Shown here one piece after another: positions 1 to 64,000 of a stretch of DNA of 64,000 nucleotides (the stretch's first letter is position 1; each line of letters starts with the position of its first letter). This stretch comes from Candidatus Poribacteria bacterium (GTDB lineage: Bacteria > Poribacteria > WGA-4E > PCPOR2b). The notes under the pieces are model-generated. The model was not told the origin of the DNA, did no database searches, and saw only the letters and a program-made list of their open reading frames with translations. The position numbers and the translations under genes are program-made. The stretch covers positions 2,144,001-2,208,000 of the forward strand of contig OZ244587.1 in the NCBI GenBank assembly GCA_965218095.1, in the 5' to 3' direction.

Positions 1-386
1 GTAAATCCATGATGCACCAAGCGAATCCATTCAGAACCTTGAACAATGAGGAAAACTATGCCAAGAAGCCCCGTCACGAAAAGCCAGTTTCTGAGCTCTT
101 TCTGACGGTCTTGCCGAATGGCTCGCAGTGCCTGAAACATCGTATAGCCGCTTAAGAGCAGGATGATTGTATTCAGTCCGGTCACACCGATGGGCAAGCG
201 AACGTCGATCTGCGAAGGCGGGGGCCAGGTCACACTCCCCAAACGAAACACAAGGAACGTCCCAATCAGCCCCGCGAAAAACATGATTTCGGCACCCAAG
301 AGTATCAGCATCGCTAACCGGGCATTACTTATCGGTCGGGTTTCCCCTTCGGCGTATGGGTGTGATGGATGTTCTGAGTTATTCAT
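1..386 (-). CDS. ctaE: cytochrome c oxidase subunit III (3' end lies outside the window)
   Basis: Hand translation from ATG at 386: MNNSEHP...NARLAMLILLGAEIMFFAGLIGTFLVFR...GLNTIILLLSGYTM...LGIVFLIVQGSEW, showing COX3 motifs (E-x-MFF, NT..LL.S, FL..Q..EW). Not in the supplied ORF track. Confidence 0.92.
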   Translation of the reverse strand, partial: MNNSEHPSHPYAEGETRPISNARLAMLILLGAEIMFFAGLIGTFLVFRLGSVTWPPPSQIDVRLPIGVTGLNTIILLLSGYTMFQALRAIRQDRQKELRNWLFVTGLLGIVFLIVQGSEWIRLVHHGF

Positions 387-413
387 TTGGAAGTATATTG
401 ATATTGCAGGTCT

Positions 414-524
414 TCAGTTTTTTACCAGCGCAAGAATGGTTGCAAGAATAAATAGAACAACGAATATTGCGAATAAGAAGAGCCCAAGACGTCGGTTTCG
501 ACTGCGCTTTTCGTGGTCATTCAT
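414..524 (-). CDS. small single-TM protein, CoxF-like (36 aa)
   Basis: MNDHEKRSRNRRLGLFLFAIFVVLFILATILALVKN*: basic patch plus one TM helix, filling the gap between ctaB and subunit III. Confidence 0.65.
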   Translation of the reverse strand: MNDHEKRSRNRRLGLFLFAIFVVLFILATILALVKN

Positions 525-547
525 CTGAATTTTATACCCCCATTCTA

Positions 548-1450
548 TTACGCCAACTTGTCAAGTGCCATCACCAGAAACACGAGCGGTAAGTATATCA
601 ATGAGGCGTACAGCAACCGTTTTGCTGCTATGGTCGATCGGGAAATTGATAGGCTGATGCCAAACGCAAGAAAGCCGATGCTCAACGTAAGAGCGGCGAA
701 AAAATAAACGATACCAGCGATGCCGATTAACGTGGGCAGTAGTGCTACAACGAGAAGCCCAAGACAGTTGCTGACAATCTGTCTTCTCGTGCTCTTGCCA
801 TCAGGATGAATGACCGGCAGCAAGCGGAATCCCGCCTGTGCATATTCATCGCGGTAGATGCAGGCAATTGACAGTGAGTGGGGAAGTTGCCAGAGAAACA
901 GAATTGCGAAAAGCACCCACGCTTCAATATTGAGTGTTCCTCGCGCTGCAACCCAACCGATAACCGGTGGTAATCCGCCTGGAACCGCACCCGCGACAGT
1001 ACAGAGTGATGTCTTCTGCTTCAATGGTGTATAGACGAACAGATAGGTCACGACGATGGCTGAGATGACCAATGCGCTTAAGGTGTTCACGCAAAATGCC
1101 ATATAGAGCAAACCGCCAACGGTCAGTAAAACGCCAAAAAACAGGGCTGTCGTCGGTTGAAGCCGCCGATCTGGCAACGGGCGGTGACACGTCCGCACCA
1201 TCTGGGCATCCAGATCGCGTTCAAGGTACTGATTCAGGGCTAATACCCCCGCCGCTGATAGCCCCGTACCGATAATGGTGTGAATGAGTTGAAGCCAGTT
1301 GAGCGGCTGTGGGGAGGCGAGATAAAAGCCGACTGAGGTTGTAATCAGTATCATCGAAACGAGCCGCGGCTTTGTCAGTTCAACAAAAGCCTGCACTCGG
1401 CGGCGCATTTGGGATAGGTCATTGCTTAGCGTCTCTGTCGTTGACATCAT
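548..1450 (-). CDS. ctaB: heme O synthase (protoheme IX farnesyltransferase)
   Basis: ELTKPRL, NQYLERDLDAQMVRT..RPLP, YTPLK, GAVPGGLPP, LWQLPH motifs. Confidence 0.96.
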   Translation of the reverse strand: MMSTTETLSNDLSQMRRRVQAFVELTKPRLVSMILITTSVGFYLASPQPLNWLQLIHTIIGTGLSAAGVLALNQYLERDLDAQMVRTCHRPLPDRRLQPTTALFFGVLLTVGGLLYMAFCVNTLSALVISAIVVTYLFVYTPLKQKTSLCTVAGAVPGGLPPVIGWVAARGTLNIEAWVLFAILFLWQLPHSLSIACIYRDEYAQAGFRLLPVIHPDGKSTRRQIVSNCLGLLVVALLPTLIGIAGIVYFFAALTLSIGFLAFGISLSISRSTIAAKRLLYASLIYLPLVFLVMALDKLA

Positions 1451-2589
1451 ACGGATACCTCATCGGAAACGAGCTCTCGGCTCGCAACAGGTTCTGATCT
1501 ACTTGTGAAGCGAAAAACGTTCAAAGTCAGTACAACGGAAACGACCAGCATTAACGCACCGATCGCAACATGGGCAGTTGTGATTGTTACACCGGCGACG
1601 GGGGACACGACTTCACCAAAAGCGGTGAACTCGGCGAGGTATGCACCGACGCCCATAATCAACTGCAAGGCGAGCAGACCACCCAATAGCAAAGTAAGAC
1701 GAACAAGGGATGAATTTTCCAGATAATTCTTCAAGATCCGCCTCAAGAGCAAAAATATGTGAATTGTTACTAGACCCGCGAAAAGCAGATGGGCATCCAG
1801 CCGATTTCCTGTATGCCTCAACACTGCACCGAAGATGAATTGGATGTAGATAAGGACTAACGTTATGAGACTCAAGCGTCTCAGACGCGAGGCATCTGTG
1901 GCTTCAATTTTCGCCCATGTTTCCAACCAACTGCGCGAAGTAAACAACACAAGACTCGTGGTCAGCGCAAAAAACGCCTGGGCAAAACAGGCGTGTATGA
2001 TGGCGAGAACTCTGCTGAGGTTCGTAACACGGAGACCGCCCATCACCCCTTGAGCGATGACTGCGACAAGGGCAACAACGCCAAGCCATTTCATCCATTT
2101 CCGAGCATCCTTCACCCAGATTGATACCATCAACGCAATCGTCAGAAAGCCAACGGCAGCCCCAATCAGCCGATGGCTATGTTCGTACAGCACGCCATGC
2201 ACGTAAACATCGAGCCGCTCGCCCGATTTAATTAGCGTATAGATGCGTTCATTCTCTCCATCCGTGAGTTTCCATCTGCTGCCTCGTTCTTCGGCAGAAA
2301 TTATAACATTTTCTGACACCGAAATCTCGTTTTTTTCAAGCGCCTTCCGTAGACTCACGGAAAGGTTACTGTTATCCAGATCGGCTTGGAGATTTGGGTT
2401 GATACTGAACAGGAAGCCGCTGACCGTTTTCGACAACGGATAGAGAAACATGTTGTATCCGAAGGTTGTGGGCCAATCGGGGACAGCGAGGCCCGAATCC
2501 GTGCTGGTCACAAGCCCGCCCATACAGATCAGGATGAAAGTCGTCACAGCGGTGAGTACAGCAAGTCGATGAAGCCATGGACGATACAT
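1447..2589 (-). CDS. ctaA: heme A synthase (COX15/CtaA) with an approx. 70 aa inserted domain
   Basis: GGLVTSTDSGLAVPDWP, EHSHRL, QGVMGGLRV, IIHA, TTAHVAIG motifs; 4-bp overlap with ctaB. Confidence 0.92.
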   Translation of the reverse strand: MYRPWLHRLAVLTAVTTFILICMGGLVTSTDSGLAVPDWPTTFGYNMFLYPLSKTVSGFLFSINPNLQADLDNSNLSVSLRKALEKNEISVSENVIISAEERGSRWKLTDGENERIYTLIKSGERLDVYVHGVLYEHSHRLIGAAVGFLTIALMVSIWVKDARKWMKWLGVVALVAVIAQGVMGGLRVTNLSRVLAIIHACFAQAFFALTTSLVLFTSRSWLETWAKIEATDASRLRRLSLITLVLIYIQFIFGAVLRHTGNRLDAHLLFAGLVTIHIFLLLRRILKNYLENSSLVRLTLLLGGLLALQLIMGVGAYLAEFTAFGEVVSPVAGVTITTAHVAIGALMLVVSVVLTLNVFRFTSRSEPVASRELVSDEVSV

Positions 2590-2950
2590 TGAGTCAGTCT
2601 TACCTTTCTCACGGTTTAATGGTTCATTAAAAGATTCAGTGTTTCCTGTGCCTTTGGAGACAGTTCTCCCTCCGCCATTTCGCTCGTCTCTTGAATCACG
2701 ATGACCGCATCAATCGCAATTAGAGCTTCGTCCGGAAAAGGCCACGGTCAGTAGAAATGCAACAGTGACGATTGGAGCGTTTCTGCTCATGATAACCTCC
2801 GAGGTTGATTGTGTTTTTGGGATGATTGTTTGCCGCTCAGCGAAAAAGTTCAGTTGCAGCGGAAGTTTGCCGAACCCACTTCTGCATCCCCGTTGCATAG
2901 GCTTAGATAGGACGCAGATAAACGCAGATTCTGATCTATTTTTCTGCGTG

Positions 2951-3340
2951 TCACTTAGTTCCTGTGCCACCAATGACGATAAGGAACGCACTATCTTCGC
3001 TGGCATACACCGCGTGAAGGATGTCAGCCGTGAATGTAACCGCCTCACCTTGTTCCAGCGTGATTTTCTCAGCGCTTGTTGTAAATATGATGCTCCCGCT
3101 AAGCGTAATGACAGTGGCGGCGGCAGGTGCCGGATGCTCCTCAAGCGCAGTTCCCGCTTTGAGGACGGTCAGTACGACGGTCAGTTCATCCCCGCGAGCC
3201 AGTGTCAGCGAGGCTCGACCTGACGTGGCGAATGTCGCTTCTCTCATGAGTTTTTCAGCCATTGACGTAAGTGGAAACGGCTTAGTCAGTGATGTGTTCA
3301 GATCTACAGGTCTGTAGGGTCGTTCAAATGATGTGTTCAT
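2951..3340 (-). CDS. cupin domain protein
   Basis: Start re-assigned to ATG 3340 (GGAG RBS). Cupin-like motifs L..G..L.EH.AP and GE.V.F.A...HAVYA.EDS.FL. Confidence 0.8.
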   Translation of the reverse strand: MNTSFERPYRPVDLNTSLTKPFPLTSMAEKLMREATFATSGRASLTLARGDELTVVLTVLKAGTALEEHPAPAAATVITLSGSIIFTTSAEKITLEQGEAVTFTADILHAVYASEDSAFLIVIGGTGTK

Positions 3341-3397
3341 TGTGAAATCTCCGTTGACTGAATACTGAACTTTTCGATTGCTCCTAACAGTATACCA

Positions 3398-3449
3398 GAA
3401 ATCGTGCAAAGCCACCGAACTTTGCCGACAACTCGGTGGCTTTGTACGG
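3398..3449. repeat. REP-like palindrome, family A (GTGCAAAG..ACCGA...TCGGT..CTTTG.AC)
   Basis: CGTGCAAAGCCACCGA...TCGGTGGCTTTGTACG inverted repeat just after the ctaD stop; related copies at 12083, 14854 and 15799. Confidence 0.75.
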
Positions 3450-3464
3450 TGTTCCATATCGCAT

Positions 3465-5312
3465 CTAATCCGCGCTGGCGCCGGCAGGTATCGGTTCTCC
3501 ATGCACAGGTTCGCCGTTCGGCTGCGTCTGTGGAATCCAGTCTGCTTCAGCACCGGGCACGCTGTATTCATAGGGACCGTGATACACCTGCGGGATCTCC
3601 CCGAAATTGCCGTGCGGCACCGGCGTTGGCGCGTGCCATTCTAAGGTGTTCGCTTGCCACGGATTCCGTTCAGCAACCTTCCCACGGAACATACTCCAGA
3701 ATACGTTGACTAGCAGCAGAATCTGAGTTGCACCCAAAATAAATGCGCAGATCGTAATAAACACATTTATCGGTTGCAGATGTTGTAAGAATTCGTACTG
3801 CATGGGGTTGGTGATGCGTCGCATGTGTCCTGCCACGCCAAGGATGTGCATAGGGAAAAAGACGCCATTAAAGGCGAGGAAGGAGAGCCAGAAGTGGATC
3901 TTGCCAAGTGTCTCGTTCATGTGCCGCCCGAACATCTTAGGGAACCAGTGGAAGATTCCGCCGAAGAGTGCAAACACACTTCCGCCAAAGACAACATAAT
4001 GGATATGCGCCACAATGTAGTATGTATCGTGGATGTGGATGTCTACGGGTGAGTTTGCCATATAGATGCCGCTGAGCCCGCCGATCACGAACATGGAAAC
4101 AAAGGCAAGCGAGTTTAACATCGGCACCGTGAATCGAATTGACGCACGGAACAAGGTGCTGAGCCAGTTGAAGGTTTTAATCGCCGAAGGTACGGCGATT
4201 ACCATCGTTGTGATCATGAAACTCATACCCAATGCCGGGTTCATCCCGCTCTGGAACATGTGGTGTCCCCACACAACCCAACTGAGAAAGGCGATCGAAA
4301 TCATGGCATAAACCATCGACTTATACCCGAAGATGGGCTTTCTGGAAAAGACAGGGAGCATTTCCGACGCCATACCCATGCCCGGCAGAATGAGGATATA
4401 AACCTCCGGATGCCCAAAGAACCAGAAGAGGTGCTGCCAGAGGAGTGGTTCGCCGCCGCCCGCTGGCGAGAAGAATGCGGTGCCTGCCATTCTATCAAAG
4501 AGAAGCAACACAAGCGCAGACGCTACGACTGGAAAGGCAAGTAACAGCAGAATTGCAACGATGAAAAGTGACCAGATAACAAGTGGGAGACGGAAGTAGG
4601 TCATGCCCGGTGCCCGCATGTTGATTATCGTGGTGATGTAGTTAATTGACCCCATCAAGGATGAGATACCCATGACAATGAGGGCAATACACCAGAGGTT
4701 CTGTCCCCAAATCACTCCGGTATAATCTGGAACCGAGGAGAGCGGCGCGTATCCGGTCCAACCCGCGGCGGCGTGCCCACCGGGGACGAAGAACCCGGCC
4801 ATCATGATAATGGCTCCGAGCACACTCGCCCAGAAGGAAAGCATGTTCAAGGTTGGGAACGCCATGTCTCTCGTACCAATCATCAGTGGGATAAGAAAAT
4901 TACCAAACGCACCCACGAGCAACGGCACGACGACGAAGAAAACCATGATAGTGGCGTGCATCGTAAAGAGCGAATTATAAAATGCCGGGTCTATCACGCC
5001 GCTGGGTATGCTCGTCTCCAACCAGCTTTCTTTATCGTCATCGAACCGTTCCTCCCACTTTCGGTCTGCAGCGGTTGCGACTTCGCCGGTCTCCTGATAT
5101 GTTTTGGAAACACCAATAATCGGGAGTGGTTTATCAGGCCATGCAAGTTGCCAACGGAAAAGCAACGCAAGCCCGCCTCCGACCATGAACATAATCAGTC
5201 CATAGACTAGGAATTGTTTGCCAATCATTTTGTGATCTAGCGAGAAGATATACTTACTAACAAAACTCTCTTCATGGTGATGGTCATGAGATTCGTGTGC
5301 GTTATCGTTCAT
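3465..5312 (-). CDS. ctaD: cytochrome c oxidase subunit I, A1 type
   Basis: DHKMIG, FTMHAT, WFFGHPEVY, WGHHMF, HDTYYIVAHIHY, MRR motifs. Confidence 0.98.
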   Translation of the reverse strand: MNDNAHESHDHHHEESFVSKYIFSLDHKMIGKQFLVYGLIMFMVGGGLALLFRWQLAWPDKPLPIIGVSKTYQETGEVATAADRKWEERFDDDKESWLETSIPSGVIDPAFYNSLFTMHATIMVFFVVVPLLVGAFGNFLIPLMIGTRDMAFPTLNMLSFWASVLGAIIMMAGFFVPGGHAAAGWTGYAPLSSVPDYTGVIWGQNLWCIALIVMGISSLMGSINYITTIINMRAPGMTYFRLPLVIWSLFIVAILLLLAFPVVASALVLLLFDRMAGTAFFSPAGGGEPLLWQHLFWFFGHPEVYILILPGMGMASEMLPVFSRKPIFGYKSMVYAMISIAFLSWVVWGHHMFQSGMNPALGMSFMITTMVIAVPSAIKTFNWLSTLFRASIRFTVPMLNSLAFVSMFVIGGLSGIYMANSPVDIHIHDTYYIVAHIHYVVFGGSVFALFGGIFHWFPKMFGRHMNETLGKIHFWLSFLAFNGVFFPMHILGVAGHMRRITNPMQYEFLQHLQPINVFITICAFILGATQILLLVNVFWSMFRGKVAERNPWQANTLEWHAPTPVPHGNFGEIPQVYHGPYEYSVPGAEADWIPQTQPNGEPVHGEPIPAGASAD

Positions 5313-5346
5313 TCTACACTGACTCCTTTCTTTTCATTTCGGCCGG

Positions 5347-6030
5347 CTATTCTGCCCACTGTTCTCTTATCCACTCTGCATAATCTTCATCAGTATGCAC
5401 CGTAAGGTATCCGAGCATCCCGGAGTGTCCAAACCCACAGAGTTCAGCACAGGGAATTTCGTACGTACCGGGCTTCGTTGCCTCGAACCAGAGGTTGATG
5501 ACCCTGCCGGGGAGGGCATCCTGCTTGAGCCGCATTTGGGGAACGAAAAAACTGTGGATGACGTCTTGAGACGTGAGTTGGACGTGCACGACTTTGTTTA
5601 CCGGTACGTGGAGTTGATTCTCAAGCTCCAGGTCATCGGTAGTCCCCAATTCGCCATCAGTCCCCGGATAAGTTATATCCCAGTTGAACTGTTTGGCACT
5701 CACTTGGACAACAACGTCATCAGGGTTGCTGGGGAACTGGGATGGGAATTTAATTTTGTTCCATTGTGGTAGGCTCAACATCGCGAGCCCAAACACAATG
5801 ACGGTGGTCGCAACGGTCCACGTAATTTCAAGCCTCGTGCTCCCTTCAATGTATTCCGCTTTGCGACCTTCCTTAAAGCGGTACTTGATAATGAAGGTGA
5901 TGAGTGTCGCCATCACGGCGAGAAATACAATCGAGGTAATCCAGTAGATGAGGACAAAGAGGTTATCCACCCCTTCTCCGAAAGTGGATACGTTCTCTGG
6001 AAGCCATTCAGGAAAATTCAGCCATTTCAT
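5347..6030 (-). CDS. ctaC: cytochrome c oxidase subunit II (CuA, no fused cytochrome c)
   Basis: Two TM helices, LEITWT, DVIHSF, CAELCGFGHSGM; AGGAG RBS. Confidence 0.96.
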   Translation of the reverse strand: MKWLNFPEWLPENVSTFGEGVDNLFVLIYWITSIVFLAVMATLITFIIKYRFKEGRKAEYIEGSTRLEITWTVATTVIVFGLAMLSLPQWNKIKFPSQFPSNPDDVVVQVSAKQFNWDITYPGTDGELGTTDDLELENQLHVPVNKVVHVQLTSQDVIHSFFVPQMRLKQDALPGRVINLWFEATKPGTYEIPCAELCGFGHSGMLGYLTVHTDEDYAEWIREQWAE

Positions 6031-6169
6031 TAAGATCTCCTTTCTGGATCGCTGAATTGATTAAAGTCAGTTTCTATCACGTGATATGAGAGTGGCGCGT
6101 AATTCCATAGGAGAGAAATCCTTTTCCCGACCATCAAGGTAAAGATGCTTCTCCTATAGTGGTAGATAA

Positions 6170-6976
6170 TTATGAGCCCCTCTCCGTTATATTAACACGA
6201 CGATATGCTGTTTGAGTCGCGCCCAAATACATCGCAACACAGAACAGGCTAACAACAAGTAACGATATAGTGAGTTGAGGAATCTCCCCAACGGCTGTGA
6301 GATTGTTGAGATAGAGACATCGGCGCAATGCCGCAACGCCATAGGTTAAGGGATTTACTTTCATGACCCATTCGAGCAACGGTGACACACCAGATACAGG
6401 GAAAAACGCACCGGAGAGCAACCAAATCGGAATGAGGATAAGATTCATAACCGCATGAAAGCCTTGCGTCGAATCCATCCGCCACGCGATCATTAGCCCC
6501 ATGCTCGTCAGTCCAAAACTCAACAGGAACATGACGCCGACTGTTGATAAAACGGAAACGAGGCTGAACGACATGCCAACTATCGGCGACAAAAGCAGAA
6601 AAAGGCTGCCTTGTAAGAGTGCCAATGTTGTTCCGCCACATGCTTGTCCAAGCACGATTCCCCATCTTGAAACCGGGGCAACAAGCACACCTTGGAGAAA
6701 ACCTTCCCGGCGATCTTGTACCACGGCGATGGTCGCAAAAATTGCCGTAAACAACAGCACAAGCGTCAGGATGCCAGGGTAAAAATAGACGATATAGTTT
6801 GTCCCTGTAGGAAGCCCAGATGGACGGAACGATGCGTTTAATCCGCCGCCCAGCAGGAGCCAAAAGACCAGCGGTTGGGCGATCGCGCTGACCAGACGGC
6901 TCCGTTGACGCAGAAATCTGATGATTTCACGCCACCAAATCGTCGCCACAGGGAGTATGATTCTTGCTATTAACAA
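6170..6976 (-). CDS. ABC-2 type transporter permease
   Basis: WREIIRFLR, DRREGFLQGVLVAPVSR, LSGAFFP, NPLTYGV motifs. Confidence 0.9.
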   Translation of the reverse strand: MLIARIILPVATIWWREIIRFLRQRSRLVSAIAQPLVFWLLLGGGLNASFRPSGLPTGTNYIVYFYPGILTLVLLFTAIFATIAVVQDRREGFLQGVLVAPVSRWGIVLGQACGGTTLALLQGSLFLLLSPIVGMSFSLVSVLSTVGVMFLLSFGLTSMGLMIAWRMDSTQGFHAVMNLILIPIWLLSGAFFPVSGVSPLLEWVMKVNPLTYGVAALRRCLYLNNLTAVGEIPQLTISLLVVSLFCVAMYLGATQTAYRRVNITERGS

Positions 6977-7066
6977 AGTTCAGTTGAGTGCGTTGTAGGT
7001 GTCAAAGATGTAGAATCGAGATGCTATTCAACGTTTTCATAGGAGTTCGGTTGTTGCAATAGCAAA

Positions 7067-7294
7067 CTAGCGCTCTCTCTGAGCATAGTCGTTGCGAACA
7101 GTTGTATTGATGAATGAGTTTAACCCTTGGCCGCTTCTAGCTAATTCCTTCATCTGCTCAATGTTTTGAGAGCCTGCGCTTGCATACGCGTACAGGTAAA
7201 CTGAGCCACTAGAAAACTGGACCCTGATGAAATCTGGGCCGCTTTCATACGCCACAACTCCAGAACCTCCACTAAGATTTTTATAGGCTTCCAT
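7067..7294 (-). CDS. small hypothetical protein, KTSC-like
   Basis: 75 aa with GGAGG RBS; SGVVAYE.G.DFIRVQF..G.VYLY...G.GLNSFIN pattern; flanked by 17-bp direct repeats. Confidence 0.7.
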   Translation of the reverse strand: MEAYKNLSGGSGVVAYESGPDFIRVQFSSGSVYLYAYASAGSQNIEQMKELARSGQGLNSFINTTVRNDYAQRER

Positions 7295-7452
7295 ACAGCC
7301 CCTCCTATGTAAATATAGTTATATTTTGCAAGCCTAACGAACAAAGTTCAGTTGAGGCGGAGGGTTACAAGACAACATCCCGTCTGTTGATTGAGATTAT
7401 AAATAGAACCTGCTCTTGACTCCGATCGGGGAACAAGTTTCGGGGACGGGCC

Positions 7453-8283
7453 TTATGTTGGAAGTTGTGCCCAGGCGGTGACATGCGGCGGCAAGATGAG
7501 CGGGCGTTTCGACGCAACAACTTCCGCCCGAAGTCGCTCGGCAAGCGTTTCCACATCGACCTCTTCAGTAGTCGCAATTCCGTATGCTTCCATGAGCGGG
7601 AGTAGGCTGCGAAAACCGTTCGCTATGAATTGGTAACCCGCCCACGTTTCTGGACCGCCCACCGGTGCCACATACCGTAAAGCGGGCTCAGGCAAGCCGG
7701 CATCAACAAAAGTACCGTACAGGTCAAGACCCATTCCAACATGCGCCCCTGAATGCCGAAACACCTCTACTCCCCAATTGGCTAACTGGTTCATCATGGG
7801 GGTATCCGGACGGGCAATCGACGAGTAGGCCGTGAAATCAACCTCCTGAAAAGCGACGATACCCCCCGGGCGCAGATGCGTTGCGATCTGTTTCAAGGCA
7901 TCTGCGGGGTCAGCCAGATACAGCAAGACCAAGCGTCCGATCAGGGCATCGAAGTCTCTCGCCAGATCCAGAGTTTGGATATCCCCCGCCACGAATTGGA
8001 CGTTTGTCAAGCCCGCTGCCTGCGCCCGCGCTCGGGCAGTTTCGAGAACCTCCGCGTTCATATCCACGCCGACGACTTCCCCCTCACCACCAACCAATTC
8101 GGCGGCAGCGAACGCCACATCTCCGGCGCCGCTACCAATATCCAGAACCTTCATCCTGCTAAAGAGGCCTGCCTCCCTGAGAAAATGCTGCGTTATATCC
8201 TCATACAGCCCTGACTGCTGAATCAACCGCTCTGTCTCCTCCTTGCTGCGTCCCATCGTATATGTTATATCGCTATTGTTCAT
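7453..8283 (-). CDS. class I SAM-dependent methyltransferase
   Basis: VLDIGSGAGDVA, VVGVD, FDALIGRLVL, LRPGG motifs; AGGAGG RBS. Confidence 0.9.
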   Translation of the reverse strand: MNNSDITYTMGRSKEETERLIQQSGLYEDITQHFLREAGLFSRMKVLDIGSGAGDVAFAAAELVGGEGEVVGVDMNAEVLETARARAQAAGLTNVQFVAGDIQTLDLARDFDALIGRLVLLYLADPADALKQIATHLRPGGIVAFQEVDFTAYSSIARPDTPMMNQLANWGVEVFRHSGAHVGMGLDLYGTFVDAGLPEPALRYVAPVGGPETWAGYQFIANGFRSLLPLMEAYGIATTEEVDVETLAERLRAEVVASKRPLILPPHVTAWAQLPT

Positions 8284-8396
8284 GTCAATTTATCCTCCTT
8301 CTTATAATGAAAACAAACAGGGTTTTTCAGGATTCAGGGATTAGCAGGAAAATCCGATCATCCTCTAAAATCAATCCATTTAATCTTGTTCGTTAA

Positions 8397-9620
8397 TTAT
8401 GGCTCAATCAATTGATGAAACTGTACCTCTCCATCTCTAATCTGGTTAATGACCGCACTCTTGGCGGTGTGTCGGTTTTCATCATAGCCTAAGATAAGCG
8501 TCGCCCCGCTATAGTTATTGGTCGCCGCAATCTGGTCGCGGATCGCTGTTGGTGTCAAGTCGTCTGCACGACGCATCGCCAGAACCACGAGCCGGAGGGC
8601 ATCATATCCCAGCGCAGCCCCTCCGTCGGGCACAACACCAAACATTGTGGTGTAGGCGGTAACAAATTGATGGGCGTCTTCACCCAAATCGCCCGGTTCC
8701 GCTTTGGCCGAAAAGCCGCTACTAAAGAAACTCCCGTCAACTGCCGTGCCAGCCGTGGCAATCAACGCCGCGTTATCCCAACTATCGCCGCCTATGAAGG
8801 TTGCTGTTATCCCGATCTCCTCCTTCGCCTGTCGAACAGCTAAAGGGACTTCGGGGATGAAACCGGTGCTAAAGACTACGTCCGGCGCAGCTTCGGCGAT
8901 TGCAGTCAGTTGCACGGTGAAATCGGTACCTCCTGCCATGTAAAGTTCATCAGCCACGACCGCGCCCCCATAAGCGGTAAAGTTGTCAATGAAGGTTTGC
9001 GATAAGCCTTCCGAATAGACGTCTCCCTCGTGCGTGAGGACTGCGGCGGTCTGAGCCTCTAAACCTTGGGTGGCAAATTCAGCCATCACCTTTCCCTGAA
9101 AGTCGTCGGTGAAAGCCGCCATAAACACAAAGTCACCCGCAACGGTAACGGACGGATTGGTTGCAGACGTGGTCATCATCGGTATTTCGTGGCGTTGAGC
9201 AATCTCCGCGACGACCACAGCATGGCGAGAGCGGTTGGGACCGACGATTGCCGATACCCCCTCTTCGGCAATCAATTCCTCTGCTAGTTCCGCGACGTAT
9301 TCGGTATCGCTTATGTTATCGCTAATGAGGCGTTGTGTCGGTATACCACGAGCGATCAGTTGTATCGGTATGCCCCGCACACCATCCTCTTTGTTCAGTT
9401 GTATCGTCGCCAATTCTGCACCGTACCGACTGTTGTTTCGGTTCGGTGTGGTATAGAGAAAGCCGATTTTAATGGCTCCATCATCGCCTGCATCTGATAA
9501 TGGTGAAAGCAATTGTTGGACTTGCTCACACCCCCAAAACAGGGTGCTCATAAGGAATAGTGGGATCCAAAGCCGACCGATGAATCCGGGTCCAGGCAGC
9601 CGGGCGCGTTGATCTGTCAT
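8397..9620 (-). CDS. ABC substrate-binding lipoprotein, branched-chain amino acid (LivJ/LivK-like), copy 1
   Basis: Lipobox FWGC; ATNPSVT, FTDDFQG, DFT.QLT.I, GGDSWD, ALGYDA motifs. Start re-assigned to 9620. Confidence 0.88.
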   Translation of the reverse strand: MTDQRARLPGPGFIGRLWIPLFLMSTLFWGCEQVQQLLSPLSDAGDDGAIKIGFLYTTPNRNNSRYGAELATIQLNKEDGVRGIPIQLIARGIPTQRLISDNISDTEYVAELAEELIAEEGVSAIVGPNRSRHAVVVAEIAQRHEIPMMTTSATNPSVTVAGDFVFMAAFTDDFQGKVMAEFATQGLEAQTAAVLTHEGDVYSEGLSQTFIDNFTAYGGAVVADELYMAGGTDFTVQLTAIAEAAPDVVFSTGFIPEVPLAVRQAKEEIGITATFIGGDSWDNAALIATAGTAVDGSFFSSGFSAKAEPGDLGEDAHQFVTAYTTMFGVVPDGGAALGYDALRLVVLAMRRADDLTPTAIRDQIAATNNYSGATLILGYDENRHTAKSAVINQIRDGEVQFHQLIEP

Positions 9621-9738
9621 TGAAATTCTCCTGTAAGGTGCTAGGCAACGCGCAATGAGGGGTTTGCCCCGATGCTGCGATCGGGATTCAAAGCAACTTG
9701 GTAAATGGGATCTCACCCCAAATTGCGCTACTACGAAC

Positions 9739-10947
9739 TTACGGCTCGATCAATTTATGGAACTGTGCCTCGCCATTGATGATGTGGTTGATGACCGCAC
9801 TCTTGTCCGGGTGTCGGTTGTCATCATAGCCGGAGATAAACGTTGCTCCGCTATAGTTAACGGTCGCCGCAATCTGGTCGCGAATCGCCGTTGGTGTCAA
9901 GTCGTCCGCGCGACGCATCGCCTGAGCCACGAGCCGGAGGGCATCATATCCCAATGCCGCCCCTCCGGCGGGCGCAACCTTAAAAATTGAGGTGTAGGCG
10001 GCAATAAATTGATCCGCGTCTTCACTCAAATCGCCCGGTGCGACTCTGGCAGAGAAGAGGCTGCTAAAAAAACTCCCCTCAAGAATCACGCTATTCGTGG
10101 CAATCAACGCTGCGTTATCCCAACTATCGCCGCCGAGGAGGATGCCTGTAATGCCGAGCGTTTTTGCCTGTTGAACCACCAATGGGATTTCGGCTGAGAA
10201 ACCGGGCAGAAAAAAAACGTCCGGCCCCGATTCAGCGATTGCGGTCAATTGCGCGGTGAAATCGGTATCCCCCACCATGTAAAATTGAGCGTGTACAACT
10301 TCGCCCTCAAAAGCAGTAAAGTTGTCAATGAAGGTTTGCGATAAGCCCTCCGAATAGAGAGATTCTCTGCGCGTGAGGACTGCGGCGGTCTTTGCCCCTA
10401 AATCTTGGGTGGCAAACTGAGCCATCACTTTTCCCTGAAAGTCGTCGGTGAAAGCTGCCATAAACACAAAGTCACCCGCAGCGGTAACGGTTGGGTTGGT
10501 GGCAGTGGTGGTCACCATCGGTATCTCGTGGCGTTGGGCGACCGCCCCGGCGGCCACAGCATAAAGCGAGCGGTTGGGACCAACGATTGCCGATACACCC
10601 TCTTTGGTAATCAATTCCTCTGCTATCTCTGCGGCGTGTTCAAGGGTGCTTATATTACCGTGAGCGATAATTGCGATCTCCCTACCATGCACCCCGCCCT
10701 CTCCGTTCAGTTGCAGCGCCGCTAATTCTGCACCGTTCAGACTGTTGCTTCGGGTTGGTCTGGTATACATAAAGCCGATTTTGATGGCTCCATCATCGTC
10801 TCCATCTGGTAATGGTGTGAGCAATTGCTGGACTTGCTCGCACCCCCCAAACAGGGTGGTCATTAAGCATAGTGAGACCCAAAGCCCGTAAGCCACCATG
10901 CGTCTGATAACAGATTGCTTTTGTGCGTTCTTCTGCTGATGTGTCAT
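9739..10947 (-). CDS. ABC substrate-binding lipoprotein, branched-chain amino acid (LivJ/LivK-like), copy 2
   Basis: Tandem paralog of 8397..9620 with long identical peptides (GDFVFMAAFTDDFQGKVMA, RRADDLTPTAIRDQIAAT); lipobox FGGC. Start uncertain (10947 or 10959). Confidence 0.88.
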   Translation of the reverse strand: MTHQQKNAQKQSVIRRMVAYGLWVSLCLMTTLFGGCEQVQQLLTPLPDGDDDGAIKIGFMYTRPTRSNSLNGAELAALQLNGEGGVHGREIAIIAHGNISTLEHAAEIAEELITKEGVSAIVGPNRSLYAVAAGAVAQRHEIPMVTTTATNPTVTAAGDFVFMAAFTDDFQGKVMAQFATQDLGAKTAAVLTRRESLYSEGLSQTFIDNFTAFEGEVVHAQFYMVGDTDFTAQLTAIAESGPDVFFLPGFSAEIPLVVQQAKTLGITGILLGGDSWDNAALIATNSVILEGSFFSSLFSARVAPGDLSEDADQFIAAYTSIFKVAPAGGAALGYDALRLVAQAMRRADDLTPTAIRDQIAATVNYSGATFISGYDDNRHPDKSAVINHIINGEAQFHKLIEP

Positions 10948-11058
10948 TGAAATCCCCATTTTTGTTGTAGCGGCGGTTTCAAACCTGTCCGCACTTGTTG
11001 GTTCTGTTGCGGGGGTTTGCCCAAACACTAAAACAACCCAAAACCCACCGCTTGTTTG

Positions 11059-12042
11059 CTAAGAAACATGACCCACAAACGAGGGATCGCTGACGCCGTC
11101 CTCCTCGAAGTGGCGTCCCGTCAGCTTGATGAAAACATCTTCCAACGTCGGCTTGCCAGAACGAACAGACCGAATTTCTGTTGGAAATGCAGCGACAACA
11201 TCTCGAACAAATTCATGTCCCCGATGACATTCGATGCGCAACACCCCGTCAACCGAAGCGGCCGCATACCCAAACCTTCGGCTTATTTTCGGCGCCAGTT
11301 GTTCAGGTACGGGAGAATCAACGATGACAATATCTCCACTGACCTGATCTTTCAGTTCTTCCGGTGTTCCGATGGCGACCAATTTTCCCGCGTTGAGAAT
11401 CCCCACACGGTCACACATCTCTGCTTCGTCCAAAATGTGGGTTGTCAGGACGATTGTCACACCTGCCATCGCTCGTAGATTTTCCAGAGATTCTTTCAAT
11501 TTCCGACGGGCAATCGGATCAAGTCCCGTGCTCGGTTCGTCAAGAAGCAGTAGCTTGGGCTGATGGAGCAACGTCTTCGCAAGTTCCGCACGCCGTCTCA
11601 ACCCGCCGGAGAGCGTCTCGGCGAGGTCATCCGCTCGATCTGTCAGTTCCTGTTGATTAAGCACCCTTCGGATACGGCGTTTCAACTCGTTTCCCCATAT
11701 CCCGTAAAGATGCCCGTGATGCCGAAGATTTTCGGCAACCGTGAGTTTCAGATCCAAACTCGGATGCTGAAAAACGACGCCCAGATGCTTTCTGACCCGA
11801 TACGATTCACGTGCCAGATTGTACCCCAAGAGCGTGACCGTTCCATGAGTCACCGGAATTAAGGTCGAAAGGATCTTAAAGAGTGTTGTCTTACCGCTGC
11901 CGTTTGGTCCAAGAAAGGCGAAAATCTCTCCCGCGGCAATACGAAAACTGATGCCCGCCAGTGCGCATCGGGCGCCGTAAGTGTGAGAAAGGTTCTCCAC
12001 TTCAACCGGGGGCATCTTCAATTGATATTTGAAGGACACCAC
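11059..12042 (-). CDS. ABC transporter ATP-binding protein (DrrA/NodI-like)
   Basis: GPNGSGKTT, LSGG, LLLLDEP, TTH motifs and C-terminal PTLEDVF. Confidence 0.93.
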   Translation of the reverse strand: MVSFKYQLKMPPVEVENLSHTYGARCALAGISFRIAAGEIFAFLGPNGSGKTTLFKILSTLIPVTHGTVTLLGYNLARESYRVRKHLGVVFQHPSLDLKLTVAENLRHHGHLYGIWGNELKRRIRRVLNQQELTDRADDLAETLSGGLRRRAELAKTLLHQPKLLLLDEPSTGLDPIARRKLKESLENLRAMAGVTIVLTTHILDEAEMCDRVGILNAGKLVAIGTPEELKDQVSGDIVIVDSPVPEQLAPKISRRFGYAAASVDGVLRIECHRGHEFVRDVVAAFPTEIRSVRSGKPTLEDVFIKLTGRHFEEDGVSDPSFVGHVS

Positions 12043-12082
12043 GATTTTTCCTAATGTCGGTCAACACTAAAAAAGTCATATT

Positions 12083-12129
12083 AAGAAATCGTGCAAAGAC
12101 ACCGAGTTTTTCCGAAAAACTCGGTGTCT
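12083..12129. repeat. REP-like palindrome, family A
   Basis: AGACACCGAGTTTTT-CCG-AAAAACTCGGTGTCT perfect hairpin preceded by AAGAAATCGTGCAA. Confidence 0.78.
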
Positions 12130-12152
12130 CTGGGCGTAGAAATCTTTAGCCT

Positions 12153-12941
12153 TTACTCTTTGAGTGTGAGTGTAAAGTTCTGCATAACACTCCCACCGGC
12201 GGCGACAGTCACAGCGGCGGGAGTATCCTTGTTCGTCCCACATACCTCATGCCAGTAGCCAACCTTGTAGCTTCCCGGCGGGACGTTTTCCAGCTTATAC
12301 TCACCTTTTTCATTACTGACTGCAAAGTACGGATGGGGGATGTAAGCAATCCAAGCTTTCATCCAACTGTGGACATCACATTTAACAGCCACAGGCCCCT
12401 CCGCCTTCTTTACCGCTTTAACCGGCATCTTCCGTCTGCTCCCCGGCTGCGATTTGTTAAACGCAGGGTTCACCCGACTAAAGACATGAACGTTATGCAT
12501 GATTTTGTCGGGATTGATCATGGTCATCCGTTGACCGATCGGAAGGAGGCGCACATGCGGCTCAAAATGGCAACCTTTCTGATCGATCTGGTATTTGACC
12601 TTCGGGCCCTTTGGAAAATTTGCCCCTGACGAAATATCCATCAGATAAACGATGGCGTTTTTCAAACCGTTTCCTTCGCCGACCATTATGGATTCGTCAA
12701 ATTTATCCGTTTTACCACAGACTTTCGGATCCTTAGTGATTTTGAGTTTCTTCATTGCAGGCGCGTCACCCTCAAACTTCACAACACCGGTGATGGCGCC
12801 GCCGTTGGAAACACTCCCAGCTTTATAGGAAGCGGGGAACACAAGCGATTCGACAGCTTCATCTCCGCCGGCTGCTGCGGCGTTGGTGACATAAATATAT
12901 GCAATCAACAGGGTTAGGATTGTAGCAACTTGGGTTTTCAT
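12153..12941 (-). CDS. secreted cupredoxin-like / carboxypeptidase-regulatory-like domain protein, copy 1
   Basis: Signal peptide; DQKGCHFEPHV, HNVH and CDVHSWM (candidate type-1 Cu ligands); VPPGSYKV..WHE. Confidence 0.8.
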   Translation of the reverse strand: MKTQVATILTLLIAYIYVTNAAAAGGDEAVESLVFPASYKAGSVSNGGAITGVVKFEGDAPAMKKLKITKDPKVCGKTDKFDESIMVGEGNGLKNAIVYLMDISSGANFPKGPKVKYQIDQKGCHFEPHVRLLPIGQRMTMINPDKIMHNVHVFSRVNPAFNKSQPGSRRKMPVKAVKKAEGPVAVKCDVHSWMKAWIAYIPHPYFAVSNEKGEYKLENVPPGSYKVGYWHEVCGTNKDTPAAVTVAAGGSVMQNFTLTLKE

Positions 12942-12962
12942 GATTGAACTCCTTTGGAATGT

Positions 12963-14699
12963 TTAAGTACTTAGATTGGTTTCGTTTTCCCTTCTCCGAA
13001 CGGCGCCCTTCAAAGCGAAAAGAACACCGACAGAGATGAAGGCGACCAGTGGCGGGTAAACAAAACGCTTGTTTGAAGGGACAGGATCAAGGACGAAAGT
13101 ATACCACGTTGAAATGGCTCGCTTGGTTTTCACATCGCCGTTAGCACCGTCCCACGCGGAGAAAGCGATGGGGATAAATAGACTTGGTTCAAACTGAAGG
13201 TCATTTTTATCGTCCGTTCTGAGCGCCCGCTTGACCCATAATCGGTACTGACCGTTTTCATATACGCCTTCAACCTGCATCTGGCTTTGGGACGATTGCA
13301 CCGTCGCTTTATCAATTCCCTCTGCGTTCATCTCTGTGACTTTCTCAGGTTCAGCGACCTTCCAATGCCAGAGATAAACGGGACGACGCCCACCCCAGAT
13401 GAAGTACGGTTTGGCATCCGTTGGGCCTTTAACTTTCACAGGGAACTGGATAGCAATGGCATCTTCAACGGTTACACCCGTTTCCTCGTCCTCCTGCGGA
13501 AGCGTTTTCGTCCGATCATCCCACGTAAAGAGGAAAGCAATCTCATTATCGGTATAGAACGATTTCGCCATCACAGAATCTATTGACGGATTGAATTGCC
13601 GCGGCTCAATGACAACCTGACCCACGAGCGGGAAGTAGCTTGCCTCCTCCATTTCGCTCCACGGGGCATCGTTCATGCGCGGCAGTTCGCCGGGGAGATA
13701 TTGTGAGCGCAACACCTTGTCACCGACCGCCGACGCGGGTCGCGTTTCCTGCCCTAATGATTTCACATAATTTGCCAGGTGCCAACTCTTCTCGAAGATC
13801 GGCTTCATCGCATCGTCCAGCTTTTGCTGCTCTGCGGGTGTAATCTCTTCCCCCTCTTCAATCCTGAGCATGATGTCCTCGTACTCATAGGTTTTCTCTT
13901 CTAGCTGCGTGTACTCCGCTTCCTCCGCTTCGGTCATTTCATCCTTGTCTTCGAGCACCGTCATCCGATCTGATTCGGCGTCGGTCAAACCGAGTCGGAA
14001 AGCTGAAACGAACGCCGGCATCGGCGAGCCGGCAATCCCGCCGATAAACCGCTTGAAGATGTCTTCCGTTGTTGAGCCACCCCTGAAATTCCAACTCTGC
14101 GCCAGATTTGCGGGCCAAGTCCGGAAGCCCCACTCATCGGTGAAATCGGGGGCAGATGTGCCATCCCCTCGACCAACTGCGCCGTGACATTCGACACAGC
14201 CGAGGTTGGTGTAGAACGCTTCCCCCTTAGCAACGCTCGCCTCAGCGTAAGGTATCTTCCCTGACAAATCAATTAACCGTGGGGAAGCCTCTTCAAAGCC
14301 CTCGTAAAACGTCTTGATATGGGCGACCAGACTCCATCGCTCATCTTCGCTGAGTAGCCCCTCCCAAGCTGGCATAGACGACTCCGGCATCCCATTTGAG
14401 ATGATGTTAAATAGGTCCTGATCTGTAGGCAGGTTCCCGCTCTCTGTGGAACGAATCTTGTAGAGTCCCGATGTGAAATCCCTCGGTCTTGGCAACAGAT
14501 TTTTGGCTGCGGCCCCATCGCCTGCCCCCTCTATTCCGTGGCAGTGTGCACACTTGTCTTCGTAGAGCGCCTTTCCCGCCTCAGAAGCAGCGGGGGCACC
14601 CTTGCCTTGAGCAAAAATTGGACGGGTTATGATAGCGGAAAAGACAAGGAAACCTGCGATAAAAATAACGAGTGATTTCTTAATAAATAATTGGGGCAT
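12963..14699 (-). CDS. diheme cytochrome c fused to an EbdC/DOMON-like heme b domain, with C-terminal TM anchor
   Basis: CAHCH (PRPRDF..G.YK.RST), CVECH, then W.D.T...DAIAIQFP...LWHWK...KRAL.T...IAFSAWDG..G...KR, typical of EB_dh domains. Start uncertain (ORF is open to 14786). Confidence 0.82.
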   Translation of the reverse strand: MPQLFIKKSLVIFIAGFLVFSAIITRPIFAQGKGAPAASEAGKALYEDKCAHCHGIEGAGDGAAAKNLLPRPRDFTSGLYKIRSTESGNLPTDQDLFNIISNGMPESSMPAWEGLLSEDERWSLVAHIKTFYEGFEEASPRLIDLSGKIPYAEASVAKGEAFYTNLGCVECHGAVGRGDGTSAPDFTDEWGFRTWPANLAQSWNFRGGSTTEDIFKRFIGGIAGSPMPAFVSAFRLGLTDAESDRMTVLEDKDEMTEAEEAEYTQLEEKTYEYEDIMLRIEEGEEITPAEQQKLDDAMKPIFEKSWHLANYVKSLGQETRPASAVGDKVLRSQYLPGELPRMNDAPWSEMEEASYFPLVGQVVIEPRQFNPSIDSVMAKSFYTDNEIAFLFTWDDRTKTLPQEDEETGVTVEDAIAIQFPVKVKGPTDAKPYFIWGGRRPVYLWHWKVAEPEKVTEMNAEGIDKATVQSSQSQMQVEGVYENGQYRLWVKRALRTDDKNDLQFEPSLFIPIAFSAWDGANGDVKTKRAISTWYTFVLDPVPSNKRFVYPPLVAFISVGVLFALKGAVRRRENETNLST

Positions 14700-14853
14700 T
14701 ATCAGATTACTCTCCGTTTGGTGCCGTCGTCTCAGGAGAAAAGGCATATAATGCTCGCCAGATTTGGAATACCGTGCTCTCATCATAGTCCGTCAATTGT
14801 CCTAAACGCCGGCTGCTATCGTCGTTTTCCAAACAAGCAATTTGGTTCATGTT

Positions 14854-14936
14854 AAGAAATTGTGCAAAGAAACCGATCCCCGCTTCCTCCCCATCTACAC
14901 GGGGAGAACTTTGTTTTTTCGCAAAAACTCGGGTTC
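14854..14936. repeat. family A REP-like element with a second hairpin nested inside it
   Basis: AAGAAATTGTGCAAAGAAACCGA [CTCCCC..ACGGGGAG insert] GTTTTTTCGCAAAAACTCGGGTTCT. Confidence 0.6.
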
Positions 14937-14967
14937 TCCCCCTTCGAGGGGCTTCTCAAACACGCTC

Positions 14968-15747
14968 TTAATGCTCTGCCTCGCCAGACGTCCGCGGCCG
15001 ATACCCGGTGTACTCCGATAAAAAGAGAATCACATCCCAGATTTCCTCCTCCGTCAGATGGTCTTCCCAGACTGGCATCGCGGAATCCCAAGGGGTCGCA
15101 CGTGACGGCAAACCGGGCCCACCCTTACTAATGCGCCAGAACAGAAAGGATTCTCGAAAGTTCGGGATGATGCCGGGGTCTTGGAAGTTTGCAGGCGGGG
15201 GGTTGAAACCGTGGGCGAAATGCCCCTCCCCATCAAGGTCGTCGCCGTGGCAGAAGAAACAGTTTTGATAATAGACCCGACGCCCGTTCTCTACGTGGGC
15301 CTTGAATGCTTCCTTGTCATCGTTTTCAAGGTGACGGAAGGGGCTCTTCACTTCTTGCGTGGGGCCGATAACCTTGTCGCGGTAGGTCAATTCATCGGGC
15401 GGTGCCGGGTGGGCAGTACGTAACACCGCTGGTGGATCTGCCTTTGTCGATACCTTAGAAAAGGTAAAAACGAGCATAACCAAAGGAATAAGGACGAACA
15501 ATACGGTACATCTTGTCCTCTTATCGTCATCAGCCAACGTTTCTTTGATGGGACGCAGAAATTCTCGAAACCTGTCATCTTCAACGGATACGTGAACCAA
15601 AATCGCTAATAGAATGAGGCCCAGATACATTCCGATTACGCTGGCGGGTAACGGCACAGACCACACGCCCCCAATGAAGAATCTTAAAAAGAGCCAAAGT
15701 AGGACAAAGAGTATCAAGCATTTAGTGAAAAGTGACATCCGTTTCAT
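14968..15747 (-). CDS. membrane-anchored monoheme cytochrome c
   Basis: Three N-terminal TM segments; CFFCH; PPPANF; SAMPVW (Met ligand). Confidence 0.88.
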   Translation of the reverse strand: MKRMSLFTKCLILFVLLWLFLRFFIGGVWSVPLPASVIGMYLGLILLAILVHVSVEDDRFREFLRPIKETLADDDKRTRCTVLFVLIPLVMLVFTFSKVSTKADPPAVLRTAHPAPPDELTYRDKVIGPTQEVKSPFRHLENDDKEAFKAHVENGRRVYYQNCFFCHGDDLDGEGHFAHGFNPPPANFQDPGIIPNFRESFLFWRISKGGPGLPSRATPWDSAMPVWEDHLTEEEIWDVILFLSEYTGYRPRTSGEAEH

Positions 15748-15798
15748 GGTCAGTCAAATCTCCTTATTCATACGGCTTTTGGCTCATGTCAAAAGAAG

Positions 15799-15852
15799 GT
15801 GCAAAGTTGCCCGGAGAAACCGTGTTTTCCCGAAAGCTCGGTGACTTTGCAC
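15799..15852. repeat. REP-like palindrome, family A
   Basis: GTGCAAAGT...AAACCG.GTTTT..CGAAAGCTCGGTG...ACTTTGCAC. Confidence 0.65.
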
Positions 15853-16081
15853 ATTTTTTTACTTTTCAGTTACTGAGAGAAATTAGGTATTTCCTGTCCT
15901 CAACCGCTCCCGCCGGAGAGTTCTCCCCCTTTATGAAATTTGAAGAATGAATCGGGCAACGATCTTGTCGGTCGAGTTTCCAAACTCGATAGTTGCCGTG
16001 TCGAGATGTGAATCTCGACCTACAGGTTACCAGCGGGGGTCTGGATTTGCCAATCCAGACCCAGCGAAGTGAAAACTTCTA

Positions 16082-17611
16082 CTATTCGGCGGTCTCCCCC
16101 ACCCCTTCATCTAGAACTTCGCCTTCAGCCACTGTTGCGTCTATTGCACCTGTTAGGGTTGATAAAAATGCGAGCAGATCGCTCATATCGGAAACAGACA
16201 ACAGGAGTGGGAAGTTATCGGGCATTGGGGAAGTCACATCAAGTCGTTTACCGAAAGCACGACTGTAAGTCGGTCCCTCGTCGATATCGAATGTATCAAT
16301 GATCTGCTCTTCGCCATCGACATTTAAGGTGATTTCGTCCTCATTTTCCGACACCAACTCCCCGACAATCGGCTCATCGTCATCAAAGGTGATTACAGTC
16401 GCCTGAACCTTCACATTCGATTTGGAAACTGTCTGCGTCTCTCCGCCGACTTGGAGTGTGATGTTCTCGTCGTCCTCATCAACGAGGTCGCCGCTGACGG
16501 GAGTCCCTGTGTCGGCGGGCGTGACTTGAATCCAGAAATAGCCCTGCGCCTTCAGATTGGATAATTCCTCGATCGGCTCAGGGTCGAGTTCGTTCAAGAG
16601 AATTGTTTGTTCGGTTTCATTGCCGGCAGCGTCTTTCACGCGCACAGTAATTTTTTCGTTGTCCTGAGAAACGAGCGTTCCCTGAATAGAGGCACCGCCT
16701 GTTTTTACTGTGACAGAACCGTATCCGCTCACAATTTGGGCATTCGGTTTAAGGATGGACTCCTCGATATACCGCATGTTCAGTGCGGCGATCTCGGTCA
16801 AGTCAGGGGCGGCGACAACTTCAACCCCTTCGTCAAGCGTTTGACCGGCTGGCTTCTCGAGCCTCGCAACCTCGTGACACGCAATGCACTTTGCGGTATT
16901 GACAAAGACATTTTTTCCGCGCTCAACGTCGCCGGCGAGGAGGGGGGGCAGTTCCTCCACCACCGCTACCGCGCTTCCGATATCTACGGGCGGCTCGAAT
17001 GGTGTCAGGTCTACCTCTCCGCCTTGATTTTGTAGGAAGGCGATAACGGTTTCGATCTCCAGTTCCGACAAACTGATTGGCGGTTTCCAGACCGGCGGCA
17101 TAATGTTTCCGTAGCCGGGGACAAGGAATTTGTGTGGTTCATACACCGACTCAATGATGTATTCCTTAGCCGTTATGCCAGGTTTTCGCGTGGCGGAACG
17201 TGTCCCAATATCTGTCATGTCCGGACAGCGACTCTTTGGCGCCGAGGTATCAAGCGTGTGACAGGTGTGGCATTTCCCTTTTCCGTTAAAGATCGCCTCG
17301 CCGGCTTCAACAAACGCCTCCGGTGTCCGTTCTATACTCGAAAGGTCTACTGTCGCAGTCGGTGATGGCGGAACAACGCTGGCGGCAAACGCATAGAACC
17401 AGATGACCAGCAGCGAGAATGACAGCAGTTTCATCACACTCTGCCAGAGTATGATATTCGCTAAGGCAAAGATAAAAAACCAGGCAGACCACGGGAGCAG
17501 ATTTTCCGAAGCGATTGGAAACGCTGGAGCCTTCGCGATGTAGGCAATGAAGCTCACTACCATTAAGATTAAACAGATGATTCTAATGGGCGTTTTCTGC
17601 ATCGATTTCAT
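16082..17611 (-). CDS. membrane-anchored diheme cytochrome c, highly acidic
   Basis: N-terminal TMs; CHTCH...ESVYEP...IMPP and CIACH...ESILKP...SPMP. Confidence 0.88.
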   Translation of the reverse strand: MKSMQKTPIRIICLILMVVSFIAYIAKAPAFPIASENLLPWSAWFFIFALANIILWQSVMKLLSFSLLVIWFYAFAASVVPPSPTATVDLSSIERTPEAFVEAGEAIFNGKGKCHTCHTLDTSAPKSRCPDMTDIGTRSATRKPGITAKEYIIESVYEPHKFLVPGYGNIMPPVWKPPISLSELEIETVIAFLQNQGGEVDLTPFEPPVDIGSAVAVVEELPPLLAGDVERGKNVFVNTAKCIACHEVARLEKPAGQTLDEGVEVVAAPDLTEIAALNMRYIEESILKPNAQIVSGYGSVTVKTGGASIQGTLVSQDNEKITVRVKDAAGNETEQTILLNELDPEPIEELSNLKAQGYFWIQVTPADTGTPVSGDLVDEDDENITLQVGGETQTVSKSNVKVQATVITFDDDEPIVGELVSENEDEITLNVDGEEQIIDTFDIDEGPTYSRAFGKRLDVTSPMPDNFPLLLSVSDMSDLLAFLSTLTGAIDATVAEGEVLDEGVGETAE

Positions 17612-17629
17612 CCTGACTGTGTTGGATTA

Positions 17630-19441
17630 TTAATCATCCCCTGTGGCGGCTTCCCCCTCGACAGACGCATATTCCGCTTTTTTCTTGTCGCCCCATAAGC
17701 CGATCCAGAAAATGAAGCCGACGAGGGCAAAGAAAATCACCATAATCACGGCAATCACATTGACGGCATCGCCAAGCGCCGGTGTAAATGAATCCGGCGA
17801 GGTGTCGGGCATGACGCCAAAAATATGCCATGCCTCTCGGAGTCCCGACCGTGCGTAACCCATCAATCCCATCAGTGAGGTAAAGGTAATGGCGAGTAGA
17901 ATCAGCACATATTGTGACCGGTCTGTCATCTGCCCCCAGTTGATTTCGCTTGAACGCATCGCTTTCCGGTACATGATCAGGTCAATCACCGTTACCAAAA
18001 TCATGACGGCTAACGCGACCAGCACCTGAATCGGCGTCAGAACGTCGACGCGCAACTCAGCGGGGACTTTGAACCCTACGATCCCAATCGTAACAATCCC
18101 TGCGACAGCAAGCCCAGAAATAGCTGCGATGATGATATTGCCAGCCTTACTCCAACCCACCGTCGGCGTTTTACCGGATCGGCGGTAAAAAAGAAAGCTG
18201 AAAAAGGTGGTCAAGATGATGATATTGACAACCGTATTCTTTGCCGTCATCAAGCCGAATAATCCAACGAGAGGGTGATACTCACTTCCCATTGCAGCTT
18301 TCTCCCCGGGAGTAGCAATCAACGAGCGCGGTGTCATCCAGACCGCGACACATATAACAATGATCGTTACCATGTAGAGGCGATAGCGGGCGTATTTTTC
18401 CCCTCCTTCGATGCGGGTCATGCCAGACCAGAGGTAGTAATTCGCGCCGATGAACAACACGCCAATCATCACCGCCTGAATGATGAACAGCCACGAAAAC
18501 AGACTCCCCATCATGTTGATGCCCATCGTCTGGTTAAAATTGTAGATTTCTCGACCCAACCAGTAGCCGGCGAACGGCAGTGGGATAAGACCACACAGCG
18601 CGATAAAATTGCCGGTATATCCCATCCAGTCATAGTGGGCCTTGTCTTCTGTCGTTTTGGCAACCAAGAAACGAAAGGCGGCATAGGCGCCGACGATTGC
18701 ACCGCCGAAAGCCACATTTCCGATGAGACGGTGGATGTTGACGGGCATCCATGTATAGTTATTGACCGCCTGCCACATCGTACCGATGAATTGGCCGGTT
18801 TCGTCATGAAGCGGAATCGCCTTGTGTCCGGTCTTCGGACCCATAATTGCTGGGCTCGTCTGATATGTCAGCCATGCGTTCGAGACGAACATAATCGCCG
18901 TGCCGAACACGTTCAGGAGCACACCTAGAAACAGATGCCACATTTTCGACGCTTTGCCCTGCATCCGATCCCACCCGTAGGAGTAAAGGTAGAGCGTAAA
19001 GGTTTCCCCGAAGAACAGGAAGACGTAGAAAATCATCGTCGGACCGAAGATTCCTGTCATTTTGTTCATCACTTTGGGGTAACACCAAATGAGTACAAAA
19101 ACCAACACGCCGCCCATCAGGGCAGTTGTCGAGAACGCTCCCATGCAGAGTTTGATGAACTCCTGCGCCATTTTGTCATATCGTTTGTCCTTTGTTTTCA
19201 TTCCAACAAACTCAATGACAACTGCGAACATTGGGACCCCTAAGATAAAGGAACCGAACAGCAGGTGCAGTTGGGCGGCGATCCAGGCAGCGTTGCGGCT
19301 GCCAATCTTCGGGAAGGGACGGTACTCTGTGTCTGTCGCATCCTGAGCAAAGGCAGGCGCAATTGTCAGGAGCAGATAGATAGCAAGCAGCCCGAGAAAA
19401 AGGTATAACCTGTTTTTAGAGTCGGTGGGTATGAAATGCAT
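17630..19441 (-). CDS. cytochrome bd-like oxidase subunit I (Nitrospira/Nitrospina-type CydA-like protein)
   Basis: Many TM helices; QLHLLFGSFILGVPMF, FFGETF, NIHRLIGNVAFGG, AHYDWMGY, MGLMGYARSGLR..WH. No canonical GRQPW and no adjacent cydB. Confidence 0.82.
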   Translation of the reverse strand: MHFIPTDSKNRLYLFLGLLAIYLLLTIAPAFAQDATDTEYRPFPKIGSRNAAWIAAQLHLLFGSFILGVPMFAVVIEFVGMKTKDKRYDKMAQEFIKLCMGAFSTTALMGGVLVFVLIWCYPKVMNKMTGIFGPTMIFYVFLFFGETFTLYLYSYGWDRMQGKASKMWHLFLGVLLNVFGTAIMFVSNAWLTYQTSPAIMGPKTGHKAIPLHDETGQFIGTMWQAVNNYTWMPVNIHRLIGNVAFGGAIVGAYAAFRFLVAKTTEDKAHYDWMGYTGNFIALCGLIPLPFAGYWLGREIYNFNQTMGINMMGSLFSWLFIIQAVMIGVLFIGANYYLWSGMTRIEGGEKYARYRLYMVTIIVICVAVWMTPRSLIATPGEKAAMGSEYHPLVGLFGLMTAKNTVVNIIILTTFFSFLFYRRSGKTPTVGWSKAGNIIIAAISGLAVAGIVTIGIVGFKVPAELRVDVLTPIQVLVALAVMILVTVIDLIMYRKAMRSSEINWGQMTDRSQYVLILLAITFTSLMGLMGYARSGLREAWHIFGVMPDTSPDSFTPALGDAVNVIAVIMVIFFALVGFIFWIGLWGDKKKAEYASVEGEAATGDD

Positions 19442-19518
19442 GATCTTGTGTCTCGCAATCTGAACGGGCGAAGGGACAATAATTCGCCGCTTCTCGTTAT
19501 GGCGGTGACTCAGCGATG

Positions 19519-20283
19519 TTACTTCGCGCCTTTTTTCTTGAAATCAGCATTCGTAAAATTGATCTCAAGTTCTCCGCTGGCAGAAACTTCGACAGCCTTG
19601 GCTTTTGTCGTTCCAAGCTCCTCGTGCCATGCTTGAATGCGATATTTGCCGGCAGGAACACCTTTGATTGCGTACGCCCCGTTATCGCTTGATGCTTCAT
19701 AATCGTCGGAACTGACCCACTTGCCATCTTTGCCCTTATAACCCGTCACGGCGTAATAGTCATTGTCTGCGACAAAGATATATCCCGCCATCCAATTGTG
19801 GATATCGCAGGTGAACTTAATAGCCTCGCGCTTTGCTAATTTCAGGGGGAAAGCTTTACCGGGGCCAGGTATCAGCCAATTGGGAGCTTCGTTTTTTTTC
19901 GCATGGGAATGAACGTTATGCGCAACCGGATCGCTGGATTGTATATCCACGGTCGTACCTGCAACCACTGCCAGAACGTGTGGGGTATATGCACATCCAA
20001 CTTGATCCATGACCGGATTTTTGGAAGGCGGTGTCGCCTTGGCTTTGCGTGCGCGTACATAGACAACTACATTCTTGATCCCTTTACCTTTGGAAACGAC
20101 AAGCGCCTCAGCCTTCGTTCCTTTTACAGCGTTGATACAGTGCTGGTCTTTGGTTGCCGTCAGGGGCTGGCGCGTAGGTGGAGCCCCATCATACGTGACC
20201 GTCCCGATGATTGTGGCGGCAGACGCGAAGCTGATTATGAATATGAAAAGACTAAGTGTCATCAGGGTCATTACGGTTTTCAT
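19519..20283 (-). CDS. secreted cupredoxin-like / carboxypeptidase-regulatory-like domain protein, copy 2
   Basis: Signal peptide; DQVGCAYTPHV, HNVH, CDIHNWM, VPAGKY.IQAWHE; paralog of 12153..12941. Confidence 0.8.
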   Translation of the reverse strand: MKTVMTLMTLSLFIFIISFASAATIIGTVTYDGAPPTRQPLTATKDQHCINAVKGTKAEALVVSKGKGIKNVVVYVRARKAKATPPSKNPVMDQVGCAYTPHVLAVVAGTTVDIQSSDPVAHNVHSHAKKNEAPNWLIPGPGKAFPLKLAKREAIKFTCDIHNWMAGYIFVADNDYYAVTGYKGKDGKWVSSDDYEASSDNGAYAIKGVPAGKYRIQAWHEELGTTKAKAVEVSASGELEINFTNADFKKKGAK

Positions 20284-20347
20284 GATTTAATTTATCCTTT
20301 CTTTTTCTGAATACGATACTGCAAGGTTTTTGTAAAGATCGAACACT

Positions 20348-20410
20348 ATAGTAGCATGATACAAAAAAGAGGACAAGGGTTAAAAACGAAAACATCACGG
20401 ATATCCGTGA
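20348..20410 (-). promoter_or_regulatory. sigma70 promoter (TTGTCC-N17-TACTAT, extended TG) plus upstream palindrome TCACGGATATCCGTGA
   Basis: -10 at 20348-20353, -35 at 20371-20376, palindrome at 20395-20410; same architecture at 33124-33186. Confidence 0.75.
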
Positions 20411-20676
20411 CACGATGACAGGCGCATATTCCGCTTTTACTGGCCCGTCGAAGTGGGTCGGAAATTTCCTTTGAACTCATGGTAATTCCTCAGTTGTATA
20501 ATCGCACCGACGGAAACGTGATTCTCTTGTTCCCTCTGTTCAATATTTCTGGAGATCTGCTCTGGCAGGGGATTGATATGCTCACTGAAATCATCGCCGA
20601 ACTTAATCAAGAAATGGACTCGTGATAACCAAATGCTCCACGCTAGGTCGATTTCTGAGGTTTCACCATTTACGCA

Positions 20677-22023
20677 TCACGCTTCCCAATTTCCTTTTCG
20701 TTTTCTATCCGCCGATCTATAGTAAATTCGCAGCGGCGTCCCGCTGAAGCCGAATGCCTCGCGGATACCGTTCATCAGATAGGCTTCATAATGGGGCTGG
20801 ATTTTATTCGCATGACGCGCAAAAAGTAGGAATGTTGGCGGTTGGGTCTTGATTTGTGTGATATATTTCAAGGCGGGACGAACACCACCGGCGCGTGGCG
20901 GTTGATGAGCGTTTTTGAGGTGTGCGAGAAGGTTATTTAACCCGTACGTGGGGACGCTCGTAGAATACTCGCGATGAATGACGAGCGTGAGATCGAGAAG
21001 TTTCATCACACGCTGGCCCGTAAGCGCCGAAACAAAGAGCAGTGGGACATAGGACAATTGTGGCATTTGGTGACGAATCGATTCGACAAACTGATTAAAC
21101 GTGGTATTATCCTTCTCGATCAGATCCCATTTGTTCACGACCAAAATACACGCTTTGCCCTGTCTGGCGATATAGCTTGCGATGGTTTTGTCTTGATGCG
21201 CGATTTCGCGAGTGGCATCGATAACAAGCCATGAAATATTGCTTTGACGAATGCTACGGATGGCACGCTGAACGGTGGCTTGTTCGAGTTGACTATCGAT
21301 TGCAGATTTTCGCCGCATCCCCGCGGTGTCGATTAGCTCAAACGGCACAGCGTCATGCACGAAACTGATGTTCACGGCGTCGCGTGTTGTGCCGGGCCGC
21401 TCATCGACAATCATCCGCTCCTCGCCGAGAATCGCGTTGATGAGCGACGATTTGCCTGCATTCGGACGGCCAACGATGGCAACCTTAATCCCTTTGGCAG
21501 GGGCATCGGGACTTTCTATTTCTGCTTCCGGCATGGCGAACACAACTTCGTCAAGCAGAATGTTAATCCCCATGTTCTGGGCGCACGAGATAAACAAAGG
21601 GTCACCCAAGCCAAGTTGATAAAACTCCGTTCCTTCGGTTTCCAGCCTCACATTATCCGCTTTATTGACGACGACGAAGATCTGCTTGTCCGTCTTTCGC
21701 AGCATGTCTGCAATCAGCAGGTCTTGCGGCATGATGCCTGTCTTTGCGTCAACCACAAACAGGATCGCCGTCGCTTCATTCAACGCTACTTCGACCTGCC
21801 ATTGCACACTATCAATGAGGTCATCCTCCGGATCGAGATCTAAACCGCCCGTATCGACAATCGTAAAGGCGTGGTCGTCCCACTCAACGTCCGCATAGAT
21901 CCGATCGCGCGTCACACCCGGCTGATCGTGGACGACAGCGATCCGTTCTTTGGCGATCAGATTAAAGAGAGAAGATTTCCCTACGTTGGGTCTTCCGACA
22001 ATTGCAACGATGGGTTGTGCCAT
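20677..22023 (-). CDS. der: ribosome biogenesis GTPase Der (EngA)
   Basis: Two GTPase domains ([16 protein letters not shown]; [16 protein letters not shown]) plus KH-like C-terminus; AAGGAGG RBS before ATG 22023. Confidence 0.97.
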
Positions 22024-22069
22024 GAACGACGCCTCCTTTCTTGATACGAGCATAATGCGTAAAACATAT

Positions 22070-23722
22070 TCATGCTAGTTGTTTGGCTTCTGGAGCGTCG
22101 CCAGATTCTAGCGTCTCGATAACGCCGGCGCCAACGCTATCACCCCAGACGTTGACGGTTGTCCGACATCGGTCAAGGAACCAATCGATTGTCAGGATCA
22201 ACCCGATACCTTCAATCGGCAGCCCAACGGCTTTCAAGACAATCACCATCGTTACAAGTCCGGCCTCTGGGATGCCCGCCGCGCCGATGGCGGCAAGCGT
22301 CGCGGTCAGGAAGATGACCATCTGCTGGACGGGGCTCATGTCGATTCCATAGACTTGCGCAATGAACATCGCAGCAACGGCTTCGTAGAGGGCTGTGCCG
22401 TCCATGTTAATGGTCGCCCCGAGTGGCAGGACAAAACTCGCTGTCCGATTGGATACCCCATTTTCCTCCTCGGTTCCTTTCATTGTCAACGGCAGGGTCG
22501 CGGAACTTGAGGACGTGGAAAAAGCATTTAACAGCGCTGCCCCCATTCCCTTAGCGTAAGTCAATGGGTTTCGTCTCCCAATCAGAAAGAGGATTATCGG
22601 TAACACAACGATGCCGTGCATGAGGAGTCCGAATATGACAGTGAAACTATATTTCCCAACCGCAAGGAGTTCCGGCAGGAAGCCGCGGAAACCGCCGGCA
22701 TCGCCAATGCGCCCGGCGATCAACCCGAAGATGCCAATCGGCGCAAAGATCATGATCCAGTGGACGATTCGCATGACAGCGCCATTCAGGGCGGAGATAA
22801 CATCAGTGGCAAGCCGTCCGCGCTCACCCAAAATGGAAAGCGCCGCTCCAATCAGCAGCGAGAAGAAGATCAGCGGCAGAATGTCCGTGCGCACCATCGC
22901 GTTGAAAAGATTTCGCGGAATCAAGCCTTCTTTTCCAGTTGCCTTGTTTCCAATCAAAACCTCCGTTAACGTATTACCGACACTCCTTCCCTCTTTGCCA
23001 CGTACTTTTCCAGCAACGGGCAAATCAATTTTTACGCCTTTTCCTTCAAGTCGAAGCTGTGGTTCATCGGAAACGAGTTGTCCCTCAACGCGACGAAATG
23101 GTAGGCGCGTGTCATCATCTGCGATGACATAAATCGTCTCAGCCACTTCAAGGCGTTCCCACAACCTCACCGTAGCCGAGTTTTCGGTCATCGACTGAAG
23201 CATGCCCCGCATCCCCTGATCTGGCAGAATCAGCACATACTTCTGGTCATATCGTGTCTTCTCCCAACTGCTGTTCGTTAAAGTCACCGTGCGGTTATTT
23301 TCGCCGCCAACGGTATAGGTAAATTCCGGGTGTTCCTCGCCGCGGGAGATACCTGCCCCTGGTTGGATGATGTTAACTAGGATAAGACCAATGAACACTG
23401 AAATCCCGGTCGTCGCCATGTAGTAAAGGACAGTACGTCCGCCGATTGAACCGAGATTGCGAATATCCCCCAAGCCCGTAATGCCAACAATCATTGAAAG
23501 CATGACGAGGGGGACTACAATCATTTTCAAAGCGTTCAGAAATATATCGCCGAGCAGCGTCGTCTTCACCGCGAAGTTTGGCAGCCATCCGCCAACGACA
23601 AGTCCAACAATGATGGCGATGACGATGCCAACGAGGATGCGTTGGCTGCCACCTTCTGTTGATGCCTCCGAAGATGTAGGGGGATTTGTTTGAGCCATTT
23701 TAGGGGAATTTGTTTGAGCCAT
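22070..23722 (-). CDS. dicarboxylate/amino acid:cation symporter (DAACS, GltP-like) with a large loop insertion
   Basis: [56 protein letters not shown] motifs. Confidence 0.93.
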
Positions 23723-23752
23723 TTGTTGATACCTCCTTCAGTTACCACATCT

Positions 23753-24118
23753 TTATGTTTTACTCAATATAACTTCTTTGATAAACGTCAGAAGATCTTG
23801 CTGTTGCTCATGGGTTAGATAGTAGGAAAACGCAGGCATATCCTTCTTTCCAAAGTTAATGCTATGGATGAGTTGTTCGTCACTGCGTTCCTCCCAAAAC
23901 GCCGCTGTCGTCAGATTTGCCGGTCTAAGCCGTTTGAAGCGCCCAATCCGACCATTACCTTCACCGTTTGCGCCATGACACCCAGCACAATATCTCGCAT
24001 AATTATACTCAACCTCAGAGCCATACCTGGTGCTTGGATCAACTGTGCGACAAAGCCAAATCAGCCAACTCAGGCTAGCGGCGATCATCGCAATGATGAT
24101 TAGAAGATGTCGGATCAT
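23753..24118 (-). CDS. small monoheme cytochrome c with N-terminal anchor
   Basis: CAGCHG; PANLT; DMPAF. Confidence 0.85.
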   Translation of the reverse strand: MIRHLLIIIAMIAASLSWLIWLCRTVDPSTRYGSEVEYNYARYCAGCHGANGEGNGRIGRFKRLRPANLTTAAFWEERSDEQLIHSINFGKKDMPAFSYYLTHEQQQDLLTFIKEVILSKT

Positions 24119-24283
24119 TTGACTGTAGTTAGGGTTGGGTAGAAGTCACTGCCTTCAAGTGCTGACCACGAAATTTCCTCCAGGAGCGGAGGACGGTTAA
24201 ATACAAAGGGAATTCGGTCACGCTCCGAGCCAATTTTCATCAACCGCTCGGGGAATGGGTAATCGTTGAGGTCATCTGAAAAC

Positions 24284-26059
24284 TCAATGACCTTTAGTAG
24301 GCTTAATTTTCTTGACTAGCCGATATATAGATTTGGCTCGTTCTTCCAAAAAAACCATGTAGTCATCATCGTATAGACCATCAATAAAATCCTCAGCATT
24401 TGGTATCAAGTGGTTCTCCAAGCTCTTAACAAGTTTTGGGTTCGCCTTTTTTAAATCACTCAGGTATTTAGAGGGAGCCTTTTTCCCGATTTTTATATTT
24501 GTCAACTTAGGTATCAATGTGCGATTGGCAACTGAGTCAATATGTTCAATTACTTCTTCGTTATCTCTGTATTTACTCCGCAAGAAAGAATCAGGGAAAA
24601 TATGATGGGCTTCAAGGTTACTATTGAAAGACAAGCGATTGGTATTTTGCCAATCAATTAACCCTCCTTCACCAAAGTTAACCAGGTTTAGTATGCCCCT
24701 ATAAAGAGAACTCCCTTTATTGTTCAGTGAAAGAATCTCTTCCTTAGAATTAATCTGTATCCGAAGTTTGTCGCAATATGTCCTATCCGTAGTATGTCCG
24801 TCGTTGGCTATTTTTATCAATTTACCTGTATCTTCGAGGATTACTTCGTTTGATGAACCCGAATACCTTTGAGAAAAAATAGAACCCCAATACCAGTATC
24901 GAAGGAATTCATTTTGCCTCTCGTTCATTTGGGAAAAATCATGCCCTGGAAATTCTCTTAGAAACATAATCAAGGGAATCAACATATTTTCATAAGGCAT
25001 CCATGATTGAGAAAGTATGAAGTGGTTTTTGTAAAGCCAATCCAAACATTTTTGATATAGCTCACAAATTATCTCCCAGTGTTCGTTAAAGTCTTTGGCA
25101 GTCAAATTTTGAAGTATGTACGACCTAGCAATCTGACGATGTTGGCTCACGATATAGGCGATACACCTCACCACAATCTGAAGGTTAAGTAAGGTAAAGC
25201 GGTGTATGTCTTCAAACTCGACGGTTTTATCCCGCAGATTAAATCCACCGTATAATTTTGCGGTAAGAATATCAACGAAATTGAGTTGAATTCCTCTGCT
25301 GTTGCTTCTCTCAAAGAACAGAGCAAATTTTTCTTGGGTTGTGTCCAGCAGATAGTAGGAGATGAGTTTCTCCGCCTTGAATAAATCTTCTAACTTATTT
25401 AGGATTCCTAAAAACTTATCAAACAGTTCGTCAGATCGTTTTGAGTCTTGTGATACCCTTTTCCCAAACCTGGTGTTTTCAAAACATTCTCGTTTGTGAT
25501 CCTCACGTTTAATCTTCCCTTCAATAATTGACCACACATCGGCAATCTTCACCGACAATCGGTCTGGGTTCTCTTGCCCACTGATTTCAAAAAGGAGCTC
25601 CTCAAGATTTTGTCTGTTGATGCCTCTGCTTGATGCTTCATCATCAAGTTCGTCGTCGTTTTTGGTAACAAACCAGACCGAGTCAGCTTCCGTGAGCGCA
25701 CGATATATTGAAGTAATTCTTTGCTGACCGTCTAAAATCAAGTGAAAGTTAGTCGTTTTGACCTTCGCATTGATTTGCTCTTTAGTGTAATGCTCCTTTT
25801 TTAGTCCGTGTCTCCTTTTTCCCTTCTGTTTTCGAGGTCTACAATCTATTTCCCTTACAGTAATTTCAAATGAAGGCACACCATAAATCAGTGAACCAAT
25901 GAACACTCCTCGCACTAAAGAATCAAATAGGTCATAAGTTTTACTCACTTCCCACACGAATTCTCTTTGGAATTCAGGCAAGATGATGTTTTTGCCATCA
26001 ATATTCTCAATTAAACCCTTCAGTGACTCTGTGTTTGCCGTTTGAATGTCGTTTAACAT
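24284..26059 (-). CDS. DUF262/DUF1524 GmrSD-type modification-dependent restriction endonuclease
   Basis: LPEFQREFVW, ILDGQQRITS, FERSNSRG, and C-terminal HHIFP...NRTLI...N..IG; visibly AT-rich relative to its flanks. Confidence 0.85.
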   Translation of the reverse strand: MLNDIQTANTESLKGLIENIDGKNIILPEFQREFVWEVSKTYDLFDSLVRGVFIGSLIYGVPSFEITVREIDCRPRKQKGKRRHGLKKEHYTKEQINAKVKTTNFHLILDGQQRITSIYRALTEADSVWFVTKNDDELDDEASSRGINRQNLEELLFEISGQENPDRLSVKIADVWSIIEGKIKREDHKRECFENTRFGKRVSQDSKRSDELFDKFLGILNKLEDLFKAEKLISYYLLDTTQEKFALFFERSNSRGIQLNFVDILTAKLYGGFNLRDKTVEFEDIHRFTLLNLQIVVRCIAYIVSQHRQIARSYILQNLTAKDFNEHWEIICELYQKCLDWLYKNHFILSQSWMPYENMLIPLIMFLREFPGHDFSQMNERQNEFLRYWYWGSIFSQRYSGSSNEVILEDTGKLIKIANDGHTTDRTYCDKLRIQINSKEEILSLNNKGSSLYRGILNLVNFGEGGLIDWQNTNRLSFNSNLEAHHIFPDSFLRSKYRDNEEVIEHIDSVANRTLIPKLTNIKIGKKAPSKYLSDLKKANPKLVKSLENHLIPNAEDFIDGLYDDDYMVFLEERAKSIYRLVKKIKPTKGH

Positions 26060-26105
26060 GATTTACTCCTAAGTCACGTGATAATGCTTGGCAATAGAGT
26101 TAATT

Positions 26106-27214
26106 GAGGGGTGTGCATAGTAGTTCATTGGAAAACAGCCGCCATATGAGAGATATTGCGAGCAGGTAACTTCCATATGGCATTGGCAATCATAGCCACT
26201 TGCACTGATAACACCCCGATAGCTAAACAACAGCGTACATTGAAAAACCCCTTGACCGGTAACTGCTTCTGTTGAGGAGTGGTGCCTATCACTTTAGCAA
26301 TCAAGTCAAACAACGGTTCAACCGAACTGCGACGTTTGCTTAAACAGAGACGCTGCTTGGGTTGGTTGATAAATCGATGATACGCCTTGGCAAACCGTCC
26401 CTTTGTCCATCTAAGTGCCGGGGTAATCAAAGCGACTTGTGCCTTCGCCCAACGACGGATACGGTCTGCTTGGGTATAGGCATCATCGGCAGTGAGTGTC
26501 TGCGGTGAAAGTTGTGTCAGAATCTCAGACGCTTTAGCATCTATCGCCCAACTTTCGGAGACCGACGCACGGTGCACAGTTATCAGTGTTGGGAACGCAC
26601 CTTGTGTGCAGATAATGTGAAGTCCGTAGCCATAGACCCAGCCATGATAACCACTCTTGCTCCACGTGGCATCGGTGTCGAGGTTGCGTAGATGTTTAGG
26701 TGCTTTTCCTGCTTTGCGGTCAGTTTGATGCCAGACGGGTCCTCGTGCCTTAAATAAACTTTTGTCGGCTACCAGATGAGCCAAGTTGAATTGTTGGGAC
26801 AAGTCAGTGGCATACTGACCGATAAACAATACAAATGCCTCTATCACTTCATATAATGCCTTATAGCGACGTGCAATCGTGGTTCGATGAGGGGGCTGTT
26901 GCCACCCCAGCATTTGTAACACTTCTGGGTGATTGATTAGCCACCGCCATTGCGTTTTGAAGCCATAGATGCCGTGAAACTGCATCAACATGAAGAAAAT
27001 GATAAACGAGGTGGTTGAATATGTCAATGGTTTTGCGTGTGTGACACCTGGTTTGTCAATACGGTGTTGCATAAACTGCTCAAAGAGTTGCATAATAAGA
27101 GTGACATAATCAGCCAACATTGGTCTTTGTACCATATTGGGGCTCCTTTTGCTATGATAACAATAGGAAACCCTTTTGGCTTGATTATGTCAACTATATT
27201 TATGCACACCCCTC
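26106..27214 (-). mobile_element. insertion sequence, 1109 bp, with 14-bp terminal IR and 8-bp target duplication
   Basis: GAGGGGTGTGCATA...TATGCACACCCCTC perfect IR; AGTTAATT repeated at 26098-26105 and 27215-27222. Confidence 0.9.
26125..27135 (-). CDS. DDE transposase (IS982/IS5-like; family not resolved)
   Basis: HRTTIARR helix-turn-helix region; VADKS, DTDATW...GWVYGYGLH, ADDAY, RSSVEPLF catalytic regions. Confidence 0.88.
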   Translation of the reverse strand: MVQRPMLADYVTLIMQLFEQFMQHRIDKPGVTHAKPLTYSTTSFIIFFMLMQFHGIYGFKTQWRWLINHPEVLQMLGWQQPPHRTTIARRYKALYEVIEAFVLFIGQYATDLSQQFNLAHLVADKSLFKARGPVWHQTDRKAGKAPKHLRNLDTDATWSKSGYHGWVYGYGLHIICTQGAFPTLITVHRASVSESWAIDAKASEILTQLSPQTLTADDAYTQADRIRRWAKAQVALITPALRWTKGRFAKAYHRFINQPKQRLCLSKRRSSVEPLFDLIAKVIGTTPQQKQLPVKGFFNVRCCLAIGVLSVQVAMIANAIWKLPARNISHMAAVFQ

Positions 27215-27366
27215 AGTTAATTGGAAATAAGCCGATTCTACAATATGTTGGGTAATAAACGACAATTTACTGCTAAATATTGTGGATTGTCGTTATTTCC
27301 AAATATGTCTAATGTACTTCAGTATTTGATGCGCCATGGTTTCTGACCTCAAACTAAAATCCCAAA

Positions 27367-30300
27367 TCACTCACTAAGCGAGATGAGATAATCCCTGACA
27401 AAGCGAATCTGCTTTTCGGCGTCATTATCCGCGAAGCCTTCTACAGCCTGATACTCCCCACCAATCTTGGGCCAATTTTGAGGCATCGCTGTTCCCGGTT
27501 GGAAGGTTTGCGGATCTTTCAGCCATTCAATGACCCAATCCGCTTTGAGACGGTGTTTGGCTAAGGCAAGATCTGGACGCCCTGTCTTATCACTACCTGG
27601 GGGAATAACTTCGCCTTGTTCTGGATGACAGGAGATGCATTGAAGCGCATCAAAAATCTGTTTGCCAACACTGAGCTGCGTTTGATCCGGCGGTTGCAAA
27701 GCTATCGTTTCATACGGGAATGGCTCATCCGAAAGCGCCGAGAAATATTTAACAAGGGCAGTAGCATCATCATCCACCAGACCAAAAGTCGGCATCCGAA
27801 CCTCAAGCCCATAGCGAATCGGGGTTGGACCTTTCAAAAACTCGAACAGCCAATCCGGGTAAACCTTCGCGCCTTGCGCTTGCAGGGTCGGCGGGGCCAA
27901 ACGTTGCGCATTAGTCAGATCGAGTTCCTTATTGGCAGCAACGACGTTAACAAAATCGCCGCCCTTCCCTTCGATTTGATGGCATCCTGTACAATTGAAT
28001 TTCTTGACCAACCGTTGTCCAGCATCAATCTGGCTTGTCTTTTCACTCGGTTGGTGAATGTAACTGAGCGGGTATTTTTCGGGTTGGAAGCTCTTGATCA
28101 GAACGGCGAGTGCCCGCGCATCGTCCTCGTCAATTGGGAATATAGGCATCCGAGAGACGATGCGGCGCGTCTGGTACCTTCTTGGATTGGTGACCTTACC
28201 AATCGTCCACCCATGCCAACTGTGTTCAATATTTGTCGTATCCCCGAAGTCAAGTTCCTCAACGGTCTTTGCACCGAACTCACCGAGGTCCGCGCCGACC
28301 TTTGACTCATTTTCAAACCCCGGAATATTGTGGCAACCAAGGCAGCCGTAAGTCCGAACAAACTTTTCCCCCTCAGCCGGATCGATCTCCGCATCAGGAT
28401 ATTCTTGACCGGCGACAGGAGAGGTAATCGGCGCTTTCAGGCTCATCAAATAAGCCACAACGTTATCAACTTCGGAATCGGTCAGGCGAAGGCTCGGCAT
28501 AACCGTGTCAGGGTCATAAGACTTTGGATTACTGATCCACCGACGGAGAAAATTGGGAGTTACTTTACTGCCAACGCCCTCCAGCTTCGGTGCAAAATCA
28601 CTCCCTAATTCGCCCACAGCATGACATGCAAGACAGCCTACCGTTTTAACGGTTTCCTCACCCGCAGCAATTGCTTCGGGAGATGTCGAGAATGTCGCAT
28701 CAGCTTGATCGATTGTTGGATCTTTCATCTGCGCGAGGAACGCCGCGATGGATTTCACCTCGTCCACAATTTTGTCGATCGCACTGTCTTGATAAGGATA
28801 TGGGGTTCCATCGTCCTTTTGGAGTATGATACCGTCGACTGTCTTGGTAACGACCCCGGTGTGCTTATTTCCATTTTTAAGATAGACCATCTGGGTCAGT
28901 TTTTCGACGGGAAAGAAGGTTGGCATTTTGGTATCCGGCAAATAAGCCGCTGGTTTTTTGATCCAACCTTCAAGCCAGTCAACATTATTGACTTTGCTTC
29001 CAATTTTGGCAAGCGATGGACCAACTTTGTCTATATTCGCCAATGCGGAGTATCCTTCAACAGCGTGACAACCGTGACACCCTAAATCTTCAAAGAGCCC
29101 CATCCCTTTTGAGAGGTCGGGCGAATAATCGCGTGTCTCCCCAGTTTCTGGAGATGGATAGTCCAACATCATGACGCCATCATGGCAGCGACGACAATTG
29201 GATTGCATATATCCTCGGAATTCTTCTGACGCTTTGCCGGTATGTTCATCTAGTCCCAAAACCGGTGTCAGCCAAAATTCCTTATGAGTCAGCGCATGTG
29301 CAGATTTCTGGGTAAGGGCTTGTCCTTGTCCGCCGTGACATAGTACACAGCCGAATCGCTCGACAGGGTGTTTGGCGAGAAGCACATCTCGGTGAGGGTG
29401 TGTACGAAGTTCAGAGTCGTAGCCAGTTTCATACGTAATTTCGACCACATCAGCGTAAATGTCCGGATCATTAAAGGTGAATGTCCCATCGTCGCTCAAT
29501 TTATAACTACCTTCCTCCGCTTCCTCTTCATCAATCAGAACTATTTCGCCTCCAACCTTCACGAATGGATGCATCAATTGATAAGAGAGTTTGCTTTCTC
29601 CATCCCCTTCAACCGCCTCAAATGTCTCTTTAGCGGTTGCTTCATATCCACTTTTGTCCGTCGCAAAGTGGCAGGTTGCACATCGATCTGCCGTATAATC
29701 AAAATCCTGAATGTAGTATTGAACAAGCGATCGTGTTTTTGTGAACGGACTTTCGAGTAAGTCTCCAGCAATGGTTCGTTTAATACCACTTACAGAGTGA
29801 AGTTTTTCTTCGATTTTTGCAATAGCTACATGTTTCGCCTGATTGGCTTTAATCTCACCCACCTTTGCACGAAGCTCACTGGTTTTATCCGTCAACGCCG
29901 TGTCTGGTGGATTATATTTTTTGGCAAGTAGATATTCACCCAATGCTGCTTCAAGGTGCTCACTGGCCTCATACAACTCGGCTAACCCTCTATAAGCGCC
30001 AGAGAGTTTACGCTTGGCCTCCAACACAGCGTCAGTCAACTCTCCCTCAATCCGACTTTCACTTTCGTCCAACTTCCCTTTCCATTTTTCTGATTTCTCT
30101 TTTTCTTTATGATGCAGGGCATGTTGATATTTGTAGTTAATCGCGTCAGCCTCACTTTGCTCAAACTTGCGGTCTTGTAAGGCTTCATCAAGTTTTATCT
30201 TTGCTCTTGTGATTACGCTTCTCAATTTACCCTCTTGTTGTGGATCAATATCTTGAGGCTCTTGAATCTCAGGCAAATCCTTTTTTGCGTTTTCCATCTC

Positions 30301-30480
30301 GATTTTGGTCTTTTCGTATTCGTATTGATAAAACTTCCTTTGAATCTCCTTCCATGGTCGTCTTGCAACCGTTTCATCAAAAAACCCCCACAGGGTAACA
30401 AGCCCCAATAATCCGGAAAGGAGGAAAAATAGGGCTGAGTAAGATTTTTCTTCGACTGGGATTTCTTGTTTGCTCCTCAC
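27367..30480 (-). CDS. octaheme cytochrome c subunit of the Rieske/cytochrome b complex
   Basis: N-terminal TM, a helical/coiled-coil region, then eight CxxCH motifs (CATCH, CVLCH, CRRCH, CHGCH, CLACH, CLGCH, CTGCH, CISCH), several followed by MP Met ligands. Confidence 0.88.
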   Translation of the reverse strand: MRSKQEIPVEEKSYSALFFLLSGLLGLVTLWGFFDETVARRPWKEIQRKFYQYEYEKTKIEMENAKKDLPEIQEPQDIDPQQEGKLRSVITRAKIKLDEALQDRKFEQSEADAINYKYQHALHHKEKEKSEKWKGKLDESESRIEGELTDAVLEAKRKLSGAYRGLAELYEASEHLEAALGEYLLAKKYNPPDTALTDKTSELRAKVGEIKANQAKHVAIAKIEEKLHSVSGIKRTIAGDLLESPFTKTRSLVQYYIQDFDYTADRCATCHFATDKSGYEATAKETFEAVEGDGESKLSYQLMHPFVKVGGEIVLIDEEEAEEGSYKLSDDGTFTFNDPDIYADVVEITYETGYDSELRTHPHRDVLLAKHPVERFGCVLCHGGQGQALTQKSAHALTHKEFWLTPVLGLDEHTGKASEEFRGYMQSNCRRCHDGVMMLDYPSPETGETRDYSPDLSKGMGLFEDLGCHGCHAVEGYSALANIDKVGPSLAKIGSKVNNVDWLEGWIKKPAAYLPDTKMPTFFPVEKLTQMVYLKNGNKHTGVVTKTVDGIILQKDDGTPYPYQDSAIDKIVDEVKSIAAFLAQMKDPTIDQADATFSTSPEAIAAGEETVKTVGCLACHAVGELGSDFAPKLEGVGSKVTPNFLRRWISNPKSYDPDTVMPSLRLTDSEVDNVVAYLMSLKAPITSPVAGQEYPDAEIDPAEGEKFVRTYGCLGCHNIPGFENESKVGADLGEFGAKTVEELDFGDTTNIEHSWHGWTIGKVTNPRRYQTRRIVSRMPIFPIDEDDARALAVLIKSFQPEKYPLSYIHQPSEKTSQIDAGQRLVKKFNCTGCHQIEGKGGDFVNVVAANKELDLTNAQRLAPPTLQAQGAKVYPDWLFEFLKGPTPIRYGLEVRMPTFGLVDDDATALVKYFSALSDEPFPYETIALQPPDQTQLSVGKQIFDALQCISCHPEQGEVIPPGSDKTGRPDLALAKHRLKADWVIEWLKDPQTFQPGTAMPQNWPKIGGEYQAVEGFADNDAEKQIRFVRDYLISLSE

Positions 30481-30542
30481 GACTTCTATTAACTCCTTAT
30501 CGTTAGCGTATAGATTTATGAGGCGATAAGCCTATATCCCTG

Positions 30543-31409
30543 TTAGATATTGAACCATGGTGTCACCCAGATGTATTTGATATTTCCTACCCATCGGAGA
30601 ATCATTTTGATCGGTAATGAAAGCATCGTTAAAAACAGAAATGAAGTGACAATGTATCGCACCAATCCAAGCTCTTGCAGAAACTTGCTTGTCTTTATCC
30701 TCCAAAAATAAAAGATGGGGCCTAAGGCAAAGTAACCCGCAACACAAACAAATCCAACGAAGGCAGCAGTTCGATCGTTTCGGATGCCCAATAAATAGGT
30801 CAAGTTGACATTCGTTAATGGGACAACTTTGTGCGGATCCCATTCTTTCCATGGGGCGAAAAAGTTCCAACCGGGACCTCTCAAAAAGGTGCCGACGACC
30901 ATCAGCGCAATCCATAACACGAAAAAGCCGAAACAGAAAGTTACAAGTGCAAATGGACGCTCTTTCAGCGTATAGTAGCCTTTTCCCTTGGGGTTAATGT
31001 CTATATAGGGAATAGCGATTAAGCCAGCAATAATCAGCCCCGGCAACACAACACCTGCAATCCACGGATCAAAGTAAACCAGCATTTCCTGTAATGCAAG
31101 GAAATACCAGGGGGCTTTAGAAGGGTTCGGAGTTTTCGTTGGATTACTCGGCTCCTCAAGCGGGGCGTCGATTGTAATCGACCATATCCCGAGAATCAAC
31201 ATCACAATAATTGCACAGAGAAATTCATTGCGACAAAGGTAGGGCCAAACGTAAACCTTATCTTTCAGAGCCGCTTCTGCTGGTGTGCCAGTGCGGTCAT
31301 TTCTGCGAGCTTGGCTAAATGCGAGCCATGTGAAAAATGGTAACAAAAATACAATCGCAATGATCGGGACATTATCCGGTTTTTTGATAAGTTCAAGAAA
31401 AGGTTCCAT
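30543..31409 (-). CDS. petD: cytochrome b C-terminal / subunit IV-like protein
   Basis: APLEEPSNPTKTPNPSKAPWYFL (PEWY-equivalent), IPYIDINP..G....ERP; extra TMs. Confidence 0.82.
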   Translation of the reverse strand: MEPFLELIKKPDNVPIIAIVFLLPFFTWLAFSQARRNDRTGTPAEAALKDKVYVWPYLCRNEFLCAIIVMLILGIWSITIDAPLEEPSNPTKTPNPSKAPWYFLALQEMLVYFDPWIAGVVLPGLIIAGLIAIPYIDINPKGKGYYTLKERPFALVTFCFGFFVLWIALMVVGTFLRGPGWNFFAPWKEWDPHKVVPLTNVNLTYLLGIRNDRTAAFVGFVCVAGYFALGPIFYFWRIKTSKFLQELGLVRYIVTSFLFLTMLSLPIKMILRWVGNIKYIWVTPWFNI

Positions 31410-31575
31410 ACTTCACCTCCCAAAAAAGAATTCATCGGTTTATGAGTTCATTGTTGAACGCCAACTGAACCCCTGAACAACTGAACTTTCTTCATCAACC
31501 ATACTTCGAGCATGTCATATTATGGAGATTGAAAATTTAATTCGGTAAAACCGTATTCCTATCCATTATACACTT

Positions 31576-32349
31576 CTATAGTGGCCCAGAGATGCCCCCA
31601 TCCTTGCGGACACGCCAAAAGTGCAATGCCATCAACACGCTTGCTAAAAGTGGCACAGCGACACAATGCAGGATATAGAACCGTAATAACGTTGATGGGC
31701 CAACGATTGTCCCACCAAGTAGGGCAAAGCGTACATCATTCGATTGTGTGATAATCTCTTGTGGATGGAATGGCCCTTCATGTCCTAGGACCGGTGTGGC
31801 TCGCGCCATATTTGTTCCCACGGTGACCGCCCAAAATGCGAGTTGATCCCACGGGAGCAAATAACCGGTAAAACTCAGGAAGAAGGTGACAAGAAGGAGG
31901 ATAACCCCAACTGCCCAGTTAAATTCTCGCGGCTTTTTATAAGACCCCGTTAGGAAAACGCGAAACATATGAAGCATCACAGAGATGACCATGCCGTGGG
32001 CTGCCCAACGGTGCATATTGCGCAGGAGCATCCCGAATGGAATATCAAACTCCAGATACTGTATATCGCGAAATGCGTACTCCGCTGTGGGACGATAGTA
32101 GAACATCAGTAACACACCCGTAACGGCGGTCACAAGAAACATTAAAAAGGTGATCCCCCCCATGCACCATGTAAATCGGAAATTGATTGCATGTCTAGGA
32201 AGCCGAGGGGGATGCAGATGCAGCCAGACATTTTGGAGAATCTGGAGGGTAAATCGCCTCCCCGTTTCCTCATAACCGTGGCGGAACATTGATTGCCAGA
32301 TCTGATTATTTGTTATTTTCTCCTTAAGTCCATTGCGTCTTTCGTTCAT
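31576..32349 (-). CDS. petB: cytochrome b6-type N-terminal cytochrome b
   Basis: WCMGG (heme ci Cys), RNMHRWAAH, LHMFRVF, GYLLPWDQ, RFYILH, ALHF, GISGPL motifs. Confidence 0.94.
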   Translation of the reverse strand: MNERRNGLKEKITNNQIWQSMFRHGYEETGRRFTLQILQNVWLHLHPPRLPRHAINFRFTWCMGGITFLMFLVTAVTGVLLMFYYRPTAEYAFRDIQYLEFDIPFGMLLRNMHRWAAHGMVISVMLHMFRVFLTGSYKKPREFNWAVGVILLLVTFFLSFTGYLLPWDQLAFWAVTVGTNMARATPVLGHEGPFHPQEIITQSNDVRFALLGGTIVGPSTLLRFYILHCVAVPLLASVLMALHFWRVRKDGGISGPL

Positions 32350-32400
32350 AGAAAATTCGCAGCATGCCTAATAAACTAACCCTGATCTTGGATCGGGGTT

Positions 32401-32500
32401 CTAAGTTCACATCGGCAAAGCTGTGTAACTCCTTTCTCTATACTCTCTATACTCTCTATCACTCTCTATCACTCTCTATCACTCTCTATACAGAACTTAG
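32401..32500. repeat. short IR-bounded element containing about 6 tandem (A)CTCTCTAT(C) repeats
   Basis: CTAAGTTC (32401) / GAACTTAG (32493); tandem repeats at about 32435-32490; a CC.GATC..GATCGGGG hairpin lies just to the left. Confidence 0.65.
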
Positions 32501-32520
32501 TTTCAACCCTGCAAATTCAG

Positions 32521-33009
32521 CTAAACCGTCAAAGAAGAACCGGGCCTTTCCCAATCGCCCCTTTCATACAGGAACTTCACGGACTTATCAACCAGAAGCT
32601 GTCCGTCTTCCGCCAAAGTAATCTTCACGCGCTCAAGTGGCCGTGGAGCAGGTCCCTCGTAATTGATCCCCTCTCGGTCAAAACCACTCCCATGACACGG
32701 ACACTTAAACTTACTCTCGGAGCTGAACCATCGGGGCGTGCAACCGAGATGGGTGCAAATCGCGAGCAACGCATAAAACTCGCCATCTTCTTTCCGAACA
32801 ATCCAGATGCGATATGGATTTTTTTTGAACTTTTCGCTGACGGTTCCGGAAGGGTATTCCCCGGGAAATCCAGCCTTGAAGGTTGAAGAAGGCTCGAAAA
32901 GGACTCGTGGGTATAAAAATCGAATCAGTCCCGGGCCAAAGGCAAGCCCAACAGCGGCAATAAAATTCCCCCACCCGAGAAACTTAAAAAATGAACGTCG
33001 AGATAACAC
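32521..33009 (-). CDS. petC: Rieske iron-sulfur subunit
   Basis: Tat-like SRRSFF, TM helix, CTHLGC and CPCHGS, GPAPRPL; GTG start with GAGGTG RBS. Confidence 0.95.
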   Translation of the reverse strand: MLSRRSFFKFLGWGNFIAAVGLAFGPGLIRFLYPRVLFEPSSTFKAGFPGEYPSGTVSEKFKKNPYRIWIVRKEDGEFYALLAICTHLGCTPRWFSSESKFKCPCHGSGFDREGINYEGPAPRPLERVKITLAEDGQLLVDKSVKFLYERGDWERPGSSLTV

Positions 33010-33123
33010 TAGTTCACCTCAAAATTAATTATTTGTGAAATTAGCGGACAGCGTGTGAAAGGGAAAGCACACGCCAGGAGTGTTTTGATTACAATTCGTT
33101 AGTCCAAATTTTGATCGGCAATC

Positions 33124-33186
33124 ATTATAGCACGATACAAAAAAGAGATCAAGCCCTAAAATGAAGGAAATCACGGATATCCGTGA
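33124..33186 (-). promoter_or_regulatory. sigma70 promoter (TTGATC-N17-TATAAT, extended TG) plus upstream palindrome TCACGGATATCCGTGA
   Basis: -10 at 33124-33129, -35 at 33147-33152, palindrome at 33171-33186. Confidence 0.8.
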
Positions 33187-34034
33187 CCTCTTGAAGTTTG
33201 CAAAAACGCAGCTTGAAGCATATCGCATCAACGGTTACGTCATTGTACTGTGTCCATTCCCACGCGAACTGACTGAGGCGTGTTTGGCAGCGGTGGAGCG
33301 CGTTGCGGTTTAGCTGTCTACCATCACGCACGATACAAAGCGGAATCACTATCGGCTCAAGCTGCAACTGCCGGATTCGTATTTGGTGTGAACTGGATCA
33401 CTCACTGCCATTTTTGCAAGTTGAACTGCATTCGGAAATTGTTGGGTTGGCAAGGCAACTAGCGGGCGATGATGAAATCTACTTTCGTAACGGCGGGATC
33501 AACGAGCTGGCTCCGGGTCGATCGTTTCCATGGCATGGAGATTCCGGATATGACTACGTCGAGTTTATGCACTACTACTTCTCCGATGCAAGGCGCGAAA
33601 ATGGCTGCTTGCGGGTAATCCCCGGCAGCTATATCGGTTCGGTCGATGGGTTGATGGAGGAGGTTAAGGGGTTGCGACAACAGCAGTTGGGCTCAAGCGA
33701 CCCGCTTGGGCAAAACCGTGCGGATGTGGAACTCCCTCGAGAGGTTGCGCTTGAAATTGACTTCTACCAGATGATTGCCCGGAGTTCTCGGATTTTTCAC
33801 GCAACCTACGTCAACCAAACGCAAAAAAGCCGGCTAATGCACCATTGGCTTTTTAGAGAGGCTTTTGCTGATAATCACCGGTTTGATTTCACAAAATATC
33901 TGACACCGGCGTTGATTGAACGCCTGCCCCCTGAACAGCGGGAAGCCCTCTGGCTGGGTCGTGAATTTTCGATCGATTCGAAATGGACGGGTGAACGGGA
34001 GCGGGAACTTGGGAAGGTTTTCTGGTTGGTTTAA
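33161..34034 (+). pseudogene. PhyH-like 2-oxoglutarate dioxygenase, disrupted
   Basis: N-terminal frame QLEAYRINGYVIV ends at TAG near 33311; a frameshift near 33382 leads into the frame with WHGD, ENGCLRVIPGS, RIFHAT..N...KSR. Confidence 0.75.
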
Positions 34035-34200
34035 TGTGCCAACCGTTCAACAGTTTCATTCTATTCCACCCTAATGATGTATTGATGATTTTAGTCAGTT
34101 TCTGTCGTCTGTGCCTCTCTACCCCTGCTATAATCGGTTTTTGGAGGCTTCTCCGAACAATCGCTTATGTTCCTGCGTCTGGCTTGGGGCTAGAGTCAGA

Positions 34201-34920
34201 TCAGGTTCGCAAATTTCCGCGAGCGAGAGGAAAGGAACGTAATACCTTGCATCGCGGACACGGTTTTTGCAAAATTGCTTGTGAAAGATCTATGTGAGTA
34301 ACCTGTATTTCACCGATCTCGATGTGACGGAGTTCGTCCATTGTGGCTTTGAGCGTGTTCAATCCTTCAAGGCTTTTCAGCCCAGCAATGCTGAGATGAG
34401 ACAGCCACTTCTCACCTTCAATTGAGTAGATCGGAACCGACGTCGCCTCTTCGTGAAACCGCCCTTGAATTTGAGCAATTGCACCGTTATCCTCGACTTC
34501 TATAATAATGAAGCTTGCTAGCCCATTTACGCTTCCTAGTCGGATAGAAAACTCCGGAACTTGGGTGAGAATCTGATCGGTTTGCTCAAGAATCTGTTCG
34601 AGTGTTTGTGGCTCAATGTCGTAGTCGCGCTCTTTTTGATCTGTAAGAAAGCCTAACCACTTGACTGTAATGTGGTAGTATTCCGTCGGCATGATATACA
34701 CGCCCGGAATTTGATGAATCTGATTTGTAATCAATCGAATTCTCTTGATGATTTCAGGTTGCTCGATGCGAATACTTAGCATAAAACTATTCTTTCGCTC
34801 CTCGCAACCTGCGGCTTCTTCAGGATTGTAAACTGATGGTTTGTAACCATTTTGGAACTGATTCCAGAGATTAGTAAATTTTCCCTGGTGGTTTTTCCGT
34901 GTCGGTTGAATGACTCCCAT
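34201..34920 (-). CDS. 2H phosphoesterase (2'-5' RNA ligase family)
   Basis: Two H-x-T/S motifs (YHITV, SHLSI) at typical spacing. Confidence 0.75.
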   Translation of the reverse strand: MGVIQPTRKNHQGKFTNLWNQFQNGYKPSVYNPEEAAGCEERKNSFMLSIRIEQPEIIKRIRLITNQIHQIPGVYIMPTEYYHITVKWLGFLTDQKERDYDIEPQTLEQILEQTDQILTQVPEFSIRLGSVNGLASFIIIEVEDNGAIAQIQGRFHEEATSVPIYSIEGEKWLSHLSIAGLKSLEGLNTLKATMDELRHIEIGEIQVTHIDLSQAILQKPCPRCKVLRSFPLARGNLRT

Positions 34921-35105
34921 AAAAATTGGGCGCCTGCTTCCATTGCTTTAAGGCAACAACAAGATACGCCCTACCTCCTTGTGACAAAACCTTGTGACAA
35001 AACTCTGGGGATTATCGCGGCGATTTTTTGAATACCGCGGGATATGCAAAATCCATTTCATATCAGCTTTTAACGGTTTTCCCTCCTTTGTAAGCGTGGG
35101 CAACA

Positions 35106-35191
35106 TAAGTACCCGGATATAAGTTTTCGTCGCTTAGACCCCGATCTTTGATTGGGGTCTGGACACTCAAAAATTTGTGTCCACCTGCTTA
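35106..35191. repeat. short MITE-like element with imperfect TAAG.A...GGA terminal IRs and an internal CCCCGATC hairpin
   Basis: TAAGTACCCGGATATAAGTTT versus the reverse complement of the right end TAAGCAGGTGGACACAAATTT; internal AGACCCCGATCTTTGATTGGGGTCT. Confidence 0.55.
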
Positions 35192-35332
35192 ACAGTTTGC
35201 CTGTTAGTCACACCCCAGCGGTTTGAAGCCTAAAATATATCATAAAGCGCAACGAAAAGTCAAAAAATAATGTAGCGACCACATTAGACCGTGAGGAAAA
35301 AACTTGCTCAAGGAAGCATTGGCGTTCCTTTT

Positions 35333-36377
35333 TCACCATTCCCAGCAGATTTCGACTCCCAATTCCTCTGCAAGATTCGCCAGATCTCGTAGATGGTCAA
35401 TGTGAAGCGGAATCCCACTTTCAACCCACGCTTCGCGTTTGCGCCACTCAATTTCCCCAGGCAAGTATACCTGATCAACACCTTCGGCAGTTTTTGCAGC
35501 CTGGATGGTCCGAATTCCTTGATCGATTGCCGCGGCGTATTCCTCAAAGTCGGTGAAGTTCGACACGTTAATGGCAATAAAAAAGTGTTCCGAAGGCACT
35601 CCATGATGTTTGTGGCACGCCATTAAACCACCAACCAAGGGACCTGCCAGAATGCCCATAATCAACGCTAGCCCATACCTTCTTGGTCCTCCAGCAGGCG
35701 TGAGGATTCGCCCGTCGTTCGCATCCTCGGTTGGCTTTCCAGCAGCGGTCAGCAGCCAGCCTGGGGGGATTGGCATTCCGTACATTTGCAGTGTGCCGAC
35801 CTTCCCCCCTGAAGACGCTCCACACGCTATGTCCAGCACAATCGGTCGTTCTTCGCTAGCGGGTAAGGCATAACTCAGCGGATTATTCGCGACCACAGCT
35901 TCAGCAGCGCCCGGTGCAGCGACAGATGGACCGCCTGTATTTGTCGTTGCAAATCCGATCATCTTCTCCTCAACCGCCATCATCGAGTAACAAGCGGCGG
36001 CGCCGAAGTGACCGGCGTTTCGCACCCCTGCTACTGCGATGCCTGCCGACTTTGCTTTTTCAATCGCCATCTTCATCCCCAAGGTGCTCGGCGGGTGCCC
36101 TAGCCCGTTATCTCCATCAATGACGGCAAAGCCAGGACCTTCCCGGACGACACAAATCTCTGGCGTTGGGTTCATATCTCCGTTAAGCATGCTTCGTACA
36201 TACGAGGGTAACATGCGCGTCCCGTGCGAATGTACGTTTCGCAGGTCTGTTTCGACCTGCAGCTTCTGCCATCAGTTCAGCATGTTCCTGACTGACCCCC
36301 GCTTTTTGATAAAGGTTTGAAGCAAATTGACGAAGCGAATCTGGTTGAACAATAATCTCTTGACTGGTTTGATTCAT
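35333..36377 (-). pseudogene. Ldh_2 family (malate/L-lactate/sulfolactate dehydrogenase-like) oxidoreductase, frameshifted
   Basis: The 5' frame (L..FA..LYQKAGVS.EHAELMA) shifts near 36265 into ETDLRNVHSHG..MLPSY...HFGAA..Y...NNPLS...VYLPGE. A sequencing error is possible. Confidence 0.8.
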
Positions 36378-36468
36378 GGATTCTCCCTCAATGTATCACA
36401 TTCCTTATCGGTTGCCAATTGGTATTTCTTAAATTGGATCGAGATGATTCATCTTGCGTGTACCTTCA

Positions 36469-36841
36469 CTACGGTGGAGATACCAATGCCAGAAAATCGG
36501 CAACGGTGACGATAGAAATCCCCTGATACTGATTTAGGAAAATAATTTCCCATATGATAGCTGCCGAGTGGCAACATATGGCGGCGGTCACCTGTGACAA
36601 TGTGAGTGGCGCCGCCAACGACCGCGCACTCCAAAATCTTGTCGTCGTCGGAGCCCGCGTCGATTACCTTGAGGGTGTTGGTAATCTTCACCAAGCGGAG
36701 AAAGCCCAGCAGATCAGCGATTGTGTCAGTCACTTCCGTAGCAGAAAAGTTCAATTTCACTGGTAACTTCTCTGCCAACTCATCCAGTAATTCCCAACAA
36801 ACCAATCCTTCCACGGTGCCCGCTCGTGCTAACTCATTCAT
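36469..36841 (-). pseudogene. PIN-family putative toxin remnant
   Basis: DDDKILECAVVGGATHIVTGDRRH..LGSY; first PIN strand is missing; a 31-bp insertion shifts the C-terminus QGISIVTVADFL. Confidence 0.72.
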
Positions 36842-37020
36842 GCAACCGCATGCCGCCGCGTACAGCGATGTTCATGGCTTCGTCCATCGCAGTGCCCGTT
36901 CAAACTCGCGTTGCACCTGATACAACTCTGCCCGCGCCAGTAGGCCACGGGGAATGAGATGCTGCGGTCCTGCCTGTCGCGGACCATCTACCGCCTTGCC
37001 CAAGTGGGTCCTGGCGTGGG
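36838..37020 (-). pseudogene. fragment of a TPR-like helical repeat protein
   Basis: Broken frames read ARTHLGKAVDG...LIPRGLLARAELYQVQREFERAL..DEAMNIAVRGGMRLHE, resembling C-terminal repeats of NTPase-TPR proteins. Confidence 0.45.
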
Positions 37021-37074
37021 AAAAATCACTTGTTCCTTGGTATCCTCCAAGATTCTGGTGAGCAGTACGCCACC

Positions 37075-37863
37075 CTACGACTTGTTGGGCGTGTTCACAC
37101 AGAAATCCAGCAAATCAATCAGCAACGATCGCATTTCGTTGCGTTGAACAATTCTGTCGATCATCCCGTGTTCCAACAAAAATTCCGCTTTCTGGAAATT
37201 CTCAGGGAGTTTCTGCTTAATGCTGGCAACGGCGAGAGGGCCTGCAAATCCAATCCGCGCCCCTGGTTCAGCGAGAATGATATGCGCCAGCGAGGCGAAA
37301 CTCGCAGTCGATCCGCCAAAAGTTGGGTCAGTCATCACAGAGATGTAGCAGAGACCAACTTCGGCGTGTTTGACGCAAGCCGAAGCAGTTTTCGCCATCT
37401 GCATCAGTGATAGCGTACCTTCTTGCATTCGCATCCCACCGCTGCCGGAAACAATGATCAACGGCAGTTTTTTCTCGGTCGCGTGTTCAATATTACGCGT
37501 CACCTTTTCCCCGACGACAGAGCCCATTGTGCCGCCTCTAATCCCAAAATCGCTGATCGTGATTGCGACAGGTTGACCGCCAATTTTCGCCGCTCCGGTG
37601 AGAATCTCCGATTTTAGCCCCGTCTTTGTGTAATCCCGCGCGAGCTGTTCTTCGTAATCGGGGAAATCTAAAGGGTTAAGCGAATACAGCCCGGCGTCAT
37701 GTTCCTCAAAGCTACCGGCATCCGCGAGAAGTTCGAGCCGTTCATAAGCACTCATGCGGTGGTGATGGTTACATTTCGGACAAACTTTATGTGCATCTAA
37801 GAAACCTTTCTCAGAAATCTCTGCGCTGCAACCTTGGCAGGTTATTGACTCCGCAGTCGCCAT
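37075..37863 (-). CDS. accD: acetyl-CoA carboxylase carboxyltransferase beta subunit
   Basis: Zn finger CQGC...CPKC, GGTMGSVVGEK, GGMRMQEG, PTFGG.TASFA, IGFAG, FQKAEFLLEHG. Confidence 0.95.
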   Translation of the reverse strand: MATAESITCQGCSAEISEKGFLDAHKVCPKCNHHHRMSAYERLELLADAGSFEEHDAGLYSLNPLDFPDYEEQLARDYTKTGLKSEILTGAAKIGGQPVAITISDFGIRGGTMGSVVGEKVTRNIEHATEKKLPLIIVSGSGGMRMQEGTLSLMQMAKTASACVKHAEVGLCYISVMTDPTFGGSTASFASLAHIILAEPGARIGFAGPLAVASIKQKLPENFQKAEFLLEHGMIDRIVQRNEMRSLLIDLLDFCVNTPNKS

Positions 37864-37920
37864 CTGTGTACACTCCATCTTTGTATTGTGTAAGTAAACC
37901 TATGACTTATTGAATAAGTT

Positions 37921-37949
37921 ATAATACCTCTGGTGGCAGGGTTTGTCAA
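37921..37949 (-). promoter_or_regulatory. sigma70 promoter of accD
   Basis: TTGACA-N17-TATTAT on the minus strand. Confidence 0.65.
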
Positions 37950-38259
37950 GCCAAAATGGGGCATGAGATCCGCGTTAACCGCAGTTGCTGTACCTCGTCG
38001 TCACTGAAAATGAACAGAAATTCATCCTTGAAGAACATAGCTGTTTGTGATATTATTTTGCGGTTTGATTTTGAGATGCTAGCGCTTGAATGGATTCTTT
38101 TGTTGCAGAATTACAACGATGCGGTATCAAAAAAAATCTCAGTGGGAAAAGGGTGACAGCGCCCGAAACTTCTCAAATTCTCCAGATGTTCAACAGTCGG
38201 CAGTTCCCTGGATGCTCTTTCCTCGCATCATCACCGCCCTATTTTTTCCCTTCTAAAGC

Positions 38260-38274
38260 TGGCACAGAGTTTGC
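38260..38274 (+). promoter_or_regulatory. putative sigma54 (-24/-12) promoter
   Basis: TGGCAC-AGAGT-TTGC with exact GG-N10-GC spacing, about 65 bp before the lipoprotein ATG. Confidence 0.65.
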
Positions 38275-38339
38275 CTTAGAATTTTGGTGTAATGATTGTC
38301 AATTTCAGAAAACCTCAATAATTGAAAGGAGAAAAACTT

Positions 38340-39152
38340 ATGTTGACGCAAATACACCGAATTCTCACCGCATTTCTTTTCGTAATAACGCCGTTTTTCT
38401 TGATTTTAGGCTGTGACTCTAACGACGATAATCCAATTAAGGCCGACACCGAACCACCGGCTATACCACGGGGTGTGAGGAGTATCACCGGCGACGGTCA
38501 GGTGACGATTGAATGGTTCCCAAATGGCGAACAGGATCTCGACAGGTATAAAATCTGGCGTGACGAAAATGGCGACGAAGAATTTGATCTGCTCGTGGAG
38601 GTTTCATCGAATACCCCTCGCTTTGTGGATGAGGATGTCAGCAACGGCATCACCTATTCTTATGCAGTTTCCGCCGTTGACCGCGAGGGCAACGAAAGCG
38701 ATTTGAGTCCAGAAAAGGTGACTGACACGCCGCGTCCATCGGGAAATAATGTGACACTGAACGACTTTAACCTCTTTCCGGACCGAAGTGGATTTGATTT
38801 TTCTCAGCCGTCAAGGGGCGCAATTACCTGGGATCTCCCCGCGACCGATATCTATTTTGGGTTCGATACAGAGGTGAACGTTCCTTATCTCTATTCAGAT
38901 AACTTGACGGAAATGCAAGACATGGGGTATCACGACGGTTTCGATGAGGTGGATGTCTCGCCCGTGCGAGGCTTCACGACCGAATTCGTCGAGCTTATTG
39001 AGGGTCATATTTATACTATATTTACTCCCGATGGAAACTTTGCGAAGATCCATGTCATTGCTGTCTCCGATAATTCGGCCACTTTTAATTGGGCATACCA
39101 GATTGATCCGGATAACCCACAGCTTACGCCACCACGTCCGATTGACAATTGA
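38340..39152 (+). CDS. lipoprotein with fibronectin type III-like domain
   Basis: AGGAG RBS; lipobox ILGC; PPA.PRGV..ITGDG.VTIEW...Y.YAVSAVD..GNES. Confidence 0.82.
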   Translation: MLTQIHRILTAFLFVITPFFLILGCDSNDDNPIKADTEPPAIPRGVRSITGDGQVTIEWFPNGEQDLDRYKIWRDENGDEEFDLLVEVSSNTPRFVDEDVSNGITYSYAVSAVDREGNESDLSPEKVTDTPRPSGNNVTLNDFNLFPDRSGFDFSQPSRGAITWDLPATDIYFGFDTEVNVPYLYSDNLTEMQDMGYHDGFDEVDVSPVRGFTTEFVELIEGHIYTIFTPDGNFAKIHVIAVSDNSATFNWAYQIDPDNPQLTPPRPIDN

Positions 39153-39185
39153 CCACTGTCAATTGTTCAGAGGGTATCAATAGAT

Positions 39186-39848
39186 ATGAAAAAGCTCTTT
39201 TGCTTCCTTATCGTGGTCATGGGTTTCACACTGACCGTGCATAGTTGGTCAGCAGAATCGACTGCTGTTGATAAACCCAGGACGCCAGCAGGCGAGCAGG
39301 CAAACGCGAATAACGACGAACCACTGTCCTTCCTGACTTTCACAGGAAGTGTGCTCCCCCGCGACACGAAACGTCAAATCGATCAGCCGAATTATCCCCT
39401 TTTCCGATCGCACGCCCCACAATACTATCCGCCGAAGACCGCTCGAACAGCGATATTTTTGTCGGCGACACTCCCTGGTTCAGGACAAACTTATGCCGGC
39501 CGTCCTGGGAAAGGATTCGCCTTCCTCATCGCTGAGGTTGGGCTGATAGCAGCTGCAGGCTTGAATCTGGACCGTGCGGTGCACTACAATGACCTCGCAG
39601 ATCGCTTCACCACGGGATTTTACGACCCACATGGCGACGCCTTTCTGACGGTGGATCAGGGGCGCGTCAAGTCGAGAGGCCATGCGCAATTCGGGGTACT
39701 CTTTCTGGCTGGTGGGATTGGCGTCTACATCTGGAACATTTTTGATGCAGCGAAAACGGTAGAACAGTATAATGAGCGAAGATTTCCGGTGCAGGTGCAA
39801 CAAACTGTGTATGGAAAAACTTATCTTGCCGTAAACCACCGCTTTTAG
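39186..39848 (+). CDS. hypothetical exported/membrane protein (DUF5683-like)
   Basis: Signal peptide; A.FLSA.LPG.GQ.YAG...KG; YIWNIFDA; C-terminal F. Confidence 0.7.
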   Translation: MKKLFCFLIVVMGFTLTVHSWSAESTAVDKPRTPAGEQANANNDEPLSFLTFTGSVLPRDTKRQIDQPNYPLFRSHAPQYYPPKTARTAIFLSATLPGSGQTYAGRPGKGFAFLIAEVGLIAAAGLNLDRAVHYNDLADRFTTGFYDPHGDAFLTVDQGRVKSRGHAQFGVLFLAGGIGVYIWNIFDAAKTVEQYNERRFPVQVQQTVYGKTYLAVNHRF

Positions 39849-39860
39849 GGGATCCGCACC

Positions 39861-40613
39861 GTGCGAGCAATCAAAATTCTGCTTTTTAGTTGTTTCATGT
39901 TCCTCTCTTTTTCTCTGACCGTTTTAACAACCTATTCGTTGCTTGAAACCGCCAATCTTGATTGGGACCCCATCCGGGTTGGTGAGACTCTAACCTACAA
40001 CGTCAAAATTGCGCGCTTGCCTGCTGGAACACAAGTTACAAAGGTTGTTGAAGAAACCGTGCTGAATGGACAGCCGGTTTATTACTTCACTTCGGAAAGG
40101 GAGACCGGGAGTGTCTTTGGAAAACTGTACCATTTTCGAGACTGGATAGCAAGCTATGTCACGACCGATCAGCTATATCCACTCAGGCATCTGAAAGATT
40201 TAGAAGATGGGAAATATCGAGCGCATGTCGAAGTCGATTTTGATCATGGCAGGGGAATGGCTCAATACACCAAAAATCAGCATAACAAAGCACTTGAAAT
40301 CCCAATTGGTATACAGGATGAACTGTCGATGGTTTATTTCCTGCGCTCCAAAAAGTTGAGGGTGGGGCAGACCTATAGATTTCCGGTACTGGTCAGGGAT
40401 AAGTGCCAACAGATCACCCTTACAATCCATCGTCGCGAAATGGTGAAAACAAAGGCATTAGGCTGCGTGGAAACATTGGTTTTGCGCACATCGCACGGCT
40501 ACCTGATGTGGCTCACAAATGATGACCGCCGTATTCCTGTTCGGATCGAAGCTGAGATACCTGTTATTGGTAAACTGGTCGGCACATTAGAGAAAGTTGA
40601 TTTTATCAATTAG
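39861..40613 (+). CDS. DUF3108-like exported protein
   Basis: GETLTYNV, QDELSMVYFLR, WLTNDDRRIPVRIE motifs. Confidence 0.78.
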   Translation: MRAIKILLFSCFMFLSFSLTVLTTYSLLETANLDWDPIRVGETLTYNVKIARLPAGTQVTKVVEETVLNGQPVYYFTSERETGSVFGKLYHFRDWIASYVTTDQLYPLRHLKDLEDGKYRAHVEVDFDHGRGMAQYTKNQHNKALEIPIGIQDELSMVYFLRSKKLRVGQTYRFPVLVRDKCQQITLTIHRREMVKTKALGCVETLVLRTSHGYLMWLTNDDRRIPVRIEAEIPVIGKLVGTLEKVDFIN

Positions 40614-40623
40614 GGTAGGGAAC

Positions 40624-43600
40624 GTGATCGATCTCCTGCATCAGACAGACACCTATCAATCGCTTGTTGAAAGCCTCACCGCCCAATTTTCTTACTCAAA
40701 CAGAAGTGCATCGGATAGGCAAATAGATTTCCCCAAACCCTGGTTGCGAGGTTTGCATGGTGCATCTATTTCTTATTTGCTGAGTGCATTGGCAGCGGAT
40801 TTTTCCGACAAATCCTTCCTCATCGTCCTTCCGACGCAGCATGAAGCTGAGAAGATCATTCAAGATCTGCCCGCTTATCAATTTGAGGGAGCACATCTCT
40901 TTCCGGAATGGCAACATTTTCTTTATGACGGTATCTCCCCAACTCCAAAAGTCGTAGCAGAGCGGATGATCTGCTTGCATCAATTGTTGAAAGAAGAACA
41001 CTCTGTTATCATCACATCGATTAAAGCATTGATGCATAAAATCCTGCCCAAATCAGTTTTAGAATCTGCCTTCCTGACCCTCCACATCGGTGATGAGCTC
41101 GACCCCGACAAAGTTGTGGAACAACTCCTCCGCAGCGGCTATCAGCGTGTGGATCTTGTTGAAGTCAAGGGCGAGTTTGCATGTCGTGGTGACATTCTGG
41201 ACGTTTACCCGCTGACCACCGATGCCCCCGTCCGCATCGAGTTCTTTGGCGATGAAATCGACGCCATTCGATCATTTGATCCGGCTTCACAGCGATCTCT
41301 CTCCGGTGGAATTGATAACGGATCCGATGCGATCACGTTAAGTCCGGTGCGCGAAATCATTCTGGCGCCGGAAGTCCTTGATCAGTGGAAAACCCACGCC
41401 AATGAGTTGGTTCAAAACAACGAATCGCCAAAGTATCGAAACGCGGTCAATGAGATCACACAACGTCTCGAAATGAGAATGGATCTGGAGGGGCTCGAAG
41501 CCTTGCTCCCGATGTTGTATTCAGATACGAGTCTGCTCACGGATTTCCTCCCTCCACAGACTGTTGTCTTCCTGATTGAACCTGTCTGGATGGCGCGTGA
41601 AGGGGACCAGATCATCGAAAGCACGGGAGCTCTTTACGAACGAAAATTGGCATTCGATCAGTTCATGGTGCCGCCTGATGAGACATTTGCGTCGTTTCAA
41701 TCGGTAATCTCAGTTTTGCGGGATTATCCACTTGTTCGTACCTCGTTGACCCTACCGACTCCCGGTGGGAATGAACAGATTAAAGAAATTGATTTCGGTA
41801 TAGGTCCGCTCGGTCTTCCACACAGTAATTATCAGATGGTTATGGACACGATCAAAGGGTGGACTGACGAGGGCTATTTCGTCAACTTCTTCTGTGATAA
41901 TCCAAAGGGTGCAACGCGGCTAAACAATATCCTGACAGATCGAGACTTGCCGGCGACCCAAACTGCCGTGAGCGTTGGCAGCATCAGCGAGGGATTTCTC
42001 AGTGAAACGCTCAAGCGCATTGCGCTTTCTGAACATGAGTTGTTTGGACGCGAACACCGTCGGCGCCGCAAGACTCCCTTCAAGGAAGGCGCGCCCATCC
42101 TGAGCCTAATCGATCTCAAGGAAGGGGACCATGTGGTGCACGTCTCGCACGGAATCGGTCTCTACGCGGGGATTCGTCGTCTTGATATCGATGGCAAGCC
42201 GCAGGACTTTCTCGTGTTGAACTATGCGGATGGGGATAAACTCTATGTTCCAACCTACCAAATCGATCTGGTGCATAAGTATATCGGTGGGAAAGAGGAC
42301 GGAAAACTACGGCTTGATAAGCTCGGTGGTACATCGTGGCAGCGCGTTAAAGCCAGAGTGAAAACCTCGATTGAGCAGATGGCGGAAGAACTGCTTGAAC
42401 TTTATGCGATCCGCGAATCCCGCGACGGCTACGCCTTTACAACAGATGCCCCCTGGCAGCAGGAGTTTGAGGTTCTTTTTCCCTATGAAGAAACCCCAGA
42501 TCAGCAAAAGGCGATTGAGGAAGTTAAGGCGGATATGGAACGCCCTCGATCCATGGATCGCCTCATCTGTGGAGATGTGGGCTACGGAAAGACTGAAGTG
42601 GCGCTGCGAGCGGCGTTCAAAGCGGTGATGGCAGGGAAGCAGGTCGCCCTTCTTGCCCCAACGACCATCCTCACGCTGCAACACTTTAATACGTTCCAGC
42701 AGCGGTTCGACCCCTTTCCCGTTCAGGTGGAAATGCTCAATCGCTTCCGAACCGATAAGGAAGGGAGAATGGTCAAGGAGGAGCTGGCAAACGGCACGGT
42801 CGATATTGTGGTCGGCACCCACGCCTTGCTATCAAACAACATCAAGTTTCACGATCTCGGGTTGCTCGTGGTTGATGAAGAGCATCGTTTTGGCGTCAGG
42901 CACAAAGAGAAGATTAAACAGATGAAGCAGTCGGTTGATGTATTGACCTTGACAGCGACGCCAATTCCGCGTACACTACACATGTCTCTCGTCGGCATCC
43001 GCGATTTCAGCATAATCAATACGCCTCCTGAAAATCGCCTGCCGATCGAAACGTACGTCATGCAGTATAATCCCGACGTGGTACGAGATGCGATTTTGCG
43101 CGAAATGGACCGCGGTGGACAGATCTTTTTCGTTCACAACCGCGTCCAGAGCATCGCAAGCATTGCGACCGCAATCCAGGACCTCGTGCCACAAGCCCGC
43201 GTTTGCGTGGCACATGGGCAGATGCCTGAACGTCAACTGGAAAAGGTGATGATGGATTTCATCAACTACAAGTACGACATCCTGGTTTGCACCATGATTA
43301 TCGAGTCCGGTGTAGATATTCCAAACGTCAACACGATTCTGATTAATCGCGCTGACGCGCTTGGACTCGCGCAACTTTACCAGTTGCGTGGTCGGGTTGG
43401 GCGTGATCAGTATCAGGCTCACGGCTACCTTTTCTACCCACCAGGGCGGGCAATCACGGAGGGCGCCCAAAAGCGCCTGCGCGTTATTGAAGAGTTCACC
43501 GATCTCGGTTCCGGTTTCAAGATTGCCCTGCGGGACCTTGAGATTCGTGGAACAGGTAACATCCTTGGTTCGGAGCAGCACGGTCATATCATCGCTGTGG

Positions 43601-44106
43601 GTTACGATATGTACTGCAAGCTTCTTGAGGAAGCCGTACAAAAGCTCAAAGGCGAAGAAGTCGAGGAAACGGTCGAAACGCGAATCAACCTGCCCATCGA
43701 AGCCTATCTGCCCGACGAGTGCGTGCCTGACAGTCGGCAGAAGGTCGCGCTCTATAAAAAGATCGCTGCCTTGAAGACAGAAGTGGATCGGAAAGAACTT
43801 GAAGAGGAGATGGTGGATCGATATGGCAAAATCCCAGAACCGGTTCAAATGCTCCTCGAAATTGCCGATTTGAAACAGCTCAGTCAGCGGCTCGGCATCG
43901 ATGGAATCGTCGCGAGTGGGGAGGGCATCAAAATCACGTTTGACAAAGAAAAGCTAGGTGTTGAACCCCGTAAGCTCATTCAACTCGTCCAACAAGATCA
44001 ACGGATCTCACTCTCGCCTCCTGCGCGCATAGCGATCAGTATGAGAGGGCTAGAGGGGAAAACGCTCCTACTCGCACTCAAGAAGATCTTAGGTCGGTTA
44101 ATGTGA
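40624..44106 (+). CDS. mfd: transcription-repair coupling factor
   Basis: GEFACRGDILD, VVH..HGIG, FPYEETPDQ, GDVGYGKTEVA, DEEHRFG, TATPIPRT, QLRGRVGR, DLEIRG.GN, TRCF C-terminus. Confidence 0.98.
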   Translation: MIDLLHQTDTYQSLVESLTAQFSYSNRSASDRQIDFPKPWLRGLHGASISYLLSALAADFSDKSFLIVLPTQHEAEKIIQDLPAYQFEGAHLFPEWQHFLYDGISPTPKVVAERMICLHQLLKEEHSVIITSIKALMHKILPKSVLESAFLTLHIGDELDPDKVVEQLLRSGYQRVDLVEVKGEFACRGDILDVYPLTTDAPVRIEFFGDEIDAIRSFDPASQRSLSGGIDNGSDAITLSPVREIILAPEVLDQWKTHANELVQNNESPKYRNAVNEITQRLEMRMDLEGLEALLPMLYSDTSLLTDFLPPQTVVFLIEPVWMAREGDQIIESTGALYERKLAFDQFMVPPDETFASFQSVISVLRDYPLVRTSLTLPTPGGNEQIKEIDFGIGPLGLPHSNYQMVMDTIKGWTDEGYFVNFFCDNPKGATRLNNILTDRDLPATQTAVSVGSISEGFLSETLKRIALSEHELFGREHRRRRKTPFKEGAPILSLIDLKEGDHVVHVSHGIGLYAGIRRLDIDGKPQDFLVLNYADGDKLYVPTYQIDLVHKYIGGKEDGKLRLDKLGGTSWQRVKARVKTSIEQMAEELLELYAIRESRDGYAFTTDAPWQQEFEVLFPYEETPDQQKAIEEVKADMERPRSMDRLICGDVGYGKTEVALRAAFKAVMAGKQVALLAPTTILTLQHFNTFQQRFDPFPVQVEMLNRFRTDKEGRMVKEELANGTVDIVVGTHALLSNNIKFHDLGLLVVDEEHRFGVRHKEKIKQMKQSVDVLTLTATPIPRTLHMSLVGIRDFSIINTPPENRLPIETYVMQYNPDVVRDAILREMDRGGQIFFVHNRVQSIASIATAIQDLVPQARVCVAHGQMPERQLEKVMMDFINYKYDILVCTMIIESGVDIPNVNTILINRADALGLAQLYQLRGRVGRDQYQAHGYLFYPPGRAITEGAQKRLRVIEEFTDLGSGFKIALRDLEIRGTGNILGSEQHGHIIAVGYDMYCKLLEEAVQKLKGEEVEETVETRINLPIEAYLPDECVPDSRQKVALYKKIAALKTEVDRKELEEEMVDRYGKIPEPVQMLLEIADLKQLSQRLGIDGIVASGEGIKITFDKEKLGVEPRKLIQLVQQDQRISLSPPARIAISMRGLEGKTLLLALKKILGRLM

Positions 44107-44138
44107 AACGTCATCATTTTCAGGAGGTACTTCACTAA

Positions 44139-45434
44139 ATGAAAACATTTCGTTTGTTCGTCCTCATCCTATTCATTGCGCATCTTGGAATTAATTCTGC
44201 ACTTGCGCGAGGGTTTGATCAGATTATCGCTTATGTCAACGATAGTGTGATTACCAAATGGGAGCTCGACAGCGTTGTGAAGCAAAAAGCGCTGGAACTC
44301 CAGCAACTCTACCGTTTCAGCGAGCGCGAAGCAATGCAAAGGGCGGAACAGGAACGTGCTAAACTTCTTAATCAATTGATCCGTCAGATGCTCCTTGTCG
44401 AAACGGCATTAACGCTAAAAATTGAGATTACCGAAGCCGAGGTAGACCAATATGTCCAGAACTTTAAGGATCAGTACCAGATCGACACAGAGGCGGCGCT
44501 CATTGAAGCATTGAACAAAGAAGGCTATACCCTTATCGCTTTCTGTGAGCAAGCCAAGCGTAACTTGATGGCGGAACGACTTGTGATGCAGCGCATTCTG
44601 CCAAGGCTCCAGATCCGGGATTCGGATGTGCAGAAGTTTTTTGAAGAAAATCGCGCGCAATTCACAACTAAGGCGGACAAAGTGCATCTTCGACATATCT
44701 TCGTTGCCTTCAAACCGACCGAGGTGGATCAACAACTTGCGCTCCAAACAATCCATTCAATCATTCAGGAAGTCAAAGCCGGCAAAGATTTTGAGACGCT
44801 TGCGCGGCGCTACGCTGGCAGTGAGCATAGAAAAGAAAGCGTTGGGACATTGACTGAACTGCCGGTTGCTGAGGTGAGCAAGCTTTCTGATACCTTCCGC
44901 AGTGCACTTTCAACACTCAATGCCGGCGAGCTCAGTGAGCCGGTTGAAGGGGTTGATGGGCTTTACCTGTTCAAAGTTGAAGACAGAGATGAGCGAATAA
45001 TCAAGTTTCGTTATCTTGTTGTCGGTCTGAAGCCGAGCGAGGAAGCAATTCAGGCAGCCTATCAACGTGCAGATCGCCTCCTCCAGAAGTTAAATCAAGG
45101 CGAAGACTTCAATCTGCTCGCTCAGCAATATTCTGAAGATCTGGAAACGAAAGCCAATAGCGGAGATCTCGGGATTCATTCGCTCAACGAGCTAAGCCCC
45201 CAAACGCGGAAAATTATCGAAGGGCTTTCTATCGGGAAATACAGCACACCGGTCAAAACGACACACGGCTTACATATTTTCAAGATCGATAGCCGCGCTG
45301 CTCCGGAGTTGAGCGAAGCCGAAAAGAACCAGATCCGGGTTATGCTGCGGCAGCAAAAATTTCAAGAGGAATGGAACGTTTACACCGATATGCTTATGGA
45401 GCATTCCTTCATTAAGATCAAACCGATTGAGTAA
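44139..45434 (+). CDS. surA: SurA-like periplasmic chaperone / parvulin PPIase
   Basis: Signal peptide, IIAYVNDSVIT SurA N-domain, two rotamase domains (HLRHIF..DFETLARRY; DFNLLAQQYSED...GDLG...GLHIFK). Confidence 0.85.
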   Translation: MKTFRLFVLILFIAHLGINSALARGFDQIIAYVNDSVITKWELDSVVKQKALELQQLYRFSEREAMQRAEQERAKLLNQLIRQMLLVETALTLKIEITEAEVDQYVQNFKDQYQIDTEAALIEALNKEGYTLIAFCEQAKRNLMAERLVMQRILPRLQIRDSDVQKFFEENRAQFTTKADKVHLRHIFVAFKPTEVDQQLALQTIHSIIQEVKAGKDFETLARRYAGSEHRKESVGTLTELPVAEVSKLSDTFRSALSTLNAGELSEPVEGVDGLYLFKVEDRDERIIKFRYLVVGLKPSEEAIQAAYQRADRLLQKLNQGEDFNLLAQQYSEDLETKANSGDLGIHSLNELSPQTRKIIEGLSIGKYSTPVKTTHGLHIFKIDSRAAPELSEAEKNQIRVMLRQQKFQEEWNVYTDMLMEHSFIKIKPIE

Positions 45435-45446
45435 AGGAAAGGAAGG

Positions 45447-48400
45447 ATGGAAAGGAGGGAAAAAAGGGGAAAGGGGAAATGGAAGGATGTCGAAGGAAAT
45501 GGAAGATATTTAATTTACCGGTTTCCGTATTCCCTCATTTTCCAATTGCTGAATTGTTGCTTTTGTCTCAGGTTTTACGCTTCACGTTTCACGTTTTACA
45601 GTTCTGTCCCAAGAGCCCCGATCACAAATCGGAATCCGCCCCGAGCCATCGGGGTTTCACGCCTTACGTTCCATACCTTGCCTTTCACGCTTTACATCTT
45701 ATCCATCACGATTCTCACTTTCTGTTTAATCTTGCCAACCGGCGAATTAGCTGCTCAAGAACCTCCCCCGCCGATCGCTGATGACGATGCCTCCGAAACG
45801 AAGACTGAGGAGGCATCAGAAACCCCTCCAGACACAGATCAATCCGTACCCGAGGCGTCCACTGATGACGATGCAGCCGAGCCGTCACCTGAAGACGCAT
45901 CAGAGCCTCCTCCAACTACAGATCAACCCGCACCTGAAGAACCCGCTGATGTCAGCAGGAGTCTCGATCCAGCAAACATGTCTCCCGAAGAAGGTGAGCT
46001 CATTGCGAAGGGCGATGATCTGAGTTTTCATAACAACCTGATCCAGATCCATGGCAATGGGCTGATCAAATACGAAGAGATTGTCCTTTACGCTGACCAT
46101 ATCTGGGCGGATTTCAATGAAAATGTTATGCGTGCCGCGGGAAACGTGCGTCTCCTGATTGAAAACGAAGAAACCTTTGCAAACGAGTTAATTTACAACA
46201 TTGCAACGAAGAAAGGGATCATACGCGAAGGATTTACATACAGCGATCCATGGTACTATCGCGGCTCTGAAATCTTCAAGGTCGAAGATGATGAATCCTA
46301 CATCCGCGGCGGTTCACTGACGACATGTTCTCTCAAACACCCGCATTTTTACTTCAGTGCATCGCAGATCATTGTCAAGATTAACAAGGAACTGATCGCC
46401 AAGCATGTTGTCCTCCGGGTAGGAGGCATCCCGCTTTTCTATTTTCCCGCCTATCGCCGGGATCTGCGCCAGGAAGATAAAGTTGCGAAAATAATCGTTA
46501 AGATCGGGATGGGCAGTTATCAGGGGGCGTTCCTCAGCGTTATCTTGCCACTTTCGCGGGCCCATCGATTTAACGGTGCACTTCTGTTTGATCAGTCGAG
46601 CCGCCGGAGACGTGGCGCAGGCTATGATGGGGGATACCGCCTGAACGATGTTAAGTTCCAGGAGATCCTTATCCCATTACCGCCCGGGGTAACACCGAGC
46701 GATCGGACAAAGCTCGAAGAAAAAGCGGAGGAACTATCGGATCGGTTACAGGGGAAGTACGACAGATATAAGCTGAGGCAGATTTTCCTAGAATATAAGA
46801 TTAACGAAGAAGACATCGCAACCGGGCGCGAAAAAGCGGAAGAAGTCTACACGCAACTGCAAGCGGAAGACGCAGATTTCGCAGAGATTGCCGAGGATAA
46901 CTCTACCCATCAGGACACACGCTACCAAGGCGGAGATATGGGATTTTTGGTGCGCAGAGAGCGCGATAAGGAAGGCGAGCTTAGACTCGATCCAATCTTA
47001 GAGGAAGCAGTCTTTCAACTGCAACCAGGCGAAATCACTCCAATTTTGCGGACAGAGTTTGCCTTCCATATCCTGACAGTAGATCGTGAGCTCGATGTGT
47101 ACGATGAACGAGAAATTCAGGTTCGTCGGATCGACATCGCAATCGAGGCAAGCCAGGAAACCCGGGATGCCATTCAGAATACGGCAAAGGAAATCCATGC
47201 GCGGGCAAGCGTAGGAGAACCTCTAGCGCAATTGTCCATGGAATATGAAGATGCTGAATTTTCGGAAGTCAACGAGGGCCAGGGGTTGCTGTTAAATGAG
47301 ATGGATCGGCGTTGGCAATACTCGGTGAAGCGGCTTGAGCAGCCCGGCGAAATAACGCGGACAGTGAATACGGACCGAGGTGTCTACCTTTTCGAGCTAA
47401 TCGAAAAGGAACCAACGCCGAGCTTTGAGGAGGTGGCTCGCCAGTTTGAAGCGGAGTGGGAAACGTGGAAGACGGAAGTTGGGATACTAGAAGAACCGGA
47501 AGACGAGATAGGTGGACGAGGAGAAAAAGTGGATGGAGGGACGGAAGAAGGGAAGGAGGAAAGAAAGAAAGGAGGAAAGAAGGGAAGGTTGGAAGAGGAG
47601 AAAGAAGGAGACAAGGAAGATAAAGGCGGACAAGGAGACAGGAATACAGGAACACAAGAAGATAATACGCAACACGCAATACACAATACGCAGGACGATG
47701 ATATAGCAGGTCAAGCGGACGAAGAAAAGCAGGAAGAAGGGGTGCAAGTTTATCAACAACACGGCTTCCAAGGACGCTGGGAAACGCCGCGTGAAATTTA
47801 CTCGCAGACGCAGCGACTCGATCGCGGTGAGGCGAGCCGGGTCACCAAAACCCGTAAGGGATTTCATGTGATCAAGGTGGATAAAAAACGCACCTACAGA
47901 GGAGACATCTATTTCTATACCAATGATGAATTTTCATTTAATCGCCGGAATCCGTTCAAAACCGGACAACGATGGACTTTGCGGTGGGGGCACCGACACG
48001 CTATCTATACTCCCTGGGACAGCCGAGAGAAAGGACGACGGCCTGTGAGTTTTGTGGGGCGTGTGGCGTGGCGAGCAAAGGATTTCAAAGAGGAGGGGTT
48101 TGGAACCAATGAATCTACGGTTAATTCTTTTGGTATGCTCACATGGGGGGCGGCCTTTAAACCACTCGATTATGATGATAGAGACGAGGACGGAAATTTG
48201 AAATTTTCGTTCAAGACAATCGGGGAGTTCCTAGGGCGTTTTCAGATTAATCACACCTTGGATCTCACAGGTGAGGGGACAACAACCCTGCAAAAGCTAC
48301 CTGCACTCGAACTTTCACTTTCACGCATGCGCTTGAGTCGGCTCCCTGTGTTCAAAACCCTCAACTCGGGGTTGACCAAAGTTGCAGACATACTACACAC

Positions 48401-49559
48401 CGATTTTCCGATCGTTTCGATGGTTGGTATCCCGACGCTTGAAGACATGAGCTTCGATCTCGATTTGGGCCTCGGCAACTTTTTCCGTGAGAGGTTTCGA
48501 GAGAAGGAAGACATCTTCTTACAAACCATGGACCTCGGTTTTGACCTTCGTAAACAATCGACACTACAAGTCATACCGAACCGCGAGTTACGCCTCGATC
48601 TAGATTTCGACACGAACCTCATCTGGCATGACAAAGACCAGGAAGGAAATCGGAATATTTTCCGTGGTGTGTATAGCACGCGGGTGGCTGCCAGGAATAC
48701 TCTTTTTCGGATTTATGACATCAGTTTCATTCCGGGGGCGCGTCGTATGCGCCATCAAATCAACTCAAGGCTGACATTTGACTTTGCGCCGCCTGTTGAC
48801 AGAGAAGATAGTCCGATGCTCTATCCGTTTGGCCCAAGCGTCTACTTCTTTGAAAGAAAAAGGCTCTCCTACAACTTTGATACCAGCATCGAAGTAAAGA
48901 CTCGTCGCAGCAGATCTGCCCTCCGTGTACTTCATTTTGATACACGGATATCGACAGATTTCACGAGATCTGAGGCATTAGGCGAGCGGAGATATATACC
49001 GATTGAAAGCAGGCTAACGATTGTCCCGTTGGCAAGCCGAAATTTGAACATTAGAATCAAGACGACACACGATCCGAATGAGTCACTAATTGATGGGAAG
49101 CGGTTCAAACAGGTCGGTTTCCGATCCAACATGAGTTACCGGCGGAAGAAATGGAATGTAACGCTCGGAAATGCCTTTACTAAAAGGACACGACGCGCCT
49201 CTCGAAGTATCACGGGGAGTTTTCGATACCGTCCAAGCCCCTTATTGGAATTTGACTTCAGCACCAATTATGACTGGATTGAAAAGCAGTTCTACTCGCA
49301 AGGTATAACGATACGACGAAATTTGCACGGTTGGAATATGACGATTAGATGGAACCGGATTGGGATTAAGCGAGACCCTCCCTTTGATAATGTACGGCAA
49401 GACTTCACATTTCAGGTGAACCTGATCGCGGAGCCTGCTGCTTCAGTTGGGCTTGGCTATGACGCCACGACAGACACATGGGGATTCCGCAGCCTGCCCG
49501 CTGGCGTGCCTTACAACGCCTTTGGCGCCGGGAACTCACTGGGACGGTCGTACTTCTAA
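45447..49559 (+). CDS. lptD: LPS-assembly protein LptD-like, with inserted parvulin-like domains
   Basis: OstA-like N-domain (LYADHI...AAGNVRL...TTC...PHF.FSA..I...GGIPLFYFP), amphipathic beta-strands, C-terminal F; follows surA. True start uncertain. Confidence 0.8.
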   Translation: MERREKRGKGKWKDVEGNGRYLIYRFPYSLIFQLLNCCFCLRFYASRFTFYSSVPRAPITNRNPPRAIGVSRLTFHTLPFTLYILSITILTFCLILPTGELAAQEPPPPIADDDASETKTEEASETPPDTDQSVPEASTDDDAAEPSPEDASEPPPTTDQPAPEEPADVSRSLDPANMSPEEGELIAKGDDLSFHNNLIQIHGNGLIKYEEIVLYADHIWADFNENVMRAAGNVRLLIENEETFANELIYNIATKKGIIREGFTYSDPWYYRGSEIFKVEDDESYIRGGSLTTCSLKHPHFYFSASQIIVKINKELIAKHVVLRVGGIPLFYFPAYRRDLRQEDKVAKIIVKIGMGSYQGAFLSVILPLSRAHRFNGALLFDQSSRRRRGAGYDGGYRLNDVKFQEILIPLPPGVTPSDRTKLEEKAEELSDRLQGKYDRYKLRQIFLEYKINEEDIATGREKAEEVYTQLQAEDADFAEIAEDNSTHQDTRYQGGDMGFLVRRERDKEGELRLDPILEEAVFQLQPGEITPILRTEFAFHILTVDRELDVYDEREIQVRRIDIAIEASQETRDAIQNTAKEIHARASVGEPLAQLSMEYEDAEFSEVNEGQGLLLNEMDRRWQYSVKRLEQPGEITRTVNTDRGVYLFELIEKEPTPSFEEVARQFEAEWETWKTEVGILEEPEDEIGGRGEKVDGGTEEGKEERKKGGKKGRLEEEKEGDKEDKGGQGDRNTGTQEDNTQHAIHNTQDDDIAGQADEEKQEEGVQVYQQHGFQGRWETPREIYSQTQRLDRGEASRVTKTRKGFHVIKVDKKRTYRGDIYFYTNDEFSFNRRNPFKTGQRWTLRWGHRHAIYTPWDSREKGRRPVSFVGRVAWRAKDFKEEGFGTNESTVNSFGMLTWGAAFKPLDYDDRDEDGNLKFSFKTIGEFLGRFQINHTLDLTGEGTTTLQKLPALELSLSRMRLSRLPVFKTLNSGLTKVADILHTDFPIVSMVGIPTLEDMSFDLDLGLGNFFRERFREKEDIFLQTMDLGFDLRKQSTLQVIPNRELRLDLDFDTNLIWHDKDQEGNRNIFRGVYSTRVAARNTLFRIYDISFIPGARRMRHQINSRLTFDFAPPVDREDSPMLYPFGPSVYFFERKRLSYNFDTSIEVKTRRSRSALRVLHFDTRISTDFTRSEALGERRYIPIESRLTIVPLASRNLNIRIKTTHDPNESLIDGKRFKQVGFRSNMSYRRKKWNVTLGNAFTKRTRRASRSITGSFRYRPSPLLEFDFSTNYDWIEKQFYSQGITIRRNLHGWNMTIRWNRIGIKRDPPFDNVRQDFTFQVNLIAEPAASVGLGYDATTDTWGFRSLPAGVPYNAFGAGNSLGRSYF

Positions 49560-49799
49560 TGGCAGCGACAAAGAAATCGTAGTCGTGCCACAACAATTGT
49601 TTACCTAATCGTTTACCGAGATTCGCTAAAAACACGACTTTCACTACCTTTTCATCGCTTTTTCGTCACCTCCAGTGCAATGGCAACGCTGGTGAAAAGG
49701 CGGCGTTTTTTCGTAATGTCGGATTTTCCCCATAACCCGACATTAGAGCCCCCGGAGGCGTTAACATCTGAGGGAGTCAGCAGACAGGTGATCGGATCA

Positions 49800-50190
49800 T
49801 GCTAAATCGAGACCACTCCCAACGCATCGTGCACCGAACGTTCCTCGACAATCTTTCCAACCCGAGTCCGATAGACACTGACGCCGGTGGTCGTCACTGG
49901 GACGCCGGTTCGGTGATGTCCTCAAACTTGCCGCGAAACGACTAGCAGTTGGCTACCTAGTCCGCTTCGGCAATCATATCCTCGACGACAATCTGTATTT
50001 CAGAATAGGCATTGCGGAGAACAGATACGAACTCCTTGTAACCCTCGGGGCCTTTGACTTCCATTTTTATCGACGGATTGTGGTAGACATAATTTGGGGC
50101 AATCAGTTGGTCTACCACGTCCACATTTCCCTGATTCCACATCGTTTCAAACAAACGGCGAACGATTTCTTTTTTCTCTCCAGTTGACAT
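49800..50190 (-). pseudogene. SnoaL-like ester cyclase, disrupted
   Basis: IVRRLFETMWNQGN.D...GPEGYK...EDMIAEAD* then further stops and shifts into TTTGVSVYR...GKIVEERSVHDALG. Confidence 0.75.
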
Positions 50191-50290
50191 AATCTCCTCC
50201 TTGCAAAGCAGGATTCCGGCGGGATCACCCAGACAGATCTCCCAGACTCTGCTAAACTGAACGTGATGTGAAAAATGGCGTCAAATCCCG

Positions 50291-50390
50291 TTATGAATGA
50301 ATCGTCATAGTCATGATGGTCCCACCGCCGGGGGCGTTTTCAACGGAAACCTCATCAACGAGGGAATGCATCAGATACATGCTCCATTCC
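50291..50390 (-). pseudogene. C-terminal remnant of an RsbW-like anti-sigma HATPase
   Basis: WSMYLMHSLVDEVSVENAPGGGTIMTMTIHS* resembles the RsbW G.G..L...LVDEV.....GT...M tail. Confidence 0.5.
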
Positions 50391-50549
50391 TACCATTTTT
50401 TCCTTCCCTTTTGCTCGTTTCTTAACTACTTCAGCCTTGTCCCGGCCCACCGGGGCAAGGCTTCTTTCATGCCGTAGATCTATCAGCAGCGACGAACTTT
50501 TCGACACACAAGGCTTTCTCAGATCCGTTCATTTCTCATGAACTTTCTA

Positions 50550-50699
50550 TTGACTACTTAACGTATATATGCTATATTTAAGGCTTGTGAAATTGCGAAG
50601 ACATGTTATCAAGTTCATTTCCTTTGGACGCACGCCGGAATCCACCCTTCTCATCACGGTGAAAAAGGCATTGCCCACGCCTGTAATCTATGGTAAAAT
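50550..50699 (+). promoter_or_regulatory. two candidate sigma70 promoters upstream of the uvrA unit
   Basis: TTGACT-N17-TATATT (50550-50578) and TTGCCC-N17-TAAAAT (50671-50699), both with extended TG. Confidence 0.55.
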
Positions 50700-50743
50700 C
50701 GGACTTATCAACTACTCAGTGAGAATCGTAAGGCGGTTCTATC

Positions 50744-50968
50744 ATGAGCTTATTAGCAGTCAGAAGAATTTACGAAAACGGGGTTGTACACCCTTTAGGC
50801 CCACTTCCGAATATTCCCCAATCTCAAGTAATCATCACTTTTTTAGTCGATGAACCTGCCGGCGATTTTGAAACATTCTCAGTCAAGGCAGGAAAATACT
50901 TCAACCATAAGGAGTACCTATGCCCGACGAATTCATCGACATCCGTGGCGCATGCGAACATAACCTGA
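50744..50968 (+). CDS. DUF104/AF2212-like antitoxin-type small protein, possibly degenerate
   Basis: AVRRIYENGVVHPLGPL...VIITF pattern; 3' end overlaps the uvrA start. Confidence 0.5.
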   Translation: MSLLAVRRIYENGVVHPLGPLPNIPQSQVIITFLVDEPAGDFETFSVKAGKYFNHKEYLCPTNSSTSVAHANIT

Positions 50969-53900
50969 AAAATATCGATCTCAAGCTTCCCAAAGATAAG
51001 CTCATTATCTTCACCGGTGTCAGCGGCTCGGGGAAGTCATCGCTAGCATTCGATACAATCTATGCAGAAGGACAACGTCGCTATATCGAATCCCTCTCCG
51101 CGTATGCCCGTCAGTTTCTAGGGCAACTGGAAAAACCCGATGTCGATTTCATCGGTGGGCTCTCCCCCTCAATCTCAATCGATCAGAAGTCAACGGGCAA
51201 TAACCCTCGTTCAACTGTCGCAACCATCACGGAAATCTACGATTACCTGCGCGTACTGTTTGCGCGTGTTGGCACGCCGCATTGTCTGCGGTGTGGCCGA
51301 CCTGTGGGCGTCCAAACAGTGGAGGCGATCATCGACCAGATCGTGAATCTGCCGCAGCGGACGCGGATTCTGATCCTTGCGCCGATCGTCAGTGGGCGGC
51401 GTGGCGAGTACCGCGACGATCTTGAGGATGCACTCAAGGCGGGGTTTGTGCGTGCCCGGATTGATGGACAGATCTACGACCTGTCGGACGAAATTCAGCT
51501 TGACCGGAACCAGCGCCACAACATTGAGATCGTGGTTGACCGGATTATCATCAAACCGGATGGCCGCAGCCGCATCGCAGAAGCCGTTGAAACCGCACTG
51601 CGCATGGGGGAAGGTCGCTTGATTGTCAACATCATTGAAGGACAGCCGGAGGCCGAGGATCTCTTGTTCGGGGTGGACTATACCTGTGTGAATTGCAACA
51701 TCAGCTATGAACCGCCTGCCCCACGTCAGTTTTCCTTCAACAGTCCTGCGGGGATGTGCTCAACCTGCAAGGGGCTCGGCACGAAAACGGAGATCTCCCC
51801 CGATCTGGTCGTGCCTGATCCGACCAAATCAATTCGGGAAGGAGCGATTATCTTTTGGGGACGACTTGACACGCTGCAGACACAGCACCTCGCCGTTAGC
51901 CTGGCACAACACCTCGACTTTAGCCTCGACGCTCCATGGGAACAGTTAACCGATGAGCAGAAGCGGGTTATTCTTTATGGCGCCGGCAGGGAGAAGATCC
52001 CCTTTGTCTATCAATCCCGCCGAAACCGTCGCTATAAGTATGAGGCAGCATTTGAAGGCGTGATTCCTACCGAAGAACGGAAATACTTCCAGGCAACTTC
52101 GGAGATCATGACGCGGTATCTTGCAAAATACATGGTCTCTGGCGTCTGCCCGGATTGCAACGGAACTCGACTCAAGCCAGAGGTAAAGGCCGTAACAATC
52201 GCCGGGAAATCGATCCTGGATGTGGTCGAAATGGCGGTTGGGGATTGCTTTAAGTTCTTCGAGAAACTCCAACTGCCGGAGCGCGAGGCATTCATTGCGA
52301 CAGGTCTGTTGAAAGAGATCAAGGGACGCCTCTGGTTCCTGATGAATGTTGGGCTGCACTACCTCACTTTGGACCGCACCGCCCCGACGCTCTCAGGGGG
52401 AGAATCGCAGCGCATTCGGTTAGCCAGCCAGATCGGGACAGGCTTGCGCGGCGTGATCTATGTCCTCGATGAGCCAAGCATTGGCTTGCACCCACGTGAT
52501 AATGCGCACCTTCTCACAACGCTCAAGCACCTGCGCGATCAGGGCAACACCGTGGTTGTCGTCGAGCACGATCAAGATACGATGTGGGCAGGAGATGTGA
52601 TCGTCGATTTCGGGCCGGGGCCGGGAATCAAAGGCGGGGAGATTGCCGCAATTGGTTCTCCACAAGAAATTGCTGAGAATTCGACTTCACTGACAGCACA
52701 ATATCTCCGGGGGGAACAGCAGATCGAGATTCCTGCTGAACGCCGCTCAATTGGAAATCGCTGGCTTGAGATCTGCGGCGCACGTCACAATAATCTCAAA
52801 GACATTGATGTGCGAATCCCAATCGGGGTTTTCACCTGTGTGACAGGGGTCAGTGGTTCTGGCAAAAGTTCGTTGATTAACGATATTCTATACCAGGCGC
52901 TTGCTCGAGATCTGATGAAAGCACACGCGCAGCCGGGAGAGTATGGGAACATCCGGGCAATTATCTTCAAGGAAAAGAAGAACGAGGGAGAAGAAGTCCT
53001 GGAGTTCAGAGCCTGCCCCGATCTATCGGGGAGTTCAGGGCTTCAGGAGTTCATTGATGTAGCATCCGCAATTGATAAGGTCATCGACATTGATCAGACG
53101 CCGATCGGACGGACACCGAGATCGAATCCCGCTACCTACACCAAAGTATTTGACCACATCCGTGCGCTTTATGCAGATCTCCCTGAGTCGAGATTGCGCG
53201 GTTACAAGCAGGGACGGTTCAGTTTCAATGTCAAGGGTGGTCGATGCGAAGCCTGTGAAGGCAATGGTTCAAAGCGGGTCGAGATGCACTTTATCGCCGA
53301 TGTGTGGGTCAGGTGCAATGTTTGTCAGGGCAAGCGTTATAACGACGAAACGCTGCAAGTCAAATACAGAGGGACAAGCATTGCCAATGTTCTCAATATG
53401 GATGTGCAAGAGGCTTTGGAACACTTTGCAAACGTCCCGAAGATCGCGAAGATTTTACAAACGCTGCACGACGTCGGGTTGGACTACATCAAACTCGGAC
53501 AACCTGCCCCCACGCTTTCCGGCGGGGAAGCCCAACGGATTAAGCTAGCACGTGAACTTGCCAAACGGAGTACCGGCAAAACGCTCTACATTCTCGACGA
53601 GCCCACGACCGGATTGCACTTTGACGATGTGAAAAAACTGCTTGAGGTGCTGCACCAGCTTGTCGATGCGAGCAATACTGTTGTCGTCATTGAGCATAAC
53701 CTTGAGGTGGTCAAGACTGCGGACTACCTCATCGATCTTGGACCCGAAGGTGGCGAAGAGGGAGGCTATGTCGTCGCAGTTGGCACACCAGAAGAAGTGG
53801 CGGTGGTCGAGGCGTCGTATACGGGGCTAGTGTTGAAGCCTGTATTGAATCAGGGAAGGAAGGAAGGAGGGAAGGAGAGTTCAAGAGTGCAAGGGTTCAG

Positions 53901-56565
53901 AGCCTGCCCCGATCTATCGGGGAGTTCAGAAGTTCAATATGACTCAATGAATTCATGGACTCCTGAACCCATGATACAAGAATCCACAGCGCCTTATCAG
54001 TTCGCTCGCAACGACGAGCAAAAATACATTTCCGTGCATGGGGCGCATGAACACAATCTGAAAAATATCAACGCAGACATTCCGCATCGGAAGCTCACAA
54101 CATTCACCGGCGTGAGTGGTTCAGGGAAATCGTCCCTGGCATTGGACACGATCTATGCGGAGGGGCAGCGACGCTACATCGAATCGCTCTCGGCGTATGC
54201 GCGGCAGTTCTTAGGGCAGTTGGAAAAACCAAAGGTCGAGAAGATTGAGGGGCTCTCGCCGGCGATTGCAATTGAGCAGAAAGCGCCAAGCAAGAATCCA
54301 CGTTCCACGGTCGGAACAGTCACGGAGATCTATGATTACCTGCGGGTGCTTTATGCACGGGTTGGAATAGCGCACTGCCCGCAGTGTGGGGCGGAAATCG
54401 GTGTGCAATCTGTACAGCAGATCGTTGATAAGATCATGGCGCTGCTAGGTGGAACAAGGCTTTACGTCCTGTCTCCGCTGAGCTTGCGGAGCAATGAGGA
54501 CTACCCTGATGCCTTCCGTCGTTTGCAGCATGATGGCTATGTCCGTGTCGAAATCGACGGGGAGATTTACACCATCGATCAGGCACCGAAGATCGGAAAG
54601 AGCATCAAGCACGATGTCAAGATCGTCGTTGATCGCTTGGCGCTTCAACCCGACGAGCGCAGCCGGCTTACCGAAGCGGTCGAGACCGCAACGCAGCAGA
54701 GTGGCGGCACTGTGGCAGTGGGCGTTATGGCTGAAGGAGACAGAGAACTCTCCGAGACAAGGGAGCTAGAGAAAAACAAGAGTTCAGGAGTTCAGGAGTC
54801 ACGCATCACGCATCACGTTTTCAGTGAGCATTTCGCCTGTGTCCCGTGTGGATTGAGTTTCCCGGAGTTGACGCCGCGTCACTTTTCATTTAACAGCCCA
54901 TTAGGGCAGTGCGAGCGGTGCGAAGGGATCGATGTAACACTCAGTGGGCGTGTGATTTGTAACGAATGTAAAGGAACGCGCATCCAGCCGTTAGCGCGTG
55001 GAGTTACCCTCAGTGGAAAAACCATCGCGGAAGTCACAGCGATGTCGATCGGTGATGCGGCGAACTTCTTCCATTGCCTGGATTTGTCAGCGCACCAGAT
55101 GGAGATTGGTCGTGAACTCCTCAGAGAGATTCAGAATCGGCTTCGATTTCTTGTCGATATTGGCTTGCATTACTTGACGTTAAGCCGTCCCGCACCAAGC
55201 CTCTCCGGCGGTGAGATGCAGCGCATCCGTTTGGCAAGTCAACTTGGCAGTGGTCTCACAGGGGTGACGTACATTCTTGATGAACCGAGTATCGGCTTGC
55301 ATCACCGAGATCAGGAGCGGCTTCTCGGGGCATTGAAGCATCTGCGCGATCTCGGGAACAGCGTCCTGGTCATTGAGCATGATCTGGAGACCATGCTGAC
55401 ATCGGATCATATCCTCGATTTTGGGCCTCGGGCAGGCAAGTTGGGCGGAGAGATTGTCGCCGCCGGTTCACCGACTGAAATTAAACAGAGCGAAAAATCG
55501 CTGACCAGCGGGTATCTCACAGGAACGCTCAAGATCGAGACACCGACGAAACGGCGAAAAGGCAAAAGAGAGTGGCTTGAGATGGTCGGTGTCCAAACCA
55601 ATAACCTCAAGAAGATCGATGTCAAAATTCCGTTGGGGACACTGACATGCGTGACAGGGGTTTCTGGGTCTGGGAAAAGTTCGCTAGTCGAGGAGACACT
55701 TTACCCTGTTCTCGCTTCCAACCTGAATCGGACGTGGATGCGGACAGGGAAGTATAGACAGGTCCGCGGGCTGGAATACCTTGACAAAGTGATCAACATC
55801 GATCAGCAGCCCATCGGGGATACGCCGCGATCCAATCCCGCCACTTATACCGATCTCTTCACCAAGATCCGCTATCTCTTCGCCGATCTGCCTGACGCCA
55901 AAGTGTACGGCTTCGATTCACGTCGATTCAGTTTTAACCAGAAAACAGGACAGTGCGAAACGTGCCGCGGGCATGGCTACAACAAGATTGAGATGCACTT
56001 TCTCGCGGATGTATGGGTGAAATGTGATGTGTGCGGTGGGACGGGCTATAACCACGAAACGCTGCAGATCCACTACAAGGGCAAAAATATCGCCGATATT
56101 CTGGGGATGACGGTGCAGGAAGCGCTAGATCACTTCCACAATGTGCCGAGCATCCGCAAGCCTTTACAGATGCTGTACGATGTCGGCCTGGATTACATTG
56201 AACTGGGACAATCCGCGACGACGTTCTCCGGCGGCGAAGCGCAGCGTGTCAAGCTGGCGCGAGAATTGGCGAAACGGAGCACCGGCAGAACAATCTACAT
56301 TATGGACGAACCGACGACCGGCTTGCATTTTGATGATGTACAAAAATTGCTGGTGGTGCTCAACCGCCTGGTGGACAAAGGCAACACGATCGTCATCATT
56401 GAACACAACATGGACGTGATTAAATCTGCGGATTGGATTATTGACCTCGGTCCTGAAGGCGGGGATGAAGGTGGGACGGTGGTCGCTATGGAGCCACCAG
56501 AGGAAGTGGCAACGGTAGAGGGTTCACATACCGGGCGATTTCTGCGGAAGGTTCTCACGACATAA
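50920..56565 (+). CDS. uvrA: double-length excinuclease ABC subunit A (two fused UvrA units)
   Basis: Four GVSGSGKSS Walker A motifs, four (L/F)SGGE signatures, two DTIYAEGQRRYIESLSAYARQFL and two RSNPATYT blocks. Confidence 0.97.
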   Translation: MPDEFIDIRGACEHNLKNIDLKLPKDKLIIFTGVSGSGKSSLAFDTIYAEGQRRYIESLSAYARQFLGQLEKPDVDFIGGLSPSISIDQKSTGNNPRSTVATITEIYDYLRVLFARVGTPHCLRCGRPVGVQTVEAIIDQIVNLPQRTRILILAPIVSGRRGEYRDDLEDALKAGFVRARIDGQIYDLSDEIQLDRNQRHNIEIVVDRIIIKPDGRSRIAEAVETALRMGEGRLIVNIIEGQPEAEDLLFGVDYTCVNCNISYEPPAPRQFSFNSPAGMCSTCKGLGTKTEISPDLVVPDPTKSIREGAIIFWGRLDTLQTQHLAVSLAQHLDFSLDAPWEQLTDEQKRVILYGAGREKIPFVYQSRRNRRYKYEAAFEGVIPTEERKYFQATSEIMTRYLAKYMVSGVCPDCNGTRLKPEVKAVTIAGKSILDVVEMAVGDCFKFFEKLQLPEREAFIATGLLKEIKGRLWFLMNVGLHYLTLDRTAPTLSGGESQRIRLASQIGTGLRGVIYVLDEPSIGLHPRDNAHLLTTLKHLRDQGNTVVVVEHDQDTMWAGDVIVDFGPGPGIKGGEIAAIGSPQEIAENSTSLTAQYLRGEQQIEIPAERRSIGNRWLEICGARHNNLKDIDVRIPIGVFTCVTGVSGSGKSSLINDILYQALARDLMKAHAQPGEYGNIRAIIFKEKKNEGEEVLEFRACPDLSGSSGLQEFIDVASAIDKVIDIDQTPIGRTPRSNPATYTKVFDHIRALYADLPESRLRGYKQGRFSFNVKGGRCEACEGNGSKRVEMHFIADVWVRCNVCQGKRYNDETLQVKYRGTSIANVLNMDVQEALEHFANVPKIAKILQTLHDVGLDYIKLGQPAPTLSGGEAQRIKLARELAKRSTGKTLYILDEPTTGLHFDDVKKLLEVLHQLVDASNTVVVIEHNLEVVKTADYLIDLGPEGGEEGGYVVAVGTPEEVAVVEASYTGLVLKPVLNQGRKEGGKESSRVQGFRACPDLSGSSEVQYDSMNSWTPEPMIQESTAPYQFARNDEQKYISVHGAHEHNLKNINADIPHRKLTTFTGVSGSGKSSLALDTIYAEGQRRYIESLSAYARQFLGQLEKPKVEKIEGLSPAIAIEQKAPSKNPRSTVGTVTEIYDYLRVLYARVGIAHCPQCGAEIGVQSVQQIVDKIMALLGGTRLYVLSPLSLRSNEDYPDAFRRLQHDGYVRVEIDGEIYTIDQAPKIGKSIKHDVKIVVDRLALQPDERSRLTEAVETATQQSGGTVAVGVMAEGDRELSETRELEKNKSSGVQESRITHHVFSEHFACVPCGLSFPELTPRHFSFNSPLGQCERCEGIDVTLSGRVICNECKGTRIQPLARGVTLSGKTIAEVTAMSIGDAANFFHCLDLSAHQMEIGRELLREIQNRLRFLVDIGLHYLTLSRPAPSLSGGEMQRIRLASQLGSGLTGVTYILDEPSIGLHHRDQERLLGALKHLRDLGNSVLVIEHDLETMLTSDHILDFGPRAGKLGGEIVAAGSPTEIKQSEKSLTSGYLTGTLKIETPTKRRKGKREWLEMVGVQTNNLKKIDVKIPLGTLTCVTGVSGSGKSSLVEETLYPVLASNLNRTWMRTGKYRQVRGLEYLDKVINIDQQPIGDTPRSNPATYTDLFTKIRYLFADLPDAKVYGFDSRRFSFNQKTGQCETCRGHGYNKIEMHFLADVWVKCDVCGGTGYNHETLQIHYKGKNIADILGMTVQEALDHFHNVPSIRKPLQMLYDVGLDYIELGQSATTFSGGEAQRVKLARELAKRSTGRTIYIMDEPTTGLHFDDVQKLLVVLNRLVDKGNTIVIIEHNMDVIKSADWIIDLGPEGGDEGGTVVAMEPPEEVATVEGSHTGRFLRKVLTT
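53004..53038. repeat. family B palindrome (CCCCGATCTATCGGGG) inserted in frame in uvrA, copy 1
   Basis: 35 bp identical to 53895-53929; translates as FRACPDLSGSS. Confidence 0.85.
53895..53929. repeat. family B palindrome inserted in frame in the uvrA inter-unit linker, copy 2
   Basis: GTTCAGAGCCTGCCCCGATCTATCGGGGAGTTCAG; the core also occurs intergenically at 59274 and 60827. Confidence 0.85.
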
Positions 56566-56761
56566 GCTGCTTTATGTAACTGTTCAGGTGGTAAAACGAA
56601 GAAGGGAAATAAGCGCAATCTAACAGATGCTTGCCAGCCAGATTCTTGATTTGCCGTATTTGGAAAAGGCAGGATTATTACAAGAACAAAAAGAAGAGGT
56701 AGCGAGAGAGAGCATTTCTTTCACATTTTAAGCAAGTTTCAATCGAAAGGAGAATCAACCA

Positions 56762-58045
56762 ATGGATCTCACACGACAACCACCACGCCGTCCATCAAAC
56801 CTTAGCGTTGCTGGTATTGTCGGTGCAGCGCGAATGACCGACAAAGCTAGAGCGCATAACGACGAAACGCTCGACGAATACCTCTACGGAGAGAATTCCG
56901 GGCTGGATCGCAAAGTTCTGGGGCTTCTCGGTATTTCAGCAGATGAATTTGCTGAAGCCGTAGACGAATACAATGATGAAACCCTGAGCAAATGGGTGCT
57001 TGAAAAATCAGGGGTTACACAGGCGCAAATTGATGAATTTAATCAGAGGGAGTTGAGCATCGAACCTCAGACTGGAGAATACCGTCAGCGCTTGAAGGAT
57101 CGGATCGCTAGGTACGCCCCCGGCAGGACAGACATTAAGACGGTGCTTCAATCGGTGGAATTAGACGATTGGGGAAACTTCTGGCCGGTGGATTTGACTA
57201 GGCGACCGCCGCGCAGTCCGCACTGCAAGGACGCTGCGGGAATCTTTGGCGTTGCGCGGATGGCAGACAAAGCGCGGGCGGCACACGCCGGGAAACTCGG
57301 CGAGTATCGGTATGGCGAGGACTCCGGGCACGATAAACGGGTGTTGGGTTTTCTAGGTATCTCCGCGGATGAATTCCAGGAAACCGCAGTAAATAACCCA
57401 AATGATCTAGAATTAGGCGCGTGGGTGCTCGAAAAGAGCGGGACCCAATCATCTCGGATTGCCGCTTTTAATCGTGTCGCGGCAAATAGAGGTCCCGAAG
57501 ATGATGAAGAAAAAGCGCGTTTTAATGCACGGCGGGAAGAAATCGATCCGAGCCGGACAGATATTACGACATGGGCGGATCTGATGGATTTGGACGATGA
57601 GCTCAGCTTCGGCATTGTAGACCTTGCGCGTCATGCGCCACGCAGTCCCTACGACACCGAGGTTGGGGGGATCGTAGGCTTGGCGCGAATGCTCGACAAG
57701 GCGAAGGCGCTCAATAGCGATTCACTTGGCGACTATTGGTACGGCGAGGATTCAGTCCATGATCGATACCTGCTTAAGTTTCTCGGCATTTCCCCACAAG
57801 ACTTCACGGACGCGGTGAAAACGCTGCCGACAGATGAAGATGTCGTGAATTGGCTCAAGACGCGGATCCCGAAAACTGAGGCGGAAATCGCCGGTTTTAA
57901 TGAGAAGGCGACAAACTGGGGGCCCACCAATGATGCCCAGAGAGCCTTCCTCGCAAGGGCTATCAGCAAACTGGATACAAGTCGGACGGATATTCAGACT
58001 TTTTTTGACCTGATAGTGCTTGCGGATCAGAAAAGCTTTGAGTAA
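56762..58045 (+). CDS. protein with three tandem DUF5069-like domains
   Basis: Three repeats of DL.R..PR.P...G....ARM.DKA.A.....L..Y.YGE.S..D...L..LGIS...RTDI.T; AAGGAG RBS. Confidence 0.85.
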   Translation: MDLTRQPPRRPSNLSVAGIVGAARMTDKARAHNDETLDEYLYGENSGLDRKVLGLLGISADEFAEAVDEYNDETLSKWVLEKSGVTQAQIDEFNQRELSIEPQTGEYRQRLKDRIARYAPGRTDIKTVLQSVELDDWGNFWPVDLTRRPPRSPHCKDAAGIFGVARMADKARAAHAGKLGEYRYGEDSGHDKRVLGFLGISADEFQETAVNNPNDLELGAWVLEKSGTQSSRIAAFNRVAANRGPEDDEEKARFNARREEIDPSRTDITTWADLMDLDDELSFGIVDLARHAPRSPYDTEVGGIVGLARMLDKAKALNSDSLGDYWYGEDSVHDRYLLKFLGISPQDFTDAVKTLPTDEDVVNWLKTRIPKTEAEIAGFNEKATNWGPTNDAQRAFLARAISKLDTSRTDIQTFFDLIVLADQKSFE

Positions 58046-59179
58046 ACTTTCTGTGAAGTAGGAGGAAATCTCGTCATACTTCCGGGCGATCCCCTCCACC
58101 TGCCTTGGATCTAAACGTAATTTCCCGCTTTCTCTGCCTGCTGACTCATCCCATTCACGCGCTTCCAAGTTTTCAATCGAATTCAGCACATCGGTGATCT
58201 GCCCCGTCTTGTCATCAACAATCGCGATCGCCAGATTTCCCCAGCCGTGATTGTAGTAACTGACTGTCCACGCAAAGCCTTGAAACCAAGCGTACTCATG
58301 CACGCCCTTGTGTCCTTTTAAGATTCTTTGTATGCGCGGATCGGCATTAGCAATTTGACTCGCTTGTTCCGGCGTTAATTCTGTTTTCGTCTCTAGCAGT
58401 TCGATTTCTTTCCTATCCGCTCCAGGGGGCCACGTCTTCGGTTTCCGCTCTGCAAGTGCGCGCAGCAGGGCAGCCCGCCAGCGGTGTGCATCTCTGACTT
58501 TTTCATACTGAGCAGCACGCTGTCGGTACAGCTCTGCAACGTTTGTTTGCCCTGCGTTTGCCGACCGCTCCGCCTCCCACCGAAAATAGGCAACCGTGAT
58601 CTCGTTGTACTGATCGGCACACATCTCCGCCCCATCGGCTTCAAGATTCAACGCCGCGGCATAATCCTCTTTCCTTTTGAAAATCTGCTGCTGTTTCTTG
58701 AAGAAATTGGGGTAGACACCATAATCGTAGAATCGATCCGGATAGGTCGGTGCCCATGTCGCGATAAACTGAGCAATTTTCTCGTGTTCAGCGGCAAGTT
58801 CCCTCTTTGCCGGATTTGTTATTGATTTTTCCCAGTTTGCCTTCGCTCGCTGCAGGTGATATTCTCGTTGGGCTTTGATGTCGGCTAACTCTCTGCGTCT
58901 CGTCTCCACAAGCGCATCTTTTCCATGAAGGATATAATACCGAATCTGGATTTCCGTCATCGGCATGGAGATGATTTCCAAGCAACCCGCAGCAGCCTCA
59001 CGCCACAGGGCGGCCTTGGCGAAATCTCCATCCCGTTCATAACACTTGATCATGATGTTGGCGTTTAAAGTCCCTTCACGAACCGCATGGCTTGACTGGA
59101 TGTAGAAAACCAGCATAAAAATGGCGAGGAGGATGCAGATTGCTGTAGTACGGGCATTGCGTCGGATCATTGCATACAT
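57752..59179 (-). CDS. hypothetical secreted helical protein, 3' end probably truncated
   Basis: Signal peptide and Ala-rich helical repeats; the last ~98 codons are antisense to the DUF5069-like gene and are probably not a genuine C-terminus. Confidence 0.65.
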   Translation of the reverse strand: MYAMIRRNARTTAICILLAIFMLVFYIQSSHAVREGTLNANIMIKCYERDGDFAKAALWREAAAGCLEIISMPMTEIQIRYYILHGKDALVETRRRELADIKAQREYHLQRAKANWEKSITNPAKRELAAEHEKIAQFIATWAPTYPDRFYDYGVYPNFFKKQQQIFKRKEDYAAALNLEADGAEMCADQYNEITVAYFRWEAERSANAGQTNVAELYRQRAAQYEKVRDAHRWRAALLRALAERKPKTWPPGADRKEIELLETKTELTPEQASQIANADPRIQRILKGHKGVHEYAWFQGFAWTVSYYNHGWGNLAIAIVDDKTGQITDVLNSIENLEAREWDESAGRESGKLRLDPRQVEGIARKYDEISSYFTESLLKAFLIRKHYQVKKSLNIRPTCIQFADSPCEEGSLGIIGGPPVCRLLIKTGDFRLSFRDPRLEPIHDIFICRQRFHRVREVLWGNAEKLKQVSIMD

Positions 59180-59539
59180 TCCTTTCGGGATGGTTCATTT
59201 TCCTGTTCTATCACTAAACCTTTGAGAAATCTGCGCCGTGACTTTCTCGTGCCATGAAAACGAAAAAATGAAACCCCGATAGATCGGGACAAAGCCTGGT
59301 CTTGCGCAGCGGACTCCGCTCTGCGATCGGGACTTTCGGAACGGAGCTGTGATGCGTGAGATGTCTTGCCTCTGACGCAGTACGCAATACGTTCTCGGCT
59401 GATGAAAGCACGGCGCTGAATTTTCTTTGGGAGTTGGAGGGGCTTCTCAACCCGTACCGCTCCGTAATCCTCTCTTCCTACCCATTCCCCCGCTACTCAC
59501 AAATTGAGCAAATGGTTTTCAAAATAAGTCAGCGATGAG

Positions 59540-60514
59540 TTATCCCAACACAATCCGCTGGTTCTCCTGCATCGATTGTTCAGCGGAAAGGGTCACTCGT
59601 ATCGCTTCAAGTGCTGTGACTGCGTCCTTGTGTGCTGCGCTTGTCTCTTGGTTTTGGATCTCCTGTATCCACTGTTCCTGAAGTGAAACGCTCGGCCCAT
59701 CAATTGGTGCAATCTCCTCTACCCGCGACCCGGTTGAACAGTACCACTTGCCGCCGCTGTGACTGATTGTTCCCTCCGTCAAAACGTAACGCAAATGCTG
59801 TTCAGCTTCCTTGATCTCGACCCCTCCTGCCCACGTCCATTGACCAATCCCGCCATCCTTAAACCCAACGTTGACTGTGTTGACAAATCGGTTATATTGC
59901 CCCTGGTCGGTCAAGCCTTCGTAAACGGTGCCCCCTTCGACCCACGCGACGCTTCCGAAGAGATCAACGACCGGGTAGATGTGGTATATGAAAAAGTGCG
60001 CAGGTGGTCCAGAAACAGGTAGATTGAACAAGATCTCCGGCCGTGCACCCCGCCCCGGTGTGAGACGTAAAAAGGAAGTCAACAGCAACTCGCCGACCTC
60101 CTGTACCTTCTGTTTAATCGCCCGGTGTGAATTGGACACGGTTTCGGAGTGGTTAATCCGCAGGGCCCGTTGGTTAGCTTGTGCGAGTTCAACTGCGGTT
60201 TCACCCTCATTAATTGACCGTGCAAGCGGATATTCCGTAAAAACGTGTTTATTGGAACGGAGCGCCATAATCGTAATTTCACCGTGGCTATCGTTATGGG
60301 TGCAGATAACGATCCCATCCAGGTTGTCGCGTTGAACGAGAGCCTTCCAATCAGGGACAAATTCGGCGCCATGTCTTTCTGCTAACGCTGTGCCGGTTTG
60401 GGGGTTTCTTGACGCGATCGCCACAACCTCAGCGGCTTCAAGCTCAGCAAACTTGTCTGCATGACGTTCCCCCGTGCCGCCGGATCCAACAATACCGATT
60501 CTAATTTTTGACAT
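59540..60514 (-). CDS. Gfo/Idh/MocA family oxidoreductase
   Basis: IRIGIVGSG, D.IVICTHN..H, KHVFTEYPLA motifs. Confidence 0.9.
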   Translation of the reverse strand: MSKIRIGIVGSGGTGERHADKFAELEAAEVVAIASRNPQTGTALAERHGAEFVPDWKALVQRDNLDGIVICTHNDSHGEITIMALRSNKHVFTEYPLARSINEGETAVELAQANQRALRINHSETVSNSHRAIKQKVQEVGELLLTSFLRLTPGRGARPEILFNLPVSGPPAHFFIYHIYPVVDLFGSVAWVEGGTVYEGLTDQGQYNRFVNTVNVGFKDGGIGQWTWAGGVEIKEAEQHLRYVLTEGTISHSGGKWYCSTGSRVEEIAPIDGPSVSLQEQWIQEIQNQETSAAHKDAVTALEAIRVTLSAEQSMQENQRIVLG

Positions 60515-60644
60515 ATTTTTCACCTCATACCGATCTTAAATTGTCACTCCGTGCCCAGCCTTGCTCACTCCGTGGTTAAGTTTATCGGTGGCTTCAGGTA
60601 ATCTCCTGTGTTCCGTGTTCATCAAATGCGAAATCGTAAGCGAG

Positions 60645-60732
60645 ATTATACCAAAATCAGGAAAGCAAGGCAATAATTATAAGCAATTGATTGGCTTTTT
60701 GTGTTGATGTTTGCTTACCGATGTGATAGAAT
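60645..60732. promoter_or_regulatory. divergent sigma70 promoters for the oxidoreductase (minus) and arc (plus)
   Basis: Minus: TTGCCT-N17-TATAAT (60645-60673). Plus: TTGATG-N17-TAGAAT (60704-60732). Both have extended TG. Confidence 0.6.
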
Positions 60733-61011
60733 ACAAACGCACTTTATATGATGACCTGTTTGATAGATAGGAGTTACGCACTTCAGATTGAGCGAATCCG
60801 ACTGCACCCGAATCTTGAATCAAGATCCCGATCTATCGGGGATGCAGATGAATTGTGGAATGATTAGGACCAACTGCGTAACTCTTAATAGATTTCATAT
60901 AGACGTTTCGCGTGCTTCCGAGGTAATTTCCTCGCGCTTCTCCTACGGCAAAAGAAATCAATCCGAAATGCGATTCAATATGACTGACTATCCTGTTTGA
61001 GGAGGCGTTCA

Positions 61012-62766
61012 ATGCGTAACAAGAAAGATAGGAACCGACCTGAGATAATACTGGAAGAAAATTTTCGATTGTTTGACGATGACATCGAAGACGACACTGA
61101 GGACGATAATGATCAGGTAGGCACGCCTCGTTCCTTGATATTAGTGGATCAACTCATCTATACGACCCATGAAAACGATCAGAGGCGACCGCTGCTGTAT
61201 CAACTGCAGCGTACTATTATAGAAGATGAAATGACCTTTCAGGAGGCAAGGGAAGCAATCGTCGAAATGCAGGAGGCAATCGAAAAGCTCACTTCCCCGG
61301 CGAACCGGATTGGAACTTTGCTCGGTCTGCCGAAAAAGGAGGTCGCCCACGTGATCATTGGCGGGTCAGAATATTATGCGAATATTGATCCGCAGCTCGA
61401 TCCGGCATCTCTCAAGATCGGTTTCAGTGTACTTCTCAATGAGGCTTATGTCATTGTCGGTGAATTGGGATATAACACCTCTGGAGCGATTGCGAAGATT
61501 ATCGATCTGATGCCTGATGGTCGGTTGCGCGTTGGGCAAGAACCTGGTGGATTGCAAGCGATCATTTTGCAACGCTCGACCGATTTGGCAAATGCGAAAC
61601 TTAAAGTCGGCGACGAAATTCGCATGGACCCAAATTCCAAAGTAGCGCTGGAACGATTGGAAGCGCAAGAGGCAAAAGACTACTATCTCGAAGAAGTGCC
61701 GGAACTCCCCTGGTCGAAAGTGGGCGGGCTGGATGACACAATTCAATTAATCAAAGACACTATCGAGCTTCCGATTCTACACCCGGACCTCTTCAATCGC
61801 TTTCAATATGCGCCACCAAAAGGGTTTCTCTTGCATGGTCCGCCGGGGTGTGGAAAAACGCTCATTGGCAAGGCGACGGCGCATAACCTCACGCAGCGGT
61901 TGAAAGCTGAAGAGGGTGTCGATGTCGAAGGGTGCTTCTTGCACATCAAGGGCCCCGAAATCTTGAATATGTGGCTTGGTGAGTCAGAGCGCAAAGTCCG
62001 TGAAATCTTCGAAATAGCGCGCGAAAAGGGTAAAGAAGGTTACTTGCCGTTTGTATTCATTGACGAAGCCGAATCTATTTTGGGCACCCGCCGTTCATTC
62101 CGCTCCCACAACATTTCCAACACAGTCGTCCCGATGTTCTGCGCCGAAATGGATGGGATTGAATCCCTGCAAGATGTGGTGATCATCCTTGCAACGAACC
62201 GTCCCGACCTCATTGATCCGGCGATTTTACGCCCTGGACGGATTGATCGGAAAATCAAAGTCATCCGTCCCAACAAAGAGGCATCGAAGGACATCTTCCA
62301 CATTTACCTTACGCCAGATTTGCCCATCCATCCCGAAATCCTTGACGCGCACAACGGCGACGCAGAGGTTGCCGTTTCTCATCTCATTGATCAGGTTTGC
62401 GATGAACTGTTTCAGCGAGTTGAAGATAACAAGTTTTTAGAGGTTGCCCTGAGAAGCGGTCGTCGTGATATTCTGTATCGTGGAGACCTGTGTAGTGGCG
62501 CGATTGTGGCATCCGTTGTTCAGCGCGCCAAAGAGTCCGCGATTAAGCGTACGATTAACAGTAGCAAAGGAGGGGTTGGGATTCGGGCTGAAGATTTGCT
62601 GGAGGGAGCATTGGCAGAATACCGCGAAAATGACATTTTCCCACTGACGGATAGCGTGGAGGACTGGCTCAAGCTGCTCGATTACGATCCGGAGAACGTC
62701 GTCAAAGTGACCCCAATCCGTCCAGAAAAATCAACTCGTAGAAGGGTTGTGAGTAGTGTCATTTAA
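61012..62766 (+). CDS. arc: proteasome-associated AAA ATPase (ARC/Mpa-like)
   Basis: Coiled coil plus two OB-like domains, LEEVP...W..VGGL, GPPGCGKT, IKGPEILNMWLGESER, FIDEAES, DPAILRPGRIDRKI, SGA...S.V.RAK; GGAGG RBS. Confidence 0.9.
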   Translation: MRNKKDRNRPEIILEENFRLFDDDIEDDTEDDNDQVGTPRSLILVDQLIYTTHENDQRRPLLYQLQRTIIEDEMTFQEAREAIVEMQEAIEKLTSPANRIGTLLGLPKKEVAHVIIGGSEYYANIDPQLDPASLKIGFSVLLNEAYVIVGELGYNTSGAIAKIIDLMPDGRLRVGQEPGGLQAIILQRSTDLANAKLKVGDEIRMDPNSKVALERLEAQEAKDYYLEEVPELPWSKVGGLDDTIQLIKDTIELPILHPDLFNRFQYAPPKGFLLHGPPGCGKTLIGKATAHNLTQRLKAEEGVDVEGCFLHIKGPEILNMWLGESERKVREIFEIAREKGKEGYLPFVFIDEAESILGTRRSFRSHNISNTVVPMFCAEMDGIESLQDVVIILATNRPDLIDPAILRPGRIDRKIKVIRPNKEASKDIFHIYLTPDLPIHPEILDAHNGDAEVAVSHLIDQVCDELFQRVEDNKFLEVALRSGRRDILYRGDLCSGAIVASVVQRAKESAIKRTINSSKGGVGIRAEDLLEGALAEYRENDIFPLTDSVEDWLKLLDYDPENVVKVTPIRPEKSTRRRVVSSVI

Positions 62767-62780
62767 GGCTCAGGACTAAG

Positions 62781-63156
62781 TACTAAAGTTTGGACAATTC
62801 TTGATAAAATGGAATCTTGTTGGGACGGGATTGTGCCGCCGAATCTAAAGTGTCTAAAATGTTCTAAAGTGTTCTAAAGTGTTCTAAAGTTGAAAAACAA
62901 GATGCACTTTCTCCCTATCTTCTCTGGTCTGAATCGCCGATTTTTACCGGAAGGTTCAATCGGTTCTGAATCCGCGTCGTGTGTTTAATCCGTGGTTCAG
63001 ACAACAATTATGTCCCCCCTCATTTATTTTCGGGGATAAATCAGAAAGTGGAAAAGGGAGAAAGTGAGATTTAATCTTCTTCTCACTTTCCCATTTGTGG
63101 ATTGACTCACTTTAGACACTTTAATACACTTTAGCGCACTTGTCCAAACTTTAGTA
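62781..63156. mobile_element. MITE-like element with perfect 17-bp terminal IR, TA-bounded
   Basis: TACTAAAGTTTGGACAA (62781-62797) and TTGTCCAAACTTTAGTA (63140-63156); internal CTAAAGTGT(T) tandem repeats are mirrored by ACACTTTAG repeats at the other end. Confidence 0.78.
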
Positions 63157-63171
63157 ATATTTAAAAGATTT

Positions 63172-64000
63172 ATGCAAAGACTTTTTGGAATTGAAACTGA
63201 ATACGGGATTACGCTGGAGGCAGAGGAGAATGTCGATCCCGTCAACCAATCCGTCGAGTTGATTAAGAGTTATCGGCAGGACGATTTCCGACCGATGTGG
63301 GATTATAGTGGCGAAGATCCGTTCCGAGATGAACGTGGCTTCCGTGCAAAGACTCTGCAGGAACACCCCGACGAGAAGAAATATCAGGAAGCAGACCGCC
63401 AGCGAAATCTTTCCTTCGTTGAAATCAAAAGCGATCTTATCCTGGTGAACGGTGCCCGCTTATACAACGACCATGCGCACCCAGAATACTCCACCCCAGA
63501 ATGTCAAAGTCTTTTCCAATTGGTCGCTCATGATAAAGCGGGTGAGCGGATACTCCAGCAGTGTTCCATCAGGCGAAGCGAAAAATCAGGCAAGCGTGTA
63601 CTCCTGTACAAGAACAACACGGACTTTCATGGGCATAGTTACGGTTGTCATGACAACTACCTGATGCGGCGGGATATTCCCTTTGACTACCTCAAAGAGA
63701 GTATCATGCCGTTTTTCGTGACACGACAGATTTTTGCAGGTGCGGGAAAGGTGGGCATCGAAACAGAATCGGGACTTAGCTCTGCTGGTTTCTTCCAGCT
63801 TGCGCAGCGCTCTGATTTTTTCCATGTCGAAGTCAGCGTTGATACAATGCACAACCGCCCGATTGTGAATACACGGGATGAACCTCACGCCAATCCGGCG
63901 AAATATCGCCGCTTGCATGGCATCGTTGGTGACGCCAATATGTCAGAGTATGCGACGGCGCTCAAAGTCGGCACAACCGCGCTCGTCATCGATCTCATTG
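63172..64000 (+). CDS. dop: Pup/UBact deamidase-depupylase Dop (PafA2-like); 3' end lies outside the window
   Basis: Hand translation: MQRLFGIETEYG...WDYSGEDPFRDERGF (Dop loop)...NGARLYNDHAHPEYSTPEC...YKNNTD..GHSYGCHDNY...QRSDFF...NTRDEPHA...YRRLH.IVGDANMSE. Confidence 0.92.
   Translation, partial: MQRLFGIETEYGITLEAEENVDPVNQSVELIKSYRQDDFRPMWDYSGEDPFRDERGFRAKTLQEHPDEKKYQEADRQRNLSFVEIKSDLILVNGARLYNDHAHPEYSTPECQSLFQLVAHDKAGERILQQCSIRRSEKSGKRVLLYKNNTDFHGHSYGCHDNYLMRRDIPFDYLKESIMPFFVTRQIFAGAGKVGIETESGLSSAGFFQLAQRSDFFHVEVSVDTMHNRPIVNTRDEPHANPAKYRRLHGIVGDANMSEYATALKVGTTALVIDLI

Follow-up and report, generated by a model that had tools for sequence, protein, structure and literature searches.

Gene content of the locus

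The window analysed in this study, by which we mean the whole stretch of 64,000 nucleotides, contains a long open reading frame that encodes a homologue of LptD (45447..49559, + strand, 1370 amino acids, stop codon included in the coordinates). It comes from a 6.35-Mb single-contig genome of the Poribacteria, a mostly sponge-associated phylum, and it is the only LptD homologue of that genome. All features described below lie on the + strand. The start of the gene is uncertain because there are two candidates, an ATG at 45447, with a purine-rich Shine-Dalgarno-like stretch immediately 5' of it, and a TTG at 45678; relatives can be aligned only from about residue 65-81. Public annotations of the family read 'hypothetical protein', 'peptidylprolyl isomerase' or 'PpiC domain-containing protein (Fragment)'.

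Directly upstream lies a surA-like gene (44139..45434, +, 431 amino acids) with a SurA N-terminal domain and two parvulin domains. Its product matches SurA_N, SurA_N_2 and SurA_N_3 (51.6 bits for the last), gives 122 bits with Rotamase in two stretches, and aligns over residues 1-427 with the NCBIfam SurA model PRK10770 at 104 bits, below the cut-off of 394. A parvulin-tandem match just 5' of the lptD homologue was found in at least 28 of the 41 genomes sampled from the order, and also in G041 and G042, two genomes of another class.

Read from its N-terminus, the LptD homologue begins its recognizable features with a hydrophobic stretch resembling a signal peptide, assigned by reading the sequence (45678..45752, +, residues 78-102, ending ...ELAAQ). 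An acidic, proline-rich, low-complexity linker follows (45753..45998, +, residues 103-184), whose length differs between relatives and which contains 2.1 copies of an 84-bp unit at 45776-45951. Next come the N-terminal LptD/OstA-type beta-jellyroll (45999..46487, +, residues 185-347), delimited with the canonical-LptD HMM and hhalign, and barrel strands 1-4 (46488..46646, +, residues 348-400), delimited by DSSP on the AlphaFold model. After the insert described below, the rest of the LptD barrel extends to the C-terminus (47892..49556, +, residues 816-1370, ending ...GRSYF). A genomic-repeat origin of the odd N-terminus and of the acidic loop within the insert was considered and rejected: 20-mers taken every 5 nt over 45440-45760 and 47400-47780 do not recur in the genome.

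A divergent member of the LptD family

Family models in public use do not identify this protein. Neither the whole protein nor its C-terminal 555 residues matched Pfam LptD, LptD_2 or LptD_N at E <= 0.1, and LptD and LptD_2 matched nothing genome-wide at E <= 1. The curated cut-offs of Pfam LptD (PF04453), LptD_2 (PF19838) and the NCBIfam LptD equivalogs were not reached; PRK03761, for example, reached 17.7 bits where 683 are required (E 7.8e-4, residues 190-337). The initial annotation had expected a domain scan to return both OstA/LptD and rotamase families; the rotamase half of this expectation held, but Pfam LptD stayed below cut-off and OstA_2 reached only E 0.051. Among 37 relatives, OstA_2 was matched by eight and LptD_2 by seven at E <= 0.05, the best LptD_2 value being 1.2e-5.

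Because the direct family scans matched nothing, LptD homology was shown by profile-profile alignment and by a purpose-built model. An HMM of canonical LptD, built from 11 proteins and run on the 6650 ORFs of at least 150 amino acids in the genome, had this ORF as its sole match (E 6.5e-76), with model positions 51-221 aligned before the insert (121.8 bits) and 279-686 after it (136 bits). The hhalign comparison of 37 family members with the 11 canonical proteins gave a probability of 100%, an E value of 1.8e-48 and 642 aligned columns, the N-terminal jellyroll region being aligned column by column. In addition, remote matches of the barrel part were collected from 1.84 billion representatives. 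Among them are proteins with scores for Pfam LptD_2, LptD and LptD_N; LptD_2 was found in 12 of the 18 that were scanned, below cut-off in one of them (P0122).

Structure comparison points in the same direction. The full-length AlphaFold model has a mean pLDDT of 68.7 and a pTM of 0.49, with pLDDT falling to about 25 at residues 259-349; Foldseek ranks LptD structures first for it (E 8e-10 to 1e-7, probability 1.00). Superposition on LptD structures with VIA gave Z scores of 13-15 over 420-456 residues, with Z 14.8, 447 residues and an rmsd of 6.3 A for 9rpt_A, and the alignment of LptD core chains starts at model residue 165-170, equivalent to chain residue about 225. In the protein atlas, the two clusters of the family itself were returned at 0.98; LptD clusters scored 0.81, a value that the tool rates as a lead only. 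The family profile searched against PDB sequences returned parvulin-type chains only, and no LptD, in the best 60 of 63 matches.

On this sequence evidence, the window family is a divergent LptD branch that curated models miss, and the product of 45447..49559 is the LptD of this organism, the outer-membrane end of its LPS export bridge. The identification of the two flanks as LptD in the initial annotation is thus upheld by hhalign, by the canonical HMM and by the fold matches. The genome also encodes LpxC (290 bits), LptF and LptG (280 and 250 bits), an LptD_N/LptA-like protein (53.7 bits) and, elsewhere, an LptE-like protein (28.2 bits, above the family cut-off).

An insert of three nested parvulin folds

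After four predicted barrel strands (model residues 171-177, 181-192, 196-205 and 209-231; model number plus 179 gives the protein number), the LptD sequence is interrupted by an insert of about 416 residues (400-815), of which about 330 are structured. Its limits agree with those first proposed: nucleotide 46641 begins residue 399/400 right after ...GAGYDGGYRL, and nucleotide 47891 closes residue 815 directly after ...KGFHVIKVDKKR, in an uninterrupted frame. There are three distinct Pfam Rotamase (PF00639) matches in the insert, and all 37 relatives are matched too. The model and the Pfam matches together confirm the three parvulin-fold units that had been read after the fourth strand, which we call A, B and C.

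Parvulin A comes in pieces. Its N-terminal piece (46647..46766, +, residues 401-440, with E406) holds the first strand and first helix, and the other two units follow it: B (46767..47105, +, residues 441-553, with Q445 and H541) and C (47106..47414, +, residues 554-656, with R561 and Y647). A then resumes with its second helix (47415..47486, +, residues 657-680, SFEEVARQF...; helix 660-677 in the model), continues through a hypervariable low-complexity loop rich in Glu, Lys and Gly (47487..47744, +, residues 681-766), and ends with a C-terminal piece (47745..47891, +, residues 767-815, with H807). B scores 64.3 bits with Rotamase (nt 46779-47111, profile positions 6-96). C scores 25.8 bits with Rotamase_3 and 22.0 bits with Rotamase (nt 47100-47400), for which the cut-offs are 22.5 and 21.7. 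The C-terminal part of A scores 24.5 bits with Rotamase over profile positions 60-96 only (nt 47373-47891).

Pfam does not detect the N-terminal piece of A in the window protein or in G041, and its assignment draws on other relatives. In the relative G067, this piece corresponds to Rotamase positions 2-36 at 17.1 bits (E 0.011; the cut-off is not reached) and the C-terminal piece to positions 35-97 (57.1 bits), so that the two complement each other. In the deep lineages, the counterpart of helix alpha2 of A has the canonical F..LA..YS pattern. The parvulin fold, a four-stranded sheet with four helices, is indicated indirectly for A, by the split profile match in G067 and by the order of its DSSP elements, which is the same as in B and C. 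By these profile and motif alignments, parvulin A is split, its two halves bracketing B and C as the initial annotation had read them, and the split falls between its first and second helix (the N-terminal piece contains helix 417-434).

The insert modelled alone has a mean pLDDT of 80.2, and 290 of its 451 residues reach at least 90; values exceed 90 in the folded parts and fall below 50 in loop 681-766. On this model, the B/C pair superposes on both parvulins of the PPIase 8hm3_B with Z 15.8 over 206 residues, C on the SurA P1 domain with Z 13.6-13.9 over 97-98 residues (rmsd 1.9 A), and B (model 76..166) on PrsA 6vj4 with Z 11.5 over 82 residues at an rmsd of 1.3 A; Pin1 gave Z about 10.8. 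Fold and sequence searches alike returned PrsA and PpiD, and in the profile search B and C together align with SurA residues 169-370. Among the matches listed, no single-domain PDB chain was aligned to A alone, the lists being filled by the B/C pair, which is no argument against A. The label 'SurA-like' given earlier to these units is apt only for their parvulin part; the ORF lacks the chaperone core that SurA has at its N-terminus.

The model also suggests how the units are joined. The last strand of B (539-551) and the first strand of C (554-565) are predicted to form one hairpin with a two-residue turn, and each of B and C appears to have its first beta-strand supplied by the other, which suggests a three-level nest. 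The three folds would then be interlocked and not arranged as beads on a string, because of this predicted swap; B and C do have parvulin folds, as had been claimed, but they appear not to be independent domains. At the outer edges of the insert, barrel strand 4 is continuous in the model with the first strand of A, and the last strand of A (805-822) continues into barrel strand 5.

Conservation and variation among Poribacteria

The insert was present in all 121 sampled Poribacteria genomes, each of which, many of them single-contig assemblies, encodes it in a single open frame of 1113-1450 amino acids with no stops. In the sample from the window's order, 40 of 41 genomes carry an insert-bearing ORF; the lone exception is G006, whose assembly of 730 contigs gave a weak parvulin match only. 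All five deep lineages inspected carry the insert. Database searches returned 358 proteins of the family at E <= 0.001, and Rotamase domains are present in all of the best 120 of these 358.

Mean identity to the window protein is 0.56-0.67 for the parvulin parts and 0.65 for the barrel over 36 relatives, and 0.24-0.34 and 0.33, respectively, over nine deep-lineage sequences. Measured in this way, the insert is as conserved as the barrel, and the junction residues are conserved as well. The exception is the region of loop 681-766, which shows 13% mean identity and a length of 30-124 residues among 37 sequences and contains short purine-rich tandem repeats at 47522-47588. The 1105-residue protein of G067 has no such disordered loop. 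The loop is missing in all nine deep-lineage sequences, which have GGD(I/L)G in its place; as the alignment reads, the hypervariable acidic loop of the window's order replaces the Gly-Gly-Asp-x-Gly loop of A.

In one class of the phylum, represented in our alignment by G041, G042, P0128 and P0169, the barrel is interrupted at a second site by a fourth parvulin, which is permuted. In the window protein, this site is occupied by a helix in a long inter-strand connection of the barrel (48345..48392, +, residues 967-982, model 788-803).

Location relative to the outer membrane

DSSP assigns four barrel strands before the insert, six up to the second insertion site and 18 thereafter, all even numbers, for a total of 28 (4 + 24). 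Solved LptD barrels have 26 strands, and given this difference our strand bookkeeping may be off by a split strand. It had been proposed by analogy that the turn between strands 4 and 5 is periplasmic; the sole support that we can add is the even strand parity of the model, from which the insert would probably lie on the periplasmic side. The second parvulin site would be on the same side, since it follows six strands further on. The assignment of the side, like the strand swap and the placement relative to the jellyroll, was derived from DSSP strings and from the first and last aligned residues.

Loss of the histidine pairs

The catalytic pair of parvulins (His59 and His157 of human Pin1) corresponds in the window protein to E406/H807 in A, Q445/H541 in B and R561/Y647 in C. 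The first histidine is thus substituted in all three units, as previously noted, and the loss goes further than that observation, for the second is gone in C too and in A of most relatives. Over 46 sequences, the first position in A is Glu in 43 and His in none; in B it is Gln in 34, Glu in seven, Arg in four and His in one; and in C it is Arg in 38, His in two, and six other residues once each. The second position is His in B in 38 of 46, Tyr in C in 34 and Arg in A in 32. None of the three domains keeps the canonical pair, and B keeps the GGD motif in most sequences. It is important to consider that the strict need of parvulin histidines for catalysis is debated, and for this reason their loss does not prove a loss of activity. 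The SurA P1 domain is a non-catalytic, peptide-binding parvulin.

Proposed role of the module and alternative explanations

We are highly confident in the anatomy of the protein, an LptD with an insert of split and nested parvulins. As for its arrangement, the chain would leave the barrel at the turn after strand 4, build a three-parvulin module and return to form strand 5. Parvulin A, the outer one, would grow straight from two barrel strands, with B and C inside its split, and the module would hang in the periplasm beside the N-terminal jellyroll and, along the sequence, not far from where strand 1 borders the barrel seam. Since the histidine pairs are lost and the best structural match is SurA P1, we interpret the module as a binding arm rather than an enzyme. 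It may act as a permanently tethered, non-catalytic chaperone or scaffold that holds an unfolded or partner polypeptide, and its candidate clients are the long barrel of LptD itself during assembly by BAM, LptE, LptA and other outer-membrane proteins on arrival. This binding or chaperone role is a tentative proposal, to which we give somewhat less than an even chance; one point that weakens the need for a chaperone in cis is the surA-like neighbour, which already supplies one in trans. The whole statement, an LptD with an interlocked periplasmic three-parvulin binding arm, we regard as evenly balanced between right and wrong.

A more specific version would have A contain C, which in turn contains a circularly permuted B, the nest sitting at the periplasmic rim near the strand-1 side of the seam and offering non-enzymatic docking for unfolded beta-barrel segments. 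We consider this version rather unlikely. If it were true, the LPS exporter of Poribacteria would help its own folding, the delivery of outer-membrane proteins could be coupled to the site of LPS insertion, and the copying of the permuted unit to a second periplasmic turn in one class would indicate that the barrel both tolerates and selects such modules.

Instead of binding polypeptides, the interlocked block could serve as a rigid brace that fixes the jellyroll, and with it the periplasmic Lpt bridge, relative to the barrel, replacing the inter-domain disulfides or the small accessory lipoproteins of other bacteria. The predicted strand exchange between B and C, together with the continuity of A with two barrel strands, would indeed make a stiff assembly, and the cysteines offer a second argument. 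The window protein and canonical LptD have in common the motifs TTC...PH and R.L(H).W, and the counterparts of the TTC and LHCW cysteines form the inter-domain disulfide in E. coli. The window protein retains the N-terminal TTC cysteine but has Gly in place of the cysteine of the C-terminal LHCW motif, which leaves the conserved pair incomplete, and seven other main-class sequences shown in the alignment have Asp or Val at that position. However, the four sequences of the other class, the only ones to retain the C-terminal cysteine, carry the insert and a fourth parvulin nonetheless; the insert and the cysteine loss are therefore not coupled. A strut, moreover, has no need of three peptide-binding folds conserved at the level of the barrel. 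We judge a brace to be improbable.

The possibility that at least one of the domains is an active prolyl isomerase, acting on prolines of LptD or of passing outer-membrane proteins, has on its side three Rotamase matches above the Pfam cut-off and the retention in B of the second histidine (38 of 46) and, mostly, of the GGD motif. It is at odds with the absence of both histidines together from any domain, with the exchange of the Gly-rich loop of A for a disordered one in the window's order, and with the closest single-domain fold match being SurA P1, which is inactive. We hold little expectation of an enzyme here.

Display at the cell surface, with the insert in an extracellular loop presenting parvulins to the sponge host or the environment, would give the variable acidic loop a role as a surface feature. 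This explanation is most improbable in view of the even strand numbers (four between the periplasmic jellyroll and the insert, 24 after it), the second parvulin site six strands on that shares the same side, and the periplasmic action of the known parvulin chaperones of diderms.

Finally, an artefact, that is, a misassembly or frameshift fusing a parvulin gene into lptD, or an unreal ORF, could be suspected from the failure of the protein on the Pfam LptD models and from its low-complexity stretches of odd composition, and it is rejected as virtually inconceivable by the comparative data, because the same stop-free frame recurs in 121 of 121 genomes of the phylum, an insert as conserved as the barrel is not a misassembly, and the 358 database proteins and the conserved junction residues agree, which also settles the check on assembly that the initial annotation had called for.

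Significance

LptD is essential, an antibiotic target, and among the hardest outer-membrane proteins to assemble. A phylum-wide fusion has put parvulin folds permanently on the LPS translocon, and nature has provided a ready test of what a parvulin does for LptD, whether binding, timing or bracing. The protein would also indicate that the assembly of a barrel of the 26-strand class tolerates a soluble insertion of over 400 residues at a periplasmic turn. In practical terms, pathway reconstructions that use curated LptD models would score Poribacteria as lacking LptD.

The initial annotation did not recognize this architecture as described, and our literature search agrees: no account of an LptD-parvulin fusion, of the LptD of Poribacteria or of a permuted parvulin was found in the openly accessible literature covered. 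The split, strand-exchanged and permuted parvulin topology is apparently undescribed. New here are the fourth, permuted parvulin in one class and the replacement of the Gly-rich loop of A in the window's order; the model further suggests, as new, the first-strand exchange between B and C and the three-level nest.

Comparison with known systems

Canonical LptD (LptD_N followed by LptD or LptD_2; 4q35, 4rhb, 5iv9, 9rpt) and the window protein both consist of a jellyroll followed by a very large barrel. They differ in the roughly 416 extra residues that follow strand 4 in the window protein, in its missing C-terminal conserved cysteine, and in the number of strands, 28 by DSSP against 26.

The best fold matches of the insert are SurA (1m5y, 2pv1) and the SurA-like two-parvulin PPIase of Bacteroides fragilis (8hm3, 8hm4). 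The likeness to SurA extends to the nesting of tandem parvulins in a host domain whose N- and C-terminal parts close round them, to the presence of at least one non-catalytic domain and to a link with LptD assembly, given that E. coli LptD is described as depending principally on the parvulin-bearing chaperone SurA (PMC3747590). In contrast to SurA, the 1370-residue window protein has no match to SurA_N, SurA_N_2 or SurA_N_3; here a third parvulin serves as host domain, the module and an outer-membrane barrel form one polypeptide, and B and C appear to be first-strand-exchanged in the model. Sequence identity between the window protein and the neighbouring SurA is only about 22%.

Three further systems share parts of this design. 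The plug of the PapC and FimD ushers is a soluble domain in mid-barrel that leaves and re-enters on the periplasmic side and gates the pore; its fold and job differ from those of the parvulin module, it is a single domain, and we claim no homology. Omp85 proteins (BamA, TamA) resemble the window LptD as barrels with periplasmic polypeptide-handling domains of their own, whereas their POTRA domains are N-terminal and of another fold and the window parvulins sit in a turn. PrsA, PpiD and trigger factor likewise have an isomerase fold inserted domain-in-domain, often catalytically dispensable; they are soluble or membrane-anchored proteins with helical scaffolds, whereas the scaffold here is a parvulin inside a barrel.

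Three parvulin domains inside the frame of an LptD homologue

The lptD homologue is a single long frame of 1370 aa (45447..49559, + strand), preceded by mfd (40597..44106) and by a surA-like gene of 431 aa (44139..45434) with matches to the SurA N-terminal domain and two Rotamase stretches. Its downstream neighbour is uvrA (50920..56565, + strand), whose single 1881-aa ORF encodes two UvrA units in tandem. Two in-frame copies of a 30-nt sequence built around an inverted repeat, at nt 53008 and 53899, each encode RACPDLSGSS within this ORF, and the genome has no further exact copy of the 30-mer. The start codon of the lptD homologue is uncertain: either ATG 45447, with a purine-rich stretch immediately 5' of it, or TTG 45678, which would coincide with a hydrophobic, signal-peptide-like segment. 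Homologues align only from about residue 65-81 on. The acidic, Pro-rich linker between this segment and the jellyroll is encoded by an 84-bp unit repeated 2.1 times with 74% matches (45776..45951), and its length is very variable among relatives.

The initial annotation described three parvulins within LptD, the first (A) interrupted by the other two (B and C), at 46640..47891, and our analyses agree with it. This stretch corresponds to residues 399/400-815, beginning directly after ...GAGYDGGYRL and ending directly after ...KGFHVIKVDKKR. Pfam Rotamase recognizes three stretches: parvulin B (64.3 bits, profile positions 6-96), parvulin C (Rotamase_3, 25.8 bits; Rotamase, 22.0 bits), and the C-terminal part of A, which makes up the final 49 insert residues (24.5 bits, only profile positions 60-96). 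The order of elements is identical in our two AlphaFold models (residues 180-1370, and the insert alone) and fits the domain order that had been read from the sequence: barrel strand 4 is prolonged into the first part of A, consisting of one strand and a long helix; a complete strand-helices-strands unit (B) and a second such unit (C) follow; the second part of A then opens with a helix, passes through a disordered loop, and closes with a strand-helix-strands unit whose last strand continues into barrel strand 5. The model of the insert alone is confident, reaching a mean pLDDT of 80.2 (90 or higher for 290 of its 451 residues) and a pTM of 0.65; confidence is low at the ends and in an acidic loop. 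Its best PDB match is the two-parvulin PPIase 8hm3_B from Bacteroides fragilis (Z 15.8, 206 residues, rmsd 5.2 A); SurA P1 aligns over 97-98 residues at rmsd 1.9 A (1m5y_C, Z 13.9; 2pv1_A, Z 13.6), and the other matches include more SurA chains, PrsA, Pin1, and PpiD.

The division of A is also visible in alignments with relatives. The window's SFEEVARQF...HGFQGRWE, which encloses the 86-residue acidic loop, aligns with the canonical, loop-free F..LA.QYS....GGD(I/L)G(Y/F)...W in all nine deep-lineage sequences (other class and other orders of the phylum). In the related genome G067, the 40-residue N piece aligns with positions 2-36 of the Rotamase profile (17.1 bits and E 0.011, short of the cut-off) and the 68-residue C piece with positions 35-97 (57.1 bits); the two are complementary halves of one parvulin enclosing B and C.

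Identity of the flanking regions

It is important to note that standard models hardly recognize the flanks. A domain scan had been expected to return OstA/LptD together with Rotamase: Rotamase was found, OstA_2 reached only E 0.051, and Pfam LptD, LptD_2, and LptD_N gave no match to the window protein at E <= 0.1, nor did the Pfam LptD models in a genome scan at E <= 1. The NCBIfam LptD model PRK03761, whose cut-off is 683, gives residues 190-337 a score of 17.7 bits (E 7.8e-4). Among 37 aligned relatives, LptD_2 matches seven (best 1.2e-5) and OstA_2 eight (best 0.0039).

Searched alone against 1.84 billion representatives, the barrel part (residues 816-1370) retrieved just 37 proteins at E <= 0.001. 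Eighteen of these were scanned: LptD_2 is present in 12, namely 11 ordinary-looking LptD proteins, most of them also with LptD or LptD_N, and P0122 (below cut-off); Rotamase domains are present in six (P0121, P0122, P0125, P0128, P0142, and P0154), P0122 being counted in both groups; and one more has LptD_N/OstA_2 only. The remote barrel matches also include two canonical-scoring LptD proteins from metagenomes, P0150 (1014 aa) and P0152 (1294 aa), in which about 285 and 500 residues, respectively, separate the LptD_N match from the point where LptD_2 begins to match; neither has a Rotamase match, so other kinds of large LptD additions occur elsewhere.

The flanks are LptD, as initially proposed. 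A profile-profile comparison of the family with the 11 canonical LptD proteins gave a probability of 100% (E 1.8e-48, 642 aligned columns), and the HMM built from those 11 proteins, run on all 6650 genome ORFs of at least 150 aa, has the window ORF as its sole match (E 6.5e-76), with HMM positions 51-221 before the insert and 279-686 after it. For the AlphaFold model of residues 180-1370 (mean pLDDT 68.7, pTM 0.49), Foldseek ranks LptD structures highest, those of Shigella, Yersinia, Klebsiella, Pseudomonas, Neisseria, and E. coli, with a probability of 1.00 and E-values between 8e-10 and about 2e-6. VIA-align superposes 420-456 residues on LptD structures at Z 13-15 (e.g., 9rpt_A, Z 14.8, rmsd 6.3 A); since porins reach a similar Z against the last 300 residues, this score alone is unspecific, and specificity comes from coverage and the sequence profiles. 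The genome also encodes LpxC (290 bits), LptF and LptG (280 and 250 bits), an LptD_N/LptA-type protein (53.7 bits), and a single LptE match (28.2 bits, above cut-off; G000:C1:26485-26883 of the host genome, outside the window). The latter sits in a 333-aa open frame, longer than the roughly 170-200 aa of LptE proteins. From the profiles, the fold matches, and the Lpx/Lpt genes, we conclude that the window ORF is the organism's LptD orthologue.

A possible strand exchange between parvulins B and C

In both models, B ends and C begins with a long strand (539-551 and 554-565, respectively), and a turn of just two residues (Y552-D553; Tyr-Gly in most relatives) connects them, so they form one hairpin. 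The last and first strands of a parvulin sheet are adjacent; C's first strand would thus fill the position of the first strand in the sheet of B. Almost every single-domain parvulin chain aligns over 95-100 residues, yet these are spread over model residues ~55 to 270 (Pin1 54..163, for instance, maps to 56..269 of the insert model), and PrsA 6vj4 aligns to 76..166 at rmsd 1.3 A, that is, to B from first helix to last strand, without its first strand. The models suggest that the first strands are exchanged, B's completing C and C's completing B, or, worded differently, that a permuted parvulin may lie within C and C within A. If the alignment ends are gapless, Q445 of B would fall on Pin1 His59 and Y647 of C on Pin1 His157, the catalytic His pair of Pin1.

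Independent sequence support for this interdependence comes from a fourth parvulin at a second barrel site in the other class of Poribacteria (genomes G041 and G042; database proteins P0128 and P0169), where the window has only a helix (residues 967-982; 48345..48392, + strand). This fourth parvulin (residues 784-926 of the G041 ORF, locus L023) has a permuted order: a helix and the core are followed by the last strand, and only after it come the first strand and a helix. It matches Rotamase profile positions 17-96 (70.6 bits). It is collinear with the stretch from B's first helix through the hairpin to C's first strand and helix (E 5e-18, 32% identity), and the evolutionary unit therefore spans the B/C border.

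Conservation and the acidic loop

Mean identity to the window over 36 relatives is 0.67 for the N-terminal piece of A, 0.63 for B, 0.59 for C, 0.60 for the alpha2 helix of A (657-680), and 0.56 for its C-terminal piece, compared with 0.65 for the barrel after the insert and 0.72 for the jellyroll; in nine deep-lineage sequences, the parvulin parts stand at 0.24-0.34 and the barrel at 0.33. The insert is thus constrained like the rest of the protein, except for the Glu/Lys/Gly-rich acidic loop inside A (47487..47744, + strand), at 0.13. Across 37 sequences of the order, this loop varies between 30 and 124 residues; it is in the window's order that the Gly-rich loop of A has become a disordered one. 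Its DNA is purine-rich (skews in the 47500-47999 bin: AT 0.47, GC 0.28), with short imperfect purine-rich tandem repeats of period 16-20, and looks like a slippage-driven expansion within a former Gly-Gly-Asp-x-Gly motif.

Possible roles of the insert

The junction had been placed on the periplasmic side. DSSP assigns four strands before the insert, six from there to the second parvulin site, and 18 beyond; since these counts are all even and the LptD jellyroll is periplasmic, a periplasmic position of both insertion sites is suggestive. The parity favours the earlier placement; the total of 28 strands exceeds the 26 of solved LptD barrels, and the model may divide one strand pair or contain one too many.

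As the best explanation, offered tentatively and somewhat short of an even chance, we propose that the insert is a chaperone or scaffold arm, tethered and without enzymatic activity: three interlocked peptide-binding folds lacking the catalytic pair would form a stiff block that projects into the periplasm from barrel strands 4 and 5, close to the jellyroll and a few strands away from where strand 1 borders the barrel seam. The arm resembles the P1 domain of SurA, which binds aromatic-rich peptides and modulates chaperone activity. E. coli LptD is reported to depend principally on the chaperone SurA (PMC3747590). In our set, a surA-like gene lies directly 5' of lptD in at least 28 of the 41 genomes of the order, as well as in G041 and G042, and a different ORF, not surA-like, does so in G067. 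Because a soluble SurA is also present in the cell, the insert is not simply its replacement, and at about 22% identity to the neighbouring SurA it is not a recent copy.

That the insert is purely a structural brace of the Lpt bridge is unlikely, if the strongest of the alternatives. In its favour, the Cys of the C-terminal 'LHCW' motif, invariant in the 11 aligned canonical LptD proteins, is Gly in the window (NLHGW, residues 1299-1303; 49341..49355, + strand) and Asp or Val in the seven further main-class sequences compared; the Cys of the N-terminal TTC motif is retained. E. coli LptD has an inter-domain disulfide, which may be impossible in the window's protein. Against the brace, the four other-class sequences, the only ones among those aligned that keep this Cys, also carry the insert.

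We consider a working isomerase improbable. No parvulin unit in the window has both histidines, and the first is substituted in all three (E406, Q445, R561), as noticed initially. Among 46 aligned sequences, the first-His position is E in 43 and otherwise in three for A (His in none); Q in 34, E in seven, R in four, and H in one for B; and R in 38, H in two, and others in six for C. The second-His position is R in 32 and H in 10 for A, H in 38 for B, and Y in 34 and H in eight for C. If the strands are swapped, the paired positions would be R561 with H541, Q445 with Y647, and E406 with H807. A surface-exposed array, to be set against the even strand counts, is very unlikely.

Integrity and distribution of the gene

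The ORF is a real, contiguous gene. A homologous single frame of 1233-1488 aa, with no internal stops and 55-74% identity, is found in 40 of 41 genomes of the order (four families); in G005 it is divided between two contig ends, and the exception is G006, a 730-contig assembly with just a weak parvulin match (E 6.3e-5). Phylum-wide, all 121 sampled genomes have a match at E <= 1e-10, with frames of 1113-1450 aa among those listed, and each of five deep lineages inspected (two of the other class, three of other orders) has one 1120-1319-aa frame spanning the parts before and after the insert. With the same open frame recurring in this way, misassembly is rejected, and the chance that the architecture is an artefact is negligible.

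A word-indexed search returned 358 proteins at E <= 0.001; all 120 of those listed have three Rotamase-clan Pfam domains, and homologues are named 'hypothetical protein', 'peptidylprolyl isomerase', or 'parvulin-like peptidyl-prolyl isomerase'. Every rotamase-bearing relative carrying an organism name is from Poribacteria ('Candidatus Poribacteria bacterium'), and P0128 is 56% identical to the protein of G041, in the same phylum. Within the relatives found by our searches, the design appears restricted to this phylum.

Comparison with known systems

The architecture had been thought undescribed, and we found no account of an LptD-parvulin fusion, a Poribacteria LptD, or a permuted parvulin in literature mostly outside subscription journals. 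The protein is a real, phylum-wide, and apparently undescribed variant of a known machine, for which the role given above is a proposal. It agrees with canonical LptD in homology and genomic context, with parvulin domains in addition, and differs in scoring under curated family cut-offs and in missing one conserved Cys. We rejected its classification as a SurA, from which it differs in having no SurA core domain; common to both are two parvulins nested in a host domain. The plug domain of ushers is a precedent: it too is soluble and encoded within the sequence of a barrel.
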